From NCBI GenBank assembly GCA_002784045.1, contig PFJX01000113.1, positions 2,619 to 66,618 of the forward strand: a DNA stretch of 64,000 bases, read 5' to 3'. The translations under genes were made by a program, and so were the position numbers. The notes beneath the pieces were generated by a model, which saw only the letters and a program-made list of their open reading frames with translations, was not told the origin of the DNA and ran no database searches. Shown here in pieces: positions 1 through 64,000 of the stretch (position 1 is the stretch's first letter; each line of letters starts with the position of its first letter). The stretch comes from Hydrogenophilales bacterium CG_4_10_14_3_um_filter_63_21. GTDB taxonomy: Bacteria; Pseudomonadota; Gammaproteobacteria; Burkholderiales; Thiobacillaceae.

Positions 1-319
1 AATTGCCCGCGATCATCTTGCCCCCATTGGGCAGGCAGTCGGCGTAGGTCTTGCCACTCTTCAAGGGCGTGTTCCACAGCTTTTCGCCCTTCTCAAGTTC
101 GCTCAGGTAGGGGGGAAATTCCATGATGCTGTTGTACTGGGATTTCGCATCCGGATCGAACGCCAGCGCGCTGTAGATGTAGTCGTCAAACTTGAGGTCG
201 GGATACTTGTTTTTGAAATAGCTGACGAGCTTTTGCCGATCTTCTTCCGGGCCCGCATAAGCGGAAAACGCGCCCACCAAGATGCCCAGGCCGGCCAGTG
301 CAATAACGATTTTCTTCAT
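1..319 (-). CDS. soxA: SoxA-like c-type cytochrome, N-terminal part only (gene runs off the left edge)
   Basis: Absent from the ORF track because it is open at the window edge. Hand translation of the minus strand from ATG 319 gives MKKIVIALAGLGILVGAFSAYAGPEEDRQKLVSYFKNKYPDLKFDDYIYSALAFDPDAKSQYNSIMEFPPYLSELEKGEKLWNTPLKSGKTYADCLPNGGKMIAGN. It has a signal peptide and lies 29 nt downstream of soxX on the same strand. The SoxA resemblance is from memory, and the haem motifs lie outside the window. Confidence 0.6.
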   Translation of the reverse strand, partial: MKKIVIALAGLGILVGAFSAYAGPEEDRQKLVSYFKNKYPDLKFDDYIYSALAFDPDAKSQYNSIMEFPPYLSELEKGEKLWNTPLKSGKTYADCLPNGGKMIAGN

Positions 320-348
320 GCCATTCTCCAAAATTCGTGATGGTGGGG

Positions 349-690
349 TTACAGGCCGTAGAGAAATTCGACCACCTTGTCGATTTCTTGTTCAGTCAGT
401 ATTTGATGCTTGCCCATCGGTGGCATGAAGGATTCCGGGTTGCTCGCGGTGGCATCCCAGATCTTGGCGCGCAACACTTTCTTATCAGGGAAACGGGCTT
501 GCATGGCGATCAGCGGCGGGCCGCTTTCGCCGGGTTGCTCGGCATCGGGTAGCGTGGGCATGCCATGGCAGGCCAGGCAGTTGCCCTTGGAACGGTTGAA
601 GGCAATATCCTTGCCGGTTTCGGCGGCATAAGCCGAGCTGGCGAGCAGGGTGGCCAGCACCGCGGTGATGATGGAAGTGCGTTTCCGCAT
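349..690 (-). CDS. soxX: SoxX-like monohaem cytochrome c
   Basis: ORF 349..837 trimmed to ATG 690 (MRKRTSIITAVLATLLASSAYA signal peptide, AAGGAGA upstream). It has a single CLACH haem c motif, is about 113 aa, and is followed directly by soxA. Confidence 0.75.
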   Translation of the reverse strand: MRKRTSIITAVLATLLASSAYAAETGKDIAFNRSKGNCLACHGMPTLPDAEQPGESGPPLIAMQARFPDKKVLRAKIWDATASNPESFMPPMGKHQILTEQEIDKVVEFLYGL

Positions 691-797
691 GTCGTCTCCT
701 TCCTTGTGGTCGATTACAAAAAGTCTCCGTCCGGCTTCCCCCGAACGAAGGTCACGCTTCAGCGGGGACCGAGAATAGGGGGGATGTGGCTCACCAC

Positions 798-818
798 GCA
801 ATGCGAGTTGCTCGCATT
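798..818. promoter_or_regulatory. Perfect 9-3-9 palindrome caatgcgag-ttg-ctcgcattg upstream of soxXA
   Basis: Read directly from the sequence. It lies about 110-130 nt upstream of the soxX start, so it could be an operator or a leader hairpin. Confidence 0.3.
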
Positions 819-870
819 GGTACGATATAAGCGACACAAAAGTATGTTGCTACCAAGGTGCGAGAGGGGC

Positions 871-1087
871 GCGTAGGTCAGGTTGCGGCTTTATCGCTAC
901 CTGACACTTGCGAACGTCAGGTAGACGCTATGTAACTCGACATGGCTCGGTCGGAGCCACCCCATGCCATGAAACAACGACGTAGGTTGGGCGGAGGGAC
1001 GAAGCCCAACAACGGTGCGGCTGGTGTGGGGATGTTGGGCTTCGTTCCTCCGCCCAACCTACGCGTCAACCTGACCTCGGGTCTCCA
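871..1087. repeat. Nested REP/REPIN cluster (GTAG-headed palindromic units)
   Basis: Outer inverted repeat ggtcaggttg (876-885) / caacctgacc (1078-1087). Hairpin ctacctgac...gtcaggtag (897-924). Inner doublet cgtaggttgggcggagggacgaagcccaaca (991-1021) versus tgttgggcttcgttcctccgcccaacctacg (1043-1073) has 31-bp arms with 1 mismatch. It is intergenic between the soxX upstream region and the bepA stop. Confidence 0.75.
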
Positions 1088-1096
1088 GTTTGCGTA

Positions 1097-2515
1097 TCAT
1101 TTTTCCGCTTTCGCCGCCTGCTGCCGCTGTTTCATCTCGCGCAGGCGGGCGTCGATGATCGAGAGCGTGTAGAAGTCCGCGCCACCGGACTTCTGCGCCA
1201 GTTGTAACTGCTCGATGGCCGCATTCTGGCGATCCTGCAAGGCATAGGACTCGGCTTGCGCCAGATGCGATTGCGTCAGTTCACCCAGCGCCTGGTGGGC
1301 TTCGGCCAGGAGGGCATACAGCCTCGCGTCGGCAAACCAGGTACGTTGCTGTTCGCCGACGAAGATCAACGCCTCGCGTGGCTTGCCGGCGGCGAGCAGG
1401 GCGTGGGCATAGAGATAGGCCAGCGGGCGGTAGCTGGCGTGCGCGGGCATGGCGCGCGCCAGCAACTCGATTGCCTGCGAGGGTTGCCGCTCATTCAGCG
1501 CCAGTTCCGCCTTGAGGGCCAACACCACGGGGGAGGTGGCTTTGCTGGAATCCAACCTGGCTAGCGCCGTGTGCGCGCGTTCCGGTTTGCCGGCGCGCAG
1601 GGCCGCGCGGGCCAGGCCATACCAGGCGGCAGGGTCCGGATTGGCCTGAACCTGGGCTTCGAAGCGGCGTAGCGCATCGGCCGCTTCGCCTTCATTGGCT
1701 TGAATGCGCGCCCGTACCAGCAAAAATTCAAGGCTGTTGGCATGTTGTTTGTAGGGCAACTGCGCCACCCGATTCTGCATGTCGGCGATGCGCTGGTAAG
1801 TCAGCGGGTGGGTGCGCAGGTAGGCCGGCGCGTTGTTCTCATAAAGGCGCCCCTGCGACTGTAGGCGTTCGAAGAAAGTCACCATGCCCAGCGGCGCGAA
1901 ACCGGCATCATTCAGGATCTGAAGCCCGACGCGATCCGCCTCGCGCTCGTGTTCACGGGTGAAATCGAGTTGGTTCTGGATGTTCATCGCCTGCGCCGTT
2001 GCGATCACCGCCTCCGACGCCTGGCTGTTGGAACGCGCGGCCAGAATCGCCACCGCCAGGGCAGCCAGGGTGGCGATGCCGCTGAGTTGCTGGGAACCCA
2101 CCATGCGGGCGATGTGATGTTGGGTGACGTGGGCGAGTTCGTGGGAGAGCACGCCGGCCAGTTCGGATTCGTTGCGTGTGGCGGAAACCAGCCCGGTATG
2201 CACGCCGATAAAACCGCCGGGCAGGGCGAAGGCGTTGATGCTGGAGTCGCGCACCGGAAAGAACTCGTAATGCCGCCCTGGTTCGGGTGAGGCGGAGGCC
2301 AGCTTGTCGCCCAGGTTCGCCAGGTAATCTTCCAGAACCGGGTCGTCCAGATAGTCGGCGTCGTCGCGGACCTGGCGCATGATTTCCCGGCCGATCTGGT
2401 CCTCCTGGGATTCGGACAGGGTGGCACGGCTGGAATCGCCCAGATCGGGCAGGCCGGCGGCAACCACAGAATGAACGCTGAAGACAAGCAGGAGGGCGGC
2501 GGCGGTGGCTTTCAT
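1097..2515 (-). CDS. bepA: Periplasmic M48 zinc metalloprotease with C-terminal TPR repeats (BepA/YfgC-like)
   Basis: ORF 1097..2554. HELAHV zinc motif. The likely start is ATG 2515 (MKATAAALLLVFSVHSVVA signal peptide). The C-terminal half is TPR-like and Ala/Leu-rich. Confidence 0.8.
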   Translation of the reverse strand: MKATAAALLLVFSVHSVVAAGLPDLGDSSRATLSESQEDQIGREIMRQVRDDADYLDDPVLEDYLANLGDKLASASPEPGRHYEFFPVRDSSINAFALPGGFIGVHTGLVSATRNESELAGVLSHELAHVTQHHIARMVGSQQLSGIATLAALAVAILAARSNSQASEAVIATAQAMNIQNQLDFTREHEREADRVGLQILNDAGFAPLGMVTFFERLQSQGRLYENNAPAYLRTHPLTYQRIADMQNRVAQLPYKQHANSLEFLLVRARIQANEGEAADALRRFEAQVQANPDPAAWYGLARAALRAGKPERAHTALARLDSSKATSPVVLALKAELALNERQPSQAIELLARAMPAHASYRPLAYLYAHALLAAGKPREALIFVGEQQRTWFADARLYALLAEAHQALGELTQSHLAQAESYALQDRQNAAIEQLQLAQKSGGADFYTLSIIDARLREMKQRQQAAKAEK

Positions 2516-2559
2516 GGCGGGTATGATAGCGGCCCTTTTGCACTGGTTCCCCACGCGCC

Positions 2560-3063
2560 ATGAACAAATCCTTGGGCGACTTGACTCACTTTGATGAACA
2601 GGGCCGCGCCGTGATGGTCGGTGTCGGCGAGAAGGCGGAAACCCGGCGCGTGGCTGTCGCCGCCGGCCGCATTCGCATGCAGCCCGCGACCTTCGCCATG
2701 ATCCGCGACGGCGCCGCCAAGAAAGGCGATGTGATCGGTGTCGCGCGCCTGGCCGGCATCATGGCCAGCAAACGCACGCCTGACCTGATCCCGCTCTGCC
2801 ACCCCATCGCATTGACCCGGGTGACGCTGGAGTTCACGCTGATCGATGCCGCCTCGGCCATCGACTGCGCCGCCACGGCGGAAACCGTTGGCCGCACCGG
2901 TGTCGAGATGGAGGCCCTCACCGCCGCCAGCGTCGCCCTGCTCACCATCTATGACATGTGCAAAGCGGTGGATCGCGGCATGGTCATCGAATCGGTGCGC
3001 CTGCTAGAAAAGCTGGGCGGCAAGTCCGGGCATTGGCGCGCGCCTGTCGACAATCCTCTATGA
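2560..3063 (+). CDS. moaC: Cyclic pyranopterin monophosphate synthase MoaC
   Basis: 167 aa with ...[32 protein letters not shown]..., typical of MoaC. Confidence 0.9.
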
Positions 3064-3170
3064 AGACAATAAAGTCTTTATAAACATTGGGTTATTGCAT
3101 TCTATCGGGGCTCTGCTAAACAATAATCAGGCTGTATGACAGCCCATTTACCCACTTGAGGAGAATGGAA

Positions 3171-3536
3171 ATGCTCGATATCAACAAACTGGTTGCTGCT
3201 GAAAGCATGGCGCCCTGCGATGCGGACGCTTTTCTTAACGACCTGGAGCCCTGGAGCGAAGATAGGGCTCGCAAAGCCGCTCACGAAGAAGGAATCGGTC
3301 TGACGGACGCACATATGGATGTGATCTGTTATCTGCGTGACCACTTTGCCGAGTGTGGCCCGGAAACCAACGCCCGTAGCCTGCTGCGCAGTCTGGAAGA
3401 GGCTTATATCGAGCAGGGTGGACGCAAATATCTGTATCAACTGTTCCCACGCGGCCCGGTTACCCAGGGCTGCCGTTTGGCCGGCCTGCCCACGCCAGCC
3501 GGTAACGCCGATCTTTCCTTCGGCACGAGCCACTGA
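3171..3536 (+). CDS. DsrC/TusE-family protein lacking the penultimate C-terminal cysteine
   Basis: ORF 3156..3536. GAGGAG at 3158-3163 favours ATG 3171. The DsrC-like core is DVICYLRDHF...YLYQLFPRGPVTQGCRLAGLPTPAG. The C-terminal arm ends NADLSFGTSH instead of PKPTGCV. Confidence 0.75.
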   Translation: MLDINKLVAAESMAPCDADAFLNDLEPWSEDRARKAAHEEGIGLTDAHMDVICYLRDHFAECGPETNARSLLRSLEEAYIEQGGRKYLYQLFPRGPVTQGCRLAGLPTPAGNADLSFGTSH

Positions 3537-3554
3537 GTCACGTCAGTGGAAAGG

Positions 3555-3581
3555 AAAACGGCCCCGGAAGGGGCCGTTTTT
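3555..3581. terminator. Bidirectional rho-independent terminator
   Basis: aaaacggcccc-ggaa-ggggccgtttt is flanked by A and T runs and sits between convergent genes ending at 3536 (+) and 3596 (-). Confidence 0.8.
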
Positions 3582-3595
3582 CATCAACGAGGCGG

Positions 3596-3883
3596 CTATT
3601 TGATCCGCCCCATCGTTTTCATCACCACGCAGGGATCGCCGGAAATGGGGGGCAGCGCCACCCCTCGTACCTTGGCGCGCTGGTCCAGTTCCAGGTTGTG
3701 CGCATTCATGAAGGCACGGCACTCGTCCATCGACTTCATATTGGGCAGTTTGCTCGCGTAGTCCTTGCGTTCCGTGGGCGTCATCAAATCGGCGCCACGG
3801 ATATGGTCGCCCGAGGAATACCACGGGAAAGCCAGTGCCTGGCCGGCGCAAAAAAGGATGGGGAAAATCAGAAGTTTTTTCAT
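3596..3883 (-). CDS. Small secreted hypothetical protein (95 aa)
   Basis: ORF 3596..4051 trimmed to ATG 3883 (MKKLLIFPILFCAGQALA signal peptide). I recognise no family. Confidence 0.55.
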   Translation of the reverse strand: MKKLLIFPILFCAGQALAFPWYSSGDHIRGADLMTPTERKDYASKLPNMKSMDECRAFMNAHNLELDQRAKVRGVALPPISGDPCVVMKTMGRIK

Positions 3884-3951
3884 GGTCTGCAAAAAAATAG
3901 CCCTGGTTTGAACCAGGGCAAGTGTAGCCGAGTGGACGATTGAGTGTGGCG

Positions 3952-4284
3952 TCAAACGCACCCAGTCGGTTTCGGTGTGCCGGCGTAACGGCCAGCCTGC
4001 TTGGCGGGGCCGTAGGGAAACAGGTCGAAAAGAAATTTCTTGTCGCCCCATTCGGCGCCGAACTCGTCCTTCAGGCCCTTCTGCAAAATGCGCAGATTGG
4101 GCGCGGTGCCGTGTTCGTTGAAGTAGTCGCGCATGTAGTGAATGATCTTCCAGTGGTTTTCTGCCAGGGTCAGCTTGTCCTGCGATGCCAGAAATTCCGC
4201 CACATCCTCGGCCCAGTCACCCAGGTTGGCCAGATAGCCCTCGGGATCAGTCTCGATCATCCTTCCATTGATTTCCAGTTCCAT
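3952..4284 (-). CDS. tusE: TusE/DsrC-family sulfur carrier with C-terminal ...PKPTGCV
   Basis: ORF 3952..4329 trimmed to ATG 4284 (MELEINGRMIETDPEGYL...). The C-terminus is FPYGPAKQAGRYAGTPKPTGCV. The penultimate Cys is present, and the upstream second Cys position is Gly. Confidence 0.8.
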   Translation of the reverse strand: MELEINGRMIETDPEGYLANLGDWAEDVAEFLASQDKLTLAENHWKIIHYMRDYFNEHGTAPNLRILQKGLKDEFGAEWGDKKFLFDLFPYGPAKQAGRYAGTPKPTGCV

Positions 4285-4338
4285 GTTGCTTCCTCTCTCT
4301 TTGTTGCCGCAAGCGCGGTACGCCTCCAATATACTTAA

Positions 4339-4359
4339 ACTTGACTTATTAAGTCAAGT
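4339..4359. promoter_or_regulatory. 21-bp perfect palindrome acttgactta-t-taagtcaagt (operator-like)
   Basis: Read directly. It lies in an AT-rich divergent intergenic region, 55-75 nt upstream of the tusE-like start and about 90 nt upstream of lolC. Confidence 0.4.
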
Positions 4360-4449
4360 ATATTTTTAGACTCTGTTCGTGATCAAAGGCAGGCTGTTGG
4401 TGCGCTCAACCTACCTGGTAGCGCCCGCCTGTGGCAGACTCCGGCCCCC

Positions 4450-5694
4450 ATGCTGCCCTACGAACTCGCCATCGGCCTGCGCTATACCCGCGCCAAGCGC
4501 CGCAACCACTTTATTTCCTTTATCTCCATGACCTCGATGGCGGGCATTGCCCTCGGGGTGATGGCGCTGATTGTGGTGCTCTCCGTGATGAACGGTTTCC
4601 AGGAGGAATTGCGCGACCGCATTCTGGGGGTGGCCGCGCACATGGAAATCAGCGGGCCAGGTGGGCAACTGGCGGACTGGCCGAAGCTGGCGCGGCAGGT
4701 GGCAAAGCATCCGGAAGTGCGTGGCATGGCGCCTTATGTCTCCGGCCAGGCGCTGCTGGCGCTGGGCAGCGAGACCAAGGGGACGCTGATCCGCGGCCTG
4801 CTGCCGGAGGAAGAAAACAAGGTGGCGGAGTTCGCCAGGAAAATGACCAGCGGGCGCTTGGCCGACCTGAAGCCCGGTGAATTCGGCATCGTCCTGGGTG
4901 CTGATCTGGCGCGTTCCCTGGGCGCGTTCAAGGGCGACAAGCTGGCGCTGATTGCGCCGCAAGGCGTGGTGACGCCGGCCGGTATGCTGCCGCGGATCAA
5001 GCAATTCACCGTGGTGGGCATCTTCCGCATGGGCATGTTCGAGTATGACGCGGGGCTGGCCCTGATCCATCTCCAGGATGCGCAGAAGTTGTATCGGCTG
5101 GGCGGCAACGTCTCCGGCTTGCGCGTGAAACTGGCCGACATGGAGCGCGCGCCCTGGGTACTGCGGGAGCTCGCGAAAACCCTGCATGGCGATTACCTCC
5201 TGTCCGACTGGAGCATGAGCCACACCAACTTCTTCCAGGCGGTGCAGATCGAAAAACGCATGATGTTCATCATCCTCATCCTGATCGTCGCGGTGGCCGC
5301 TTTCAACATCGTCTCCACGCTGGTCATGGCGGTCACCGACAAGCAGGCCGATATCGCCATCCTGCGCACACTGGGTGCCAGGCCCGCGAGCATCATGGCC
5401 ATTTTCATGGTCCAGGGTAGCTTGATCGGCGTGGTCGGCACGCTGCTGGGGGTGGCTTCCGGCGTGCTACTCGCGCTCAACGTGGAGACCGTGGTGCCCT
5501 TGATCGAGCGGGCGGTGGGCATGGACCTGTTTCCGGCCGACGTTTATTACATCTCGAAACTGCCCTCGAAACTGATCTGGGGCGATGTGGCGACGATCGG
5601 CCTGGTCGCCCTGGTGCTCGCCTTCCTGGCGACGCTTTATCCGAGTTGGCGCGCGGCCCGAGTGCAACCGGCGGAGGCGCTCAGGTATGAGTGA
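4450..5694 (+). CDS. lolC: Lipoprotein-releasing system permease LolC/LolE family
   Basis: 414 aa with an FtsX-type permease layout. It is followed by lolD with an 8-nt overlap. Confidence 0.85.
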
Positions 5695-6376
5695 GGGGCA
5701 AGCGGCCGTGTTGGCCTGTAGCGGGCTGCGCAAGAGCTACTGGCAGGGGCCGCTGGAAGTGCCGGTGCTGGACGGCGTCGATCTGATCGTTGCGCGTGGC
5801 GAGCACATCGCGGTGATGGGGGCTTCAGGCGCGGGGAAAAGTACCTTGCTGCATGTGCTGGGCGGCCTGGACCGGCCCGATGCCGGCACCGTCACGGTGG
5901 CGGGTGAGGCAATCTGGTCGCTCTCGGAACTGGCGCGCGGCCGCTTGCGCAATCGGGCGTTGGGCTTCGTCTACCAGTTTCACCACCTGCTGGCCGAGTT
6001 CACCGCCCTGGAAAATGTCGCCATGCCGTTGTTGATCCGCCGCCAGGAGCGCGCAAGCGCCTTGGCCGAAGCGGGCCGGCGGCTGCAAGAAGTGGGCCTT
6101 GGCCATCGTATGGCGCACCGTCCCGGCGAACTCTCCGGCGGCGAGCGCCAGCGCGCCGCCATCGCTCGCGCCCTGGTCACGCAACCGGCCTGTGTGCTGA
6201 TGGACGAACCCACCGGCAACCTGGACCGGCAAAGCGCCGGCCGCATCCAGGATCTGCTCATGGACCTCTCGCTGCGTCACGGCACCGCCTTCCTGGTCGT
6301 CACCCACGACCCCGACCTGGCCGCGCGCCTGGGGCGAGTGCTGCATTTGACCGATGGCATTTTGGCGCCGGCCTGA
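5687..6376 (+). CDS. lolD: Lipoprotein-releasing system ATP-binding protein LolD
   Basis: ORF 5585..6376 trimmed to ATG 5687 ([11 protein letters not shown]...). Walker [10 protein letters not shown], signature LSGGERQR, Walker B VLMDEP. Confidence 0.85.
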
Positions 6377-6496
6377 GGGCTGGTATCCTGAGCGCTGGCT
6401 GGTATGAAAACCGGAATCGCGTGGTGCGCTATCGTTTACCCCATCCCACGGACCGGTTGACACGAACCTACGGCCGTTCTCTTTTTGGAGATTGCC

Positions 6497-7000
6497 ATGC
6501 GCTTCACCCTTGTCGGATTGATTTTGTTGCTCGCAACCCCCGCCTGGGGCGTTGATTTACCCCCCGACGCCAGCGTGAGTGGCGGCAAGACGATGGCGGC
6601 GAAAGTCATCGTCAACAGCGGCCGCTTGGCATGGACACCCTATAAACGCGATCTTGGCCGCTGGCTGACGCTGAGTTATCAGGACCGGCGCGCTACCCCG
6701 GAGCCGACCCCCTTCGAAATGAAGGCGCCGACGAATGGCGACGCCGCGCGCGGCAAGGCGCTGGCCTGGCAGTGGTGCATTACCTGCCACACCCTGCCGG
6801 GCGACGACTGGCCGGGTACCGTGGGCGGCCCGATGGCCAAGTACAAGCAGTTCAAGCATCCCGATGCCCTGGTGTTCCAGCAAATCTTTGATGCCCGCAT
6901 CTTCAACCCCAACACCGTGATGCCGGCCTACGGCACTTTCGGGCTGCTGGCCGAACAGGACATCCGCGATCTCGTGGCCTACCTGCAAAACCTCGAGTGA
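6497..7000 (+). CDS. soxX: SoxX-like cytochrome c, long form
   Basis: ORF 6485..7000 (TTG). GGAGA at 6486-6490 favours ATG 6497 (MRFTLVGLILLLATPAWG). It has a single CITCH motif and a ...NPNTVMPAYG...DLVAYL tail like SoxX. The mature N-terminal extension is about 50 aa longer than in copy 1. Confidence 0.65.
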   Translation: MRFTLVGLILLLATPAWGVDLPPDASVSGGKTMAAKVIVNSGRLAWTPYKRDLGRWLTLSYQDRRATPEPTPFEMKAPTNGDAARGKALAWQWCITCHTLPGDDWPGTVGGPMAKYKQFKHPDALVFQQIFDARIFNPNTVMPAYGTFGLLAEQDIRDLVAYLQNLE

Positions 7001-7010
7001 GGTGGACTTT

Positions 7011-7889
7011 ATGAAAACCCTGTTCTCCATTCTTGCCGCGGTCACCTCGTTTGCCGCCCTCGCGCAGCCGGAAATTCCCTACCGCGAATACGAGCCGCTC
7101 GACCAGTACGAACCGCATGTCTCTGGTGATCTCAAGCTGTCCGGTTCTTACCAGTACTGGAAAGATCCGGCCAAGCTGGATTACCGCATGGCGGGCAATC
7201 CGGACGAGAACTGGAAACTCAACTGGAAGTTCATGGACCCGCCGTTCAACCAGGCGGTGCATGGCGGCCATTTCGCGCTGGATCGCGGCGAAAAGTTGTT
7301 CAAGCAACTCGATGCGCATCACCGCTTCGCCGTCTGTCTGGGCGCCAAAAAGGGCAAGCTCAAGCACCTGCGCGCCGGCTATCCGCGCTGGCGCGATGAT
7401 CTGAAGCATGTCGCCGGCCTGGAGGAAGCCATCGAATATTGCGGCGCCAGACAGGGCCGCGTGTTGCAGAACGGTAGCTACGACAACAGCGCGATTTCCC
7501 TTTACCTCGCCAGCCTCGGCAACGGCCAGCCGATCGCTATCGACGTCGCCAAGGGGCCGCTGAAAGAGGCCTTCGAGCGCGGCCGCCACTTGTTCCATAC
7601 CCGGGTGGGCGCCTTCAACTTTTCCTGCTCTTCCTGCCACACCCATAACATCGGCAAGCGTCTGCGCGGCAACGTCATCACCACCCCTTATGGAGACGCC
7701 GCCCACTACCCGGTCTATCGCACGCAATTCGTGCTGCAATCGCTGCACCTGCGTTTTGCCGAATGCAACCTGGATACCCGCACCCAGCCTCTGTTGCCGG
7801 GCAGCCAGCCGTATACCGATCTGGAAGTATTCATGACCGCGCTGACCAACGGCTACCCGATCAGCGTGCCGGCCGAGCGCGACTGGTAA
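7011..7889 (+). CDS. soxA: SoxA-like monohaem cytochrome c
   Basis: ORF 7002..7889 (GTG); ATG 7011 begins MKTLFSILAAVTSFAALA. It has a single CSSCH motif and a downstream RFAECN cysteine, consistent with the SoxA Cys haem ligand. It directly follows soxX. Confidence 0.65.
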   Translation: MKTLFSILAAVTSFAALAQPEIPYREYEPLDQYEPHVSGDLKLSGSYQYWKDPAKLDYRMAGNPDENWKLNWKFMDPPFNQAVHGGHFALDRGEKLFKQLDAHHRFAVCLGAKKGKLKHLRAGYPRWRDDLKHVAGLEEAIEYCGARQGRVLQNGSYDNSAISLYLASLGNGQPIAIDVAKGPLKEAFERGRHLFHTRVGAFNFSCSSCHTHNIGKRLRGNVITTPYGDAAHYPVYRTQFVLQSLHLRFAECNLDTRTQPLLPGSQPYTDLEVFMTALTNGYPISVPAERDW

Positions 7890-8435
7890 TCAGCGCGGGC
7901 GCTGCCGGCGGCGGCGCAGATAGGCCAGGATGTATAGCCGCCAGGCGACTTGCACACCGGCATAGCCGAGCACCGCGAGCAAGCAGGCCAGGATCAAATC
8001 GCCGATCAGGAAGGTTTCACCCAAGCCCAGCAGCCACTGTCCGAAAGCCGGCGGGAAGTCGCTCCAGGGCTGGCTATGCCAGTCGAATGCGAATTCCTGG
8101 TAGCCAGCGCCCTGGCCACCGGTCACCCAACTGCCGATGCCATATGCGGCCAGGATCAATGGCGGCCAGGTAAACGGGTTGGTATAGAGCGTGGTGATGA
8201 CCGCCACCGGCAGGTTGACCCGGAACACGATCGCCAGAATCGCCGCGATGCCCATCTGCACCGGGCCCGGTGCCAGGCCGCCGAACAGCCCCGCCGCCAG
8301 CCCCCCGGCCACCGAATGGCGGTTCAGATGCCACAGGTTGGGATGTTTGAGCAGCGCCTGGAACGGACGCAGCAGGCGGTGATCGCGCACTGTGGCGTGA
8401 TCCGGGAGATATTTGCGGAAGAATTTGCGCGGCAT
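7890..8435 (-). CDS. DUF2062-family membrane protein
   Basis: 181 aa. MPRKFFRKYLPDHATVRDHRLLRPF...HPNLWHLNRHSVAGG... matches the DUF2062 N-terminal signature from memory. Confidence 0.7.
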   Translation of the reverse strand: MPRKFFRKYLPDHATVRDHRLLRPFQALLKHPNLWHLNRHSVAGGLAAGLFGGLAPGPVQMGIAAILAIVFRVNLPVAVITTLYTNPFTWPPLILAAYGIGSWVTGGQGAGYQEFAFDWHSQPWSDFPPAFGQWLLGLGETFLIGDLILACLLAVLGYAGVQVAWRLYILAYLRRRRQRPR

Positions 8436-8597
8436 GGCGGGATTCTATGAGGAAGCTCAAGGGAAGCAATCGGCTCGCGACCGCAGATCGTTTGCAAGTG
8501 GCACGGAAGCGCGCCTAACGGCCATGGCTTTGATGCCGCCCCGGAGGATGAAACCGGGGGCGAGCTTGTTTCACGCTAACCTGAAAACGCCCCACCC

Positions 8598-10937
8598 ATG
8601 ATCCGCCTCCTCATCCTCGCCTTCACCCTCGGCGCCGCTTTCCTGCAAACCCGGCCCGAGTTGCCGCCGCTGGCCTGGGCCGGGGCTCTCCCGCTGGCTT
8701 TCCCGCTGTTCCTCCGGCTACCCCGGCGCACGCGCCAGGCTGGCCTGCTGCTGGCCGCATTCGCCGCCGGTTTTTTCTATGCCGCCTGGCGCGCCGATCT
8801 GCGCTTGTCCGAACCATTGCCGCCGCTCTGGCAAGGGCGCGATGTCAGCCTGAGTGGGCGCGTGCTTGATCTGCCGGAAACCACGCCAAACGGCGTGCGC
8901 TTCCTGCTCGCGGTGTCGGCGGTCCGCACCCCCGGCGCCACCCTGCCGGCGCGTGTGCAACTTGGTTGGCACGGGCGGCCGGGCGAGCCGGTGCCCCAGG
9001 TGCGCGGCGGCGACTGCATCCAGGTGCTGGCGCGTCTTTATCGCCCGCATGGCAACGTCAATCCCGGTGGCTTTGACTACGAAGCCTGGCTGCTGGAACG
9101 CAACATTCGCGCTACTGGCAGCCTGGTCGGCCTGCCCGTCAGCGATAGGGCTTGCTCTGGCGGCTGGCGCGCGCGCCTTGATCGCACCCGTGAAGCCATC
9201 CGCGGCCACCTGCGCGACAGTCTCGGTGAGCGTCCCTATGCCGGCGTGGTGCGGGCGCTGGCGGTGGGCGATCAGGACGCTATTCCGCCCGCGCAATGGA
9301 CCCTGTTCCGGCAGACCGGGGTGACGCACCTGATGAGCATTTCCGGCCTCCACATCACCCTCTTTTCCGCCTTGATCTACGCGCTGGCGCGGGCCCTATG
9401 GCGGCGTGTTCCGGGCCTGGCCCTGCGCTTGCCGGCGCGTAAGGCGGGCGCGTTGCTCGGCTTTCTGGCCGCCGCCATTTACACCGCGCTGGCCGGTTTC
9501 GGCATTCCCGCGCAGCGCACCCTGTACATGCTGGCCGGCGCCGCCGGGGTGGCGCTGCTGGACCGCAACGGTAGCCCCTCGCGCCTACTGGCGGCGGCCC
9601 TGGCCGTGGTGGTGTTGCTCGATCCCTGGGCGGCGTTCGCGCCCGGCTTCTGGTTGTCCTTCGGCGCGGTGGCGGCGCTGCTCTGGGCCGGCAGCGGCCG
9701 CTTGCGCCCCCTGCCTGCCTGGCGCATGTGGGGGACGGCGCAATGGGCGGTGACCCTGGTGCTCACCCCGATTCTGCTGGCTTTGTTCCATGAAGTGTCG
9801 CTGGTTTCGCCGCTGGCCAATGCGTTGGCTATTCCCTTGATCAGCCTGATTGCGGTGCCGCTCTGCCTGGCTGCGGCGGTGCTGCCGTGGGGGCCACTCG
9901 CGGTGCTGGCGCATGCGGTCGTCAGCGTGGCCATGGTCGGGCTGGAGTGGCTGGCGCGCCTGCCGCAGCCGGTGTTCCACGCCGCCACGCCCAGCCTGCC
10001 AGCCTTGCTCCTGGCCCTGCTGGGCGCGGCCGTGCTGCTGTTGCCGCGCGGCGTGCCGACACGCTGGATGGGTTTGTTCCTGTTTCTGCCGCTGTTCTTC
10101 CCCCGGCTTCCCGCCCCGGCGCCGGGCGCGGCCTGGTTGACGGTGCTGGATGTCGGCCAGGGCGAGGCGCTGCTGCTGCGCACGGCGCGGCACAGCCTGC
10201 TGGTCGATGCCGGCCCGCGCTACCTCACCGGCGAGGATGCCGGCAGCCGCATCGTTGCGCCGACGTTGTGGCATCTGGGGATCAATCGCCTCGATGGCCT
10301 GATCCTGACCCATGACGACCTCGACCATAGTGGTGGCGTCGCCTATCTGCTGGCTAACCTCAAGCCCGGCTGGTTTCTCACCTCGCTGGCCGGTGTGCCA
10401 CGCGCCAGCTTGGGCGCGGTCGGCCAGGGTATCCTGGCGGCGCGGCCCGATGCGCGGCCCTGTGTCGCCGGGCAAACCTGGATCTGGGACGGCGTGGTTT
10501 TCCATGTGCTCCATCCGCCCGCGCATCACTACGCGCAGCCCGGCTATTCCGATAACGAGCGCGGCTGTGTGCTGCGGGTGGACGCGGTGGGCGGCAGCGC
10601 ATTACTGACGGCGGACATCGAGCGGTTGTCGGAAATGAACCTGCGGGAACGCCGGCAACCGGTGGCGGCCGATGTGCTGATCGCGCCGCACCACGGCAGT
10701 CGAACTTCCTCCACCCCCGATTTTCTGCAATCGGTGGCGGCGAAAATCATTGTCATCCCGGTTGGCCACCGCAACCGTTACGGGCATCCGCATCCGCAAG
10801 TGTTGGCGCGCTACCGGGCGCTGGGCGTTCAGCTCTGGCGCACCGATCGGGATGGCGCGGTGACGCTCAAGCTGGAGCGCCAGGGGATCGGAGTGGAACT
10901 GGCCCGGCAGGCGCGGCCGCGTTACTGGTGGGACTGA
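8598..10937 (+). CDS. comEC: DNA internalisation-related competence protein ComEC/Rec2
   Basis: 779 aa. Polytopic membrane core plus a C-terminal metallo-beta-lactamase-like domain (LTHDDLDHSGG ... APHHGS). Confidence 0.85.
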   Translation: MIRLLILAFTLGAAFLQTRPELPPLAWAGALPLAFPLFLRLPRRTRQAGLLLAAFAAGFFYAAWRADLRLSEPLPPLWQGRDVSLSGRVLDLPETTPNGVRFLLAVSAVRTPGATLPARVQLGWHGRPGEPVPQVRGGDCIQVLARLYRPHGNVNPGGFDYEAWLLERNIRATGSLVGLPVSDRACSGGWRARLDRTREAIRGHLRDSLGERPYAGVVRALAVGDQDAIPPAQWTLFRQTGVTHLMSISGLHITLFSALIYALARALWRRVPGLALRLPARKAGALLGFLAAAIYTALAGFGIPAQRTLYMLAGAAGVALLDRNGSPSRLLAAALAVVVLLDPWAAFAPGFWLSFGAVAALLWAGSGRLRPLPAWRMWGTAQWAVTLVLTPILLALFHEVSLVSPLANALAIPLISLIAVPLCLAAAVLPWGPLAVLAHAVVSVAMVGLEWLARLPQPVFHAATPSLPALLLALLGAAVLLLPRGVPTRWMGLFLFLPLFFPRLPAPAPGAAWLTVLDVGQGEALLLRTARHSLLVDAGPRYLTGEDAGSRIVAPTLWHLGINRLDGLILTHDDLDHSGGVAYLLANLKPGWFLTSLAGVPRASLGAVGQGILAARPDARPCVAGQTWIWDGVVFHVLHPPAHHYAQPGYSDNERGCVLRVDAVGGSALLTADIERLSEMNLRERRQPVAADVLIAPHHGSRTSSTPDFLQSVAAKIIVIPVGHRNRYGHPHPQVLARYRALGVQLWRTDRDGAVTLKLERQGIGVELARQARPRYWWD

Positions 10938-11030
10938 GGGCGCGCCGGCATCGCCGCTGGTTGACGTCCATCAAGGCCGCCGTCCTTGTTCGCGCCGACA
11001 CTCCCGCTTCCTTTTCCCCGCCGTAACCCC

Positions 11031-12224
11031 ATGTCCCGTCTCTGGTCGATCTACAGCGCCGCCCCGCATCGCGTCATGTTCCTTCCTGGCGCCCTGCAAA
11101 CCGTGCTGGCCATGCTCTGGTGGCTCTTCGACCTGGAAAACCGGCGCGCGGGCGGCGCCGGATTGAGCAGCCTGCCGGGGCCGGCGCTGCACCTCTGGTT
11201 GATGGTGTATGGCTGCTTCCCGTTTTTTATCTTCGGCTTCCTGTTCACGGCGGTGCCCAACTGGCTGAACGGGCCGGCCATTCCCCGGCGCGCCTACCTG
11301 GCGAGTGGGTTGCTCATGGCGCTGGGCCTGCCCCTGGTTTATGCCGGCCTGATCGCGGCCGGGCTGGCACTGCATCTGGCTGGCTGGAGCGTGGCGGTAT
11401 GGGCGCTGTTGCGCAGCCTCATCGGAGCGCCGTCGCAAGACAAACACCATGCCGGCATCGTCACGGCGGCGGTGGCGCTGGGTGGGGTGGGAGACGCGTT
11501 GTTCCTGGCCTGGGCCGGGGCGGCTTACCCCGCTGCTTTGCAGGGCGCCGAAGCCATCGGCCTGTGGGGGTTTCTGGTGCCCACCTTCCTGGCCGTGTGC
11601 CATCGCATGATTCCCTGGTTCACCAGCCGCATCGTGCCCAACTACGTGATGATCCGGCCCTATGGCCCGCTTTGGGGGCTGTTGGCGGGCGGTCTCGCGC
11701 ATGCCGTGCTGGAGGTGATGGAGCGGCGTGAATGGCTCTGGCTGGTGGATCTGCCGATGGCGATGGCCGTGTTCTGGTTCGCGATTCGTTGGGGGGTGGC
11801 GCGCGGGGCGCGGCAGGTTCGCCTGCTGGCCATGTTGCACCTGGCGTTTCTCTGGGCCGGGCTGGCGTTCGCGCTCTATGCCGGCGATAGTCTGGCGCGT
11901 TTCACCGGGCTGGCCTGGAGTGCCGGCCATGCGCCACTGCATGCCCTGGGCATCGGCTTCTTCTCCAGCATGTTGATCGGCATGGCCTCCCGCGTCAGCC
12001 TCGGCCATTCCGGCCGCAGGCTGGAAGCCGATGGCCTCACCTGGGGGCTGTTCTGGCTGGTGCAGGGGGTGGCGGTGCTGCGCATGTTGCCCGATCTGCT
12101 GCCAGGGTTGCCGCAAGGTTTGATTACGCTGGCCGGCGCGATGTGGTTGCTCGCCTTCGGCCTGTGGGCCGGGAAATACGCGCCGCTGTATTGGCGCCCA
12201 AGGCTGGATGGCAAACCGGGGTAG
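11031..12224 (+). CDS. nnrS: NnrS-family haem/copper membrane protein
   Basis: ORF 10986..12224; the likely start is ATG 11031 (MSRLWSIYSAAPHRVMFLPGAL...), a typical NnrS N-terminus. The protein is polytopic. Confidence 0.75.
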   Translation: MSRLWSIYSAAPHRVMFLPGALQTVLAMLWWLFDLENRRAGGAGLSSLPGPALHLWLMVYGCFPFFIFGFLFTAVPNWLNGPAIPRRAYLASGLLMALGLPLVYAGLIAAGLALHLAGWSVAVWALLRSLIGAPSQDKHHAGIVTAAVALGGVGDALFLAWAGAAYPAALQGAEAIGLWGFLVPTFLAVCHRMIPWFTSRIVPNYVMIRPYGPLWGLLAGGLAHAVLEVMERREWLWLVDLPMAMAVFWFAIRWGVARGARQVRLLAMLHLAFLWAGLAFALYAGDSLARFTGLAWSAGHAPLHALGIGFFSSMLIGMASRVSLGHSGRRLEADGLTWGLFWLVQGVAVLRMLPDLLPGLPQGLITLAGAMWLLAFGLWAGKYAPLYWRPRLDGKPG

Positions 12225-12252
12225 GGGCCAGCTTGTTGCACGTTAACCCGAC

Positions 12253-13578
12253 CTACTTCCTCGCCTTCCGGTCCAGTTCGCGCAGGTAAGCCAGGCGCTC
12301 ACCCATCTTGCCTTCCAGGCCGCGCGGGGTGGGGGCGTAGAAGCGCGGCGGCGCGGCCAGTTCGTCCGGGAAGTAATGCTCGCCGGCGGCGTAGGCTTCG
12401 GGTTCATCGTGGGCGTAGCGGTAAGCGCGGCCGTAGCCCAATGCCTTCATCAGTTTGGTGGGGGCGTTGCGCAGATGCACCGGCACCGCGCGTGAGCCAT
12501 CTTCCTTGACGAAGCCGTGTGCCGCGCCCCAGGCCAGATAACCGGCATTGGATTTGGGCGCGCAGGCCAGGTAGATCAGCGCCTGTGCCAGCGCCAGTTC
12601 GCCTTCCGGGCTGCCCAGGCGTTCGTAGGTTTCGGCGGCGTCCAGCGCCAGGCGGGCGGCGCGCGGGTCGGCCAGGCCGATGTCTTCCCAGGCCATGCGC
12701 ACGATGCGGCGCGCCAGATAACGCGGGTCGGCGCCACCGTCGAGCATGCGCGCGAACCAGTACAGCGAGGCATCGGGGTCGGAGCCGCGCACGCTCTTGT
12801 GCAGGGCGGAAATCTGGTCATAAAAGGCTTCACCACCCTTGTCGAAGCGGCGCAGCGAGGGCGACAGCGCTTGGGCGGCGAAGACCGCATCCACTTGCTC
12901 GACCCCGGCGATGCGCGCCGCCACCGCCAGTTGTTCGGCCAGATTGATCAGGCGGCGGCCGTCGCCATCGGCATAGGCCACCAGCAGCTTTTCCGCGTCG
13001 CCGCTCAGGTTCAGGCTCAGATGGCCCGGTTCCACGACGCGCGCGAGCAGGGCGGCGAGTTCGTTCTCATCCAGCGCGGATAGCACATAGACCTGGGCGC
13101 GTGAGAGCAGGGCGCCGACCACTTCGAACGAGGGGTTCTCGGTGGTTGCGCCGATGAAGGTGACCAGGCCGGATTCAACATGGGGCAGAAAGGCGTCCTG
13201 CTGCGCCTTGTTGAAGCGATGCACCTCGTCCACGAACAGGATGGTCTGGCGGCCATGAGCCTGGTTCATGCGTGCCCGCTCCACCGCCTCGCGGATCTCC
13301 TTCACTCCGGCCAGGACGGCGGAAATCTGGATGAAATCGGCGTCGAAATGGCGTGCGGCCAGCCTTGCCAGGGTGGTCTTGCCCACCCCCGGCGGCCCCC
13401 ACAGGATCATCGAATGCAGCCGCCGCGCGTCGAACGCCAATTTGAGCGGCATGCCCGGCCCGAGCAGATGCGCCTGGCCGATCACTTGATCCAGGCTTTG
13501 CGGGCGCATCGTCTCCGCCAGCGGCGCCTCGGCGTTGGCGGCCGGGGTGGCAAGGGAGTTGAAAAGATCGTCGCTCAT
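12253..13578 (-). CDS. rarA: Replication-associated recombination protein A (AAA+ ATPase)
   Basis: ORF 12253..13944 trimmed to ATG 13578 (MSDDLFNSL...). Walker [10 protein letters not shown] plus a MgsA-type C-terminal domain. The 122-aa upstream extension is Arg/Ala/Ser junk. Confidence 0.9.
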
Positions 13579-13588
13579 GGGGGGGCGC

Positions 13589-15412
13589 CTAATCCTGGCG
13601 CGCTTCGCCGTTCGGCAACTGGTCCTGGCACTCGCGGAAGATGCGCGATTGGCAGGTGCGGCAGATTTCCGGATCGAGCCTCGGGTAGATACCGGCGATG
13701 GCGTCGGGTTTGTGCTCGAAAATGTGGTCGCGGCCGATGTCTTCCTGATATCCGCCCAGGCGAAGAATCCGGCAGAAGCCCTCGCGCATTCCGCACAGGT
13801 AGAGTCCGCCGCCCAGGCGCCGCCTGCGCAGGGCTTCACGGCTGAGCATTTCGGCGCCGGCCAGATCGATGACGTTGATGCCCTTGGAGAACAACAGGAT
13901 GTGCCGGCGGGTGGGCGTGTTCTCGCCCACCGCAACCAGCGCATGCTGGATGTGGTCGACCGCGCCGAAATAGATGCCGCCTTCGATGCGCAGCATCTTG
14001 AGTTGCGGGCAATCCGGTTCGGCGCCGGTCTCGATGATGAACTTGCGCCGCGGGTTTTCCCGGTCGGCTGGGTCCGGGACGATGGAGCGGATGGCCGGGC
14101 GCGAGGTGCGCGAGAGGTAGAAGATCAGGGCGGTGACGATGCCGAAGAAGATGCCTTTTTCCAGGTCGATCACCGTGCCGATGAAGGTGACGCCGAGCAC
14201 CACAGTTTCCTCGCGGTGCACCTTGAGGATGGCGTGGATGTGGTGGAAATCGACCAGGCTCCAGGCGACCAGGAACAGCACCGCAGCCATCGCCGGAATG
14301 GGTAGATGCGCCGCCAAGGGGGCGACCAGCAGCAACACGGCGAACAGGAAAACCGAGGAGAACACCGCCGCCAGCGGCGTGCGGGCGCCCGCCTCGTAGT
14401 TGACGCCGCTGCGGTTGAAGGAACCGGACGAGGCATAGGCCGAGAAGAAACTGCCGACCAGGTTGGATAGGCCCTGGCCGATGAATTCCTGGTTGCCATT
14501 GATGTGTTGTTCGGACTTCGCGGCGATCGACCGCGAGATCGACACCGCTTCGGTGAGCGCCAGCACGGTGACGGCCAGCGCCGAGAAGAAGGTGTTTTTC
14601 AGCGCGTGCAGCGAGAAATCCGGCAACGAGAGCGGCGGCAGGCTGGCCGCGAGGGCGCCGACAGTGCGGATTTTGGTGGTGGCGACGCCAAACTCGGCGT
14701 TCAGCGCGGCGGCCGCGAGGCCGCCCACCACCATCGCCACGATCATGTAGGGCACCTTCGGGATGAAGCGCCGCGACAGCAGGCCGGCGAGCAGCGAGAT
14801 CACCGCCACCGCCAGGATGTAGGGATTGATCTTGTCGATCTGCAGGAACAATTCCTCCACCACCTTGTAGGCCGGCGCGCCACGCGGGATGTCGAGGCCG
14901 AAGAAGTTCTTCATCTGGCTGGCGGCGATCAGCAGCGCCGCGCCGGCGGTGAAGCCGATCACCACGGTATGCGAGATAAAGTTGACCAGGGCGCCCAGTT
15001 TGGCCAGGCCCATGGCCAACTGGAACAGGCCGGTGAGGAAGGTGAGGGTGAGCACCATGCCGATGAACGCCGGCGAACCCGGCTCGGCGTAGGGCGAGAC
15101 CGAGGCGAACACGACAATGGAAATCGCCGTGGTGGGCCCGGAGACCAGATGCCACGAGGAGCCGAACAGGGCGGCGACGAGGGTCGGGACCATCGCCGCG
15201 TAAATGCCATATTCCGGCGGCAGGCCAGCGATGGTGGCGAAGGCTACCGCCTGCGGCAGCACGATCAGCGCGCCGGTGAAGCCGGCGATGGCGTCGTGCC
15301 TGAGGTTGCCAGGGGTGACCCGGTCCTGCCATTTCAGGAACGGAAAGACTTTGTAGAGCCAGAGATTGCAGGCAAGGAATTTTCCGAAGCGGTCGCGTTT
15401 CAGCCAGGACAT
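13589..15412 (-). CDS. SulP-family anion permease with C-terminal STAS domain
   Basis: ORF 13589..15496 trimmed to ATG 15412 (MSWLKRDRFGKF...). It has the LRHDAIAGFTGALIVLPQAVAFATIAGLPPEYGIY signature and a Cys-containing C-terminal tail. Confidence 0.85.
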   Translation of the reverse strand: MSWLKRDRFGKFLACNLWLYKVFPFLKWQDRVTPGNLRHDAIAGFTGALIVLPQAVAFATIAGLPPEYGIYAAMVPTLVAALFGSSWHLVSGPTTAISIVVFASVSPYAEPGSPAFIGMVLTLTFLTGLFQLAMGLAKLGALVNFISHTVVIGFTAGAALLIAASQMKNFFGLDIPRGAPAYKVVEELFLQIDKINPYILAVAVISLLAGLLSRRFIPKVPYMIVAMVVGGLAAAALNAEFGVATTKIRTVGALAASLPPLSLPDFSLHALKNTFFSALAVTVLALTEAVSISRSIAAKSEQHINGNQEFIGQGLSNLVGSFFSAYASSGSFNRSGVNYEAGARTPLAAVFSSVFLFAVLLLVAPLAAHLPIPAMAAVLFLVAWSLVDFHHIHAILKVHREETVVLGVTFIGTVIDLEKGIFFGIVTALIFYLSRTSRPAIRSIVPDPADRENPRRKFIIETGAEPDCPQLKMLRIEGGIYFGAVDHIQHALVAVGENTPTRRHILLFSKGINVIDLAGAEMLSREALRRRRLGGGLYLCGMREGFCRILRLGGYQEDIGRDHIFEHKPDAIAGIYPRLDPEICRTCQSRIFRECQDQLPNGEARQD

Positions 15413-15831
15413 TTCTGCTCCAGACAGATGAGGTATGCGGCGCCATCCGGCGGCTGGTTGTAACGTTGCGCGGTCCAGATCATCTCGGCCAGGCACTCCA
15501 TGACCTGATGCTGGGCATCGTGTTCATCGCCCAGCATGGCGCGCAATTTTTCATAGCGCGCCTTCAACCCGGCAGGCTGGTCGATGGAAAGCTGCTCGCT
15601 GATCGCCAGATGCATGGACAGATGCAGGAAGGGATTGGTCTCGCCCAGTTCCGGGCGCCATTCGCGCTCCTGGTAGCGCGCCGGCGCTTCCAGGATGGCG
15701 TGGTATTCCGGATGCCGGCCGATGTGTTCCACCGTGATGGCTTCCAGATCGGTCAGGGGTGTCCCCACGCGGAATTTCTTCCAGGCTTCGAAGAAGAACA
15801 GGCGGGCTTGATCACGGGTGGGATTGAACAT
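15400..15831 (-). CDS. DUF1841-family protein
   Basis: ORF 15400..15849; MFNPTRDQARLFFFEAWKKF...HPEYHAILE... is typical of DUF1841. It overlaps the SulP start by 13 nt. Confidence 0.7.
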   Translation of the reverse strand: MFNPTRDQARLFFFEAWKKFRVGTPLTDLEAITVEHIGRHPEYHAILEAPARYQEREWRPELGETNPFLHLSMHLAISEQLSIDQPAGLKARYEKLRAMLGDEHDAQHQVMECLAEMIWTAQRYNQPPDGAAYLICLEQKCPG

Positions 15832-15942
15832 GTCATGGAGCGCCGGCATTCTGCCGGCTTAGATTGAAAACACGCAAAGCGCTCCCTGGCGCGGCTTCCG
15901 CCTGGGTAATAAATGGGGTGAGCGGCGCGATCGGCGCGAGGT

Positions 15943-16575
15943 TCATACCGTCTTCGCCTTGAAATCGCACAAGTCGCGAATCAGGCAGTTGCCGCACTCC
16001 GGCTTGCGCGCCTTGCACACATAGCGGCCGTGCAGGATCAGCCAGTGGTGGGCGTTGTGGCGGAATTCGGCGGGGACATAACGTAACAGCTTCTGCTCGA
16101 CTTCCAGCACGGTCTTGCCCGGCGCCAGGCCGGTGCGGTTGGCGACCCGGAAGATGTGCGTATCCACCGCGATGGTGGGCTCGCCAAAGGCGGTGTTGAG
16201 CACCACGTTCGCGGTCTTGCGGCCCACCCCTGGTAGGGCTTCCAGGGCTTCACGGTGGTTCGGCACCACGCCGCCGTGCTGGTCGAGCAGGATATGGCAG
16301 GTGGCGATCAGGTTTTTCGCCTTGGTCTTGAACAGGCCGATGCGGCGGATCTGCTGGATCAGGCCGTCCTCGCCCAGAGAGCACATTTTCTCGGGGGTGT
16401 TCGCGAGCGGAAACAAGGTCGCGGTCGCCCGGTTCACACTCACATCGGTCGCCTGGGCCGACAGCATCACCGCCACCAGCAGCTCGAATGGCGTGCGGTA
16501 ATGGAGTTCGGTGGTGGGGTGTGGATTGGCGGCGCGCAGACGTTCGAAGATGGCGCGGCGTTGGCTGGCGTTCAT
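15943..16575 (-). CDS. nth: Endonuclease III
   Basis: 210 aa with an HhH-GPD core (LPGVGRKTANVVL) and a C-terminal 4Fe-4S loop CKARKPECGNCLIRDLC. Confidence 0.92.
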   Translation of the reverse strand: MNASQRRAIFERLRAANPHPTTELHYRTPFELLVAVMLSAQATDVSVNRATATLFPLANTPEKMCSLGEDGLIQQIRRIGLFKTKAKNLIATCHILLDQHGGVVPNHREALEALPGVGRKTANVVLNTAFGEPTIAVDTHIFRVANRTGLAPGKTVLEVEQKLLRYVPAEFRHNAHHWLILHGRYVCKARKPECGNCLIRDLCDFKAKTV

Positions 16576-16674
16576 GGGGCGCGATGATAAGAGAAACTTG
16601 ACCCAAGCGTCTCGCCGGCTCGCAGGCGTCTCACCTGCGTCTTTTAACCCAGCCGGCTGCTAGCATCCGCCCCC

Positions 16675-17682
16675 ATGCGAATCGAAAACCTCCGCCAGCG
16701 CCTGCGCGGCCTCGGCGCCAAACCTTGCCATGAACAGCGCGTGCTTCAGGCGTGGGCACGGGTGCGCTCCGTGGATACCCGCCACCGCCGCGCCGAGGAT
16801 TTTCTGCCGCTGCGGTTGCGTGAGGCGCTCCCCGCGCTGGCCGAGGAACTCCGCGGGCTCGCCCATCTGCGTTCGGAACATCCCGGCGAGGACGGTTCGG
16901 CGCGCCTCCTGGTCGAACTGGGCGACGGCCAGACGGTGGAAAGCGTGCTGCTGCCGCGTGGCGGCCTCTGCATCTCCACCCAGGTCGGCTGCGCGGTGGG
17001 CTGCGTGTTCTGCATGACCGGCCGCGCTGGCCTGCTGCGCCAACTTGGGAGCGCCGAGATCGTTGCCCAGGTGGTGCTGGCCCGCACCCGGCGAGCCGTC
17101 AGACGGGTGGTGTTCATGGGCATGGGCGAGCCGGCCCACAACCTCGACAACGTCCTCGAAGCCATCGACCTGCTCGGTACGGTGGGCGCCATCGGCCACA
17201 AGAATCTGGTGTTCTCGACCGTCGGCGACCGCCGCGTGTTCGAGCGCTTGCCGCAAGGCGTGGTGAAGCCGGCCCTGGCCCTCTCCTTGCACACCACGCG
17301 CGCCGACCTGCGCGCCAAACTCTTGCCGAAAGCGCCGCGCATCGACCCGGAGGAACTGGTGGCGCTCGGCGAGCGCTACGCCCGCGCCACCGGCTACCCG
17401 ATCCAGTACCAGTGGACCCTGCTCGAAGGCATCAACGACAGCGACGAAGAACTCGACGCCATCGTCCGCTTGCTGGCTGGCAAATACGCGATGATGAATT
17501 TCATTCCCTACAACGCCAACGAAGGCCTCGGTTTCCAGCGCCCCACCTGGGAACACGCTTGGGCACTGGCGGGAAAGCTGCATCAACGCGGCATCCTCAC
17601 TCGATTGCGCAACTCGGCCGGCCAGGACATCGACGGCGGCTGCGGCCAGTTGCGAGCGCGAGCGCTGACGATGGAATCTTGA
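16675..17682 (+). CDS. RlmN/Cfr-family radical SAM methyltransferase paralogue
   Basis: 335 aa. CISTQVGCAVGCVFCMTG carries the radical SAM CxxxCxxC motif in RlmN-like context, and there is a C-terminal GQDIDGGCGQL motif. Confidence 0.75.
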   Translation: MRIENLRQRLRGLGAKPCHEQRVLQAWARVRSVDTRHRRAEDFLPLRLREALPALAEELRGLAHLRSEHPGEDGSARLLVELGDGQTVESVLLPRGGLCISTQVGCAVGCVFCMTGRAGLLRQLGSAEIVAQVVLARTRRAVRRVVFMGMGEPAHNLDNVLEAIDLLGTVGAIGHKNLVFSTVGDRRVFERLPQGVVKPALALSLHTTRADLRAKLLPKAPRIDPEELVALGERYARATGYPIQYQWTLLEGINDSDEELDAIVRLLAGKYAMMNFIPYNANEGLGFQRPTWEHAWALAGKLHQRGILTRLRNSAGQDIDGGCGQLRARALTMES

Positions 17683-17703
17683 TTTCCAAAGTCCGACAGA
17701 TTG

Positions 17704-18351
17704 CTAGCGGGCCCGCCGCTCCTGCATCCAGTTGCGCCACGCGATGAGTAGCCCCAGGCCGATGAAAGCGCCGGGCGGGAGGATGGCGATGAGGAGACCG
17801 TGGTAGTCGGGAATGACCGGGATCACCCAGTCTTTCGCCATCGGCCCCAACGCGAGGTCGATGCCGGAGAGCAGGGTGCCCTTGCCGACGATTTCGCGCA
17901 GGGCGCCCAGGGTAACCAGGACCCCGGTGAGGCCGAGGCCCATCATGGTGGCGTCGAGCACGGAGTGGCCGGTGGCACGTTTCGAGGCGAACGCCTCGAC
18001 CCGCGCCAGGACGATGCAGTTGGTGGTGATGAGCGGGATGAATACGCCTAGCACGATGTAGAGGGCATGGACCCAGGCGTGCATGGCCAGTTCCACCACG
18101 GTGACCAGGGCGGCGATGATGAGCACGAATACCGGGATGCGGATTTCATGCGGGATGATGTTGCGGATCACCGCCACCGAACCGCTGGCGATCGCCATCA
18201 CCAGGGTGGTGGCCAGCCCCAGCGAGAGGGCGTTGACCACGTTGCTGCTGATCGCCAGCAGCGGGCACATGCCGAGGATCTGGACCAGGCCGGGGTTCTG
18301 CTTCCATAGGCCGTTGGTGATGATGTCGCGGGTTTCCTGGCTGAACATCAT
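17704..18351 (-). CDS. rnfE: Rnf complex subunit E
   Basis: ORF 17704..18648 trimmed to ATGATG at 18351 (MMFSQETRDIITNGLWKQNPGLVQILGMCPLLA...). Confidence 0.9.
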   Translation of the reverse strand: MMFSQETRDIITNGLWKQNPGLVQILGMCPLLAISSNVVNALSLGLATTLVMAIASGSVAVIRNIIPHEIRIPVFVLIIAALVTVVELAMHAWVHALYIVLGVFIPLITTNCIVLARVEAFASKRATGHSVLDATMMGLGLTGVLVTLGALREIVGKGTLLSGIDLALGPMAKDWVIPVIPDYHGLLIAILPPGAFIGLGLLIAWRNWMQERRAR

Positions 18352-19082
18352 TGATCTCCAGAAGTAGGATGTGGTGAGCGTAGCGAACCGCATCGACTGT
18401 GGTCGCCTGTGGAAGGTGCGGTTCGTTCCTCTGATGAAGCCCCTACCGTTCGGTAACCACATCCTACGTTCAGCAATGCTTCCTGGTGCGCGGCGAAGTA
18501 CTGAAGCGCCTTGTGTGTGGCCTTGACTACGGCGCGTGGGGTGATGGTGGCGCCGGCCATGGAGTCGAAGCGGCCGCCGTCTTTGCGGACTTGCCACTGA
18601 TCGGCTGGGGTGTCGGCCAGGCTGCGAGCGTCGAACTGGGTAATCCACTTGTTCTTGGCGATTTCGATGTAATCGCCCAGGCCGGGGGTTTCGTGGTGCG
18701 CTGTCACGCGTACGCCGGCGATGCGGCCATCGGCGTGAATCCCCACCAGCAGGCGGATTTCACCGGCATAGCCGTCGGGCGCGGCGGCTTCCAGCACGAC
18801 CGCCGTTGATTTGCCTTCTTTTTGTGCGACATAGGACAGCCCCGGCCGTTTCAGGCCGAGTAAAGCGTTGACCGGCAGGGGGCGGGCGTCGCCCACCAGA
18901 TCGTTGTCGAAGCTGCCGGGCGGCAGGGTCTGCGAAATCAGCGCCAGTTTTTCCGCTTGTTCCGTGATTTCGATGGCCGGGTGGGTGAGGGTGTACGCCC
19001 CGGACAGGAGGCCGGCGCCGACCACGCAAAACAGCAGCAGAGTCAGCGCCGTGGAGAGCGTTTCGCGGATCGAAGGGATCAT
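18348..19082 (-). CDS. rnfG: Rnf complex subunit G (FMN-binding), with a repeat-derived C-terminal tail
   Basis: ATG 19082 (MIPSIRETLSTAL...) overlaps the rnfD stop as ATGA. It has a DSMAGATITPRAV FMN-attachment-type motif. The last ~39 codons are read through a REP doublet (18364-18457). Confidence 0.85.
   Translation of the reverse strand: MIPSIRETLSTALTLLLFCVVGAGLLSGAYTLTHPAIEITEQAEKLALISQTLPPGSFDNDLVGDARPLPVNALLGLKRPGLSYVAQKEGKSTAVVLEAAAPDGYAGEIRLLVGIHADGRIAGVRVTAHHETPGLGDYIEIAKNKWITQFDARSLADTPADQWQVRKDGGRFDSMAGATITPRAVVKATHKALQYFAAHQEALLNVGCGYRTVGASSEERTAPSTGDHSRCGSLRSPHPTSGDQ
18364..18457. repeat. GTAG-headed REP doublet inside the rnfG 3' end
   Basis: gtaggatgtggt (18364-18375) is the reverse complement of accacatcctac (18446-18457). 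There is an inner pair cgaaccgca / tgcggttcg. Confidence 0.75.
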
Positions 19083-20116
19083 GCCTTGCCCCGCTTGCCA
19101 CCGTGTTTGTGGCCAAACACGCGCGGCTGTGTGTAGGCGTCGATGAAGGGGACCGCCACGTTCATCAGCAAGACGGCGAAGGCGACGCCATCGGGATAGC
19201 CGCCGAAGGTGCGGATGATGACCGTGAGAAAGCCGGCCAGGCCCGCGTAGATCAACTTGCCGCGCGGCGTGCTGGCGGCGGTGACCGGGTCGGTGGCGAT
19301 GAAGAAGGCGCCCAGCATGGCGCCGCCGGAGAACAGGTGGAACAGCGGGCTGGCATGAAGCGCCGGGTCGAGCAGATGCAGCAGGCCGGCGGTGGCGGCG
19401 ATACCGGCCAGGAACGCGAACGGGATATGCCAGGTGATGAGGCGGTTGGACACGAGTAGCAGGCCGCCGACCAGATACATCGACGCGACGATTTCCTGGC
19501 CGCGCCCGCCAGCCCAGCCGAAGATCGGCTGGCCGAGGATGTCGGCCGCGTCCTTGCCGAGGCGCACCTGGGTTTTCCAGGTATCCAGCGCAGTGGCCGA
19601 GGTATAGGCATCCGGGCTGATCGAACCGGCACCAGCAAACACCAGATCGAAGGCTTCCCACAGATTCGGCGTGGCTTGGGCCACCCCCAGGGGCGCGGCC
19701 CATTGCGTCATGGCCAGCGGGAAACTGATGATCAGGGCCGCATAACCCACCATCGCCGGGTTGAACGGGTTCTGCCCGAGGCCGCCGTAGAGGTGTTTGG
19801 CCACCGCCACCGCGAAGAACACGCCGAGCAGATATAGCCACCACGGCGCCAGCGTGGGCAGAGCCAGGGCCAGCAGGCAGGCGGTGACCAGCACCGAGCC
19901 ATCGCTGAGGAAGGGCTTCAGGGGGATGCCACGCATCAACAGGATGAACGCCTCGAAACCGATGGCGAAGGCGCCGCACAGCAATAGGCTGACCAGGATG
20001 CCGGGGCCGAAAAACCAGACCTGGGCGATGACGCCGGGAATCAGCGCGGCGAGCACCTTCAGCATCACCAAGGTGACGGAGTTGTTCTCGCTCAGGATGT
20101 AGGGGGAGCCGTTCAT
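19079..20116 (-). CDS. rnfD: Rnf complex subunit D
   Basis: ATG 20116 ([18 protein letters not shown]...), 345 aa, polytopic. It has ATGA overlaps on both sides. Confidence 0.9.
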   Translation of the reverse strand: MNGSPYILSENNSVTLVMLKVLAALIPGVIAQVWFFGPGILVSLLLCGAFAIGFEAFILLMRGIPLKPFLSDGSVLVTACLLALALPTLAPWWLYLLGVFFAVAVAKHLYGGLGQNPFNPAMVGYAALIISFPLAMTQWAAPLGVAQATPNLWEAFDLVFAGAGSISPDAYTSATALDTWKTQVRLGKDAADILGQPIFGWAGGRGQEIVASMYLVGGLLLVSNRLITWHIPFAFLAGIAATAGLLHLLDPALHASPLFHLFSGGAMLGAFFIATDPVTAASTPRGKLIYAGLAGFLTVIIRTFGGYPDGVAFAVLLMNVAVPFIDAYTQPRVFGHKHGGKRGKA

Positions 20117-21774
20117 GATGGCGAGTTGCCGGTTTCGGGTTGCGTGATTTCGGCGCCGGCGCGGCGCGCCTCGATCTCGGCGATCTGCTTCTCCACCGCC
20201 GGAGGCAGGTTTTCGGTGTTCTGCGGGGTAACGCTTTCCTTGGCCTTCTTCGCGCGCTCCAGTGCGGCTTGCAGGATGGCTTTTTTGTGTTCGGCTTCCG
20301 GGTCGCTGGCGGTTTCCGCGCCACCCAAGGCCGCCGCGGCATCCCTGGCCTTGTTCTCGGCGACCTTGGCGGCGAGTTTTCCCGCTTTTTCCCGCTTCTC
20401 CCGCTCCAGGCGGAAGGCCTTGAATTCGTGGCGCGCGCGGGCCTGGTCGGCGTCCTGCTTGTGGCGCTCGCGTTCCCAGATTTCGCTCTTGGCGAAGCGG
20501 AAGAAATCCACCAGCGGGATGTGGCTGGGGCAGACATAGGTGCAGCAGCCGCATTCGATGCAATCGAACAGGTCGTAACTCTGCGACTTGCCGAAATCCT
20601 TGGCGCGCGCGAACCAGTACATCTCGAACGGTTGCAGATCGGCCGGGCAGGCGCGCGCGCAGGCGCCGCAGCGGATGCAGGGCAGGATCAGGGGACTGGC
20701 CGGGAAGTGGGCGCGATCCTTGACGATGAGGCAGTTCACCGCCTTGGTGATGGGCGACGCGCGGTCTTCCAGGTCGAAGCCCATCATCGGGCCGCCGACC
20801 AGTTCGCCGGTGGCGCCCGGCAGCGCGCCGCCCGCCGCCGCCAGCAGGTCCGTCACCGGCGTGCCCAGGCGCACTTCGTAATTGCCGGGCGTGGCGACGT
20901 GGCCGGTCACCGTCACCACCCGGGAAAGCATCGGTTCGCCCAGAACCACGGCGCGATACAGCGCATAGGCGGTGCCGACGTTGAACACCTGCACCCCGAC
21001 ATCGGTGGAGCGGCCGCCGGTGGGCGTCTCGCGGCCGGTGAGAATATAGGTGAGCTGCTTGCCGCCGCCGGTGGGATAAAGGGTCGGCACGGCCACCACT
21101 TCGGCCTCGTTTGCCACCGCCGCGCGCAGGGCGGCGATGGCTTCCGGCTTGTTGTCCTCGATGCCGATCAGCACCTCGCGGGCTCCCAGCATGTGGCGCA
21201 TCACCGCCACCCCTTGCAGGATTTCTGCCGCGCGCTCGCGCATCAGGCGGTCGTCGCAGGTAATCCAGGGCTCGCACTCGGCGCCGTTGAGGATCAGGGT
21301 GTCGATGCCGGCGCCTTCCGGATTCAGCTTGATGAAACTGGGGAATACCGCGCCGCCGAGGCCGGCCAGGCCCAGGTCGCGAATGCGGTTGCGTAGCGCG
21401 GAAGGATTGAGTGCTTGCCAGTCGAGCGGCTGGAATTCGATGGCTTGATCGAGCCCGTCCGACTCGATCACCACGCACAGGTCGGCCAGGCCGGAGGGAT
21501 GCGGTACCTCATGCGGCGCCACCGCCAGCACGCGGCCGGAGGTGGGGGCGTGCACGGCGGTGGAGACATACCCTTCCGCCGCCCCGATCATCTGCCCGCG
21601 TAGCACCGTGTCGCCCGCTTGCACCAGCGCCCGCGCCGGGCCGCCGATGTGCTGCCGCAGCGCCACCAGGTAGCGCGGCAGCAAGGGCATGAGGCGAATC
21701 GGCGTGGCGTTGGAGACATCCTTGTGGCCTTCGGGATGGACGCCGCCGTTGAAGGTGAGAAGCTTTCTGCTCAT
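20113..21774 (-). CDS. rnfC: Rnf complex subunit C
   Basis: ATG 21774 ([18 protein letters not shown]...). Two ferredoxin motifs, [12 protein letters not shown] and [12 protein letters not shown], plus a Lys/Ala/Glu-rich C-terminal tail. Confidence 0.9.
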
Positions 21775-22319
21775 GCCACCCTCCGGATCGCATGGACCGG
21801 ATAGCGCCATTTCCAGGTAGCCACGCCTTCCTTGACCACTTCCATGTGGATGCAGTCCACCGGGCACGGCGGTAGGCAGAGTTCGCAGCCGGTGCATTGG
21901 TCGGCGACGATGACGTGCAACTGTTTGGCGGCGCCGACGATGGCATCCACCGGGCAGGCCTGGATGCACAGGGTGCAGCCGATGCAGGTGTTGTCGTCGA
22001 TCACCGCGACCGATTTCGGCTTCGGCTCCAGACCCTCGCCGAGCGGCTTCGGATCGACGCCGAGTAATTCCGCCAGGCGCTTCACCCCGTCCTCGCCGCC
22101 GGGCGGGCACTTGTTGATGTCCGCCTCGCCACGGGCGATGGCTTCGGCATACGGCTTGCAGCCGGGGAAACCGCACTGGCCGCACTGGGTCTGCGGCAGG
22201 ATGGCGTCGATTTTCTCGACTAGCGGGTCGTCTTCGACGCGGTATTTGATCGACGCCCAGCCGAGCACGGCGCCCAGCACCAGGCCGATGCCGGCCATCA
22301 CCAGGATCGCCGACAGCAT
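21771..22319 (-). CDS. rnfB: Rnf complex subunit B
   Basis: 182 aa. N-terminal TM segment, CGQCGFPGC cluster, and [12 protein letters not shown] / [12 protein letters not shown] ferredoxin motifs. Confidence 0.9.
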
Positions 22320-22894
22320 TACTTGATCAACCCCGCGAACCCCATGAACGCCAGGCTCATCAGGCCGGCGGTGACCATGGCGATGGAGACGCCCTTGAAC
22401 GGTTTCGGCACTTCCGCCGCTTCCAGGCGTTCGCGCATGGCGGCGAACAAGATCAGCACCAGGGTGAACCCGAGCGCGCCACCCATGCCGAAGAACAGCG
22501 ATTCCATGAAGTTGTGCTGCTCCATCACGTTGAGCAGCGGAATGCCGAGTACCGCGCAGTTGGTGGTGATCAAGGGCAGATAGATGCCCAGCACGCGGAA
22601 CAGCACCGGCGAGGTTTTCTTGATGAACATCTCGGTGAAACCGACGATGCCGGCAATGACCACGATGAACGACAGGGTGCGCAGATAGCCGAGATCCGCG
22701 CCAAGTAAATAGGTATCGATCAGATTACTGACACCAGAGGCCAGGGTCAGCACGAAGGTGGTGGCCGCGCCCATGCCGATTGCCGTTTCCAGCTTGCGCG
22801 ATACGCCCATGAATGGGCACAGGCCCAATATCTTGGACATCACGATGTTGTTCACGAACACCGTGGCGATGAGGATGAGCAGGTAGTTTTCCAT
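22319..22894 (-). CDS. rnfA: Rnf complex subunit A
   Basis: 191 aa ([32 protein letters not shown]...). One-nucleotide TAATG overlap with rnfB. Confidence 0.9.
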
Positions 22895-23000
22895 TTGGGC
22901 GGGGGCGTGCGGCGGGCGCGATTATCGCCCCCCGCCTGGCCCGGCAACAACCCTGCCAGCCATGCAGCCATGCGCCGCTCGGGCGCGCCTCAGGCCGCGC

Positions 23001-24932
23001 TCAGCCACCGATGCTTTCCAGCGTTTCCTGCCGCTCCAGCCATTCGGCTTCAAGTTGTTCGAGTCCCTTGGCCAGGCTGGCTTGCTCGAACAGGTGGGCT
23101 TTGAGCGCGTCTTTCTGTGTCTCGGTGTAGAGCGCGGGGTCGGTGAGCAGGGTTTCCAGTTCCGCGCGGCGCGTGTTGTGCCGCGCCATCTGTTCTTCCA
23201 GGCGCTTGATACGGGTTTCAATGGGTTTTCTTTGCGCGGACAGACGCTGCCGGGCTTCGGCTTCCTGGCGCTTCTGTTCCTTGCGGTCGACCGGCGCTGA
23301 GGCGGCGGTGGATTCTCGCGCGGCCGGTTTGCCCAGTTTGGTTTTGAACAACCAGTCACGGTAATCGTCGAGATCGCCGTCAAAGGATTTCAGGCCACCT
23401 TCGGCGACGATCAGAAATTCTTCAGTGGTGGCGCGTAGCAGGTGGCGGTCGTGTGAGACCAGCACCAGCGTGCCTTCGAACTGGGCCAGCGCCACGGTCA
23501 GCGCCTCGCGGGTTTCCAGGTCGAGGTGGTTGGTGGGTTCGTCGAGCAACAGCAGGTTGGGGCGTTGCCAGACGATCAGGGCCAGGGCCAGGCGCGCCTT
23601 TTCGCCGCCGGAGAAAGGGGCGATCGGGGTGGTGGCCATCTCGCCGGCGAAGTTGAAGCCGCCGAGGAAGTTGCGCAGTTCCTGTTCCCGCACCGTCGGC
23701 GCGAGTTTGGCCAGGTGCCAGAGCGGGGTCTGGTCGTGGCGCAGCATTTCCACCTGGTGCTGGGCGAAGTAGCCGATCGAAAGGCCCTTGCCCTGGCTGA
23801 CTTTGCCCGAGAGTGGCGGTAGTTCGCCGACCAGGGTCTTGATCAGGGTGGACTTGCCGGCGCCGTTCACACCCAGGAGGCCGATGCGGCTCCCGGCCTG
23901 GAGGGTGAGGTTAAGGCCCGCGAGGATCACTTTGTCCGCTGCCCCCTCCGTCCGGTAACCCGCTACCCCCTCTTCCAGCACCAGCAGCGGGTTTGGCGCC
24001 CGCTCCGGTTCGCGGAATTCAAAACTGAAGCCGGCGGTGGCGTGGAGGGGGGCAAGTTCTTCCATCTTGGCCAGCATCTTCATCCGCGATTGTGCTTGTT
24101 TGGCTTTGCTGGCCTTGGCTTTGAAGCGGTCGATGAAGGATTGCAGGTGGGCGCGTTCCCGCGATTGTTTTTCGAATGTAGCCTGGCCGAGCGCGAGGTC
24201 GATGGCACGCTGTTTCTCGAAGGCGGAGTAGTTGCCGCCGTAGCGCTTGAGCTTCTTGTCCCAGAGGTGGGCGATGACGTTGGTCACGCCATCGAGAAAA
24301 TCGCGGTCGTGGGAAATGATGATCAGCGTGCCGGGGTAGCGTTTCAGCCAGTCTTCCAGCCAGAGGATGGCGTCGAGGTCGAGGTGGTTGGTGGGCTCGT
24401 CGAGCAACAAGAGGTCGGACGGGCAGATCAGCGCCTGTGCCAGGTTAAGACGCATGCGCCAGCCGCCGGAGAAGCTGGCGACCGCTTGCCGCATCTGGGC
24501 GTGGCTGAAACCCAGGCCGGTGAGCAGCGTCTCGGCGCGTGCGCGCACGGTGTAGGCGTCGGCATCGGCCAGGGCGGTATGGAGTTCGCCGATGAGGTTG
24601 CCAACCTCGTGGCCGTCGTGGGCGGCTTCGGCGTCGGCGAGTTGGCTTTCCAGGCGGCGCAGTGTGGTGTCACCGTCGATGGCGTAATCCAGTGCCGGGC
24701 GGTCGAGCGCCGGGGTTTCCTGGGCGACATGGGCAATGCGCCAGGCGGCCGGGAAATCGACCTCGCCGGCATCGGGATGCAAGTCGCCGCGCAGTAGCGC
24801 GAACAGGCTGGATTTTCCGGAACCATTGGCGCCGATGAGGCCAACTTTTTCGCCGGGATTGAGGGTGAGATCAGCACTTTCCAGTAAAGGTTTGGTGCCA
24901 CGGATGAGGGTGAGTTTCTGCAGGCGGATCAT
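23001..24932 (-). CDS. ABC-F family ATPase (YheS-like)
   Basis: ORF 23001..24941. Two ABC cassettes (GANGSGKSS and GVNGAGKST), no TM segments, and a C-terminal coiled coil. Confidence 0.85.
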   Translation of the reverse strand: MIRLQKLTLIRGTKPLLESADLTLNPGEKVGLIGANGSGKSSLFALLRGDLHPDAGEVDFPAAWRIAHVAQETPALDRPALDYAIDGDTTLRRLESQLADAEAAHDGHEVGNLIGELHTALADADAYTVRARAETLLTGLGFSHAQMRQAVASFSGGWRMRLNLAQALICPSDLLLLDEPTNHLDLDAILWLEDWLKRYPGTLIIISHDRDFLDGVTNVIAHLWDKKLKRYGGNYSAFEKQRAIDLALGQATFEKQSRERAHLQSFIDRFKAKASKAKQAQSRMKMLAKMEELAPLHATAGFSFEFREPERAPNPLLVLEEGVAGYRTEGAADKVILAGLNLTLQAGSRIGLLGVNGAGKSTLIKTLVGELPPLSGKVSQGKGLSIGYFAQHQVEMLRHDQTPLWHLAKLAPTVREQELRNFLGGFNFAGEMATTPIAPFSGGEKARLALALIVWQRPNLLLLDEPTNHLDLETREALTVALAQFEGTLVLVSHDRHLLRATTEEFLIVAEGGLKSFDGDLDDYRDWLFKTKLGKPAARESTAASAPVDRKEQKRQEAEARQRLSAQRKPIETRIKRLEEQMARHNTRRAELETLLTDPALYTETQKDALKAHLFEQASLAKGLEQLEAEWLERQETLESIGG

Positions 24933-25031
24933 GGCGTGCAATTATCCCCGAAATGCCGTTTTTTCCTGTCTTTGCATCTCGCAGACCACCTCTTGGCCTA
25001 GGATTAATGCAACGCGTCCACGGAGGCCGAT

Positions 25032-26750
25032 ATGCGCCGCCCCATCAGCCTGAAAATCTTCAGCATCACCACGGCCCTGTTGGCGTTGATGGTGATCGTC
25101 ACCTGGCTATCGGTTTTCAATTTCCGCCTGTTGAACAACCAGGTTCAGGCGCTTGCCGATTACTACCTGCCCTTGCAGGAGCAGGTGGCCAGCGTCGAAA
25201 TCCTGGTGCGCCAGCAGATCGTGCACATGGAGCGGGTCGTGGCCGGCATGCAGTCGGCCAAGCCGGATGCCGAGTTTCTCGCGAAGGAATCGGGCAATTT
25301 CGACAATCGCGGCGTCAATGCCGACCAGATCGTCGATTCGTCCCTAAGACTGCTGGCAGAGGCGGATGCGGCCAGGGATATCGAACTGGATCGCGTCACC
25401 CTGGCCGTGCTGGGCCGGCAGTTGCCGGCGATCCAGACCGCGCGTCAGCGTTTCCACGCCGCCTTCCGCATGTACCAGATCGAGGCGGAGGAGGGTAACC
25501 GCCGCTCGGAGAAAGTCGTCAGGGAAGCCTTATCGCACGAGAAGGACAACCTGGACGTGGAAATCCAGAAGGTCATCGACCTGCTCAACAAACTCACGCA
25601 AGACACCGCCCAGCAAGCCAAGGCGGAGGAAGCGCGCGCCACCCGGCTGAACTGGATAGTCACCGGCATTGCCACCGTACTCGGCCTGATCTTTGCCTTT
25701 CTGGTGACACGCTCCCTGGTCGAACCGATCAAGCGTTTGCTCGGCGGCACCCAGGCGGTGGAGAAGGGCGACCTGGGCGTGGAAATCCTGGTGCATACCC
25801 GCGACGAGATCGCCGTGCTGGCGGATTCCTTCAACCACATGGTGGTGGGGCTGCGCGAGAAAGAGCACATCAGGGAGACCTTCGGCCAATACGTCGATCC
25901 GCGCATCGTCCGCGGCCTGCTGGAAAACCGCTTGCCGGCGGAAGGTGGCCAGCGTCGGGTGATGTCGGTCTTCTTCTCCGACCTGGCCGATTTCGCTCGC
26001 ATGTGCGAATGCCTGACGCCGGACGCGTCGGTGCGCTTCCTCAACCGCTATTTTTCCCTGATGGCCGAGGTCATCCGCTCGCGCCAAGGCATCATCGACA
26101 AATTCATCGGCGATTCCGTGATGGCGTTCTGGGGCGCGCCCTTCACCGAGGAAACCGGCCACGCCGAACTGTGCTGCGCCGCCGCGCTCGATCAGATGGC
26201 CCAGTTTGAGGCATTCCGCGCCGATCTGCCGAATCTGCTCGGCGTGCGTTTCGGCCTGCCCAAGGTGGACATCCGCATGGGCATCGCCAGCGGCGAGGTC
26301 ACGGTGGGCAACATCGGTTCGGAAACGGCGCGCGGCTACACGGTGATCGGCGATACCGTGAACCTGGCCTCGCGCCTGGAACAGGCCAACAAGTTTTACG
26401 GTACGCGCATCCTGGTCAGCGCGGAAACCCGCCATCTGGCCGGGGAAAGTCTGGCCTTCCGGGAAATCGACACGCTGCGCGTCATCGGCAAGATCGAGCC
26501 GATCCGGGTGTACGAACTATTGGGTTATCACGTTGATTCGACGGCCGCCGAACTGATTACGCTGTTCGAAACCGGCCTGGCGCACTACCGCAAACAGGAT
26601 TGGGACGCGGCCGAGACCGCCTTCAACGCCTGTCTGAAACTCTTTCCGGAAGATCGGCCGAGCGCTGTGTTTCTCGACCGGATACGGACATTTCGCCAGT
26701 CGCCACTGAGTCCGGACTGGGACGGCGTCTGGATCGCGCTGAGCAAGTAA
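25032..26750 (+). CDS. Membrane-anchored HAMP-domain class III adenylate/guanylate cyclase
   Basis: 572 aa. N-terminal TM, extracytoplasmic helical region, second TM, HAMP (...VEKGDLGVEILVHTRDEIAVLADSFNHM...), then a cyclase core (VFFSDLADFARM ... GDSVMAFWGAP ... IGDTVNLASRLE). Confidence 0.8.
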   Translation: MRRPISLKIFSITTALLALMVIVTWLSVFNFRLLNNQVQALADYYLPLQEQVASVEILVRQQIVHMERVVAGMQSAKPDAEFLAKESGNFDNRGVNADQIVDSSLRLLAEADAARDIELDRVTLAVLGRQLPAIQTARQRFHAAFRMYQIEAEEGNRRSEKVVREALSHEKDNLDVEIQKVIDLLNKLTQDTAQQAKAEEARATRLNWIVTGIATVLGLIFAFLVTRSLVEPIKRLLGGTQAVEKGDLGVEILVHTRDEIAVLADSFNHMVVGLREKEHIRETFGQYVDPRIVRGLLENRLPAEGGQRRVMSVFFSDLADFARMCECLTPDASVRFLNRYFSLMAEVIRSRQGIIDKFIGDSVMAFWGAPFTEETGHAELCCAAALDQMAQFEAFRADLPNLLGVRFGLPKVDIRMGIASGEVTVGNIGSETARGYTVIGDTVNLASRLEQANKFYGTRILVSAETRHLAGESLAFREIDTLRVIGKIEPIRVYELLGYHVDSTAAELITLFETGLAHYRKQDWDAAETAFNACLKLFPEDRPSAVFLDRIRTFRQSPLSPDWDGVWIALSK

Positions 26751-26804
26751 CGCGGCGAGAAAGGCCCGGACAAGGCTCGCCGCGACGGCCGGCGCTCATC
26801 TAGT

Positions 26805-26837
26805 CCTCAGTTGGCCCTCAGTTGGCCCTCAGTTGGC
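26805..26837. repeat. 3 x 11-bp perfect tandem repeat (cctcagttggc) spanning a stop codon
   Basis: Copies at 26805-26815, 26816-26826 and 26827-26837. The TGA stop of the minus-strand gene (26831..26829) lies in the third copy. Confidence 0.9.
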
Positions 26838-27125
26838 AATATCCCAGTCGGAATGGCAGGTGCAGGTCGGACTGATCGTGTTGTCACAGCAGACGATCTT
26901 GCCCGCGCGGCAGCCGCAAATACCTTTGTGCCCCTTGCAGCAATCGGCCTGGCTGACCTGGGCGGTGGCGAGGCGTTGGCCGACCGGCGCGGGGCAGGCT
27001 TGTGGCAGGGACAATGCAGCGGGCGCCGGTGACTGGGTGCTCGCCGCGGCGCCATCGGTATCGGCCAGCAAGGCTCCGGAATAGATCAACGTGGCCAGCA
27101 GCAACAGCTTGATCGGCATTTTCAT
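26829..27125 (-). CDS. Small secreted cysteine-rich protein (98 aa)
   Basis: ORF 26829..27518 trimmed to ATG 27125 (MKMPIKLLLLATLIYSGALLA signal peptide, GGAGTA upstream). The C-terminal 38 residues, DCCKGHKGICGCRAGKIVCCDNTISPTCTCHSDWDIAN, hold 8 Cys. Confidence 0.6.
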   Translation of the reverse strand: MKMPIKLLLLATLIYSGALLADTDGAAASTQSPAPAALSLPQACPAPVGQRLATAQVSQADCCKGHKGICGCRAGKIVCCDNTISPTCTCHSDWDIAN

Positions 27126-27223
27126 GATGGGTACTCCAGGAAAGAGGCCATCCCAATATATGCCATCCAGACGCCAAGTCGGCGCTTCCGTGTCACTGAT
27201 CAGGGACTGGCTCGGGTTGCTGG

Positions 27224-27260
27224 AAGCAAAAGAAAAACGGCTGCCGAAGCAGCCGTTTTT
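27224..27260 (-). terminator. Rho-independent terminator of the Met-rich protein gene
   Basis: The minus strand reads aaaaacggctgc-ttcg-gcagccgttttt followed by cttttgc. It lies 18 nt after the stop at 27278. Confidence 0.8.
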
Positions 27261-27277
27261 CCTGATGCGATCCCGTG

Positions 27278-28108
27278 TTACTTGGCGGGAGCGGCCGGAG
27301 CGGCGGCGGGAGCGGCCGGGACCGGGAACGGGAAGGCGTAGGGCTGGCCGGCGGCGGGAACCTGCAGCATCTGGGTCCAGGCGTTCGGATCGAAGAAGTT
27401 GAAGGCGGGGGCGGCGCCGGCGGCCGGAGCGGCGTAGGTGGGGAAGGTCGGCAGAGCCGGCAGGGTCGGCAGTGTCGGCAGAGCGCCCGTGGCGCCGGGG
27501 GTCATGAAGCCTTTCCACATGTCACCGTAAGAAGCCGGGTTCATGGAAGCGCCCGCCCAGCCCATATACAGGTTGGGGTTGATCGGAGCCGTCATGAGTT
27601 GCATGGAGCGGGGGTCCAGAGGCGACATCATCCACTTCATGTACAGGTTCGGGTTGATGGAATTCATCAGCATGGACATGACCTTGGGGTCCAGCGGCGA
27701 CATGGCCCAGCGCATCATCTTGCCCGGATCAGACAGTTGGGTGAGCACGGCGGTGTAGAAGTTGGGGTCCATACTGGCGGCCAGCCACTTCATGTAGACG
27801 TTGGGGTCGGCGAACTGGGCCATGTTGCTGTAGGCGCCAGGCTGGGTCATGGAATTCATGAAGTTCAGCCAGTTGCCCGGGTCCATCATGTTGTTGCCCA
27901 TGGTGGTGTAGAAGCCGGGTTCGGTGACCGCGTTCAACCAGGGCACGAATACCTTCGGATCTTTGTAGGCGGACATGTTCTGGGTCATGTCGGTCATACG
28001 GGCCAGCCAGGCTTCCGGAGTCTGGGGAATCGGCTTGGCGGGGGCGTCAGCGAAGGCGGCGGGGGCGGCGCAGACCAGCAGGGCGGCGGCGAGGGATTTC
28101 AGTTTCAT
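27278..28108 (-). CDS. Secreted methionine-rich repeat protein with Pro/Ala-rich tail
   Basis: 276 aa with an MKLKSLAAALLVCAAPAAFA signal peptide. About 12 degenerate (D/N)Pxx(Y/W/F)xxW(L/M) units, for example DPNVYMKWLAASMDPNFY, NPNLYMKWMMSPLDPRSM, NPNLYMGWAGASMNPASY. I hand-counted 28 Met. Confidence 0.7.
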   Translation of the reverse strand: MKLKSLAAALLVCAAPAAFADAPAKPIPQTPEAWLARMTDMTQNMSAYKDPKVFVPWLNAVTEPGFYTTMGNNMMDPGNWLNFMNSMTQPGAYSNMAQFADPNVYMKWLAASMDPNFYTAVLTQLSDPGKMMRWAMSPLDPKVMSMLMNSINPNLYMKWMMSPLDPRSMQLMTAPINPNLYMGWAGASMNPASYGDMWKGFMTPGATGALPTLPTLPALPTFPTYAAPAAGAAPAFNFFDPNAWTQMLQVPAAGQPYAFPFPVPAAPAAAPAAPAK

Positions 28109-28167
28109 GGCAATCTCCTAGAGGTAATGGGACAACTTGGACAATCGGCTTGGGTAGAACGATCTGT

Positions 28168-28263
28168 GCCTATCCGGTTGTCGCAGACAAAACGCTACAG
28201 CTAGGGGCTTTGCTACGCATGTCGCCACTATGGGCAGTGTCCTTCTGTGCTAACCGGATAGGC
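28168..28263. promoter_or_regulatory. 12-bp perfect inverted repeat gcctatccggtt ... aaccggataggc enclosing 72 nt
   Basis: Arms at 28168-28179 and 28252-28263. They are flanked by mirror-ordered gggtag and aacgatc words. The element lies upstream of the Met-rich protein gene on its strand. Confidence 0.35.
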
Positions 28264-28393
28264 ATGGAACGATCGGGTAGCAGGAGAGTATCAACATATG
28301 CTGATGTACTCCATGCGCTCATGACTCTGCCTTATCAGTGGCGCTCGATTGTTGTATTTTCGACACATCTGACGGATCCCTATAATCGGTTCC

Positions 28394-28840
28394 ATGATGA
28401 AGCAATCCGCCGCCCTCGGGGCCGCCGGCTGGGATAGGCCGGAATGGGCCGACGCCTTCTATCCCTCGGACATGCCGCAAGAATGGCGTCTGACTTTTTA
28501 CAACACCCAATTTGATTGCGTTTTTCTGGCCGCATCGTCTTGGCGGCAGGCCGGCGCGGCAGCCTATGAGGCATGGGCCGCGGATACCCATGAACAGTTT
28601 GTGTTTCTTCTGGAAGGTGCCCACTCGGAAGCGTTGCCCGAGGTGTTGGCGGGGCGGGCGCTGGGGGTTGGTCGGGAGGATTCGCGGCTATTCTGGTTCG
28701 ACCGGGATACCTCACTCAAAACCCTCGCCGAGCGGCTCGCACAGCCCGCAAGCGGGGCGCCACTTTACCTGCTCAGCCGCGACGGCGACCTGGGGCAGAT
28801 CGAGCGGGTACGCACCTTGCTGGAGTTGATGGGGCTTTGA
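28394..28840 (+). CDS. Hypothetical protein, weak DUF72-like N-terminus
   Basis: 148 aa. GWDRPEWADAFYPSDMPQEWRLTFYNTQFDCVFL recalls the DUF72 N-terminal motif but the protein is much shorter. TATAAT at 28381-28386 ends only 7 nt before the ATG, so the transcript may be leaderless. Confidence 0.4.
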   Translation: MMKQSAALGAAGWDRPEWADAFYPSDMPQEWRLTFYNTQFDCVFLAASSWRQAGAAAYEAWAADTHEQFVFLLEGAHSEALPEVLAGRALGVGREDSRLFWFDRDTSLKTLAERLAQPASGAPLYLLSRDGDLGQIERVRTLLELMGL

Positions 28841-28917
28841 GCCCTGGGCTCCAGGCCATAGAATGCCGCGCGTTTGTTCCTGATTCGTTGCCAATAAGAA
28901 AGAAAAGCGTTTTCCTT

Positions 28918-29718
28918 GTGTCAGACAATCTCATCGAGATTCGCGATCTATCCTTCGCCTACCGCGAAAGGCTGGTGCTCAAAGGCATCAACCTCACCGC
29001 CAGGCGTGGCCAGGTCATCGCCATCATGGGCATTTCCGGGGGGGGCAAGACCACTCTGCTGCGCCTGATTGGCGGCGCGCTCAAGGCTACTCGTGGCGTG
29101 CTTGAGGTGGATGGGGTCGACATGGCGACTCTGGATCAGGAGGGGTTGTATCAACTGCGTCGGCGCATGGGCATGCTGTTCCAGTTCGGTGCCCTGTTCA
29201 CCGACTTGTCGGTATTCGACAACGTGGCGTTCCCGTTGCGTGAACATACCGATCTGCCGGAAGAAATGATCCGCGATCTGGTGTTGATGAAGCTGAATGC
29301 GGTAGGTCTGCGCGGAGCGGCCGACTTGATGCCATCGGAGCTTTCCGGCGGCATGGCGCGCCGGGTGGCACTGGCGCGCGCAATTGCCCTGGAGCCGCGC
29401 CTGATCCTTTATGACGAGCCGTTCGCCGGACTCGACCCGATTTCCCTGGGGGTCAGCGGCAACCTGATCCGCCGCCTCACCGATACCCTGGGAGTGACTT
29501 CCATCGTCGTGACCCATGACATCCAGGAGTCCCTGCGCATGGTGGATTACGTCTATTTCGTTTCCGCGGGCGTGATCGCGGCGCAAGGGACACCCGATGA
29601 ACTGCGTGCCTCGACCGAACCCTTCGTGCACCAGTTCGTGCATGGCGAGGAAAATGGGCCGGTTCCCTTCCACTACCCGGCGCCCCCTTATGCTGATGAA
29701 CTGGAACTCGCCACATGA
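28918..29718 (+). CDS. mlaF: Phospholipid ABC transporter ATP-binding protein MlaF
   Basis: ORF 28837..29718 (TTG). GTG 28918 gives VSDNLIEIRDLSFAY..., typical of MlaF. Walker A GISGGGKTT, signature LSGGMARR. Confidence 0.85.
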   Translation: MSDNLIEIRDLSFAYRERLVLKGINLTARRGQVIAIMGISGGGKTTLLRLIGGALKATRGVLEVDGVDMATLDQEGLYQLRRRMGMLFQFGALFTDLSVFDNVAFPLREHTDLPEEMIRDLVLMKLNAVGLRGAADLMPSELSGGMARRVALARAIALEPRLILYDEPFAGLDPISLGVSGNLIRRLTDTLGVTSIVVTHDIQESLRMVDYVYFVSAGVIAAQGTPDELRASTEPFVHQFVHGEENGPVPFHYPAPPYADELELAT

Positions 29719-30506
29719 ATAGTCTGCTCGACAGCCTGCGTGGCATCGGCGCCCGCGTGATCGACGGCATCTGGCGTATGGGGGTGGCGACGCGTTTCTT
29801 CCTGAGGACGCTGCTGCAATCCGGGCAGAGTTTCCGCCGTTTTCATCTGATCATTCGTGAGATCTTCAGCGCGGGTGTTCTTTCTCTGATCATCATCCTG
29901 GTGTCCGGCCTGTTCGTCGGCATGGTGCTGGGCCTGCAAGGCTATGAAACATTGCAGACCTACGGCTCCGAGGAAGCCCTGGGTACCCTGGTCGCACTCT
30001 CCCTGGTGCGCGAACTGGGGCCGGTGCTTGCCGCATTGCTGTTCGCCAGCCGCGCCGGTTCGTCAATTACCGCCGAGATCGGCCTGATGAAGGCGACCGA
30101 GCAACTGGCGGCGATGGAGATGATGGCGGTGGACCCGATCGCTCGCGTGGTGGCGCCACGTTTCTGGGGCGCGGTGATTTCCATGCCGATCCTGGCCGCC
30201 CTGTTCTCGGCGATGGGCATCCTGGGTGGCTATCTGGTTGGTGTGGTGCTGATCGGTGTCGACGAAGGTTCGTTCTGGTCGCAGATGCAGGCCGCCGTCG
30301 ATTTCCGCGAAGATATTCTCAATGGCGTCATCAAGAGCCTGGTGTTTGGCGTCGCGGTGACCGCCATTGCCCTGTTCGAGGGCTATGACGCGCCGCCGAC
30401 GGCGGAGGGCGTCTCCCGCGCCACCACCCGTACCGTGGTGACTTCTTCCCTGGCCATCCTGGGCCTGGATTTCATCCTGACCGCATTCATGTTCCGTGGA
30501 GTCTGA
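29715..30506 (+). CDS. mlaE: Phospholipid ABC transporter permease MlaE
   Basis: 263 aa, polytopic, with a 4-nt overlap with mlaF. Confidence 0.85.
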   Translation: MNSLLDSLRGIGARVIDGIWRMGVATRFFLRTLLQSGQSFRRFHLIIREIFSAGVLSLIIILVSGLFVGMVLGLQGYETLQTYGSEEALGTLVALSLVRELGPVLAALLFASRAGSSITAEIGLMKATEQLAAMEMMAVDPIARVVAPRFWGAVISMPILAALFSAMGILGGYLVGVVLIGVDEGSFWSQMQAAVDFREDILNGVIKSLVFGVAVTAIALFEGYDAPPTAEGVSRATTRTVVTSSLAILGLDFILTAFMFRGV

Positions 30507-30509
30507 TCC

Positions 30510-30989
30510 ATGCAGCGCGCAACCCTCGACCTCTGGGTCGGCATCTTCGTGGTGGCCGGCATCGCCGCCATCCTGTTTCTTGCCCTCAAGGTGGGCAACA
30601 TGGGCAGTTTCGATAGCGCCTCGACTTATACGGTGAAAGCCTCGTTCGAGAACATCGGTGGACTCAAGGTACGGGCGCCGATCAAGAGTGCCGGCGTGGT
30701 GGTCGGCCGCGTCTCCAACATCGGTTTCGATTCCAAGACCTATGAAGCCACGGTTTCGCTGAAACTGGATACTCGCTACAAATTCCCCAAAGACACCAGC
30801 GCTTCCATCATGACTTCCGGCCTGCTGGGCGAGCAGTACATCGCCCTGGAAGCGGGTGGAGAAGAGAAGATGCTGAGCGATGGCAATACCCTGAAAATTA
30901 CCCAGGGCGCCGTGGTGCTGGAGAATCTGATCGGCCAGTTCCTCTACAACAAATCTGAAGGTGAGGCGAAACCCGCGGCGCCGCGGTGA
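30510..30989 (+). CDS. mlaD: MCE-domain protein MlaD
   Basis: 159 aa. N-terminal TM followed by an MCE fold signature (GGLKVRAPIKSAGVVVGRV). Confidence 0.85.
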   Translation: MQRATLDLWVGIFVVAGIAAILFLALKVGNMGSFDSASTYTVKASFENIGGLKVRAPIKSAGVVVGRVSNIGFDSKTYEATVSLKLDTRYKFPKDTSASIMTSGLLGEQYIALEAGGEEKMLSDGNTLKITQGAVVLENLIGQFLYNKSEGEAKPAAPR

Positions 30990-31122
30990 GGCGCAAATCC
31001 GCCGAGTTTGTGGCTATTTCATCCGAGCAGGCGGCCGCAAACCTTCCAGTAACAACATACGCTTGACCATGCCGGGCTTGCCCCCGCACAGTGAAACCCA
31101 ATTGCATCTATCAGGAAAGATC

Positions 31123-31734
31123 ATGTATCGCTTGTTGAAACACTTCATTTTCATGCTGGCCGCGGGCGCGCTCTCGGCTTCGGCGCAAGCGGCCGAGCTG
31201 AGCCCAGACGTCCTGGCCCGGAATGTCACCAATGACGTCTTGCGCATCGTTCGCCATGACAAAGAGATCGCTAACGGCAACGCCGCCAAGGTCAATATTT
31301 TGGTGGAGCAGAAAATCCTGCCCCTGTTTGATTTCAGGCACATGGCCCAGTTGGCCGTCGCCAAGCATTGGCCCAAGGCAACGCCGGAACAGCAGGAAAG
31401 CCTGACCAACCAGTTTCGCGCCATGTTGGTCCGCACCTACGCGTCGTCCTTGACCAGCGTGGCGGACTACAAGATCGAGTTCAAGCCGTTCCGCGCCTCT
31501 CCCGGGGATAGCGACGTCACCGTCAGTACCGAAGTGAGCAAGCCCGGCGCGCCGCCCATTCCCATTGATTACCGCCTGGAAAAGGCCAGCGACAATGGCT
31601 GGAAAGTGTTCGATGTGATCGTCGATAACGTCAGCCTGGTGACGGTCTACCGTAACTCGTTCAATTCCGAAGTGCGCAAGGGGGGCATCGACGGTCTGAT
31701 CGCCGCCCTCGAACGTCGTAACAAGAAGCCATGA
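31123..31734 (+). CDS. mlaC: Periplasmic phospholipid-binding protein MlaC (Ttg2D family)
   Basis: ORF 30961..31734 trimmed to ATG 31123 (MYRLLKHFIFMLAAGALSASAQA signal peptide). Confidence 0.8.
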   Translation: MYRLLKHFIFMLAAGALSASAQAAELSPDVLARNVTNDVLRIVRHDKEIANGNAAKVNILVEQKILPLFDFRHMAQLAVAKHWPKATPEQQESLTNQFRAMLVRTYASSLTSVADYKIEFKPFRASPGDSDVTVSTEVSKPGAPPIPIDYRLEKASDNGWKVFDVIVDNVSLVTVYRNSFNSEVRKGGIDGLIAALERRNKKP

Positions 31735-31741
31735 GGTTGGC

Positions 31742-32014
31742 ATGATCCATGTGGAAGCCGGCGTCGCGCTGTTCGATGGCGATCTGACCCTGGCCAACGC
31801 CAGCCAGTGGCTGGCCCAGGGAGAAGCGGCTCTGAAACAGGGGACGGCGACTTTCGATCTGGCCAGGCTTGGCCATCTCGACTCTTCCGCCCTCAGTCTG
31901 CTGTTGTCCTTGCGCCGCCGTGCCGAAGCGTCGGGAAGCGCCATCGAATTCCGCAATATTCCGGAAAGCCTTGCCAGCCTCGCCAAGTTGTACGGCGTCG
32001 CGGAGCAGATTTAA
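31742..32014 (+). CDS. mlaB: STAS-domain protein MlaB
   Basis: 90 aa with a LDSSALSLLLSLRR STAS-like core, in the position after mlaC. Confidence 0.7.
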   Translation: MIHVEAGVALFDGDLTLANASQWLAQGEAALKQGTATFDLARLGHLDSSALSLLLSLRRRAEASGSAIEFRNIPESLASLAKLYGVAEQI

Positions 32015-32027
32015 CTCCCCTGTTTTC

Positions 32028-32933
32028 ATGACAACCGCTGTCCGCCTGCGCGGCGTGGAAAAGCACTTTCCGCATGTGCATGCCCTGCGCGGCATCGACC
32101 TCGACATCGAGCAAGGCGAGTTCTTCGCCCTGCTGGGCCCCAACGGCGCCGGCAAGACCACCCTCATCAGCATCCTCGCCGGGCTTACCCGCGCAACCAA
32201 AGGGGTGGTGGAAATCATGGGTTTCGACGTGACCCGCCAGTACCGTGAGGCGCGTCGCGCGCTTGGCGTGGTGCCGCAGGAACTGGTGTACGACCCCTTT
32301 TTCACCGTGCGCGAAACATTGCGCCTTCAGTCCGGCTATTTCGGGCTACGCCGCAACGATGCCTGGATCGACGAGTTGCTGGATAACCTGGGGCTCGCCG
32401 ACAAGGCGGATACCTATACCCGCCGCCTCTCCGGTGGCATGAAACGGCGGGTGCTGGTGGCGCAGGCGCTGGTGCACAAGCCGCCGGTGATCGTTCTCGA
32501 TGAGCCTACCGCCGGTGTCGATGTGGAGCTGCGGCAATCGCTGTGGGCTTTCATCCGCCGTTTCAATCGCGAGGGCCATACCATCGTCCTCACCACGCAC
32601 TACCTGGAAGAAGCCGAGGCCCTGTGCCAGCGGGTGGCCATGCTCAAGGAAGGCCGCATTGTCGCGCTGGATCGCACCGAGAACCTGTTGCGCGCGGGGG
32701 CCGAGCGGCATTTGCTGCTGGAACTCGATCCCCCCGAACTGCCGGCTTTCCTGCAATCTCGCCTGAAGGGCCGGGAAGGGCAACACTTCGTGCTTGACCT
32801 GCCTGACTATGGCGATCTTGAAGCCATCCTCGCCAACCTGCGCGCGGCAGGCATCGCTATCCGTGGCATGAGCCTGGCGCAGGCCGATCTGGAAGAGGTG
32901 TTTCTGAAGATCATGCATGGGGGAGCGTCGTGA
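32028..32933 (+). CDS. ABC-2 type transporter ATP-binding protein (YadG-like)
   Basis: ORF 31869..32933 trimmed to ATG 32028 (MTTAVRLRGVEKHF...). Walker A GPNGAGKTT, signature LSGGMKRR. Confidence 0.8.
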   Translation: MTTAVRLRGVEKHFPHVHALRGIDLDIEQGEFFALLGPNGAGKTTLISILAGLTRATKGVVEIMGFDVTRQYREARRALGVVPQELVYDPFFTVRETLRLQSGYFGLRRNDAWIDELLDNLGLADKADTYTRRLSGGMKRRVLVAQALVHKPPVIVLDEPTAGVDVELRQSLWAFIRRFNREGHTIVLTTHYLEEAEALCQRVAMLKEGRIVALDRTENLLRAGAERHLLLELDPPELPAFLQSRLKGREGQHFVLDLPDYGDLEAILANLRAAGIAIRGMSLAQADLEEVFLKIMHGGAS

Positions 32934-32940
32934 ACCACCG

Positions 32941-33030
32941 CCGTCATTCCCGCGCAGGCGAGAATCCAGGTCGTAGGTCTGATTGCAGTTTGATGAACGA
33001 ACTGGATTCCCGCGTTCGCGGGAATGACGG
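32941..33030. repeat. Inverted pair of dRS3-like units (ATTCCC-N8-GGGAAT type)
   Basis: ccgtcattcccgcgcaggcgagaatccag (32941-32969) and ctggattcccgcgttcgcgggaatgacgg (33002-33030). They lie between the ATPase and permease genes of the ABC-2 pair. Confidence 0.75.
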
Positions 33031-33045
33031 CCGAGGTGACACGAA

Positions 33046-33804
33046 ATGAGCGGCGGCTTTCGCACCCTGTTGTACAAGGAAATCCTGCGCTTCTGGAAGG
33101 TGCTGGTGCAGACCGTGGGGGCGCCGGTGCTCACCGCCTTGCTGTATCTGCTGGTTTTTTCGCATGTGTTGTCCGAGCACGTGCAGGTCTATCCCGGCGT
33201 GCGCTACACCGCGTTTCTGATGCCCGGCCTGATCATGATGTCAATCCTGCAGAACGCTTTCGCCAACAGTTCTTCATCGCTGATCCAGTCCAAGATCACC
33301 GGCAACATCGTTTTTGTCCTGCTGCCGCCACTGTCCTATCTGGAGTTTTTCCTCGCCTACCTGATCGCGGCGCTGGTGCGCGGTTTCGCCGTGGGGGTGG
33401 GGGTGCTGCTGGTTGGTCTGTTTTTTGCCGACATCGAAATGCGCTACCCGCTCTGGATATTGGCTTTCGCGCTGGCATCCGGCGCCGTTTTCGCCTGCAT
33501 CGGCATCCTGGCGGGCATTTGGGCGAACCAGTTCGATAATCTCGCCGCCGTGCAGAACTTCATCATCATGCCGCTCACCTTTCTCTCCGGCGTGTTCTTT
33601 TCCATCCATTCCCTGTCGCCATTCTGGCAAAGCGTCACCCACCTCAATCCGGTTTTCTACATGATCGACGGCTTCCGCTATGGCTTCTTCGGCCAGGGCG
33701 ATGTCGACCCTTGGCTGGGGCTGGCGGTGGTCACGCCCTTCGTCCTGCTGCTTTCCGGCCTGACTTTGGTGATGCTGAAGTCCGGCTATAAACTTCGCCA
33801 TTGA
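33046..33804 (+). CDS. ABC-2 type transporter permease (YadH-like)
   Basis: 252 aa, six predicted TM segments, adjacent to the ATPase. Confidence 0.8.
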   Translation: MSGGFRTLLYKEILRFWKVLVQTVGAPVLTALLYLLVFSHVLSEHVQVYPGVRYTAFLMPGLIMMSILQNAFANSSSSLIQSKITGNIVFVLLPPLSYLEFFLAYLIAALVRGFAVGVGVLLVGLFFADIEMRYPLWILAFALASGAVFACIGILAGIWANQFDNLAAVQNFIIMPLTFLSGVFFSIHSLSPFWQSVTHLNPVFYMIDGFRYGFFGQGDVDPWLGLAVVTPFVLLLSGLTLVMLKSGYKLRH

Positions 33805-33823
33805 TTTTTATCAGGATATTCAA

Positions 33824-35345
<1,522 letters not shown>

Positions 35346-35357
35346 TTTGCCATTTCC

Positions 35358-35372
35358 GTAATCATGTATTAC
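35358..35372. promoter_or_regulatory. Inverted repeat GTAAT-N5-ATTAC upstream of the vapB-like gene
   Basis: Read directly in the AT-rich 60-nt gap between murA and the antitoxin gene. It is a candidate antitoxin operator. Confidence 0.35.
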
Positions 35373-35405
35373 CGTTAATACAAATTCGTTGCCAAGGAGC
35401 CGATC

Positions 35406-35663
35406 ATGGCCACCAGCGTCCGTCTACCCAACCGCGTCGAACAGGCGCTGGCCGCTTATTGCGTGGAAACCCAACGCAGCAAGTCGGAAGTCATCATCGA
35501 ACTGCTAGAGCAGCGTTTCAGCCTCGCCGAATCGGAAGCCACGCCTTATGAACGCGCCGAGGCGGCGGGGTTTATCGGTTGTGTCGAAGGTGCTGAGCCG
35601 GTTTCGGGTGGCTACAAGAAACGTGCTCAATCCGCGATTGCCGCCAAACACGGCCGCGCATGA
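35406..35663 (+). CDS. Ribbon-helix-helix antitoxin (VapB-like)
   Basis: 85 aa. MATSVRLPNRVEQALAAYCVETQRSKSEVIIELLEQRF has an RHH pattern. 4-nt overlap with the PIN gene. Confidence 0.7.
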   Translation: MATSVRLPNRVEQALAAYCVETQRSKSEVIIELLEQRFSLAESEATPYERAEAAGFIGCVEGAEPVSGGYKKRAQSAIAAKHGRA

Positions 35664-36070
35664 CCACCATCCTGGTGGATACCGGCCCCTTGGTGGCCTT
35701 GTCCGACAAGCGCGACAAGTTTCACGAAGCCAGCAAGACTTTCCTGAAGAACTATCGCGGCCGCCTGCTCACCACCTGGGCGGTGCTGACCGAGTTCTCC
35801 CATCTGGCGCCCTCGGTCGCGGCCACGCTGCCGCTGTATCGCTGGATCGACAACGGGGGATTGGAAGTTTTTCCCCTCGGGCGCGATGAACTCGTGCGCG
35901 CGGTGGACTGGATCGAGCGCTATGCCGATCAACCAATGGACCTGGCCGACGCCTCGCTGGTGGTTGCCGCGCTTGCCACCGGCCACACCCAGATCTGGAC
36001 GCTGGACCGCCTCGACTTCGAGACCTATCGGTTGCCCAGCCGCAAGCGCTTCAAGCTGGTTGGCCAGTAG
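35660..36070 (+). CDS. vapC: PIN-domain toxin (VapC-like)
   Basis: 136 aa. ILVDTGPLVAL (first acidic residue) ... TEFSHL ... DLADASLVV ... WTLDRLDF is a typical PIN acidic-residue pattern. Confidence 0.75.
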   Translation: MTTILVDTGPLVALSDKRDKFHEASKTFLKNYRGRLLTTWAVLTEFSHLAPSVAATLPLYRWIDNGGLEVFPLGRDELVRAVDWIERYADQPMDLADASLVVAALATGHTQIWTLDRLDFETYRLPSRKRFKLVGQ

Positions 36071-36072
36071 CA

Positions 36073-36096
36073 CCGGCATCTCTGCCGGCGTTTTTT
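36073..36096 (+). terminator. Rho-independent terminator after vapC
   Basis: ccggca-tctc-tgccgg followed by cg and TTTTTT. Confidence 0.7.
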
Positions 36097-36135
36097 GGCC
36101 TATACAGACGAGCCGGCAGGATGCCGGCGCTACGC

Positions 36136-37566
36136 TTACCCCACCAATTTTTGATACAGCGCTTCATATTCCCTCGCGCTTTTCTCCCAACTGAAATCGC
36201 GCTTCATCCCGGCGCGCATCATGCGTTGCCACGCCTTCGCGTCGGTGTAAGTGTGCAAGGCACGCTCGATGGCCAGCCAGAGGGCGTGCGGCGTGGGTTC
36301 GTGGAAGACGAAACCGGTGACGCCGTCTTCCACCGTGTCTTGCAGGCCGCCGGTGGCGTGGACGATGGGCACCGTACCGTAGCGCAGGCTGTAGAGCTGA
36401 TTGAGGCCGCAAGGCTCGAAGCGGGAGGGCATCAGGAAGAGGTCGGAGCCGGCCTCGATGCGGTGCGACAGCCCTTCGTCATAGCCGATCACCGCCGCGA
36501 CCCGGCCTGGATGCTGTGCGCAGAGATCGCGGAAAGCCACTTCCAGTGCCTTCTCGCCGGTACCCAGCAAGGCGATCTGGCCGCCCCGGTGCAGGATGCC
36601 GTCGGCCACCGCAAGGATCAGGTCGAGGCCTTTCTGCTGCGCCAGGCGGGCGATGATCCCGAACAGCGGGGTGTCGTGGCTGGGCTCCAGGTTGAGATCC
36701 TGTTGCAGTTTGAGCTTGCAGTGCTTCTTGCCTATGAGCGCGCGCGAGGAAAACTTGCACGGCAGGTGGTGATCGGATGAGGGATTCCATTCGCCGCTGT
36801 CGATGCCGTTGAGGATGCCGACGAGGTCATCGCCGCGCGCGGCCAGCAGCCCCTGCATACCCATGCCCAGCGCGGGCTGGCGGATTTCCTCGGCATAGGT
36901 CGGCGAGACCGTGGTGAGGCGATCGGCGTAGTAAAGACCGGCCTTGAGGAAGGATAGGTTGCCGTAATACTCGACGCCTTCGACCGCGAAACTTTCCGGC
37001 GGCAGCCCCACCGTGATCAGGTCGGCGGGTGGGAAGATGCCCTGATAAGCCAGGTTGTGCACGGTCATGACGGTTGCCGTCGTTTCCCCGGCAAGGCGCA
37101 AATAAGCCGGGGCCAGGCCGGTTTGCCAGTCGTTGCAATGCAGAATGTCCGGGCGCCAGGCTAACGGCGCATTTTTGGAAAACTCGCTTGATGCGAGGAG
37201 GGCGGCGGCTTTGGAGAACACCGCGAAACGCAGGGCATTGTCGGGGTGGTCATGGCCGGCCACGTCTTGGTACGGTCCGCCCTCCCGCTGGAACAATTCG
37301 GGGGCATCGAGGATATAGAGCGGCACGCCGTTGTCGGGCATGGCGGCTTCCAGCAGGGTGGCCACCCTGCCGCCCGGCAGTTCATTCAGGGTGCACACGG
37401 GTTTCACGGCGTCGACCCCGGCCAGTACGGCCGGGTAACCGGGGAGCAATAGACGGCAGTCAAGGCCGATCGCGCGCAAGGCGACGGGGAGCGCGCCGGA
37501 AACATCGGCCAGCCCACCGGTCTTGATCAACGGTCTGGCTTCGGAAGTGGCGTACAGAATACGCAT
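36136..37566 (-). CDS. glgA: Glycogen synthase
   Basis: ORF 36136..37857 trimmed to ATG 37566 (MRILYATSEARPLIKTGGLADVSGALP...). Confidence 0.92.
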   Translation of the reverse strand: MRILYATSEARPLIKTGGLADVSGALPVALRAIGLDCRLLLPGYPAVLAGVDAVKPVCTLNELPGGRVATLLEAAMPDNGVPLYILDAPELFQREGGPYQDVAGHDHPDNALRFAVFSKAAALLASSEFSKNAPLAWRPDILHCNDWQTGLAPAYLRLAGETTATVMTVHNLAYQGIFPPADLITVGLPPESFAVEGVEYYGNLSFLKAGLYYADRLTTVSPTYAEEIRQPALGMGMQGLLAARGDDLVGILNGIDSGEWNPSSDHHLPCKFSSRALIGKKHCKLKLQQDLNLEPSHDTPLFGIIARLAQQKGLDLILAVADGILHRGGQIALLGTGEKALEVAFRDLCAQHPGRVAAVIGYDEGLSHRIEAGSDLFLMPSRFEPCGLNQLYSLRYGTVPIVHATGGLQDTVEDGVTGFVFHEPTPHALWLAIERALHTYTDAKAWQRMMRAGMKRDFSWEKSAREYEALYQKLVG

Positions 37567-37917
37567 GGAAAGTCCTTGAGTAGGAGGCCCGCTTGCGCGC
37601 CGAACTGCCACGCCCGCGCACGTTATGAAAGAAGTAATCGGGTATCCCGGTAACCCTACCGGAAACCCGTGTCCGCTTGAAGCGACCACAGCGATTGGCC
37701 GCAAACAAAAAGGATGGTTACGCGCGGCAACACCCGTCATGCCGAAATAGCGAGAGGACAGGTTGACGAAACCAGAGCGAAAGTGTTCATCCGGGATTAT
37801 TTCGCGGGGGACGTGCCGAGCTCGCCACCATCGGCCCAGCCGAGGCCACCGCCACAAGTTGTGTTTTTATGTCCTCTCTGCGCGATAGGTATCGCGGCTA
37901 TTGGCGGGGAGGGGGCG

Positions 37918-37949
37918 AAAAAAAGCCCCGCCGCGGAAGCCGGCGGGGC
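37918..37949 (-). terminator. Rho-independent terminator of the porin gene
   Basis: The minus strand reads gccccgccg-gcttccg-cggcggggc followed by TTTTTTT, about 35 nt after the stop at 37983. Confidence 0.8.
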
Positions 37950-37982
37950 AAGTCACCCTGATAGGTCTGATTGGGCGGATGG

Positions 37983-39377
37983 TCAGTAAATCATCGTCAA
38001 TTGCACCCCCACCTTGTCACCCACCCCTTGCAGGTTGGCATTGGCGTTTGTGCAGGGAGCTCCCGCGGCAGTGCACTCGAAGTCACGCATCTCGTAGTTG
38101 ACGGTAACGCGTGTCTTGGGATTGAAGTGGTACTGCATCCCCAGGGTCCACTTGTCGAAGCGGTGCTCGTTCAGGCGCTCCTCAAGGCGGTTCAGGGTGT
38201 CGAAGCGCACATCGAGTTCGAACTTGGTGTTGGGGATGTACCAGCCGCCTTCGACATACCAGCCACTGGCCTTGGCATCGGCGCCATTGCCTTGGGCGGG
38301 AGCCGTAAAGTAGAAGTTGGGTTTGTCCGGGCCGCTCCAGATCATGCCATCCGCCGTGATGTACTCGGCCGTAACGCGGAACGGTTTCTTCATGTACTTC
38401 ACCCCCAGGCCGGCACGATCGCGGTTGTAGGATTTGGCGTTGGCCGTACTGTCAGCGGTGAGATCAAGAAGGCGCTTGCCCCACTGGCTCCAGGCGAAGA
38501 ACTTCAGGCCTGCCACATTGATGCCTTGGCCGCCGTACTTCTTCTCCGCTGACACATATAGGTACTTGTCGTATTCACCATCGCTGTTGTTGAACTGGAC
38601 GCCGTTGCCGTTGCCGATCATCGCCGCGTAGGACAGTTCCCAGTCTTTTCCCACATTGAAGGCATCGAACACCTGCACACCCACATCGCGGAAGGCGCCG
38701 ACCGAACTGTCGAATGTGTTCAGGCTGGCGCCGCCCTGAAGCTGGGCCTCGGTATACGGGCCAACATTGCTGGTGGCCGCGTTGCATGGAGCGGTGACCC
38801 CGGTGCAATCGGTGAACCCCTTGTTCGGGAACCGCTCCAGCAACAGGCCGTTGGTTGCTTCGGTGAAGTTGATGTAGTCGAAGACATGAATTGCCTGCAG
38901 CCCTTCTTCGGCGCCGGGCGTCTTGAACAGGCCGGCACGAATCCGTGCGCCCGGAATGTAATTCAGGGTAACGCTGGCATCGATCAGCTTGGCAAAGGCG
39001 CCGCTGGGGTGGGTGACTCCGTTGTTGCCCATCTCGAGCAACGCGAAATAGTTGATATTGCTGTCGAGCGGGAAGCCGGTGCCGCGGATGCCGATCGTGG
39101 CCCGCGGGATGTTGAAGCCGTCTTGTGTGTCGAGCTCAGGACCAAGCATTTTGGGCGCCACGAATCCCCCCGCGGCATTGGGGTCGCTGAAGTCCTTCTC
39201 ATACTTGGCCTGGACATACCCCCACACATTGGCGCGCGCCGAGGCGCCTGCCGGCTCGGTCCCCTGCAGCATGAGCCAGTTGGCGGCCAGCGCCGAGCCG
39301 GTGGCGCCGGCCAGGGCAAAAGCGTGGACGGCGCCAATCACGGTACGCTTGAACAGTTTCTTGCCTTGCATTTCCAT
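37983..39377 (-). CDS. Outer-membrane beta-barrel porin (family uncertain)
   Basis: 464 aa with a signal peptide ending ALA-ANW, alternating beta-strand pattern and a C-terminal ...GVQLTMIY aromatic end. Confidence 0.7.
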   Translation of the reverse strand: MEMQGKKLFKRTVIGAVHAFALAGATGSALAANWLMLQGTEPAGASARANVWGYVQAKYEKDFSDPNAAGGFVAPKMLGPELDTQDGFNIPRATIGIRGTGFPLDSNINYFALLEMGNNGVTHPSGAFAKLIDASVTLNYIPGARIRAGLFKTPGAEEGLQAIHVFDYINFTEATNGLLLERFPNKGFTDCTGVTAPCNAATSNVGPYTEAQLQGGASLNTFDSSVGAFRDVGVQVFDAFNVGKDWELSYAAMIGNGNGVQFNNSDGEYDKYLYVSAEKKYGGQGINVAGLKFFAWSQWGKRLLDLTADSTANAKSYNRDRAGLGVKYMKKPFRVTAEYITADGMIWSGPDKPNFYFTAPAQGNGADAKASGWYVEGGWYIPNTKFELDVRFDTLNRLEERLNEHRFDKWTLGMQYHFNPKTRVTVNYEMRDFECTAAGAPCTNANANLQGVGDKVGVQLTMIY

Positions 39378-39449
39378 TCCTCCTTGAGCAGATCCAACAG
39401 GATCAAAACAGGGCCGGTTGCCCTGAAAATGGGTAAAGCTATGTATTGA

Positions 39450-39896
39450 TCAGGGTTTGACGTAGATGTAGCCCTGCTTGACCAGCTCGCCGATGCGCAC
39501 GATGCCGCCGGGCACAACCTTGGCGACCGGGTTCAGCTTGGGTTCTTCACCGAGCTGCTTGGTGAAGCCCTTCAGCGTGTTGCCGCAAGCGGCGAAACGC
39601 ACGCCACTCTGAGCAAGAGAATCAAGACGCTGGGCGTTGACGTTGTTGGCGAACATCAGACGCAGGCCGGGGCCATAGGCCACGATCTCGATGTCCACTT
39701 GCCCGGGCGGGTAGGCCTCCAGGAGGTTCGCGGCGTTGTTCAGGATGAGATCCTGCTTGGAAGGATCCAGGTCACTGATGTGCAGGACGTAGTGGTAGTC
39801 CGCCATGCTTTGCTCGGCCGCCAGAACCGATGTGGGGTTGGTGATGGAAAGCAGGGAGATGAAGGCCAGGGCCAGGGTGCGTAGCGAGCAATACAT
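39450..39896 (-). CDS. Secreted DsrE/DsrF-like (COG1416-type) protein, paralogue 1
   Basis: 148 aa, signal peptide. Core YVLHISDLD...IEIVAYGPGLRLM...VRFAACGNTLKG...VVPGGIVRIGELVKQGYIYVKP. Confidence 0.7.
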   Translation of the reverse strand: MYCSLRTLALAFISLLSITNPTSVLAAEQSMADYHYVLHISDLDPSKQDLILNNAANLLEAYPPGQVDIEIVAYGPGLRLMFANNVNAQRLDSLAQSGVRFAACGNTLKGFTKQLGEEPKLNPVAKVVPGGIVRIGELVKQGYIYVKP

Positions 39897-40101
39897 CGAG
39901 AGTCTCCATTGGGTTGTAAATCATGAAATTGCGTCGTTGCTAGAGGCGCCGTAAGCAAGCCGATGGCCTGACGGTTATCGTCAAAGCACAGCATTTCGGG
40001 GGGGCGAGACGAAAGGAAGAAATTCCCCATCGTCTTGATCAATCTCCGGCCGGGACCGGAGGTTTGTCGGTGGTGAAACTGCCTGAGGCTTGAGTGCCAG
40101 C

Positions 40102-40581
40102 TCAGGGTTTCAGGTAGACAAAACCCTCTCTGGCCTGGAGCTTGCCGATTTCGGCGACACCGGAGGGCACCACCTGGGCTTCCAGGATCACGGCGCTGTC
40201 ATCCAGCTTGCGGCCCTTGAGGGTGTTGCGGCACACATCGAAAGTGACGCCGCGGTTCTTCAGGCCTGCCACTTGGGGTTCGTACAGGCCCTTGTCGTCC
40301 TTGGCCTCGTTGAGCAAGAAGTCGATGCCTTTGCCGTGGGTAACCACCACGATCTGGACGCCCGGGCTGGCATCCAGGTGGTTTTCTATATTGCGCAAAG
40401 CCATGCGTGCGACGCTGGCATCGTTGATGTGGTAGACCACTTTTTCCTGGACCGGCGCTTCTTCCACGACCGGCACGGCCGGCTTCATGTGTGTGGCGGC
40501 GGTGGCGGGGACACTGAAGCCCGCGCTTGCGGCGCCCAGTGCGAGGCTGAATAACGTGGCGCGAATCAATGAATGCTGCAT
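40102..40581 (-). CDS. Secreted DsrE/DsrF-like (COG1416-type) protein, paralogue 2
   Basis: 159 aa, signal peptide. Core VVYHINDAS...IVVVTHGKGIDFL...VTFDVCRNTLKG...VVPSGVAEIGKLQAREGFVYLKP. Confidence 0.7.
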   Translation of the reverse strand: MQHSLIRATLFSLALGAASAGFSVPATAATHMKPAVPVVEEAPVQEKVVYHINDASVARMALRNIENHLDASPGVQIVVVTHGKGIDFLLNEAKDDKGLYEPQVAGLKNRGVTFDVCRNTLKGRKLDDSAVILEAQVVPSGVAEIGKLQAREGFVYLKP

Positions 40582-40632
40582 GGTCTACTCCAAAGAGGGT
40601 TATGAGCGGGTGTTGTCAAACACCTTGCGAAT

Positions 40633-40661
40633 AAGACGGGCCGGCCTCTCTGTTTATTCCC
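40633..40661 (-). promoter_or_regulatory. Candidate ECF-type promoter GGGAATAAAC-N13-CGTCTT facing the DsrE-like/porin genes
   Basis: The minus strand reads GGGAATAAAC (40661..40652), 13 nt, CGTCTT (40638..40633). Both boxes are the same words as in the plus-strand copy. Confidence 0.5.
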
Positions 40662-40682
40662 GGATTTATTTTTCTCTTTGCA

Positions 40683-40711
40683 GGGAATAAACCGGGTGCC
40701 AGCTCCGTCTT
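40683..40711 (+). promoter_or_regulatory. Candidate autoregulated ECF-type promoter GGGAATAAAC-N13-CGTCTT facing the sigma factor gene
   Basis: GGGAATAAAC at 40683-40692, 13 nt, CGTCTT at 40706-40711. AGGAGA at 40730-40735 and TTG start at 40741. Confidence 0.5.
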
Positions 40712-40740
40712 GTTAAAACAAGGCCCACCAGGAGAAGCCT

Positions 40741-41286
40741 TTGTTGCCCTTCGTGTTCGATTTCGCCACTCGCCGCCGTCTCGAGGCCATGCGGCCCCGC
40801 TTGTACCGGCTGGCCTACGCTTGGTGCCATGACCCGCATCTGGCCGATGATCTGGCGCAGGATGCGCTGGCCAAGTCGCTCACCCGCATGGCGCAGTTGC
40901 GTGAGGCTCAGGCTCTGGAGGGCTGGCTGTTTTCGATCCTCAACAACTGTTGGCGCGATCATTTGCGTGGAGGCCGCGAGTTCGAGGACATCGCCGAGAT
41001 GGATGAGCTGATTTACTCCGGCGAGCCCGGCCCCGAGCAGCAGGTTTCCCGGCGCCAGACGCGTGACCGGGTGCGCCGCGCCATCGCCTGCCTGCCACTG
41101 GGGCAGCGCCAGGTGCTGACCCTGGTGGACATCGAGGAATGCGCCTATGCGCAAGTGGCCGGAATTCTGGAAATCCCGGTAGGCACGGTGATGAGCCGTC
41201 TCTCACGCGCGCGCCAGGCGTTGCGCGGGCTTCTGGAGAACGAGGATAAACGCGTCACGCAGACGCACCTCAGGAGGGTGAAATGA
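40741..41286 (+). CDS. ECF (group 4) sigma-70 family sigma factor
   Basis: 181 aa. Region 2 (LADDLAQDALAKSL...GWLFSILNNCWRDHLR) and region 4 (LPLGQRQVLTLVDIEECAYAQVAGILEIPVGTVMSRLSRAR). TTG start with a good SD. ATGA overlap with the next gene. Confidence 0.8.
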   Translation: MLPFVFDFATRRRLEAMRPRLYRLAYAWCHDPHLADDLAQDALAKSLTRMAQLREAQALEGWLFSILNNCWRDHLRGGREFEDIAEMDELIYSGEPGPEQQVSRRQTRDRVRRAIACLPLGQRQVLTLVDIEECAYAQVAGILEIPVGTVMSRLSRARQALRGLLENEDKRVTQTHLRRVK

Positions 41287-42014
41287 ACGAGTCAAAAAAC
41301 GAACCGGTTTCGCGCGAGCACATCAACGCTTATCTGGATGGCGAACTGGCCCTCGAGGAGCGCGAACACCTGCTAATTCGGATGGCGAGCGATCCCAACC
41401 TGCGCGCCGAAATTTGCGCCCAACGCACCCTCAAGGAACAGGTTCGCGCCGCTTATGACGACCTGCCGCGCCCCAATGCCAGCGCCACGCACCGCTACCT
41501 CAACGCGGCCTGGCGCCAATCGCTGGCGGCGGGGGTGTTGTTGGTCCTGGGCTTGAGCGGTGGCTGGTTGGCCCATGATCGTCTGGATCAATCGCCGGTA
41601 GTCGAGCGCCTAGCGGGCCTGCCCGCTGGTTTACAGCCGGTTACCCTGAGTGAACGGGTGGATACGCAACGCGTGGTTCTGCATCTCGATAGCAGCGCCC
41701 CAGAGCGCCTTTCCGCTTCACTGGATGTAGCGGAGCGTCTGGCGCGGTCACGCGGCCAGGGCCAGGTGGAGCTGGTGGTCAACAGCTTCGGACTGGACCT
41801 GCTGCGCCAGGATCGCAGCCCCGAGCGGGCGCGCATCGAGCGCCTGGCGGAACGTTATCCCAACCTGGTCTTCGTAGCCTGCGGCCAGACCGTGGCGCGC
41901 CTGCTGCGGGAAGGGCAACCAGTGGTGTTGCTGCCGGAGGCGCGCGTGGCCTCGTCCGCCATCAATGAAATCATGGCGCGACTGCGCCAGGGCTGGGTGT
42001 ACGTGAAAGTTTGA
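41283..42014 (+). CDS. Membrane anti-sigma factor with periplasmic DsrE-like domain
   Basis: 243 aa. N-terminal anti-sigma helix (HINAYLDGELALEEREHLL), one TM (LAAGVLLVLGLSGGWLA), then VVLHLDSS...VELVVNSFGLDLL...LVFVACGQTVAR...RLRQGWVYVKV, which is alignable to the two secreted paralogues. Confidence 0.7.
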   Translation: MNESKNEPVSREHINAYLDGELALEEREHLLIRMASDPNLRAEICAQRTLKEQVRAAYDDLPRPNASATHRYLNAAWRQSLAAGVLLVLGLSGGWLAHDRLDQSPVVERLAGLPAGLQPVTLSERVDTQRVVLHLDSSAPERLSASLDVAERLARSRGQGQVELVVNSFGLDLLRQDRSPERARIERLAERYPNLVFVACGQTVARLLREGQPVVLLPEARVASSAINEIMARLRQGWVYVKV

Positions 42015-42105
42015 ACCTGGATTTCTCGGTTGCACACGCGCACTCGGGCGCGTTTAGCCGCCGTTTCTCAGATCATCGGATGTTTCACGGTAACTGTTTG
42101 AATTG

Positions 42106-42184
<79 letters not shown>

Positions 42185-42256
42185 ACTTGAACTGGCCTCG
42201 GAACCGAGAACAGCGAAACGGACAACAACAAACAACGGGTTGGTTACCCTCTACCA

Positions 42257-42280
42257 CGCACTGCTCAACGCACTGCTCAA
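42257..42280. repeat. 2 x 12-bp perfect tandem repeat (cgcactgctcaa) spanning the ispB stop codon
   Basis: Copies at 42257-42268 and 42269-42280. The minus strand reads ...GAA TTT TGA GCA GTG CGT TGA..., giving two in-frame stops. Confidence 0.9.
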
Positions 42281-43245
42281 AATTCGCGGCTGACCGCGAA
42301 GGCCGACAATTCTAGCAAAGCCGCCTTGTATTGGCTATCCGGAATCGCCGCCAAAGCGTTGCGTGCCAAGGCGGCTTCAGCCTCGGCCTGGCGGCGAGCG
42401 TGGTCGAGGGCGCCGGTGTTCCGCACGATGGTGAGGATTTCATCGAAGTGGCTGGCATCGCCCTGCTTGATGGCGTTGCGGATGCTTTCAGCCTGCTCCG
42501 GAGCGGCGTGCTTCATGGCGAACAGCAAGGGGAGGGTGGGCTTGCCTTCGGCCAGGTCGTCGCCGACGTTCTTGCCGATCACCTCGCTGGTTCCGGAATA
42601 GTCCAGGACATCGTCGATAATCTGGAACGCGGTGCCCAGGTGCATGCCGTAAGCTCCCAGGGCATCTTCCTGCTCTCGCGCGGCGCCCACGATGATGGCG
42701 CCCAGGCGTCCGGCGGCTTCGAACAATTTCGCGGTCTTGTAGCGGATGACGCGCAGATAGGCTGCCTCGTCGACGTCCGGGTCATTGCAATTCATGAGCT
42801 GCAAGACCTCGCCCTCGGCAATGACGTTGGTGGCATCCGAGAGCACTTCCATGACGCGCATGTTGTGCAGTGAAACCATCATCTGAAATGCGCGGGAATA
42901 AAGAAAGTCGCCCACCAGTACGCTGGCCGCGTTGCCAAACAGGGCATTGGCGGTATCCCTGCCGCGGCGCAGGGCGGAGGTGTCCACCACATCATCGTGG
43001 AGCAAGGTTGCGGTATGGATGAACTCCACCACGGCGGCGAGTTCGTGATGTTGCCCGCCGTCATGGCCCATCGCCTTCGCCGAAAGCACCACCAGGGCGG
43101 GCCGCAGGCGTTTGCCGCCACTGTGGATGATGTATTCGGAAACCTGCCGCACCAGCGCGACATCGGAGTGCAAGCGTAAACGGATGACCTGATCGACCTG
43201 GGCCATGTCGGCGCTCAGGAGCGCTTGCAGCGGGGTGGATGACAC
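42277..43245 (-). CDS. ispB: Octaprenyl diphosphate synthase
   Basis: 322 aa with both polyprenyl synthase Asp-rich motifs (LLHDDVVD and QIIDDVLD). Confidence 0.9.
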   Translation of the reverse strand: MSSTPLQALLSADMAQVDQVIRLRLHSDVALVRQVSEYIIHSGGKRLRPALVVLSAKAMGHDGGQHHELAAVVEFIHTATLLHDDVVDTSALRRGRDTANALFGNAASVLVGDFLYSRAFQMMVSLHNMRVMEVLSDATNVIAEGEVLQLMNCNDPDVDEAAYLRVIRYKTAKLFEAAGRLGAIIVGAAREQEDALGAYGMHLGTAFQIIDDVLDYSGTSEVIGKNVGDDLAEGKPTLPLLFAMKHAAPEQAESIRNAIKQGDASHFDEILTIVRNTGALDHARRQAEAEAALARNALAAIPDSQYKAALLELSAFAVSREF

Positions 43246-43292
43246 GATGTGGACGAAGGTCAGGTGAGGGTGGAAGACAAGGGTGCCATGGT

Positions 43293-43368
<76 letters not shown>

Positions 43369-43483
43369 ACACTGGGCGGCGGATTATACATTTCTGGCGG
43401 CAATGCCCAAACCGGCTTCATCCGTTCCGAATTTTCTCGGTTGAACGGGTAATCTCTCCTGACGGGAAACAACCGGCCACACC

Positions 43484-43570
43484 GTAGGAGCGGACCGTGT
43501 CCGCGACCTTTTGCGTGGACTCCCCACCATTCGCCTGTTCGGGGCGATCGCGGACTCGGTCCACTCCTAT
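43484..43570. repeat. GTAG-headed REP doublet
   Basis: gtaggagcggaccgtgtccgcga (43484-43506) versus tcgcggactcggtccactcctat (43548-43570). They are inverted with a few mismatches, and each unit is itself a hairpin. Confidence 0.7.
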
Positions 43571-43716
43571 GTGCGCCTACGGGACTGCCATGTTGTTTCA
43601 CGTTGAAATGGAAGGATCTCCGCTGCGCGCTCTTCTGTACAGAATAGGTGCTTGAAATAAAAGAGGAAAACTGATATATAAGCAAACTCTAATATTTCTT
43701 CATAAGAGGAGCGGCT

Positions 43717-44043
43717 ATGTTTGGCATGGTCAACATCAAGGAACTGGACGTCGATGCCCTCGACGCCAACAAGGCACAAATCCACCTGATCGACGTGCGC
43801 ACGGAAGGTGAGGTGTCGCGTGGCGTCATCGACGGGGCCATCCACATTCCGTTGCACCTGCTGCCGTTGCGCGCGACGGAAATTCCGCAGGACAAGCCGG
43901 TGGTGATCTACTGCAATTCGGGTGCCCGTTCCGCGCAAGCCTGTGCCTTCATGGCCGCCAAGGGCTTCCAAAATATGCACAATCTGTCGGGTGGCATCAT
44001 GGCCTGGGCGCGTTCCGGCAAGCCGCTCGCGGCCTTGTCCTGA
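43717..44043 (+). CDS. Single-domain rhodanese sulfurtransferase
   Basis: 108 aa with active-site loop CNSGARS. First gene of a rhd-tusA-dsrE2 arrangement. Confidence 0.8.
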   Translation: MFGMVNIKELDVDALDANKAQIHLIDVRTEGEVSRGVIDGAIHIPLHLLPLRATEIPQDKPVVIYCNSGARSAQACAFMAAKGFQNMHNLSGGIMAWARSGKPLAALS

Positions 44044-44154
44044 GCGCCTTGGGAGGGCTTGATCCAGGCCCTGGCCTCGCGTTGCAATCTCCCCACAAGC
44101 GGTATAAATTACCCCGGCTTTTTTAGCACTTGTTAATTTTCTGAAGGAACACCC

Positions 44155-44382
44155 ATGAACTTCGACAAAGAACTCGACGCCAAAGGGCTGAACTGCCCTC
44201 TGCCCATCCTTCGCTGCAAGAAGGCCCTGAACGATATGACCTCCGGCCAGATCCTGCGCGTGATCGCCACTGACCCGGGTTCCGTCAAGGACTTCGCCGC
44301 CTTTGCCAAACAGACCGGCAACGAACTCCTTACCTCCGCCGAAGCGGGTGGCGAGTACACCTTCTTCATCAAGAGGAAGTAA
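44155..44382 (+). CDS. tusA: TusA-family sulfur carrier
   Basis: 75 aa with the LDAKGLNCPLPILRCKKAL CPxP motif. Confidence 0.85.
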   Translation: MNFDKELDAKGLNCPLPILRCKKALNDMTSGQILRVIATDPGSVKDFAAFAKQTGNELLTSAEAGGEYTFFIKRK

Positions 44383-44418
44383 GCACTTCTTTCCAACAAT
44401 CGCGTTTCGAGAGGTGGT

Positions 44419-44934
44419 GTGATGGACGATACAAAGAAGCTGGCGATCATTGCGACCAAGGGCACGCTGGACTGGGCTTACCCCCCGTTCATTCTGGCGT
44501 CCACGGCCGCCGCCCTGGGTTATGAAACCCAGATTTTCTTCACCTTCTACGGCCTGCAGATGCTGCGCAAAGATCTGAGCTGCCTGAAGGTCAGCCCCCT
44601 GGGCAACCCGGGTATGCCCATGAAGATGCCGTTCGGACCGAAGTGGTTCAAGGACATCAACTGGAACATCCCCAACGCCGTGCAATCGCTGATTCCGGGC
44701 TACGAATCCCTGGCCACCACCCTGATGAAGCAAACCATCAAGAACAACGGCGTGGCAACCATCCCTGAACTGCGTGAGCTGTGCCAGGAAGCCGAAGTCA
44801 AGTTCATCGCCTGCCAGATGACGGTCGAATTGTTTGGCTTCGAACACAGCGACTTTATCGACGGCATCGAATACGGCGGCGCCGCCACCTTCTTCGAATT
44901 CGCCGGCGAGACGGACATCTGTCTGTTCATTTAA
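44419..44934 (+). CDS. dsrE2: DsrE2-like (DsrE/DsrF family) protein
   Basis: 171 aa. KLAIIATKGTLDWAYPPFILASTAAALG...FIACQMTV... follows tusA, as in described rhd-tusA-dsrE2 clusters. Confidence 0.75.
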   Translation: MMDDTKKLAIIATKGTLDWAYPPFILASTAAALGYETQIFFTFYGLQMLRKDLSCLKVSPLGNPGMPMKMPFGPKWFKDINWNIPNAVQSLIPGYESLATTLMKQTIKNNGVATIPELRELCQEAEVKFIACQMTVELFGFEHSDFIDGIEYGGAATFFEFAGETDICLFI

Positions 44935-44952
44935 GGCTGGTTAACAAGTATC

Positions 44953-44984
44953 AAAAAAGCCGCCCTAGGGCGGCTTTTTTATTT
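44953..44984 (+). terminator. Rho-independent terminator after dsrE2
   Basis: aaaaaagccgccc-ta-gggcggctttttt followed by attt. Confidence 0.8.
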
Positions 44985-44987
44985 ATA

Positions 44988-45230
44988 TCAATCGGTTACC
45001 GTGAAAATCGCCAACGACCCGTGCGGGGCGCTCCTGTAACTGGCCCTTCCAGTCGATGTTCTGGTTGGGAGGTATGTCGAATATTGCGCCAACTCGGCCA
45101 AGGCCTTATCGCCCTTGAGCGCTGCCATCGCCACTTGCGCCTTGGCTGCTGGCGAGTGGTTGCGTCGTTTCCCTTCTGCTCTTGCTCCTTTCTGGGCCTC
45201 ATACATGGCGCAGTGCGGCAAGGCTATCAC
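44988..45230 (-). pseudogene. IS3-family transposase OrfA remnant (frameshifted and truncated)
   Basis: KRRNHSPAAKAQVAMAALKGDKALAELAQ matches the conserved IS3 OrfA N-terminus. The continuation FDIPPNQNIDWKGQLQERPARV is readable only in another frame. There is no OrfB and no terminal repeats. Confidence 0.6.
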
Positions 45231-45314
45231 TTAGCGGGCTGTCCGAATTTCCGTGGCCCTCTGTATGGCGTTTAGATGGGGAGTCTGGACGCTTACGGTT
45301 GAGCGGTAGGTGGT

Positions 45315-45364
45315 ATTCAACAATTCAACATTGTTCTTGACAACGAAAACTATAGGTATAAAAA
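45315..45364 (+). promoter_or_regulatory. Candidate promoter of the molybdoenzyme block
   Basis: AT-rich junction: 2 x 8-bp direct repeat attcaaca (45315-45330), TTGACA (45337-45342), 16 nt, TAAAAA (45359-45364). The -10 is weak. Confidence 0.3.
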
Positions 45365-45447
45365 GAGATTCATGTCTTTCTACCAAGCGTTTGTTTGAAT
45401 ACTTGATTGTGAGGCACTTTTTTTGTCCTTAACACGAGGAGAAACAA

Positions 45448-48381
45448 ATGAATCTGCTCGACAACAGCCTGACCCGGCGGGATTTCCTCAAGGTCACCGG
45501 GAGCGTCGCGGTCATGACGCAAATCCAGCCGGCGAGCGCCCAGGAATGGCTGTCGCAAGTTGGCAAAACAGGGTCGAAGGCCGATGTGGTCGGCACCGAC
45601 GCCAAGCTCGTGCGTAGCGTCTGTCTGATGTGCCATAGCGGTTGCGGCATCCAGGGCACGATCGTCAACGGCGAGCTGGTCAAGCTCGACGGCAACCCCT
45701 ATCACCCGAACACCTACGACTATGTGTCCAAGGGTGACCTCGTCGAGGAGAGCGATCTCGACGGCGGCATCGGCGGCAAGGATGTGGGCACGTTGTGCGC
45801 GAAGGGTCAGGCGGGCGTCTATGCCCTCTACAACGCCAACCGCCTCAAGCACCCGCTGAAGCGGGTCGGCCCGCGCGGCTCCGGCAAGTGGAAAACCATC
45901 TCCTGGGAACAGGCGATGACGGAAATCGCCGAGGGCGGGATGCTGTTCAAGGACGTGCCGGGTGAAGAGACCCGGGTGGTCGAGGGGCTCAAGTCCATCC
46001 TCAGCAACGACAAGCCCATCGGGCCCGAAGATTCCGACTTCATGGACGAGGCGCCGCCCGAAGGCTATGGCCCGAAACGCAACCAGTTTGTCTGGGCGCA
46101 CGGACGCAATGAGCAGTCGCCGCTGACCCCGCGTTTCGTCAAGGAAGCGGCCGGCGTGCCGCACATGCTCAACCACTGCGACCGCTGCTCCGGCACCCTC
46201 TACAACGTGATCGAGCATTGCCTGAACGTGCCGCCTTACGAGATCGGCGCCTATGCCGATTACGAATACTGTAGTTACCTGATCAGCGTGGGTTCCAACG
46301 TCACCCACGCCGACTACCCCGGCCAGACCCGTGCACGCTACCTGCAGAAGTTCGCCAAGCGCACGGGGCCTTACGCCAAGGAGTTCAAGCATGTGGTCGT
46401 CGATCCCTGGCTCTCGCCGGCGGCGGCCAAGGCCCTGCAGTCGGGCAAGGGCGAGTGGATCCCCCTCAAACCCGCCAGCGACGCCTTCTTCCTGATCGGC
46501 ATGAACCGCTGGATGATCGACAACAAGGCCTACAAGGCGGACTACCTGGCCCTACCCAACGAGCAGGCGGCGAAGAAGACCGGTCGCCGCAACTGGACCG
46601 ACATGACCTACCTGGTCAGGACTGTGGAGCCGAAGCTCTACCTCACCGGCAAGGATGCCGGGCTGGGCCAGTCCGACTACGTGGTGCTGGTGGGCGGCAA
46701 GCCGACCCTGTTCCACGATGTGGAAGGTGCGGCGGACCTGGATGCCGAGGTCGAAATCAAGGGCGTGGTGTACAAGACGGTGTTCCGCCTGCTGCGCGAG
46801 CGCAGCCACGAGAAGACCCTCGAGGAATGCGAGCAGGAATGCGACATTCCGCCCGGGACGATTGCCCATCTGGCTCGGGAGTTCGCCAATGCCAAGCACC
46901 CGGTCATCGAGTTTGCCCGCGGCCCCATCCAGCAGAGCAACGGTTGGTGGAACGGCCAGGCGCTCATCACCTTGAACATGATGGTCGACAACATCGACCG
47001 CAAGGGCGGCTATATCCCTGGCCACAAGGCTTACGGCGGGGACGTGAAAAATCCCGTCAAGCGCTCGGCGACAGGCGTGACGATCGATCGCCACAAGTCG
47101 AAGTATCAGGGCAAGAAGACGCTCTCCACCCGGCCCTGGTATCCGTTGGCCTCGCGCACGGTGACCAGCGAGTTTTTCTCCTCCCTGCGCCAGGGCTACC
47201 CCTATCGCATCAAGGCCTACCTCAACTACTACAACGACCCGGCCTACACGCAGCCGTTCAACACGCCGGTGATCGAGGCGTTGCTGAACCTGAAGGCCAT
47301 GCCGCTCACCTTCAGCATCGACGCCAACATGGGTGAGACCAGCCAGTTGTGCGATTACGTGTTGCCGGACTCGACTTACCTGGAGCGCATCGGCGGCTTC
47401 AAGACCTATCCACCGGTCAAGACGCGCGTCGCCGGCGTGCGGATGCCGATGGTGGGCACGCTGGACCCGGTAACGAAGAACTATCGCGGCCTCTATCCGG
47501 ATGTGCAGACCGGTGACGACACCCTGATCCAGCTCGCACTGCGCTGCGGTCTGCCCGGTTTCGGCAAGGACGCCGGTGGGCCGGGGGTGGATCTCTTCAA
47601 CTCCTGGCAGTTCTGGAACGAGTATTTCAAGAACGGCGACTACAAGGGCGAGCCGGGGCTGGATCCGGACAGCCGCCTGATCAAGTTGGGCGGCAAGTTC
47701 GAGAATCCGGGCAAGCAATATGATGCCGAAGGCGTATACACGCGTTTCCCGGGCAGCCGGCAGGTACGCGGCCTGATGGCCTACGCGTCGAACGTGGCGG
47801 CCAACAAGAACAGCATGACCGGCAAGTATTTCGACGGTCTGCCGACCTACCGCGCCATCATCGACTGCAAGGAACAGCCGCTCGATCCCGCCCTGTGGCA
47901 GGAATATCCGTTCCAATTGCATACCCACAAGGACGCCTGGCACACCCAGTCGCGCACCATGGACAACCTCTGGCTGGCCTCGATCAAGCCGCAGAATTTC
48001 GCGGAAATGAATCCGGCCGATGCACAGAGGCTGGACGTCATCACCGGCGACTGGGTCAAGGTGAAGTCGCCGTCTTCCAAGCACATCCCCTTCGTGGAAC
48101 TTTCGTTGGGCGATGGCTGGTTCAAGATGCAGGTGCGCGTCACCAGCCGCATCCGCCCGGGGGTTTTCTCGGTGAACCAGGGCTATGGGCGCTGGGGGGC
48201 CGGAGGCAGGAAGTGGGATGCGGACGGCAAGTCGCAGTTCTACGACAAGCGCATCGCTGCGGGTTTCAGCATCAATCCGCTGTACATGGCCGATCCCGTT
48301 TTGGGCGACCGCGTCATGTGCGATCCGGTGGCGGGTGGCACCCAGAGCAACGGGACCCCGTTGCGCGTGGAAAAAGTCTGA
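45448..48381 (+). CDS. Tat-exported molybdopterin (Mo-bisPGD) oxidoreductase catalytic subunit, TtrA-like
   Basis: 977 aa. Twin-arginine signal LTRRDFLKV...PASA and an N-terminal FeS motif CLMCHSGCG. DGNPYHPN, IGMNRWMIDNKAYKADYLALPN, QGYPYRIKAYL and DYVLPDSTYLE resemble Salmonella TtrA as I remember it. Confidence 0.75.
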   Translation: MNLLDNSLTRRDFLKVTGSVAVMTQIQPASAQEWLSQVGKTGSKADVVGTDAKLVRSVCLMCHSGCGIQGTIVNGELVKLDGNPYHPNTYDYVSKGDLVEESDLDGGIGGKDVGTLCAKGQAGVYALYNANRLKHPLKRVGPRGSGKWKTISWEQAMTEIAEGGMLFKDVPGEETRVVEGLKSILSNDKPIGPEDSDFMDEAPPEGYGPKRNQFVWAHGRNEQSPLTPRFVKEAAGVPHMLNHCDRCSGTLYNVIEHCLNVPPYEIGAYADYEYCSYLISVGSNVTHADYPGQTRARYLQKFAKRTGPYAKEFKHVVVDPWLSPAAAKALQSGKGEWIPLKPASDAFFLIGMNRWMIDNKAYKADYLALPNEQAAKKTGRRNWTDMTYLVRTVEPKLYLTGKDAGLGQSDYVVLVGGKPTLFHDVEGAADLDAEVEIKGVVYKTVFRLLRERSHEKTLEECEQECDIPPGTIAHLAREFANAKHPVIEFARGPIQQSNGWWNGQALITLNMMVDNIDRKGGYIPGHKAYGGDVKNPVKRSATGVTIDRHKSKYQGKKTLSTRPWYPLASRTVTSEFFSSLRQGYPYRIKAYLNYYNDPAYTQPFNTPVIEALLNLKAMPLTFSIDANMGETSQLCDYVLPDSTYLERIGGFKTYPPVKTRVAGVRMPMVGTLDPVTKNYRGLYPDVQTGDDTLIQLALRCGLPGFGKDAGGPGVDLFNSWQFWNEYFKNGDYKGEPGLDPDSRLIKLGGKFENPGKQYDAEGVYTRFPGSRQVRGLMAYASNVAANKNSMTGKYFDGLPTYRAIIDCKEQPLDPALWQEYPFQLHTHKDAWHTQSRTMDNLWLASIKPQNFAEMNPADAQRLDVITGDWVKVKSPSSKHIPFVELSLGDGWFKMQVRVTSRIRPGVFSVNQGYGRWGAGGRKWDADGKSQFYDKRIAAGFSINPLYMADPVLGDRVMCDPVAGGTQSNGTPLRVEKV

Positions 48382-48391
48382 GGAGACCGTC

Positions 48392-49009
48392 ATGACTGAA
48401 TACAGCCCCATACTCCCCCGCGAAGCCGTCGAGCGGTCGTTCGCCAAACAGGGTCCGAAGCAGTACACGCTCTGGGTGGACATCGAGCACTGCATCGGCT
48501 GCAACGCCTGCACCATTGCCTGCAAAGCGGAAAACAACACGCCTATCGGTGTGGATTACAACCGCGTCATCGAGATCGAGGAAGGCGACTTCCGCGATGC
48601 GAAGAAGAAACCCGACATCGGTGTGACCTTCGTGCCCATGCCCTGCATGCACTGCGGCCGGCCGGCCTGCCAGGCGGCCTGCCCGGTGGGGGCGATCACC
48701 AAGCGAGAAGACGGCATCGTCCTCATCAACAAGGACAAATGCATCGGTTGCCGCTACTGCGCCTGGGCCTGCCCATACGGCGCGCCCCAGTTCAACGCCG
48801 AGGCCAAGGTGATGGAGAAATGCACGCTTTGTGTCCATCGCGTCGAGAAGGGCCTGCAACCCGCCTGCGTGACGACCTGTCCGGCCAAGGTGAGGTTCTT
48901 CGGCGAGCTGAACGAGCTCACCCCGCTCATCCGCGAGCGTCGCGCGCGTAGCGTGAACATCGCCGTCGTCGGGACCGACACCAAGCCCAGCGTGCAATAC
49001 ACCAAGTAA
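48392..49009 (+). CDS. Four-cluster 4Fe-4S electron-transfer subunit (TtrB/PsrB/DmsB type)
   Basis: ORF 48185..49009 trimmed to ATG 48392 (GAGGAG upstream). Motifs CIGCNACTIACK, CMHCGRPACQAACP, CIGCRYCAWACP and CTLC...CVTTCP. Confidence 0.85.
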   Translation: MTEYSPILPREAVERSFAKQGPKQYTLWVDIEHCIGCNACTIACKAENNTPIGVDYNRVIEIEEGDFRDAKKKPDIGVTFVPMPCMHCGRPACQAACPVGAITKREDGIVLINKDKCIGCRYCAWACPYGAPQFNAEAKVMEKCTLCVHRVEKGLQPACVTTCPAKVRFFGELNELTPLIRERRARSVNIAVVGTDTKPSVQYTK

Positions 49010-49024
49010 GCACCAAGTAAGCAC
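48999..49024. repeat. 2.4 x 11-bp tandem repeat (caccaagtaag) spanning the FeS-subunit stop codon
   Basis: Copies at 48999-49009 and 49010-49020 plus a partial copy at 49021-49024. The TAA stop (49007-49009) lies in copy 1. Confidence 0.9.
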
Positions 49025-49182
49025 CCCTTCGGGGGATGCGAGGCGGCGGGAGATATCAACTCCCGCCGGTTCGTGTCTTCCCTGGGACGAGCCATGAGTA
49101 CGTTGCTGTTTCATGCAACGGGGCGGCGCGATAGGCGCCATGTCGAGTTACATGTTGTTTCAACGCCAGGACCGCCGAGGAT

Positions 49183-50370
49183 ATGAACAGCTTGATGGAA
49201 TTTCGCGATGAGGCGCCGGTGCGGGTGGAAAGCACGCTGTGCGCCCGTTTCCGCAGTACCAAGTCGAAGTGCGCGGCATGCGCCCTGGTGTGCCCCGTGC
49301 CCGGCGCCATCCACCTGGATGAGGATGGCGCGGAAGTCAAGGCAGCCTGCGTGGGCTGCGGCGCCTGTGCCTCGGCCTGCCCGAACGGCGCGATCCGACC
49401 GCGCCAGGAAGATGACATCCGGCTGGATGACGGGCGATTCACCGCGCGCATCCGTGAACGGGTTCGCGCCGGGGCGACGTTCCGTTTCGCCTGCGACATG
49501 GCGCAAGGCCAGGCGGATATGGTCTTGCCCTGTCTCTCCCGCCTGACCGAGGCACTGGTCCTGGAACCGCTCCGGGGAGGCGCTGAGCGGGTCGAGCTGA
49601 TGGCCCCGGACTGCGCGGCCTGCGGGCTCAGAAAGGCGGCCCCCCAGTGGCAGAAGGTCATGGATTTTTCCCGCGCGCTGTGCGAGACGGCGGGGCTGGA
49701 GGCGACTCGCGTGGAAAGCGTGCGGGTGCCCAGCGGGAAGGCGGTGGAAACGCGTCCTCCGGAAAAAGCCGGTGGCTCGCGCCGGGCGATGTTCCGCTCC
49801 ATGGCCGAGCGTTGGGAGGCGAGCGGAACGGCCCCGGACGCGACGGCCGAAGCTGCCGAGCCCACGCCTCCGGAAGCCTTCCGGGACATCGTGCAGCGGC
49901 ATTCGGACAACCCCAAGCGGGTCGCTCTGCTGGACGTGCTGGACGCGCTGCCCGGCGTGAAGCCCGTGCCGAGTGTGGCCACCTCGGTCGTCCTCGCCGA
50001 CGGAATACCGCTGGCGCAACTGGAGGTGGATCACCGCTGCGTGGGTTGCAGCGTGTGCGAAACGCTTTGTCCGGTTGGCGCCCTCAAACACCGGGACGAG
50101 GGCGAGACCTATGTGCTGGAGCTGGATGCCGCGCGCTGCACCGGTTGCCGCGTGTGCGAGGTGGTCTGCTATCACCAGGCCATCCATCTGCGCGATACGG
50201 TGGACCTCGCGCTGCTGTTCGAGCGTCCCCGCGTCACCCTGGTGTCCGCCACCAAGCGAACCTGTAGCGCCTGCCGCGAGCCATTCCTGGGCGCTGCCTC
50301 CGAATTCTGTCCTGCCTGCCGCTTGAGCGGCGATCGTCGTGAAACGATCGCCCGGCGCTTTTTCCTCTGA
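49183..50370 (+). CDS. Cytoplasmic polyferredoxin-like protein with C-terminal Cys4 motif
   Basis: 395 aa with no signal peptide. Motifs CAACALVCP, CVGCGACASACP, CVGCSVCETLCP and CTGCRVCEVVC, and a C-terminal CSAC...CPAC. The central region is low-complexity and Ala/Glu/Pro-rich. Confidence 0.7.
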   Translation: MNSLMEFRDEAPVRVESTLCARFRSTKSKCAACALVCPVPGAIHLDEDGAEVKAACVGCGACASACPNGAIRPRQEDDIRLDDGRFTARIRERVRAGATFRFACDMAQGQADMVLPCLSRLTEALVLEPLRGGAERVELMAPDCAACGLRKAAPQWQKVMDFSRALCETAGLEATRVESVRVPSGKAVETRPPEKAGGSRRAMFRSMAERWEASGTAPDATAEAAEPTPPEAFRDIVQRHSDNPKRVALLDVLDALPGVKPVPSVATSVVLADGIPLAQLEVDHRCVGCSVCETLCPVGALKHRDEGETYVLELDAARCTGCRVCEVVCYHQAIHLRDTVDLALLFERPRVTLVSATKRTCSACREPFLGAASEFCPACRLSGDRRETIARRFFL

Positions 50371-50380
50371 GGGAACCCGA

Positions 50381-51073
50381 ATGATGCCTGCCGAAGAAAT
50401 GCAAAACATCGCCGCCGGGCGCGCGCATACCTATTCCATCCTGGCCATGCTCTATGCCGCCCCGCCGACGGCGGAGTTGGCGGCCATGGTGCGCGCGGGC
50501 GGTCTCGCGCCGGAAGGGGGAAGCGCCCTGAGCGCGGCCGCCGACGCCCTGACGGAAGCCTTCCGCAACGACGCGGCGCAAGGGCTGCCCGACAGCGACC
50601 TGGTCGCCGAGCATACCCGGCTCTTCGTCCTGCCTTCCGGCGTGGTGCCCCATGAGTCTTATTACCTGGACGACAGCCATCGCCTGGGCGGGCACGCCAC
50701 CGTCGCTGTGCAGCGTTACTACGAGGCGGCGGGCACGCAAACGACCAGCACCTGCCTGGAGCTTGCGGATCACATGGGCGTGGAACTGGAGTTCATGAAG
50801 TTTCTTTGCGATATCGAGCGGCAGTTCTGGCAGGAGCCGAACCCGGAGGGTTTACAGCGCTGCCTGGACTTCCAGGCCGGTTTTCTCGACGGCCACCTGT
50901 TGCGCTGGCACAAAACCCTGTGCGAGCGGGTGCAGGGCGACACCAGCCTGGACATCTACCGCGCGCTGGCCCGCCTCACCCTGGAGTTCCTGGAAGCCGA
51001 GCGTACTTTTGTGCCTGATTTGACCGAGTCAATCCGTTCCGAATGGAGGACAGCATGCGTATCCGAATCGTGA
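50381..51073 (+). CDS. TorD/DmsD/NarJ-family redox enzyme maturation chaperone
   Basis: ORF 50339..51073; ATG 50381. EHTRLFV...HESYY...DHMGVELEFMKFL is typical of the TorD family. Confidence 0.75.
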   Translation: MMPAEEMQNIAAGRAHTYSILAMLYAAPPTAELAAMVRAGGLAPEGGSALSAAADALTEAFRNDAAQGLPDSDLVAEHTRLFVLPSGVVPHESYYLDDSHRLGGHATVAVQRYYEAAGTQTTSTCLELADHMGVELEFMKFLCDIERQFWQEPNPEGLQRCLDFQAGFLDGHLLRWHKTLCERVQGDTSLDIYRALARLTLEFLEAERTFVPDLTESIRSEWRTACVSES

Positions 51074-51618
51074 CCCTTTTGTCTTTGATGCTCGCCTCGA
51101 CGGCCGCTCTGGCCTTCGAAGCCCAGACCCCCGTGCCCTGGCCACCCAAGGCGGTTCCCAACCCGGAGAAGGGCGAGGTTCCCGATGCCAGAGCCGAGAA
51201 CAAGGTCTGCATGGGCTGCCACAAGAAAATCCTGTATGTGAAGACCGTGCGCGACAAGAAAAGGCCGAACCTGCACCGCCTGCACCTGACTTCCAAGAAA
51301 ACCGCCTTTGGCGGGGCGAACCTTTACTGCGCCACCTGCCACGAGACGGTTACTCCCGCGGAAGGCAAGGCGGCCAGGAAAGAAGGCTGGTTCATCCCCG
51401 CCAAGAGCGAAGTCCCGCATCCGGATGGGATGTTGGCCCCCGCCGGGGTCTGGAAAAAGACCGTCGTGCGCGCCGGGGAAGGCACCCGCTACGACCGTGT
51501 CGACACCCTGCTGCAATCCGATCCGCATCCCTTCAAGCCGACCCTCGGACGGCTGGTGTGCGCGGACTGCCATGGCCCGGAGAGCGGCATCAAGACGTTT
51601 TACGGCGCGCCCCAGTGA
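51043..51618 (+). CDS. Periplasmic trihaem c-type cytochrome
   Basis: 191 aa (or a start at ATG 51055, MRIRIVTLLSLMLASTAALA signal peptide). Three CxxCH motifs: CMGCH, CATCH and CADCH. Confidence 0.8.
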   Translation: MEDSMRIRIVTLLSLMLASTAALAFEAQTPVPWPPKAVPNPEKGEVPDARAENKVCMGCHKKILYVKTVRDKKRPNLHRLHLTSKKTAFGGANLYCATCHETVTPAEGKAARKEGWFIPAKSEVPHPDGMLAPAGVWKKTVVRAGEGTRYDRVDTLLQSDPHPFKPTLGRLVCADCHGPESGIKTFYGAPQ

Positions 51619-51654
51619 GGCACGACTGGCTGCGGCAAGCATAGGAACGAGTTC

Positions 51655-53466
51655 ATGAAGAACCACCCCCCTCATCCCCGCAAGGCGCTCGGACTGGTCT
51701 TGGCCGGCATCCTGCTCGGCGGCCTCTCCGGCCCGTGGGCACAAGCCGCTGCGGCGGCCCCGCCCTCGTATGAGGCGGAGATACTGCGCAGATTGCAGGA
51801 ACTGGAAAGCCAGGTTGCCCAGTACCGAACCGAGACCGCGCGCTTGCAGGCGGAACTCGCCAGGCGGGAAAGCGGCCAGGCGGCCCTGCCGCTTACCGCC
51901 GCCGTGCCGTCGCCCCAGGGCAAACCCGCCGCCGCCGATGAATGGGGTGAGCCCGAGGTCGTCAAGAAGGCGGAAGGGCGCGACGAGGAAGCCCGTCGCC
52001 GGCTGACTGCGCTGGAGACCCAGTACCGCAAGACCGCCGCCGAGGCTGCCAAGCAGGATGAGGCGCAAAGAGACAAGGTCAAGTACGACTTTTCCGCCAA
52101 ATTCAAGACCCGGGTCAATGTTCGCGACAACTTCAACCTGGACAACCCGGCTCAGGCCTGGAAATACGATAACGCGACCTTCGTCGATTACCGCTTCCAA
52201 CTGGGCATCGAGGCTTCCTACGATCAGTTTCTCGCCAAGTTTTTGCTCGACAAGGGCAACTTCGTGTTCGACTGGAAGGAAGACGGCGAAGGCACGCTGG
52301 AGCGCTGGGGGCAGTTCCAGACCGTCAACTCCGCCATGGTGCGTGAACTCTATGCGCAGTACACGGGGTCGTTCATGGTGCGTCTCGGTCGCCAGAACTG
52401 GGAGGGCGATATCGTCCTGCAAGGCCCGATGGATTCGATCCGCCTCCAGTACCCCTTCGGACAACTGCCCTGGGGGCAGACCACGCTGACGGCCGGTTAC
52501 CTCGCGGTTTCCGGCGGCTGGCCCAACTACACGGGTTTCAAAGCTTCCGGCGGTCCGCCCGCCGGCGACCGCGGTGCCTTGCTGGGCGCCTACAACGACC
52601 TCGACGCTTATTATCTCGACCTGGACATCCGCGCTTCGAAGGCGCTGCGCATCAAGCCCTATCTCATCAAGGTGATCGACAACGGCAATGCCGGCAGCGC
52701 CGACCTGAACCTGGACAAGGACTTCGACGACACCACCATGCGCCGCGACGGCGGTTTCGAACCGCTCTGGACCGGGCTTACCGCGAGCGCCGAGTTCAAG
52801 GGGCTGAAACTGGATGCCGAGGCGGTCTGGCTGACCGGGGATGTCGCCAGGGGCCGCAAGGTCGACGCCCATGCCTTCCTGGTCCAGGCCAACCGCGATT
52901 TCGGCCCGGTGGCGTCCCTGAAGAGCCTCTCCGCCGGGTTGCAATTCGGCCTGGGCTCCGGCAACGGCACGCGCGATAACTCCGGTCTCGGCACGGGGAC
53001 GCTGAGCAACTTCAACGGCCTGTCGCTCTGCCGCGACCGGAACAAGTTCGGCAATATCTTCAGCGAGGACATCCGCGCCGGCTATTTCCTGTGGGACAGC
53101 AACCTGTCCAACATCACCTATGTGCGTCTGGATGCCACCCTGGAACCGGTCAAGAGCCTGCGTCTGACGCCCTCGATCAGCCGCATCTGGACCACCGAAC
53201 CGGTGTTCGCCGGCGCCGGTCCGGTGTTCGACTGGAGCAGGGGTTTCAACTTCGCGATCACCAACCCGACCACGGCCAGCACGACGCGCACGACCAACGA
53301 TGTGGGCTGGGAGATCGACCTGGACGTGACTTATCCGCTGTTCAAGAACCTGGACAGCTTCCTTTCATTGGGTTATTTCCGGCCCGGCGCGGTCTATGCC
53401 CGGCCCGACGGCAGCAACCCCAAGGCCGCCTACGAAATCGTCCTCGGCGGCGAGTTCAAGTTCTGA
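51655..53466 (+). CDS. Outer-membrane beta-barrel protein with N-terminal coiled coil
   Basis: 603 aa. Signal peptide, about 100 aa of heptad-like Glu/Arg/Ala/Gln-rich helix (EAEILRRLQELESQVAQYRTETARLQAELARRE), then an alternating beta-strand pattern ending ...VLGGEFKF. Confidence 0.7.
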   Translation: MKNHPPHPRKALGLVLAGILLGGLSGPWAQAAAAAPPSYEAEILRRLQELESQVAQYRTETARLQAELARRESGQAALPLTAAVPSPQGKPAAADEWGEPEVVKKAEGRDEEARRRLTALETQYRKTAAEAAKQDEAQRDKVKYDFSAKFKTRVNVRDNFNLDNPAQAWKYDNATFVDYRFQLGIEASYDQFLAKFLLDKGNFVFDWKEDGEGTLERWGQFQTVNSAMVRELYAQYTGSFMVRLGRQNWEGDIVLQGPMDSIRLQYPFGQLPWGQTTLTAGYLAVSGGWPNYTGFKASGGPPAGDRGALLGAYNDLDAYYLDLDIRASKALRIKPYLIKVIDNGNAGSADLNLDKDFDDTTMRRDGGFEPLWTGLTASAEFKGLKLDAEAVWLTGDVARGRKVDAHAFLVQANRDFGPVASLKSLSAGLQFGLGSGNGTRDNSGLGTGTLSNFNGLSLCRDRNKFGNIFSEDIRAGYFLWDSNLSNITYVRLDATLEPVKSLRLTPSISRIWTTEPVFAGAGPVFDWSRGFNFAITNPTTASTTRTTNDVGWEIDLDVTYPLFKNLDSFLSLGYFRPGAVYARPDGSNPKAAYEIVLGGEFKF

Positions 53467-53468
53467 CC

Positions 53469-53825
53469 ATGAACAAGATCGCCCGCACCCTCATCCTGAT
53501 CGCCGGCATGGCGGCGGCCTTCGCCACCCCGCCGGCAGCGTGGTCCGAGGACATGCCTTACCTGAACGTCTTCACCGAGCGCCTGTGCACCCTGCGGCCG
53601 CCGCCGGTATTTGCCTTCCGGGCGGAGGCCACCGGCCTGACACCGCCCCTGAAATTCCACTGGGATCTCGGCAACGAACAAGTATGGGAAGGCCAGCATG
53701 TGCCGGAGCAGGCCTACGATTTCGGCCGCTACAACGTGATTCTGAGCGTGACGGATGCCACCGGGCGGACCCGGCGGGCGAGCCTGACGATCGACGCGAG
53801 TGCGCCCGGCTGCGGTGGAATTTGA
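53469..53825 (+). CDS. Secreted PKD-domain protein
   Basis: ORF 53091..53825 trimmed to ATG 53469 (MNKIARTLILIAGMAAAFA). PKD signature WDLGNEQ...YDFGRYNVILSVTDATGRT. Ends ...SAPGCGGI. Confidence 0.65.
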   Translation: MNKIARTLILIAGMAAAFATPPAAWSEDMPYLNVFTERLCTLRPPPVFAFRAEATGLTPPLKFHWDLGNEQVWEGQHVPEQAYDFGRYNVILSVTDATGRTRRASLTIDASAPGCGGI

Positions 53826-53852
53826 AATTCATTACTTTGGAACGAAACCCTC

Positions 53853-54803
53853 ATGAAACTTGAAAACTTTGCAAAATGCATGGCAATCGCGGCCTTGCTG
53901 GTGTGCCACCCCATCGCTTGGGCCGACGAGGAATCGAGCGTGCGCCTGACCCAGAGCGATGGCGCCGTCGAGATCGTCAAGGCGGGCGCGGCGGCCGGGT
54001 CACCCGCCCGCGAGGGCGCGGTCCTCGAACGGGGCGACCGCCTGGTCACCCGCGACAAGTCCGCCGCGCTGCTGCTGTGGTCCAATGGCAGCATGGTCAA
54101 GCTCTATCCCAACACCGAAATCGTGCTGGCGGGTGTCTCCTTCGATCTGGAAAAGAAGATGGAAATGACCTTGCTGGACCTGGAGAAAGGGCGCCTCTTC
54201 GTCAAGGCGCAAGTCCCGGAACACCTGTTCTCCGAATTCAAGGTGCGCATGGGCGGGCAGGAGCTGCGCACCCAGGGGGCCGAGTTTGCCCTTGCCCATG
54301 ACGCGGAGAAGAAAAGCTTCAAGGCGCTGTCCCTGAGTGGTCGTCTGGTGATGGACCTGGGCACCACTCGCCTCAGGATCGACGACGGCCAGCAGGCCGC
54401 GGCCAACATCGGCGGCAAGTTGACCCAGGACGACATCAAGCCCATGGAAGACAAGACCCGGCAATCCCTGGCCAAGGTCTCCAAGGACCTGGGCGGCAGC
54501 CTGCTCATGGAAGAGACCGTCGGCGCCACCGGCGGGAAGCTTGTCATCAAGATCGGCGGCGTGGCCAACCGGCGCGGCAGCACACCGTACAAGGTGAATT
54601 TCAAGGCCCTGGTCAAGGGCGGCAGCGGCAAGCTCAAATCCGTCACCTGGGACTTCGGCGACGGCGAGTCCGCCGCCGGCAGGGAGGCGGAGCACACCTT
54701 CACCCAGGGCCTGTACGTGGTCATCCTGCGGGCCGAGGACGAAAACGGCGACAAGGCCTCCGCCCAGACCGGCATCTCGGTGGAGGCGGACTGTGGCTGC
54801 TGA
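53853..54803 (+). CDS. Secreted FecR-domain protein with C-terminal PKD domain
   Basis: 316 aa with a signal peptide ending AWA. FecR-like beta-sandwich region (GDRLVTRDKSAALLLWSNGSMVKLYPNTEI), then WDFGDGESAAGREAEHTFTQGLYVVILRAEDENGD. Ends ...EADCGC. Confidence 0.6.
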   Translation: MKLENFAKCMAIAALLVCHPIAWADEESSVRLTQSDGAVEIVKAGAAAGSPAREGAVLERGDRLVTRDKSAALLLWSNGSMVKLYPNTEIVLAGVSFDLEKKMEMTLLDLEKGRLFVKAQVPEHLFSEFKVRMGGQELRTQGAEFALAHDAEKKSFKALSLSGRLVMDLGTTRLRIDDGQQAAANIGGKLTQDDIKPMEDKTRQSLAKVSKDLGGSLLMEETVGATGGKLVIKIGGVANRRGSTPYKVNFKALVKGGSGKLKSVTWDFGDGESAAGREAEHTFTQGLYVVILRAEDENGDKASAQTGISVEADCGC

Positions 54804-54830
54804 GCGTGGACATCCCATAGGAGGCTGAAA

Positions 54831-55802
54831 ATGCTGACGGATGGTTGTGGACGCCGCGTGGATTACTTGAGGCTATCGGTCACGGATCGCTGTGATCTGC
54901 GCTGCTCGTATTGCATGCCGACGGGGTTCAAGGATTACGAGGAACCCGCGCATTGGCTGAGCTTCGACCAGATCGAGCGTCTGCTGTCCGTCTTTGCCCG
55001 CCTGGGGATGCGCCGAATCCGGCTGACCGGCGGCGAACCCCTGCTGCGCAACAACCTGACCGAGCTGGCCCGCCGGCTCGCCGCGCTGCCGGGTGTGGAG
55101 GACCTGTCCCTGTCCACCAACGGCACCCAGTTGGCTAAATACGCATCCCGATTGAAGGCAGCGGGGGTCACGCGGCTGAACGTCAGCCTGGACTCCCTGG
55201 ACCGCCGGCGGGTCCGCGCCATCACCAAGCGGGATGTCCTGCCCCAGGTGCTCGATGGCCTCGAAGCCGCGCGGGCGGCGGGCTTCTCGCTCATCAAGGT
55301 CAACATGGTGGCGCTGGCCGGCACGACCGACGCCGACATCGAAAACATGGTGGCCTACTGCATGGAACGGGGCTTCGTGCTGCGCCTGATCGAGACCATG
55401 CCGGTGGGCGCGACCGGCCGCGATGCGGGCTACCTGGATCTGCGCCCGGTGCGGGAGCGGCTGCGCGCGCGCTTCGGGCTGGTGGACGGCGTGGTGCCGG
55501 GCGGCGGCCCCGCCCGCTATCTGGTCGCTCCAGACGGGGGCTTCCAGATCGGCTTCATCACGCCGATCTCGCAGCACTTCTGCGCAACCTGCAATCGGGT
55601 GCGCCTGTCGGTGGACGGCCGGATGTTCCTGTGCCTGGGCCAGGATAACGCGGTGGATTTCCGCCGCCTGCTGTTGGACGGTGGCGACGACGCGGCCATC
55701 GAGCGGGCCTTGCTGGACGGGCTGCGCGCCAAGCCGGCGCGCCACGAGTTCAACCAACAACCGGACCGGATCGTGCGATTCATGTCCATGACCGGGGGGT
55801 AG
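54831..55802 (+). CDS. moaA: GTP 3',8-cyclase MoaA (radical SAM)
   Basis: 323 aa with YLRLSVTDRCDLRCSYCMP and the C-terminal cluster CATCNRVRLSVDGRMFLC. Confidence 0.9.
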   Translation: MLTDGCGRRVDYLRLSVTDRCDLRCSYCMPTGFKDYEEPAHWLSFDQIERLLSVFARLGMRRIRLTGGEPLLRNNLTELARRLAALPGVEDLSLSTNGTQLAKYASRLKAAGVTRLNVSLDSLDRRRVRAITKRDVLPQVLDGLEAARAAGFSLIKVNMVALAGTTDADIENMVAYCMERGFVLRLIETMPVGATGRDAGYLDLRPVRERLRARFGLVDGVVPGGGPARYLVAPDGGFQIGFITPISQHFCATCNRVRLSVDGRMFLCLGQDNAVDFRRLLLDGGDDAAIERALLDGLRAKPARHEFNQQPDRIVRFMSMTGG

Positions 55803-55904
55803 CGAAATGCCGTGCTTACGACGATCAAGGGCTGGGGAAATTCCGGTCGGCAGCGGCCGCGATGAAGCGGAAGTCGGACTTTGGGAAACACTTTGGAGAA
55901 GATC

Positions 55905-58298
55905 ATGATTGAGATGGAACTGACCAGAAGAACCTTTCTGAAGGTGGCCGGAGCCTCCGCCGCCGTCGCCGGACTGCCGCTCTCCAGCGGCGCCGAAGCT
56001 GCACCCGTCGCCACGACTTTCGGCGCCGCCGGCGCAGCGCCCGTGCCCGACCAGGTGGTGACTGCGGGCTGCCCGTTTTGCCAGAGCACCTGCAGCATGA
56101 AGGTGCATGTCCGCGAGGGCCGCATCGTGAATGTCTACGGCAATCCGGACGACCCGGTCACGGAAGGCAGGCTCTGCCCCAAGGGCCAGGCCAGCGTGGA
56201 TATGCTCTACAACAAGTATCGCCTCAAGTCGCCGCTGAAACGGGTGGGGCCGCGCGGCAAGCCGGAGTCCTATCAGGAGATCAGTTGGGATCAGGCGTTG
56301 ACGGAGATCGCCGACAAGCTCAAGGCCGTCAGTGTCAAACACGGGCCGGAGGCGCTGGCCTGGTGGGTGGGGGGCAGGAGCGAATCCCAGGCGCGCGCGG
56401 GGCTGACCGGCACGTTCCAGAAACTCTACGGCACGCCTCACCGCGAGGGCACCGGGCCGTTCTGCAACCTGGCCGGCACCACCGCATCGAATTCCATCCT
56501 GGGCCACAACAACCCGCCCTGGACCTACACCCGGGACGACTTCGGCGGCGCGGATTGGTACATGCTCGTCGGCGCCAACATGGCCGCCTGCAAAGTCGTG
56601 GCCTTCGGCAAGGTCAATGACCGGCGGGTCATGGGCAAGGCCAAAATCATCGCGGTGGACCCGCGCATGTCGGAAACCGCCGGCGCGGCCGATCTGTGGC
56701 TGCCGATCAAGCCTTCCACGGACATGGCGCTGGCCCTGGCGATGATGCATCACATCATCGAGAAGGACCTGCACAACAAGGCGTTCATCGAGAAGAAGGT
56801 GCTGGGCTTCGACAAGCTGAAGGCCTTCCTCGCCGAGAAGCAATACACCCCGGAATGGGCCGAGAAGGTCACCGGCATCCCGGCCGCGATCATCAAGGAG
56901 ATTTCGGAAGAATATGCCCGCACCGAGAAGGCGGTCATCATGGGCAATGCGGGCCTCTCCCATCACACCAACGGCCACATCACGCACCGCACCTTCCACA
57001 TGCTCGCCGCGATCACCGGCCATTACGGCAAGCCCTCCATGGGCTACGGTTGCGGCAATACCGGCGCGACGCCGATGGGCAGCATTTCGGTGCCGGAAGA
57101 CCGGGTGGTCAAACCCAAGCGGCAACGGCTGGGACGCTCGCCTGCCGCCTGGGTCGAGCCGATGATCACCGGCAAGCCCTATCCCATCAAGGCCTTCATC
57201 TCCACCAGCAATCCGCTGGTGCAGTGGGGGGATATCCAGCGCGCCATGACCGCCCTCGACAACCTGGATGTCTCCGTTTACTACAGCATGTTCCCCAGTA
57301 TCGAGACGCAGTATTTCGATTACATCCTGCCGGTATCGCCCTGGGCGGAGTCGGGCGGCGTGACGCCGGTGTCCGACGAGCGCCGCAACATCTTCGTGCC
57401 GCACATCATCCAGCCGCAGCACCAGGCCTGGCCGGAGCGCTGGATATTCATCGAACTGGGCAAGAAGATGGGCTGGGGCGACATCTTCAAGGACGAATAT
57501 AAGGACGCCATCGTGCTGCAACGGGCGATGGCCAAGAAGACCGGTTTTTCGCCCGAGCGTTTCCTCGCCAAGAAAGATGCCGCGCTGCGGGGGCCGCTGC
57601 CCAAGCCGGACTCGCCCGAGGTGGGCACCCTGTACACCGAAGCGCATGGCGTGCCCGGCAAGAAGGGGCAGTTTCCCCGGCCCTCGGGCAAGATCGAGAT
57701 CTGGACCGAGGTACTGGAGAAGATGTATGCGGCCCAGGGCATCAGCCCCCTGCCCGAGTTCTACGTGGATCCCGAGATCGGCATGAAAGACGGGCTGCCT
57801 TACCTGGAATATCTGGACTCCGATTCGGATGTCGGCATCACTTCGCTGATGAAGGGCATCGTCGCGGTCGGCAACATGCGGGCGCGGCGGGTCAAGATCA
57901 AGTACCCGGAAAAACCCGAACTGGCGGACTTCGACATGTACCTGACCTCCGGCCGTCCGAGTGCGGCGCACTTCGGCGACGGCACCCATTGGATACAAAG
58001 CCTCAACGACCAGGCCCCCGATCAGTTCTGCCTGATCCATCCCGACAAGGCCGCGCGCATCGGCGTGGTCACCGGCGACACGGTCAAGGTGGAAGGGCTC
58101 AAAGGCGCCGTGCTGGCCAAGGCATGGGTCTACGAGGGAATACGCAAGGACACGGTGTTCGTGCCCAACACCTATTCGGACCGGCAACCGTTCGCCCAGT
58201 GGAAGTCCCTGAACTTCATCGTCGACAAGGACAAGCGCTGTCCGGTCTCCGACCAGATCAACTACAAGGCGCTGGTCTGCAAGGTCACCAAGGCCTAG
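55905..58298 (+). CDS. Second Tat-exported Mo-bisPGD oxidoreductase catalytic subunit (Psr/Phs/Fdh-like clade, substrate unknown)
   Basis: ORF 55881..58298; ATG 55905 with GGAGA upstream. Twin-arginine signal LTRRTFLKVAGASAAVAG, FeS motif CPFCQSTC...C, and a candidate Cys Mo ligand in GTGPFCNLAG. Confidence 0.75.
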   Translation: MIEMELTRRTFLKVAGASAAVAGLPLSSGAEAAPVATTFGAAGAAPVPDQVVTAGCPFCQSTCSMKVHVREGRIVNVYGNPDDPVTEGRLCPKGQASVDMLYNKYRLKSPLKRVGPRGKPESYQEISWDQALTEIADKLKAVSVKHGPEALAWWVGGRSESQARAGLTGTFQKLYGTPHREGTGPFCNLAGTTASNSILGHNNPPWTYTRDDFGGADWYMLVGANMAACKVVAFGKVNDRRVMGKAKIIAVDPRMSETAGAADLWLPIKPSTDMALALAMMHHIIEKDLHNKAFIEKKVLGFDKLKAFLAEKQYTPEWAEKVTGIPAAIIKEISEEYARTEKAVIMGNAGLSHHTNGHITHRTFHMLAAITGHYGKPSMGYGCGNTGATPMGSISVPEDRVVKPKRQRLGRSPAAWVEPMITGKPYPIKAFISTSNPLVQWGDIQRAMTALDNLDVSVYYSMFPSIETQYFDYILPVSPWAESGGVTPVSDERRNIFVPHIIQPQHQAWPERWIFIELGKKMGWGDIFKDEYKDAIVLQRAMAKKTGFSPERFLAKKDAALRGPLPKPDSPEVGTLYTEAHGVPGKKGQFPRPSGKIEIWTEVLEKMYAAQGISPLPEFYVDPEIGMKDGLPYLEYLDSDSDVGITSLMKGIVAVGNMRARRVKIKYPEKPELADFDMYLTSGRPSAAHFGDGTHWIQSLNDQAPDQFCLIHPDKAARIGVVTGDTVKVEGLKGAVLAKAWVYEGIRKDTVFVPNTYSDRQPFAQWKSLNFIVDKDKRCPVSDQINYKALVCKVTKA

Positions 58299-58346
58299 CG
58301 CGGCGGTCCGGAGTCACAGACATCAGTTCTTGGAAAAGGAATCGAA

Positions 58347-58880
58347 ATGAGCCAGTTAGCGATTATGGTGGACCTGGAGCGCTGCATCGGATGCCGCTCC
58401 TGCGAAATCTCCTGCAAACTCGAAAACGGAGCCGAGAAGGCCCGGAACAAGATCATCCGGCTTGATCCCCGCGAGGGAAGCCGGCTGTCCTTCATGTTCA
58501 TGCCCTGCATGCATTGCGAAACCCCGGCCTGCAGCCAGGCCTGTCCCACCGGGGCCATCTTCAAGCGGGCCGAGGACGGGGTGGTGCTGATCGACGAGGG
58601 CAAGTGCATCGGCTGCCGCTATTGTTCGTGGGCCTGCCCCTACGGCGCCATGGGCTTCGACGCGGAACGGATGGTGGCCGACAAGTGCACCTACTGCGCC
58701 CATCGCCTTGCTCGCGGCGAGACGCCCTCCTGCGTCTCCAAGTGTCCGGGCCACGCGCTCAGTTTCGGTAAGGTCGATGCTCTCAGTGCCCAGGCAAAGT
58801 CGGAAGGACGCCAGATTCTCGACACCAATGCCGGTCGGACGAATCCCTCCACGTTCTATCTGGCGCGGCTGGGCAAGTAG
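58347..58880 (+). CDS. 4Fe-4S electron-transfer subunit of the second molybdoenzyme
   Basis: 177 aa with CIGCRSCEISCK, CMHCETPACSQACP, CIGCRYCSWACP and CTYC...CVSKCP. Confidence 0.85.
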   Translation: MSQLAIMVDLERCIGCRSCEISCKLENGAEKARNKIIRLDPREGSRLSFMFMPCMHCETPACSQACPTGAIFKRAEDGVVLIDEGKCIGCRYCSWACPYGAMGFDAERMVADKCTYCAHRLARGETPSCVSKCPGHALSFGKVDALSAQAKSEGRQILDTNAGRTNPSTFYLARLGK

Positions 58881-58941
58881 GTTTACGACGCATGGACCCA
58901 GGCTGGCATGCGCGGGCTGGTCTGGTTTTGAAGGAGTAGGT

Positions 58942-59550
58942 ATGCCCGGTAGTTTCGATGCGCCGTCGGACCCGTTGTGGTCCGACCTTTACGCCCAGTT
59001 GAGCGAGTTCTTCAAGGAGCCCTCTCCGGGCTTCGTGGAGGACGTCGCCTCCGGCCGGCTGGCCCGGTTCTTCGAGGAGCGGCGCGGGTTGTTGGGGCTC
59101 GACACCACCCTGATCACAGGCCTCGCGCCGGACGGGGAAGCACTGGGAGAGGAATACCGGCGGCTCTTCACCGGCCCGATGCCCCCCTACATCGTGCCGG
59201 TCGAGAGCGTGTACAAGCGTTGGGCGAATTCACCCGATTGCCAGTTGCCGATCGCCCTGGAAAAGGGCTACCTGATGGGAGACCCCGCCCTGGACATGCT
59301 GCGGCGTTATCGGGATCGCGGCATGGAGGTGCCGGATGCCTTCTCCTCCATGCCCGACCACCTCGCCCTCGAACTGGAATACCTGGCGTTCCTGGCTAGC
59401 CAGGGTGACGACCCGGCGTGTAGGGAATTTCTGTCCAGCCACCTGGATTGGCTGGGCGACCTGGTGCGCGACATCGAGAACGCGGGTGGAGGTGGTTTTT
59501 ATCTCTCCGGCGCCCGGATTGCCCGCGATATTGTCAAGTCGGCTCTGTAA
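58942..59550 (+). CDS. Second TorD-family maturation chaperone
   Basis: ORF 58708..59550 trimmed to ATG 58942. EEYRRLFTGP...VESVY...PDHLALELEYLAFL is typical of the TorD family. Confidence 0.7.
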   Translation: MPGSFDAPSDPLWSDLYAQLSEFFKEPSPGFVEDVASGRLARFFEERRGLLGLDTTLITGLAPDGEALGEEYRRLFTGPMPPYIVPVESVYKRWANSPDCQLPIALEKGYLMGDPALDMLRRYRDRGMEVPDAFSSMPDHLALELEYLAFLASQGDDPACREFLSSHLDWLGDLVRDIENAGGGGFYLSGARIARDIVKSAL

Positions 59551-59574
59551 TGAAGACCTAACGAGGAACACACC

Positions 59575-61971
59575 ATGACGAAGATATTTCTGGTCGAGTT
59601 CTCCCTGCGCCGTCCCAAGCTGGTACTCCTGCTGGCGGCGCTGCTCACCCTGGTGTTCCTCAGCCAGTTTCCCAAGATGCGCACGGACACCAACCCGAAG
59701 CACATGCTGCCCGATACCTCGGACGTGCGGGTGTGGAACGACAAGGTGGACAAGACCTTCGCCCTCTACGAGGACACCATCGTCGTCGGCGTGGAGAATG
59801 AAGTGAGCGCCGCCGGGGTGCTCAACCCCGATACCCTGGGCCGCCTGGCGCGCATCACCGATGCCATCCTGCTGCTGGACGGGGTGGCCTCCCGCGACGT
59901 CAACGGCTTCACCACCATCACCAACGTCACCGCCGAGGCCGGCACCCTGAAGGTGGGGCCGCTGATGCCGGCGGCGCCCAAGACTGCGGCCGAGGCGAAG
60001 GCGTTCGAGCGAACCTTGTTCGGCAATCCGCTGTTCGTCGACCGGATCATCTCCAAAGACGGCAAGACCACCGCCCTCTACGTGCCGCTGGAAAAGGGCG
60101 CCAACGGCGCCGAGATCGCGGAAAAGCTCCGCGTGATCGTGGCGAAGGAGCCGGGGCCGGAGCGCTACTACATCGCCGGCGACCCGGTGGCGCGCGATAC
60201 CTTCGGCGCCGAGATGTTCAAGCTCATGGCCATCTTCTCGCCCATCGCCGGCGCCATCATGTTCATCGCCATCCAGCTCATGTTCCGCAACCTGGCGCTG
60301 TCGGCCACCATGATGGGGGTGTCGATGGTGGCGATCATCTGGAGCATGGGCCTCTTGATCGGCGTGGGCTTCCCGGTGCACATCATGAGTTCCATGGCGC
60401 CGGTCTTCCTCATGGCCATCGCCACCGACAGCATCCATATCTTCAACGAGTTCTATTTCCGTTACCGGGAACGGCGTGGAGACCAGGACGCCAAGCTGAC
60501 GGCGATCCGCGAGACCATGGCGGCGGTGAACCGCCCGGTGCGTTACACGGCGCTGGCCACGGCGGCGGGTTTTGCCGTGATGTTGTTCATGAACATCATC
60601 CCGGTCCAGGTGTTCGGCGGCCTGATCGCCTTCGGCACCATCGTCCTGCGCCTGTTGTCCTTCAGCTTCATCCCGGCGGTGCTCACCTTCGTGAGCGAGG
60701 ACAAGCTCAAGGCCGCGGCCGAGGGCGCGGCGCGCGACCGCCTGGGGCCGGCATTGGGCCGGCTCGGGGCCTTCGGCGCGGCGCGTCCGGGCCTCACGGT
60801 GGCGGCGGTGCTGGTGCTGGCGGCGATCTCGGTCTGGGGCATGTCGAAGATCCACATCAACAACAACCTGGTCTCCTGGTTCAAGGCGGACAGCGAGATC
60901 CGCGTCGCCGACACGGCGATGAACGCGGCGCTGGGCGGCACCTCGCTGGGCTATCTGGTGGTCGAATCCATAGAGCCCCCCCCGAAGTCGCTGCTTCGCG
61001 GCGACCTCCCCCCAGGGGGCGAAGAAACTCTTGGGGCGGCCCGGCGAGTTTCTTCAGCGCCGGAGTTCATGAAAGACCCGGCGGCGATGCGCTGGATCGA
61101 AGGCCTGCAACGCCACCTGGAGGCATCAAAGGTGGTTGGCAAGACCTTCTCGGTGGCCGATTACGTGAAGCGCATCAACCGCGTGCTGCACGAGGACGAT
61201 GCCAAGTTCGATGCCGTGCCGGACACCAAGGACAGCGTCGGCCAATACCTGTTCCTGTTCAGCATGTCGGCCAAGCCTTCCGACCTCGACAACGTCGTCG
61301 ATCCGACCTTCACCAAGGCCAACGTCTGGGTGCAGATGAAGACCTGGGACGCCGACGCCATGCGCCAGGTGATCGCCGCCACGGCGGCCTATCAGACGGC
61401 GCATCCCCTGCCGGTGACGGTGAAGCCGGCCGGCATCGCCTACTTCAACCTGGTGTGGAACGAGGAAGTGCTGGGCGACCTGGTGCTCGGCTTCAGCCTC
61501 GCCCTGGCGGTGGTGTTCGTCATCCTGGCGCTCGACTTCCGCTCGCTGAAATGGGCACTGGTCGCTTATACGCCGCTGCTCTTCACCATCCTGCTGATCT
61601 ACGGCGTGGTGGGTTTCGTCGGCAAGGATTTCGACATGCCGCTGTCGGTGATGAGCACCCTGTCCTTAGGCATGGCGGTGGACTTCGCCATCCACTTCGT
61701 TAGTCGCTTCCGGCAGCGGCGCGAGGAAGAAGGCGCCCGTGAAACGGTGGCGGAAAGCCTGGCCTGGACGGCGGCGCGCCCCGGCAAGGGCATCATGCGC
61801 AACGCGCTGCTGTTCGCGGCGGCCTTCTCGGTGATGATGGCCGCGCCGCTGACGCCCTACATGGCGGTGGGCGCCTTCATCGTCGCCATGATGCTGCTCT
61901 CGGCCCTGTTCACCCTGCTGCTGCTGCCGGCGCTGGTGATGCTGGGGCGGCGCTGGCTGGCCGTGGAATAA
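59575..61971 (+). CDS. RND-superfamily exporter of the MMPL/HpnN-like (COG1033) type
   Basis: 798 aa. Two blocks each of one TM plus a large periplasmic loop plus five TMs. Typical of 12-TM RND proteins lacking AcrB-size loops. Confidence 0.75.
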   Translation: MTKIFLVEFSLRRPKLVLLLAALLTLVFLSQFPKMRTDTNPKHMLPDTSDVRVWNDKVDKTFALYEDTIVVGVENEVSAAGVLNPDTLGRLARITDAILLLDGVASRDVNGFTTITNVTAEAGTLKVGPLMPAAPKTAAEAKAFERTLFGNPLFVDRIISKDGKTTALYVPLEKGANGAEIAEKLRVIVAKEPGPERYYIAGDPVARDTFGAEMFKLMAIFSPIAGAIMFIAIQLMFRNLALSATMMGVSMVAIIWSMGLLIGVGFPVHIMSSMAPVFLMAIATDSIHIFNEFYFRYRERRGDQDAKLTAIRETMAAVNRPVRYTALATAAGFAVMLFMNIIPVQVFGGLIAFGTIVLRLLSFSFIPAVLTFVSEDKLKAAAEGAARDRLGPALGRLGAFGAARPGLTVAAVLVLAAISVWGMSKIHINNNLVSWFKADSEIRVADTAMNAALGGTSLGYLVVESIEPPPKSLLRGDLPPGGEETLGAARRVSSAPEFMKDPAAMRWIEGLQRHLEASKVVGKTFSVADYVKRINRVLHEDDAKFDAVPDTKDSVGQYLFLFSMSAKPSDLDNVVDPTFTKANVWVQMKTWDADAMRQVIAATAAYQTAHPLPVTVKPAGIAYFNLVWNEEVLGDLVLGFSLALAVVFVILALDFRSLKWALVAYTPLLFTILLIYGVVGFVGKDFDMPLSVMSTLSLGMAVDFAIHFVSRFRQRREEEGARETVAESLAWTAARPGKGIMRNALLFAAAFSVMMAAPLTPYMAVGAFIVAMMLLSALFTLLLLPALVMLGRRWLAVE

Positions 61972-61987
61972 AGGCCGGCAGTAAGGG

Positions 61988-62098
61988 TGTAGGGTGCGCC
62001 GTGCGCACCGCTTGCCGCTGGCTGGTGCGCACGGCGCAGCGGAGTCGTTGCGCTTTAGCGCTTACGAATCCGGCGTGCTCCTTGCGGGCGCACCCTAC
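61988..62098. repeat. GTAG-headed REP doublet
   Basis: tgtagggtgcgccgtgcgcaccg (61988-62010), an internal ggtgcgcacggcgca, and a terminal gcgcaccctac (62088-62098). It lies between the RND gene and the LolA-like gene. Confidence 0.7.
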
Positions 62099-62140
62099 GG
62101 AATCAATGGGTTGTATTGTGTTTCTGATAAGGAGATGGAC

Positions 62141-62929
62141 ATGAAACGATGGTCAGTCTTGCTCGCGGCTTTGCTCTTGCCGATTCCCGCCCTGGCGCTC
62201 ACTGGTGAGGAGGCGATGAAGAAGTCCCAGGCGGCGTTCCTCTACCCCGGCAAAGACTTCAAGGCCCGTGTGCTCATGAAGCTCATCAACAGGGACGGCC
62301 AGGAGCGGGTGCGCGAGTTGACCATGCTGCGCCGGAACGTGGGCGCGCCGGGCGGCGAGCAGAAATACTTCATGGTTTTCTTCAAGCCGAACGACGTGAA
62401 GGACATGAGCTTCATGACCTACAAATACCCGGCGAAGGACGATGACCGCTGGATGTTCATCCCGGCGGTGAACATGGTCAAACGCATCGCCGCGCAGGAC
62501 AAGCGCTCCAGTTTCGTCGGCTCGGACTTCACCTACGAGGATGTCTCGGGCCGCGACATCGAGGACGACAGCCACGCCATCGAACGCGAGGAGAAGGTGG
62601 GCGGCCGCGACTGCTACGTGGTGAAGAGCACGCCCAAGACTGGTGACGCCGATTTCGGCCACAAGCTCACCTGGGTGGACAAGGCGAATTTCCTGCCGCT
62701 GAAGGAGGAGCAGTACGACCGCAAGGGCGCCCGCTACAAGGAGTTCAGCGCCGACGAGGTGGCCGAGGTCAAAGGCTTCCCCACCGTGGTCCGGCGCACC
62801 ATGAAGAACCTGCAAACCGGCCACCGCACCGAGGTCGGCTACAGCAAGACCGACTACAACCTCGGCATCGACGACAGCCTGTTCTCCGAGCGCTTCCTGC
62901 GCCAGCCGCCACGCAAATGGGTGGACTGA
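62141..62929 (+). CDS. LolA-like outer-membrane lipoprotein-sorting family protein
   Basis: ORF 61994..62929 trimmed to ATG 62141 (MKRWSVLLAALLLPIPALA). FVGSDFTYEDV is typical of the LolA_like family as I remember it. Confidence 0.65.
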   Translation: MKRWSVLLAALLLPIPALALTGEEAMKKSQAAFLYPGKDFKARVLMKLINRDGQERVRELTMLRRNVGAPGGEQKYFMVFFKPNDVKDMSFMTYKYPAKDDDRWMFIPAVNMVKRIAAQDKRSSFVGSDFTYEDVSGRDIEDDSHAIEREEKVGGRDCYVVKSTPKTGDADFGHKLTWVDKANFLPLKEEQYDRKGARYKEFSADEVAEVKGFPTVVRRTMKNLQTGHRTEVGYSKTDYNLGIDDSLFSERFLRQPPRKWVD

Positions 62930-64000
62930 TGCGAAGTTCGACGCTGCTCTTCTGCCTACTCGCGGCGCTGCCGATGGCCGCGCGGGCCGAGGTGGCGTTT
63001 TCGGGTTTTGTGCAGCAGAACACGGCGTTCAACAGCGACGGCGCCAATCCGGACGGGCGCCACTACAAGTGGTTGGAGGAGCGGGCGCGCCTTCAGGTGG
63101 ATGCCACGAAAGACGCCTGGCACCTGCTGGCGAAGGGGGATGTGGCCTACGATCATCTCGGTCGGCAGGGGGAGTCCGAGCTGCGCGAGGGCTACGTCGA
63201 TTACACCGCCGACGGCTGGGACCTGCGCATCGGCCGGCAGGTCATCACCTGGGGCCTGGGCGATCTGGTCTTCGTCAACGATGTCTTCCCCAAGGATCAC
63301 GAAGCGCTGTTCGCCGGCCGGCCGCTGGAATACCTGAAACGCGGGGTCGACGCCGTGAAGCTCGGCGCCTACCCGGAATTCGCCTCCTTCGAACTCGTGC
63401 TGGCGCCGGATTTCCGCGAGAGCCGCATCCCGGACGCGGGCCGTTTCCACCTCTTCGGCCCCCCGCCGACGGCGACGGAAAAGCCCGGGCAGGGCGAGTG
63501 GAGCCTGCGCGCCTACCGGGACGTGGCCGGCTGGGATGCCGCGCTCTATCTGCACCACGGCTTCCAGCGCACCCCGTCCATGCGGCCGAATCCGAACACG
63601 TTCTTTTATCCGGAACTGTCCATCTACGGCGCCAGCCTGTCCGGCCGCGCCGGCGAGGGGGTGCTCAGCCTGGAGGCCGCGTATTACGATTCCCGCCAGG
63701 ATCGCGCCGGCAGCGATTTCACAGTGCCCAATTCCCAGACACGCTTGCTCGCCGCCTGGCAAACCCAGCCCTGGGAAGACTTCACCCTCAACCTCCAGTA
63801 TTACGCGGAGCACATGCACGACTACGCCGCCTACCGCGCCGCGTTGCCGGCGGGGTTCCCGGTCGAGGCGCGCTGGAGCCCTACCCTGGGTTTCCGCGCC
63901 ACCCAGTTCTTCCTGCATCAGACCTTGCGCCTGTCGGTCTATGCGTCACAGAACACCAGCAACGGGGACACTTTCCTCAATCCCGAATTGCGCTACAGCT
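62929..64000 (+). CDS. Outer-membrane beta-barrel protein (DUF1302-like?), C-terminally truncated by the window edge
   Basis: Absent from the ORF track because the end is open. Hand translation from ATG 62929 (TGATG overlap) gives MRSSTLLFCLLAALPMAARAEVAFSGFVQQNTAFNSDGANPDGRHYKWLEERARLQVDATKDAWHLLAKGDVAYDHLGRQGESELREGYVDYTADGWDLRIGRQVITWG.... There are no stops to position 64000. Confidence 0.6.
   Translation, partial: MRSSTLLFCLLAALPMAARAEVAFSGFVQQNTAFNSDGANPDGRHYKWLEERARLQVDATKDAWHLLAKGDVAYDHLGRQGESELREGYVDYTADGWDLRIGRQVITWGLGDLVFVNDVFPKDHEALFAGRPLEYLKRGVDAVKLGAYPEFASFELVLAPDFRESRIPDAGRFHLFGPPPTATEKPGQGEWSLRAYRDVAGWDAALYLHHGFQRTPSMRPNPNTFFYPELSIYGASLSGRAGEGVLSLEAAYYDSRQDRAGSDFTVPNSQTRLLAAWQTQPWEDFTLNLQYYAEHMHDYAAYRAALPAGFPVEARWSPTLGFRATQFFLHQTLRLSVYASQNTSNGDTFLNPELRYS

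Follow-up and report, generated by a model that had tools for sequence, protein, structure and literature searches.

The locus considered here encodes a molybdenum enzyme that resembles tetrathionate reductase, and it raises two questions: with what does this enzyme exchange electrons, and on which substrate does it act? The initial annotation described its two subunits (here A and B) as a TtrAB-like pair without TtrC or TtrRS, wired to a trihaem cytochrome c. We analyzed a 64,000-nucleotide stretch of a Hydrogenophilales metagenome-assembled genome (MAG), called the window below, together with related loci. All five open reading frames of 45448-51618 are present on the + strand (Table 1). A begins with the Tat motif LTRRDFLK and contains the Pfam domains Molybdop_Fe4S4, Molybdopterin and Molydop_binding. 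Its FS0 cysteines are C59/C62/C66/C117, and its predicted Mo ligand is C247, inside the clade-specific motif H243-C244-x-R246-C247. The structure prediction for A has a pLDDT of only 40. B has neither a signal peptide nor a transmembrane segment and is therefore presumably exported while bound to A; among NCBIfam models it scores best against DmsB (177 bits, cut-off 214), followed by TtrB (144 bits, cut-off 416). The polyferredoxin, also without a signal peptide, has three canonical CxxCxxCxxxC motifs plus additional cysteines, with weak FlpD/MvhD-like similarity in its middle region, and may serve as a NapF-like factor in maturation or electron supply.

Table 1. Features of the cluster and its surroundings, in window positions.
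Feature	Coordinates	Strand	Basis or remark
Rhodanese - tusA - dsrE2, cytoplasmic sulfur relay	43717..44934	+	Directly upstream of cluster
Intrinsic terminator	44953-44980		Upstream of cluster
A, Mo-bisPGD catalytic subunit, 977 aa	45448..48381	+	ORF, Pfam domains, Tat motif
B, four-cluster FeS subunit, 205 aa, 16 Cys	48392..49009	+	Four cluster motifs
Cytoplasmic polyferredoxin, 395 aa, 25 Cys	49183..50370	+	Cys motifs
TorD/NarJ-family chaperone (redox enzyme maturation protein) for A	50381..51073	+	PF02613, E 2.5e-23
Secreted trihaem cytochrome c, 191 aa	51043..51618	+	Sec signal peptide; CxxCH at residues 56, 96, 173
Outer-membrane beta-barrel, 603 aa, Alginate_exp/AlgE-like	51655..53466	+	PF13372, E 2.8e-10
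Small secreted PKD-domain protein, 118 aa, end ...APGCGGI	53469..53825	+	Optional component
Secreted FecR-like + PKD protein, 316 aa, end ...SVEADCGC	53853..54803	+	Invariant CxC-COOH
MoaA, radical-SAM, molybdenum cofactor biosynthesis	54831..55802	+	ORF, neighborhood comparison
A2, second Tat-exported Mo-bisPGD subunit, ~800 aa, PsrA/PhsA-like	55893..58298	+	
B2, four-cluster FeS protein, 177 aa	58347-58880	+	
Second TorD-like chaperone	58942-59550	+	
MMPL/HAE3-type RND transporter	59575-61971	+	
LolA-like/TP_0789-like periplasmic protein	62141-62929	+	

The likeness of A to TtrA proposed in the initial annotation is real. In BLASTP, A aligns over its full length with a PGAP-named, Salmonella-type TtrA (locus L086; 27% identity, E 4e-93), and all four quoted motifs align: GNPYHP is identical, RWMIDNKAYKADYLALPN pairs with SWIIDKQRYNADYLAIPG, QGYPYRIKAYL with EGYPYPLKAWI, and DYVLPDSTYLE with DYIVPDTHNFE. 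TtrA is also the top-scoring curated family for A (339 bits, E 5e-101). The label "TtrAB" did not hold up, however. The score of A is five-fold under the NCBIfam equivalog cut-off of 1750 bits, and an unbootstrapped neighbor-joining tree puts A outside the branch with genuine TtrA. The residues flanking the Mo-ligand cysteine also differ, reading N-H-C-x-R-C in the A clade and H-G-A-Y-C in TtrA. Members of the A clade share at least 63% identity, and the next relatives fall to ~41%. An orthologue of TtrA is thus ruled out by the low identity, the score, the HCxRC motif and the separate, tight clade. The same differences make it unlikely that A is nonetheless a true tetrathionate reductase in which cytochrome electron supply has replaced the TtrC anchor, converting tetrathionate to thiosulfate or working in reverse as a thiosulfate dehydrogenase. 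Such a function would fit the full-length homology, the common motifs and the sulfur metabolism of the hosts, and an adjoining PhsA-like second enzyme would complete a Salmonella-style Ttr and Phs pair. Regulators in the relatives' loci are unrelated to TtrS/TtrR, though, and several substrate changes are known in the catalytically versatile TtrA/SrdA/alternative-Arr family (PMC10100899).

The absence of TtrC and TtrRS was borne out across the window: TtrC, three other NrfD/DmsC-type proteins, NapC/NirT, c554, TtrS and TtrR gave no tblastn match at E <= 1 in the 64 kb, and an NrfD-family HMM gave none at E <= 10. Contigs with matching genes show none of these gene types within a further 8 kb downstream. 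A Tat-exported A and a signal-less B likewise agree with an AB enzyme without a membrane anchor. The cytochrome contains exactly three CxxCH motifs and belongs to a tiny family, with 19 representatives in a set of 1.84 billion clusters at 50% identity. A homologous 2-3-haem cytochrome is present in 36/36 comparable loci, in keeping with the proposal that the gene 3' of TorD encodes the partner of AB, and in some relatives, L016 among them, it is the sole electron-transfer component in the cluster. NrfCD-type loci encode a 305-357-aa dihaem form, which shares haems 2 and 3 with the trihaem protein, along with the C-terminal LVCxxCH...K.FYG block. We infer that the cytochrome is a dedicated electron partner of AB.

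The further claim that no membrane quinol dehydrogenase is involved stands for the present locus but not for the family, because 24/36 loci have a quinone module adjoining the cluster. This is always a separate module and never a TtrC-type anchor. It consists either of c554 (CycA-like, 285 bits) and NapC/NirT (294 bits) or of a tetrahaem cytochrome with NrfC-like (DsrO/NrfC-like, 194 bits) and NrfD-like (DsrP/NrfD-like, 417 bits) proteins. The NrfD module occurs in 11 of the 36 loci, NapC/NirT in 13 and c554 alone in three, and nine have neither. Since the relatives' modules are separate and none is found at the present locus, these data support a soluble AB enzyme with cytochrome c as its electron partner. 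With AB anchorless and its cytochrome linked to quinone by a separate module, the electron layout would be like that of Nrf, Nap and ArrAB-CymA and not like that of Ttr. AB may work in either direction, including the oxidative one suggested in the initial annotation. The thiosulfate/tetrathionate couple has a potential too positive to reduce quinone through a c554/NapC module, which argues against a tetrathionate reductase working in the oxidative mode.

The synteny comparison covered 36 non-redundant loci, drawn from Beta- and Gammaproteobacteria, Nitrospirota, Desulfobacterota, Methylomirabilota/Rokubacteria, Planctomycetota, Armatimonadota and Lindowbacteria. A, B, the polyferredoxin, TorD, the cytochrome and the FecR-PKD protein occur in every one, and the AlgE-like channel in 35. 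The conserved core of an uncharacterized respiratory module spans 45448-54803, and the module probably runs on to about 62929. Past 51618, outside the initial annotation, the locus encodes the conserved outer-membrane channel, the FecR-PKD-CxC protein and MoaA, as well as a second molybdenum enzyme without an anchor. Members of the A clade are carried by MAGs from ~8 phyla and by two Sedimenticola isolates. The layout is operon-like, with gaps of at most 173 nt. The only strong terminator-like site, with a 13-bp stem that includes 6 G-C pairs, lies upstream; within the cluster a terminator scan picked up weak stems of 5-8 bp, 21 in number where chance predicts 13.9. The MMPL/LolA-like pair is also found near the cluster in eight other loci. 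On matching contigs, a Wzi-like outer-membrane protein and a FadL/TodX channel are encoded past the window.

Loss of the sensor system and of the quinone module could mean that the cluster is a decaying remnant in this genome, given that the closest relatives (L001, 93% identity; L015) have XSR, c554 and NapC/NirT. We regard this as very improbable. Every open reading frame is intact, and dN/dS values of 0.08-0.29 across the cluster (0.085 for A against L001; 0.076 for B) indicate functional genes under purifying selection. Several samples together yield 23 contigs that encode the identical MMPL protein, the polyferredoxin-to-MMPL arrangement is the same in the three places compared, and the nine loci that also lack both quinone modules belong to different phyla.

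The genes downstream of the cytochrome suggest how the substrate might be handled. The AlgE-like barrel carries a signal peptide as well as a coiled-coil-like stretch at its N terminus and may form a substrate or product channel. The conserved cysteines of the FecR-PKD protein are limited to the invariant C-terminal C-x-C-COOH, which belongs to an unstructured tail (residues 312-316) in an AF2 model with a pLDDT of 80. Its Foldseek matches are PKD domains and the PupR/FecR C-terminal signaling domain, and only 244 homologues were found in 5.8e9 proteins. By analogy, this protein and the channel could bring in and present the substrate, or take it away. The small PKD protein is missing from many loci, and in NrfCD-type loci it lacks the Cys of its C-terminal end.

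The C-x-C terminus also bears on the identity of the substrate, as ArsR binds As(III) through CxC. If AB were a third type of oxidoreductase for arsenic (or antimony) oxyanions, acting as arsenite oxidase or arsenate reductase depending on the host, the CxC protein would chelate As(III) and the enzyme would be under AioXSR-like control. About 70% of relatives encode a sensor of binding protein, kinase and sigma-54 regulator, which is missing here. In 17 proteobacterial loci (15 non-redundant) the binding protein adjoining the cluster is a much better match to AioX (E 1e-50), and also to ArrX (E 8e-38), than to PhnD/PtxB, and keeps 5/7 pocket residues, Cys106 included. This homology and the retained arsenite-binding cysteine point to arsenic or antimony and against sulfur. 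The kinase and AtoC-type sigma-54 regulator match the AioS/AioR layout, and sigma-54-like promoters lie upstream of A in the loci with AioX-like sensors. Soluble ArrAB, paired with CymA, offers a precedent for an AB enzyme with a NapC/NirT-type cytochrome. Alternative arsenate reductases already fall within the TtrA family (PMC10100899). Nevertheless, an arsenic or antimony substrate is rather unlikely. The binding protein of NrfCD-type loci is PtxB/PhnD-like, with Gly for Cys and Ile for Asp210, yet their A subunits are 65-70% identical to the present A; Asp210 is replaced even among the AioX-like versions. For no clade member is there an ars gene within 10 kb, although such genes border a more distantly related TtrA-like group (four loci), and the ArrA model gives A only 79 bits.

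Vicinal thiols bind Se(IV), so the CxC protein could also serve a selenate or selenite respiratory reductase. Here A (TtrA/SrdA-like) and A2 (PsrA/SrrA-like) would catalyze successive steps, and the CxC protein, the outer-membrane channel and the MMPL/LolA/FadL genes would handle Se(0). SrdA lies within the TtrA family and SrrA within the Psr/Phs family (PMC10100899), and aquifers are the source of many carrier MAGs. Of the two carriers in culture, Sedimenticola selenatireducens is a selenate respirer, which counts against a sulfur substrate; selenate reduction in this organism has already been assigned to a SerABDC-like cluster (PMC5052931). The acceptors described for S. hydrogenitrophicus are nitrate, N2O and O2 only (PMC11279179), A2 is missing from the Sedimenticola loci, and the gene context holds no direct selenium-specific genes. 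Together, these observations leave a selenium substrate improbable.

Other neighbors of the cluster point to sulfur. A2, part of a PsrA/PhsA-like second enzyme without a membrane anchor, recurs beside the cluster in relatives (72-86% identity), and the A2-B2-TorD layout corresponds to the "MOLY" cluster of the literature (PMC9676032, PMC12998232). The rhodanese-tusA-dsrE2 genes, probably outside the operon and context only, lie upstream of the cluster both here and in L023, and nine other loci have rhodanese genes nearby. The Sedimenticola clusters adjoin an ArsR-rhodanese fusion regulator, a DedA-rhodanese fusion and a DsrE-like gene, and YeeE and a GcvH-like gene lie upstream in L002. All identifiable hosts are sulfur oxidizers, sulfate reducers or sulfur disproportionators (PMC11279179). 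As evidence for the substrate this context is circumstantial, because such hosts carry sulfur genes genome-wide. Judged from sequence, the substrate is most likely inorganic sulfur in the form of polysulfide/S0, polythionate or thiosulfate, with selenium or arsenic/antimony oxyanions as the alternatives.

We therefore lean, with moderate confidence, towards a soluble AB enzyme with its own cytochrome, channel and CxC protein and a sulfur-type substrate as the best explanation of the whole. A and B would assemble into a soluble Mo-bisPGD/FeS heterodimer of the periplasm. Its maturation in the cytoplasm would depend on the TorD-like chaperone, probably assisted by the polyferredoxin, and its export would take the Tat route on the signal peptide of A. 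Without an NrfD-type anchor, AB would exchange electrons with its small secreted multihaem cytochrome, which in most relatives would connect to the quinone pool through the separately encoded module. As the present locus lacks both this module and the three-component sensor, the trihaem cytochrome of the Hydrogenophilales MAG would have to be partnered by the general periplasmic cytochrome pool or by a module encoded elsewhere. The cluster is conserved yet unstudied, its molybdenum enzyme is only distantly related to tetrathionate reductase, and it points to an uncharacterized redox step of sulfur (or selenium/arsenic) that groundwater bacteria would carry out.

The initial annotation had proposed a TtrAB-like reductase encoded by five co-directional open reading frames at 45448-51618, and all five were found. 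They are listed below with other features of the window, where A and B denote the catalytic molybdoenzyme subunit and its iron-sulfur partner, and A2, B2 and TorD2 a second such set.

Features of the window discussed in the text (positions relative to the window; cells are empty where no value is given)
Feature	Position	Strand	Description
NnrS protein	10986-12224		haem-copper membrane protein
SulP/STAS transporter	13589-15496	-	sulfate-permease family
Probable rnf neighbours	~15.9-22.9 kb		
RnfC homologue	20113-22185	-	
Secreted repeat protein	27278-28108	-	276 aa; degenerate repeats DPNxYMKWM / NPxxY...W; Pro/Ala-rich tail; no Pfam family
Putative signalling unit	37983-42014		phosphate-porin-like outer-membrane protein, ECF sigma factor, 243-aa putative anti-sigma protein
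Secreted DsrE-family protein	39450-39896	-	
Secreted DsrE-family protein	40102-40581	-	
ECF sigma factor	40741-41286		
Terminator-like site	44953-44980		13-bp stem, 6 G-C pairs
Small open reading frame	44988-45230	-	80 aa
TTGACA hexamer	45337-45342		
A	45448-48381	+	977 aa; starts MNLLDNSLTRRDFLK, a twin-arginine motif; Molybdop_Fe4S4, Molybdopterin and Molydop_binding domains (Pfam)
B	48392-49009	+	205 aa; 16 cysteines in four ferredoxin-type motifs; no signal peptide or hydrophobic anchor
Polyferredoxin	49183-50370	+	395 aa; 25 cysteines; no signal peptide; middle region weakly FlpD/MvhD-like
TorD/NarJ-family chaperone	50381-51073	+	PF02613, E 2.5e-23
Cytochrome	51043-51618	+	191 aa; Sec signal peptide; three CxxCH motifs
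Small PKD protein	53469-53825	+	C-terminus GCGG(I) in proteobacterial loci
FecR-PKD protein	53853-54803	+	secreted, 316 aa; C-terminal CxC-COOH
Outer-membrane protein			Alginate_exp family match (Pfam); AlgE-like
MoaA			precedes A2
A2-B2-TorD2	55893-59550	+	A2 Tat-exported, PsrA/PhsA-like, ~800 aa; B2 177 aa, no anchor
MMPL/HAE3 RND transporter, then LolA-like (TP_0789-like) protein	59575-62929	+	

All genes from A to the LolA-like gene (45448-62929) lie on the plus strand, with intergenic gaps of at most 173 nt. The sole strong terminator-like site lies upstream of the cluster; weak stems of 5-8 bp also occur inside it (21 sites in the terminator scan against 13.9 expected from shuffles). Across relatives the core runs from A to the FecR-PKD protein, so the five genes first described are merely the first half of a conserved unit, and the functional unit is far larger than that interval. 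Two candidate features upstream of A were rejected. The TTGACA hexamer has the wrong spacing to AT-rich hexamers to form a sigma-70 promoter, and a consensus scan gave no plus-strand site there. The 80-aa open reading frame had been suspected to be an insertion-sequence remnant that would explain the loss of regulators; it matched nothing in Pfam and gave one weak, unannotated tblastn match, to plasmids.

The genes also continue downstream. On contigs with the same genes, besides unrelated genes, a further 8 kb encodes only the LolA-like protein, a Wzi-like protein of the outer membrane and a FadL/TodX channel; in L092 (L numbers denote loci outside the window), positions 13343-17233 beyond the window hold the Wzi-like protein, the FadL/TodX hydrophobe channel and a 291-aa protein of no assigned family. 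The MMPL, LolA-like, Wzi-like and FadL/TodX set looks like a trafficking system for hydrophobic compounds. The MMPL/LolA-like pair adjoins the A cluster in Sedimenticola and several MAGs as well.

The resemblance of A to TtrA, which the initial annotation had pointed out, is genuine. BLASTP aligned A over its full length with TtrA at 27% identity (E 4e-93; the reference was a PGAP-named Salmonella-type ttrA taken from a plasmid record), and each of the four motifs quoted as shared aligned with a similar TtrA block, GNPYHP being identical. The TtrA equivalog NF011567 was the best NCBIfam match to A (339 bits, E 4.8e-101), yet this score is five-fold short of the curated cut-off for family membership, 1750. 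The models for PhsA, ArrA and the arsenite oxidase large subunit gave 184, 79 (cut-off 1600) and 15 bits, respectively. Searched against a collection of 5.8 billion proteins, A's group spans 63-93% identity, after which identity falls abruptly to about 41%. A neighbor-joining tree of 43 sequences, rooted on A2 and, having no bootstraps, rough in its topology, recovered the window clade as monophyletic with unnamed proteins at 38-43% identity as its sister; genuine TtrA from Salmonella and Pseudomonas fell on another branch, amid other unnamed proteins.

The active-site sequence also distinguishes the group. Its molybdenum-ligand column reads N-H-C-[D/S/E]-R-C-[A/S]-G, with H243, C244, R246 and C247 invariant, as against H-G-A-Y-C in TtrA and H-T-S-I-C-E in a large neighbouring group. 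C247 aligns with the Cys column common to TtrA, A2 and all relatives but one, and the FS0 cysteines C59, C62, C66 and C117 are invariant. With its Pfam domains above their cut-offs, A is by sequence a member of the Mo/W-bisPGD (DMSO reductase/CISM) superfamily, in the Cys-ligated chalcophile branch. An AlphaFold2 model of A from a 15-sequence alignment was unusable (pLDDT 40).

Comparison with the TtrBCA/TtrSR system of Salmonella enterica places these observations in context. A and TtrA have the same domain order, FS0 motif, Cys molybdenum-ligand column and shared blocks, and B is homologous to TtrB. Unlike that system, the window lacks the TtrC anchor, TtrS and TtrR, B has no Tat signal of its own, and the cluster adds the polyferredoxin, the cytochrome, the outer-membrane channel and the FecR-PKD-CxC protein. 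These absences, the score far under the equivalog cut-off and the separate branch with a different active-site motif speak against the Ttr identity proposed at first: A belongs to an uncharacterised clade, not to Ttr. Wells et al. noted an apparently novel lineage, sister to TtrA/SrdA/alternative Arr, in trees that included MAGs (PMC10100899), and this may be the A clade. A full-text literature search found no description of the cluster, the nearest being that remark and the papers on the MOLY cluster.

We scanned one genome per species and found about 50 loci with A at ≥64% identity, distributed over about 8 phyla and mostly in aquifer and sediment MAGs. The carriers belong to Rhodocyclales/Sulfuritalea/Sulfurisoma/Rhodoferax, Muproteobacteria, Nitrospirota/Thermodesulfovibrionia, Desulfobacterota, Methylomirabilota/Rokubacteria, Planctomycetota, Armatimonadota and Lindowbacteria; only two are cultured, Sedimenticola selenatireducens DSM 17993 and S. 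hydrogenitrophicus SB48. For synteny, the window proteins and the relatives' extra proteins were mapped by tblastn, and genes were counted in 36 non-redundant loci with enough flank. A, B, the polyferredoxin, TorD and the FecR-PKD protein occur in 36/36 loci, as does a cytochrome directly after TorD, and the AlgE-like outer-membrane protein occurs in 35/36. The cytochrome takes two forms, one with three haems and 170-215 aa, as in the window, and one with two haems and 305-357 aa; both have haems 2 and 3 and the C-terminal block LVCxxCH...K.FYG. Its family is tiny: of 1.84 billion clusters at 50% identity, 19 matched at E ≤1e-3.

Every open reading frame of the window cluster is intact. Against L001, a locus at 93% identity, dN/dS was 0.085 for A, 0.076 for B and 0.22-0.29 for the cytochrome, polyferredoxin, TorD, outer-membrane and FecR-PKD genes. 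The MMPL protein at the downstream end has an identical sequence on 23 contigs from several samples, and among these the arrangement from polyferredoxin to MMPL is the same in the three places shown. Decay of the window copy is therefore unlikely. In the same comparison dS was 0.42 for A, under half the value for the downstream accessory genes (0.94-1.25), and 0.82 for B, just below their range. The low dS of A suggests either a recent exchange of A or a stronger codon constraint on A and B.

We then examined how A and B might be connected to the membrane. Searches by tblastn for TtrC, Pseudomonas NrfD, a DmsC-type protein, the NrfD of two relatives, NapC/NirT, cytochrome c554, TtrS and TtrR gave no match at E ≤1 in the 64 kb, and an NrfD-family HMM gave nothing at E ≤10 against the six-frame translation. 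No NrfD/TtrC-type gene was present in the next 8 kb downstream on contigs with the same genes. These results confirm the earlier observation that TtrC and TtrRS are absent here. A does carry a Tat signal, neither A nor B has a transmembrane segment, and a c-type cytochrome is encoded, but the window lacks NapC/NirT. Among the window open reading frames examined, a subset scanned with Pfam, there was no gene for bc1, cbb3 or another cytochrome. Elsewhere in the window, NnrS, SulP and RnfC provide a general respiratory and sulfur-uptake context.

NapC/NirT and NrfCD proteins are usually quinol dehydrogenases, and such genes lie within 10 kb of A in most relatives. A tetrahaem cytochrome, a Tat FeS protein and an NrfD-family protein directly precede A in 11/36 loci; a c554-like cytochrome and a NapC/NirT homologue follow the FecR-PKD gene in 13/36; a c554-like cytochrome occurs alone in 3/36. 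Neither module was found in 9/36, namely the window, L007, L016, L019, L024, L034, L038, L039 and L043; in L016 (84% identity) pyruvate kinase directly follows the core cluster. The FeS protein of the NrfCD-type module has 307 aa and is DsrO/NrfC-like (194 bits), and its membrane protein scores 417 bits against the DsrP model (cut-off 350); the DsrO and DsrP labels are loose, because the NCBIfam DsrO model also names TtrB-like proteins on enterobacterial plasmids. For the NapC/NirT-type module the scores are 285 bits for the tetrahaem c554-like cytochrome (Nitrosomonas CycA model) and 294 bits for the NapC/NirT homologue. A c554 plus NapC-type pair is the quinone-reducing module of ammonia oxidisers (the HAO-c554-cM552 pathway), and electrons may run in either direction in the A system.

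The distribution of modules over the 36 loci indicates that in none of them does the AB dimer have an anchor of its own in an ABC complex. AB is thus predicted to be a soluble enzyme served by cytochromes, which lineages would couple to differing quinone modules or to none. This comparison supports the central idea of the initial annotation, a soluble cytochrome-linked molybdoenzyme; its suggestion that there is no membrane link holds at the window locus but not for the family. It is only at the window locus and a minority of others that the membrane module and regulators are missing.

Two known arrangements are instructive. ArrAB-CymA of Shewanella sp. ANA-3 and NapAB-NapC likewise have a Tat-exported catalytic subunit, a small redox partner and no NrfD anchor, with electrons supplied by a separate NapC/NirT-family tetrahaem quinol dehydrogenase, of the kind encoded in the 13 relatives. 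They differ in that A belongs to a different catalytic clade, the window has no NapC/NirT gene, and the path in the A system includes an extra dedicated two- or three-haem cytochrome and a c554-like cytochrome. In the Nitrospirota and Desulfobacterota relatives the stand-alone quinone module resembles NrfABCD and the DsrJOP part of DsrMKJOP: it combines a small multihaem cytochrome with a Tat FeS protein and an NrfD-family protein, and would similarly serve a soluble periplasmic enzyme via cytochromes. Here, however, the terminal enzyme is a Mo-bisPGD AB dimer instead of NrfA or DsrAB/DsrC, the cytochrome has four haems with no DsrJ or NrfB family membership detected above cut-offs, and the module is wholly absent from the window.

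The FecR-PKD protein is the most unusual member of the core. In 40 of 41 distinct sequences the mature protein has conserved cysteines solely at the last and third-last residues, within ...IS(V/A)E-x-x-C-x-C-COOH, and we found no precedent for an invariant C-terminal CxC on such a protein. An AlphaFold2 model (pLDDT 80) predicted a FecR-like beta domain joined by a linker to a PKD beta-sandwich, with residues 312-316 forming an unstructured tail. Its Foldseek matches were PKD domains and the cell-surface-signalling domain at the C-terminus of PupR, a FecR homologue for which a crystal structure with an outer-membrane transducer domain exists. The family has 244 members at E ≤1e-5 in the 5.8 billion proteins, none of them annotated. 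The small PKD protein is absent, or lacks cysteine, outside proteobacterial loci.

By analogy with SoxYZ/SoxCD, we infer that the channel and the Cys-tipped protein may handle substrate or product. The FecR-PKD protein would, like SoxY, present an Ig-like beta-sandwich with a short flexible Cys-bearing C-terminal peptide, and its gene adjoins those for a c-type cytochrome and a molybdoenzyme of the periplasm; the terminus of the small PKD protein is reminiscent of the SoxY arm, GGCGG-COOH. Unlike SoxY, FecR-PKD has two cysteines instead of one, and the Mo enzyme is of the bisPGD rather than the sulfite-oxidase family. Neither protein showed homology to SoxY, as Pfam gave only PKD and FecR domains, and the CxC-COOH and GCGG(I) termini thus mark resemblance, not membership. 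The FecR-PKD protein could be a new kind of periplasmic substrate carrier feeding A. Its FecR-like domain would dock on the AlgE-like channel, and the flexible Cys-x-Cys would covalently capture the incoming species as a persulfide or trisulfide (S0, polysulfide), a thiosulfonate (polythionates) or an As(III)/Se(IV) dithiolate; the HCxRC molybdoenzyme would then oxidise or reduce the bound species, electrons leaving via the private cytochrome. We consider it improbable that docking, capture and turnover all hold together. If they did, aquifer bacteria would widely possess an undescribed bisPGD equivalent of SoxYZ/SoxCD or of DsrC-trisulfide chemistry.

Regulatory genes in the relatives point in part to arsenic. 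In 25/36 loci the cluster is flanked by genes for a PhnD-family periplasmic binding protein, a sigma-54 response regulator of AtoC type or both, in most cases along with a histidine kinase. The binding protein of proteobacterial loci matched AioX (PDB 6esv) at E 1e-50 and ArrX at E 8e-38, and PhnD and PtxB at only ~1e-13. Mapped onto the arsenite-pocket residues of AioX (Y88, C106, Y131, S161, S163, H192 and D210; PMC5908839), it keeps Y88, C106, Y131, S161 and H192 (5/7); residue 163 is Thr and residue 210 is Ser. PtxB is the closest match (E 1e-24) to the binding protein of NrfCD-type loci, which has Gly at the position of the pocket Cys and Ile at that of D210. The periplasmic domain of TtrS showed no similarity to either type, which speaks against a TtrS-like sensor in the relatives; their regulators are the binding protein, kinase and sigma-54 regulator.

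Upstream of A, most proteobacterial loci have a sigma-54-like element (e.g. CTGGCCCGGTTTGTGC) at 240-420 nt and a GTTAC-N6-7-GTAAC palindrome at 60-100 nt, inside a presumed long leader. Both were found in L001 (~8050 and ~8260), L007, L009, L010, L012-L015, the Sedimenticola loci L017 and L018, L032, L042 and L044; neither was found upstream of A in the window. No Moco riboswitch or other Rfam family matched in five relatives' loci. The proteobacterial relatives thus resemble AioXSR/ArxXSR in having an AioX-like protein with the pocket Cys, a histidine kinase, an AtoC-type regulator and sigma-54-like promoters before A. They differ in the replaced Asp210 and in controlling an enzyme other than Aio, Arx or Arr; in the NrfCD-type relatives the binding protein is PtxB/PhnD-like and lacks the Cys, and the window has no such genes. 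The AioX link is a real lead to arsenic or antimony, yet it is not clade-wide, and no ars resistance gene lies within 10 kb of any clade member.

Two other groups are associated with ars genes. In Methylomirabilota and related MAGs, TtrA-like genes of a more distant group (L076, L082, L083 and L084; A-like protein at 32-33% identity) are flanked by arsA, arsD, arsR and arsC. The binding proteins of this group keep the AioX pocket except at residue 163, which is Ser in L082-L084 and Thr in others; the L082-L084 protein therefore keeps all seven residues, and none was recovered for L076. These enzymes are good candidates for the 'alternative arsenate reductase' or a new arsenite oxidase. In L087 (Citrobacter arsenatis plasmid NZ_CP037863.1), positions 5118-10513 encode a TtrB-like protein, a membrane protein and a TtrA-like protein (~1008 aa) between two ars groups. 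Sets of this type occur on IncF plasmids of Citrobacter, Enterobacter, Salmonella and E. coli, where PGAP names them just 'molybdopterin-dependent oxidoreductase' and the FeS subunit 'DsrO'.

Sulfur-related genes occur repeatedly near the cluster. Rhodanese-tusA-dsrE2 lies directly upstream in the window and dsrE2-tusA upstream in L023; rhodanese genes occur nearby in at least 9 further loci, and in Sedimenticola the genes adjoining the cluster include a DsrE-like gene and genes for two rhodanese fusions, one with DedA and one with an ArsR regulator. The hosts oxidise sulfur, reduce sulfate or disproportionate sulfur. Relatives of both locus types encode A2 next to the A cluster (72-86% identity; L002, L015, L029-L031, L040 and L070), and the nearest named relatives of A2 (41-45% identity) are in Desulfohalobiaceae and Desulfovulcanus. 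The MolyA-MolyB-MolyC (MOLY) cluster has been proposed as a marker of elemental-sulfur disproportionation (PMC9676032, PMC12998232). It likewise comprises an anchorless Mo-bisPGD A, a small FeS B and a TorD-like chaperone, a layout that fits A-B-(polyferredoxin)-TorD and is closer in size to A2-B2-TorD2, and porin and RND-type genes are associated with it in the published comparison. The published description has no cytochrome, polyferredoxin or FecR-PKD protein, and the likeness drawn here is one of layout. Separately, an extracytoplasmic signalling unit that responds to sulfur may be encoded at 37983-42014, where the putative anti-sigma protein, without a Pfam match, resembles the secreted DsrE-like proteins by eye in its C-terminal part.

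Together, the sulfur-relay neighbours and sulfur-metabolising hosts make a sulfur species the most likely substrate, on circumstantial evidence. By our judgement, which was not computed, sulfur species of all classes together have somewhat less than an even chance. Arsenic or antimony is an unlikely substrate, tetrathionate, counted within the sulfur species, is a long shot, and selenium is the least probable of those named; something else takes the remainder.

Mo-bisPGD enzymes of the Ttr/Psr/Arr branch drive sulfur, arsenic and selenium cycling, and metagenome surveys routinely call any TtrA-like match "tetrathionate reductase". The A clade would receive that label, although every Ttr-specific test run here on its sequences came out against it. 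Its fixed accessory set of a private two- or three-haem cytochrome, a polyferredoxin, an AlgE-like channel and the FecR-PKD-CxC protein is described for no known system, and one catalytic dimer appears joined to different quinone modules (NapC/c554, NrfCD or none) according to lineage. Because two cultured Sedimenticola strains carry the cluster, the substrate question is directly testable, and its answer would add a reaction to subsurface element cycling and correct the functional annotation of the MAGs that carry it.
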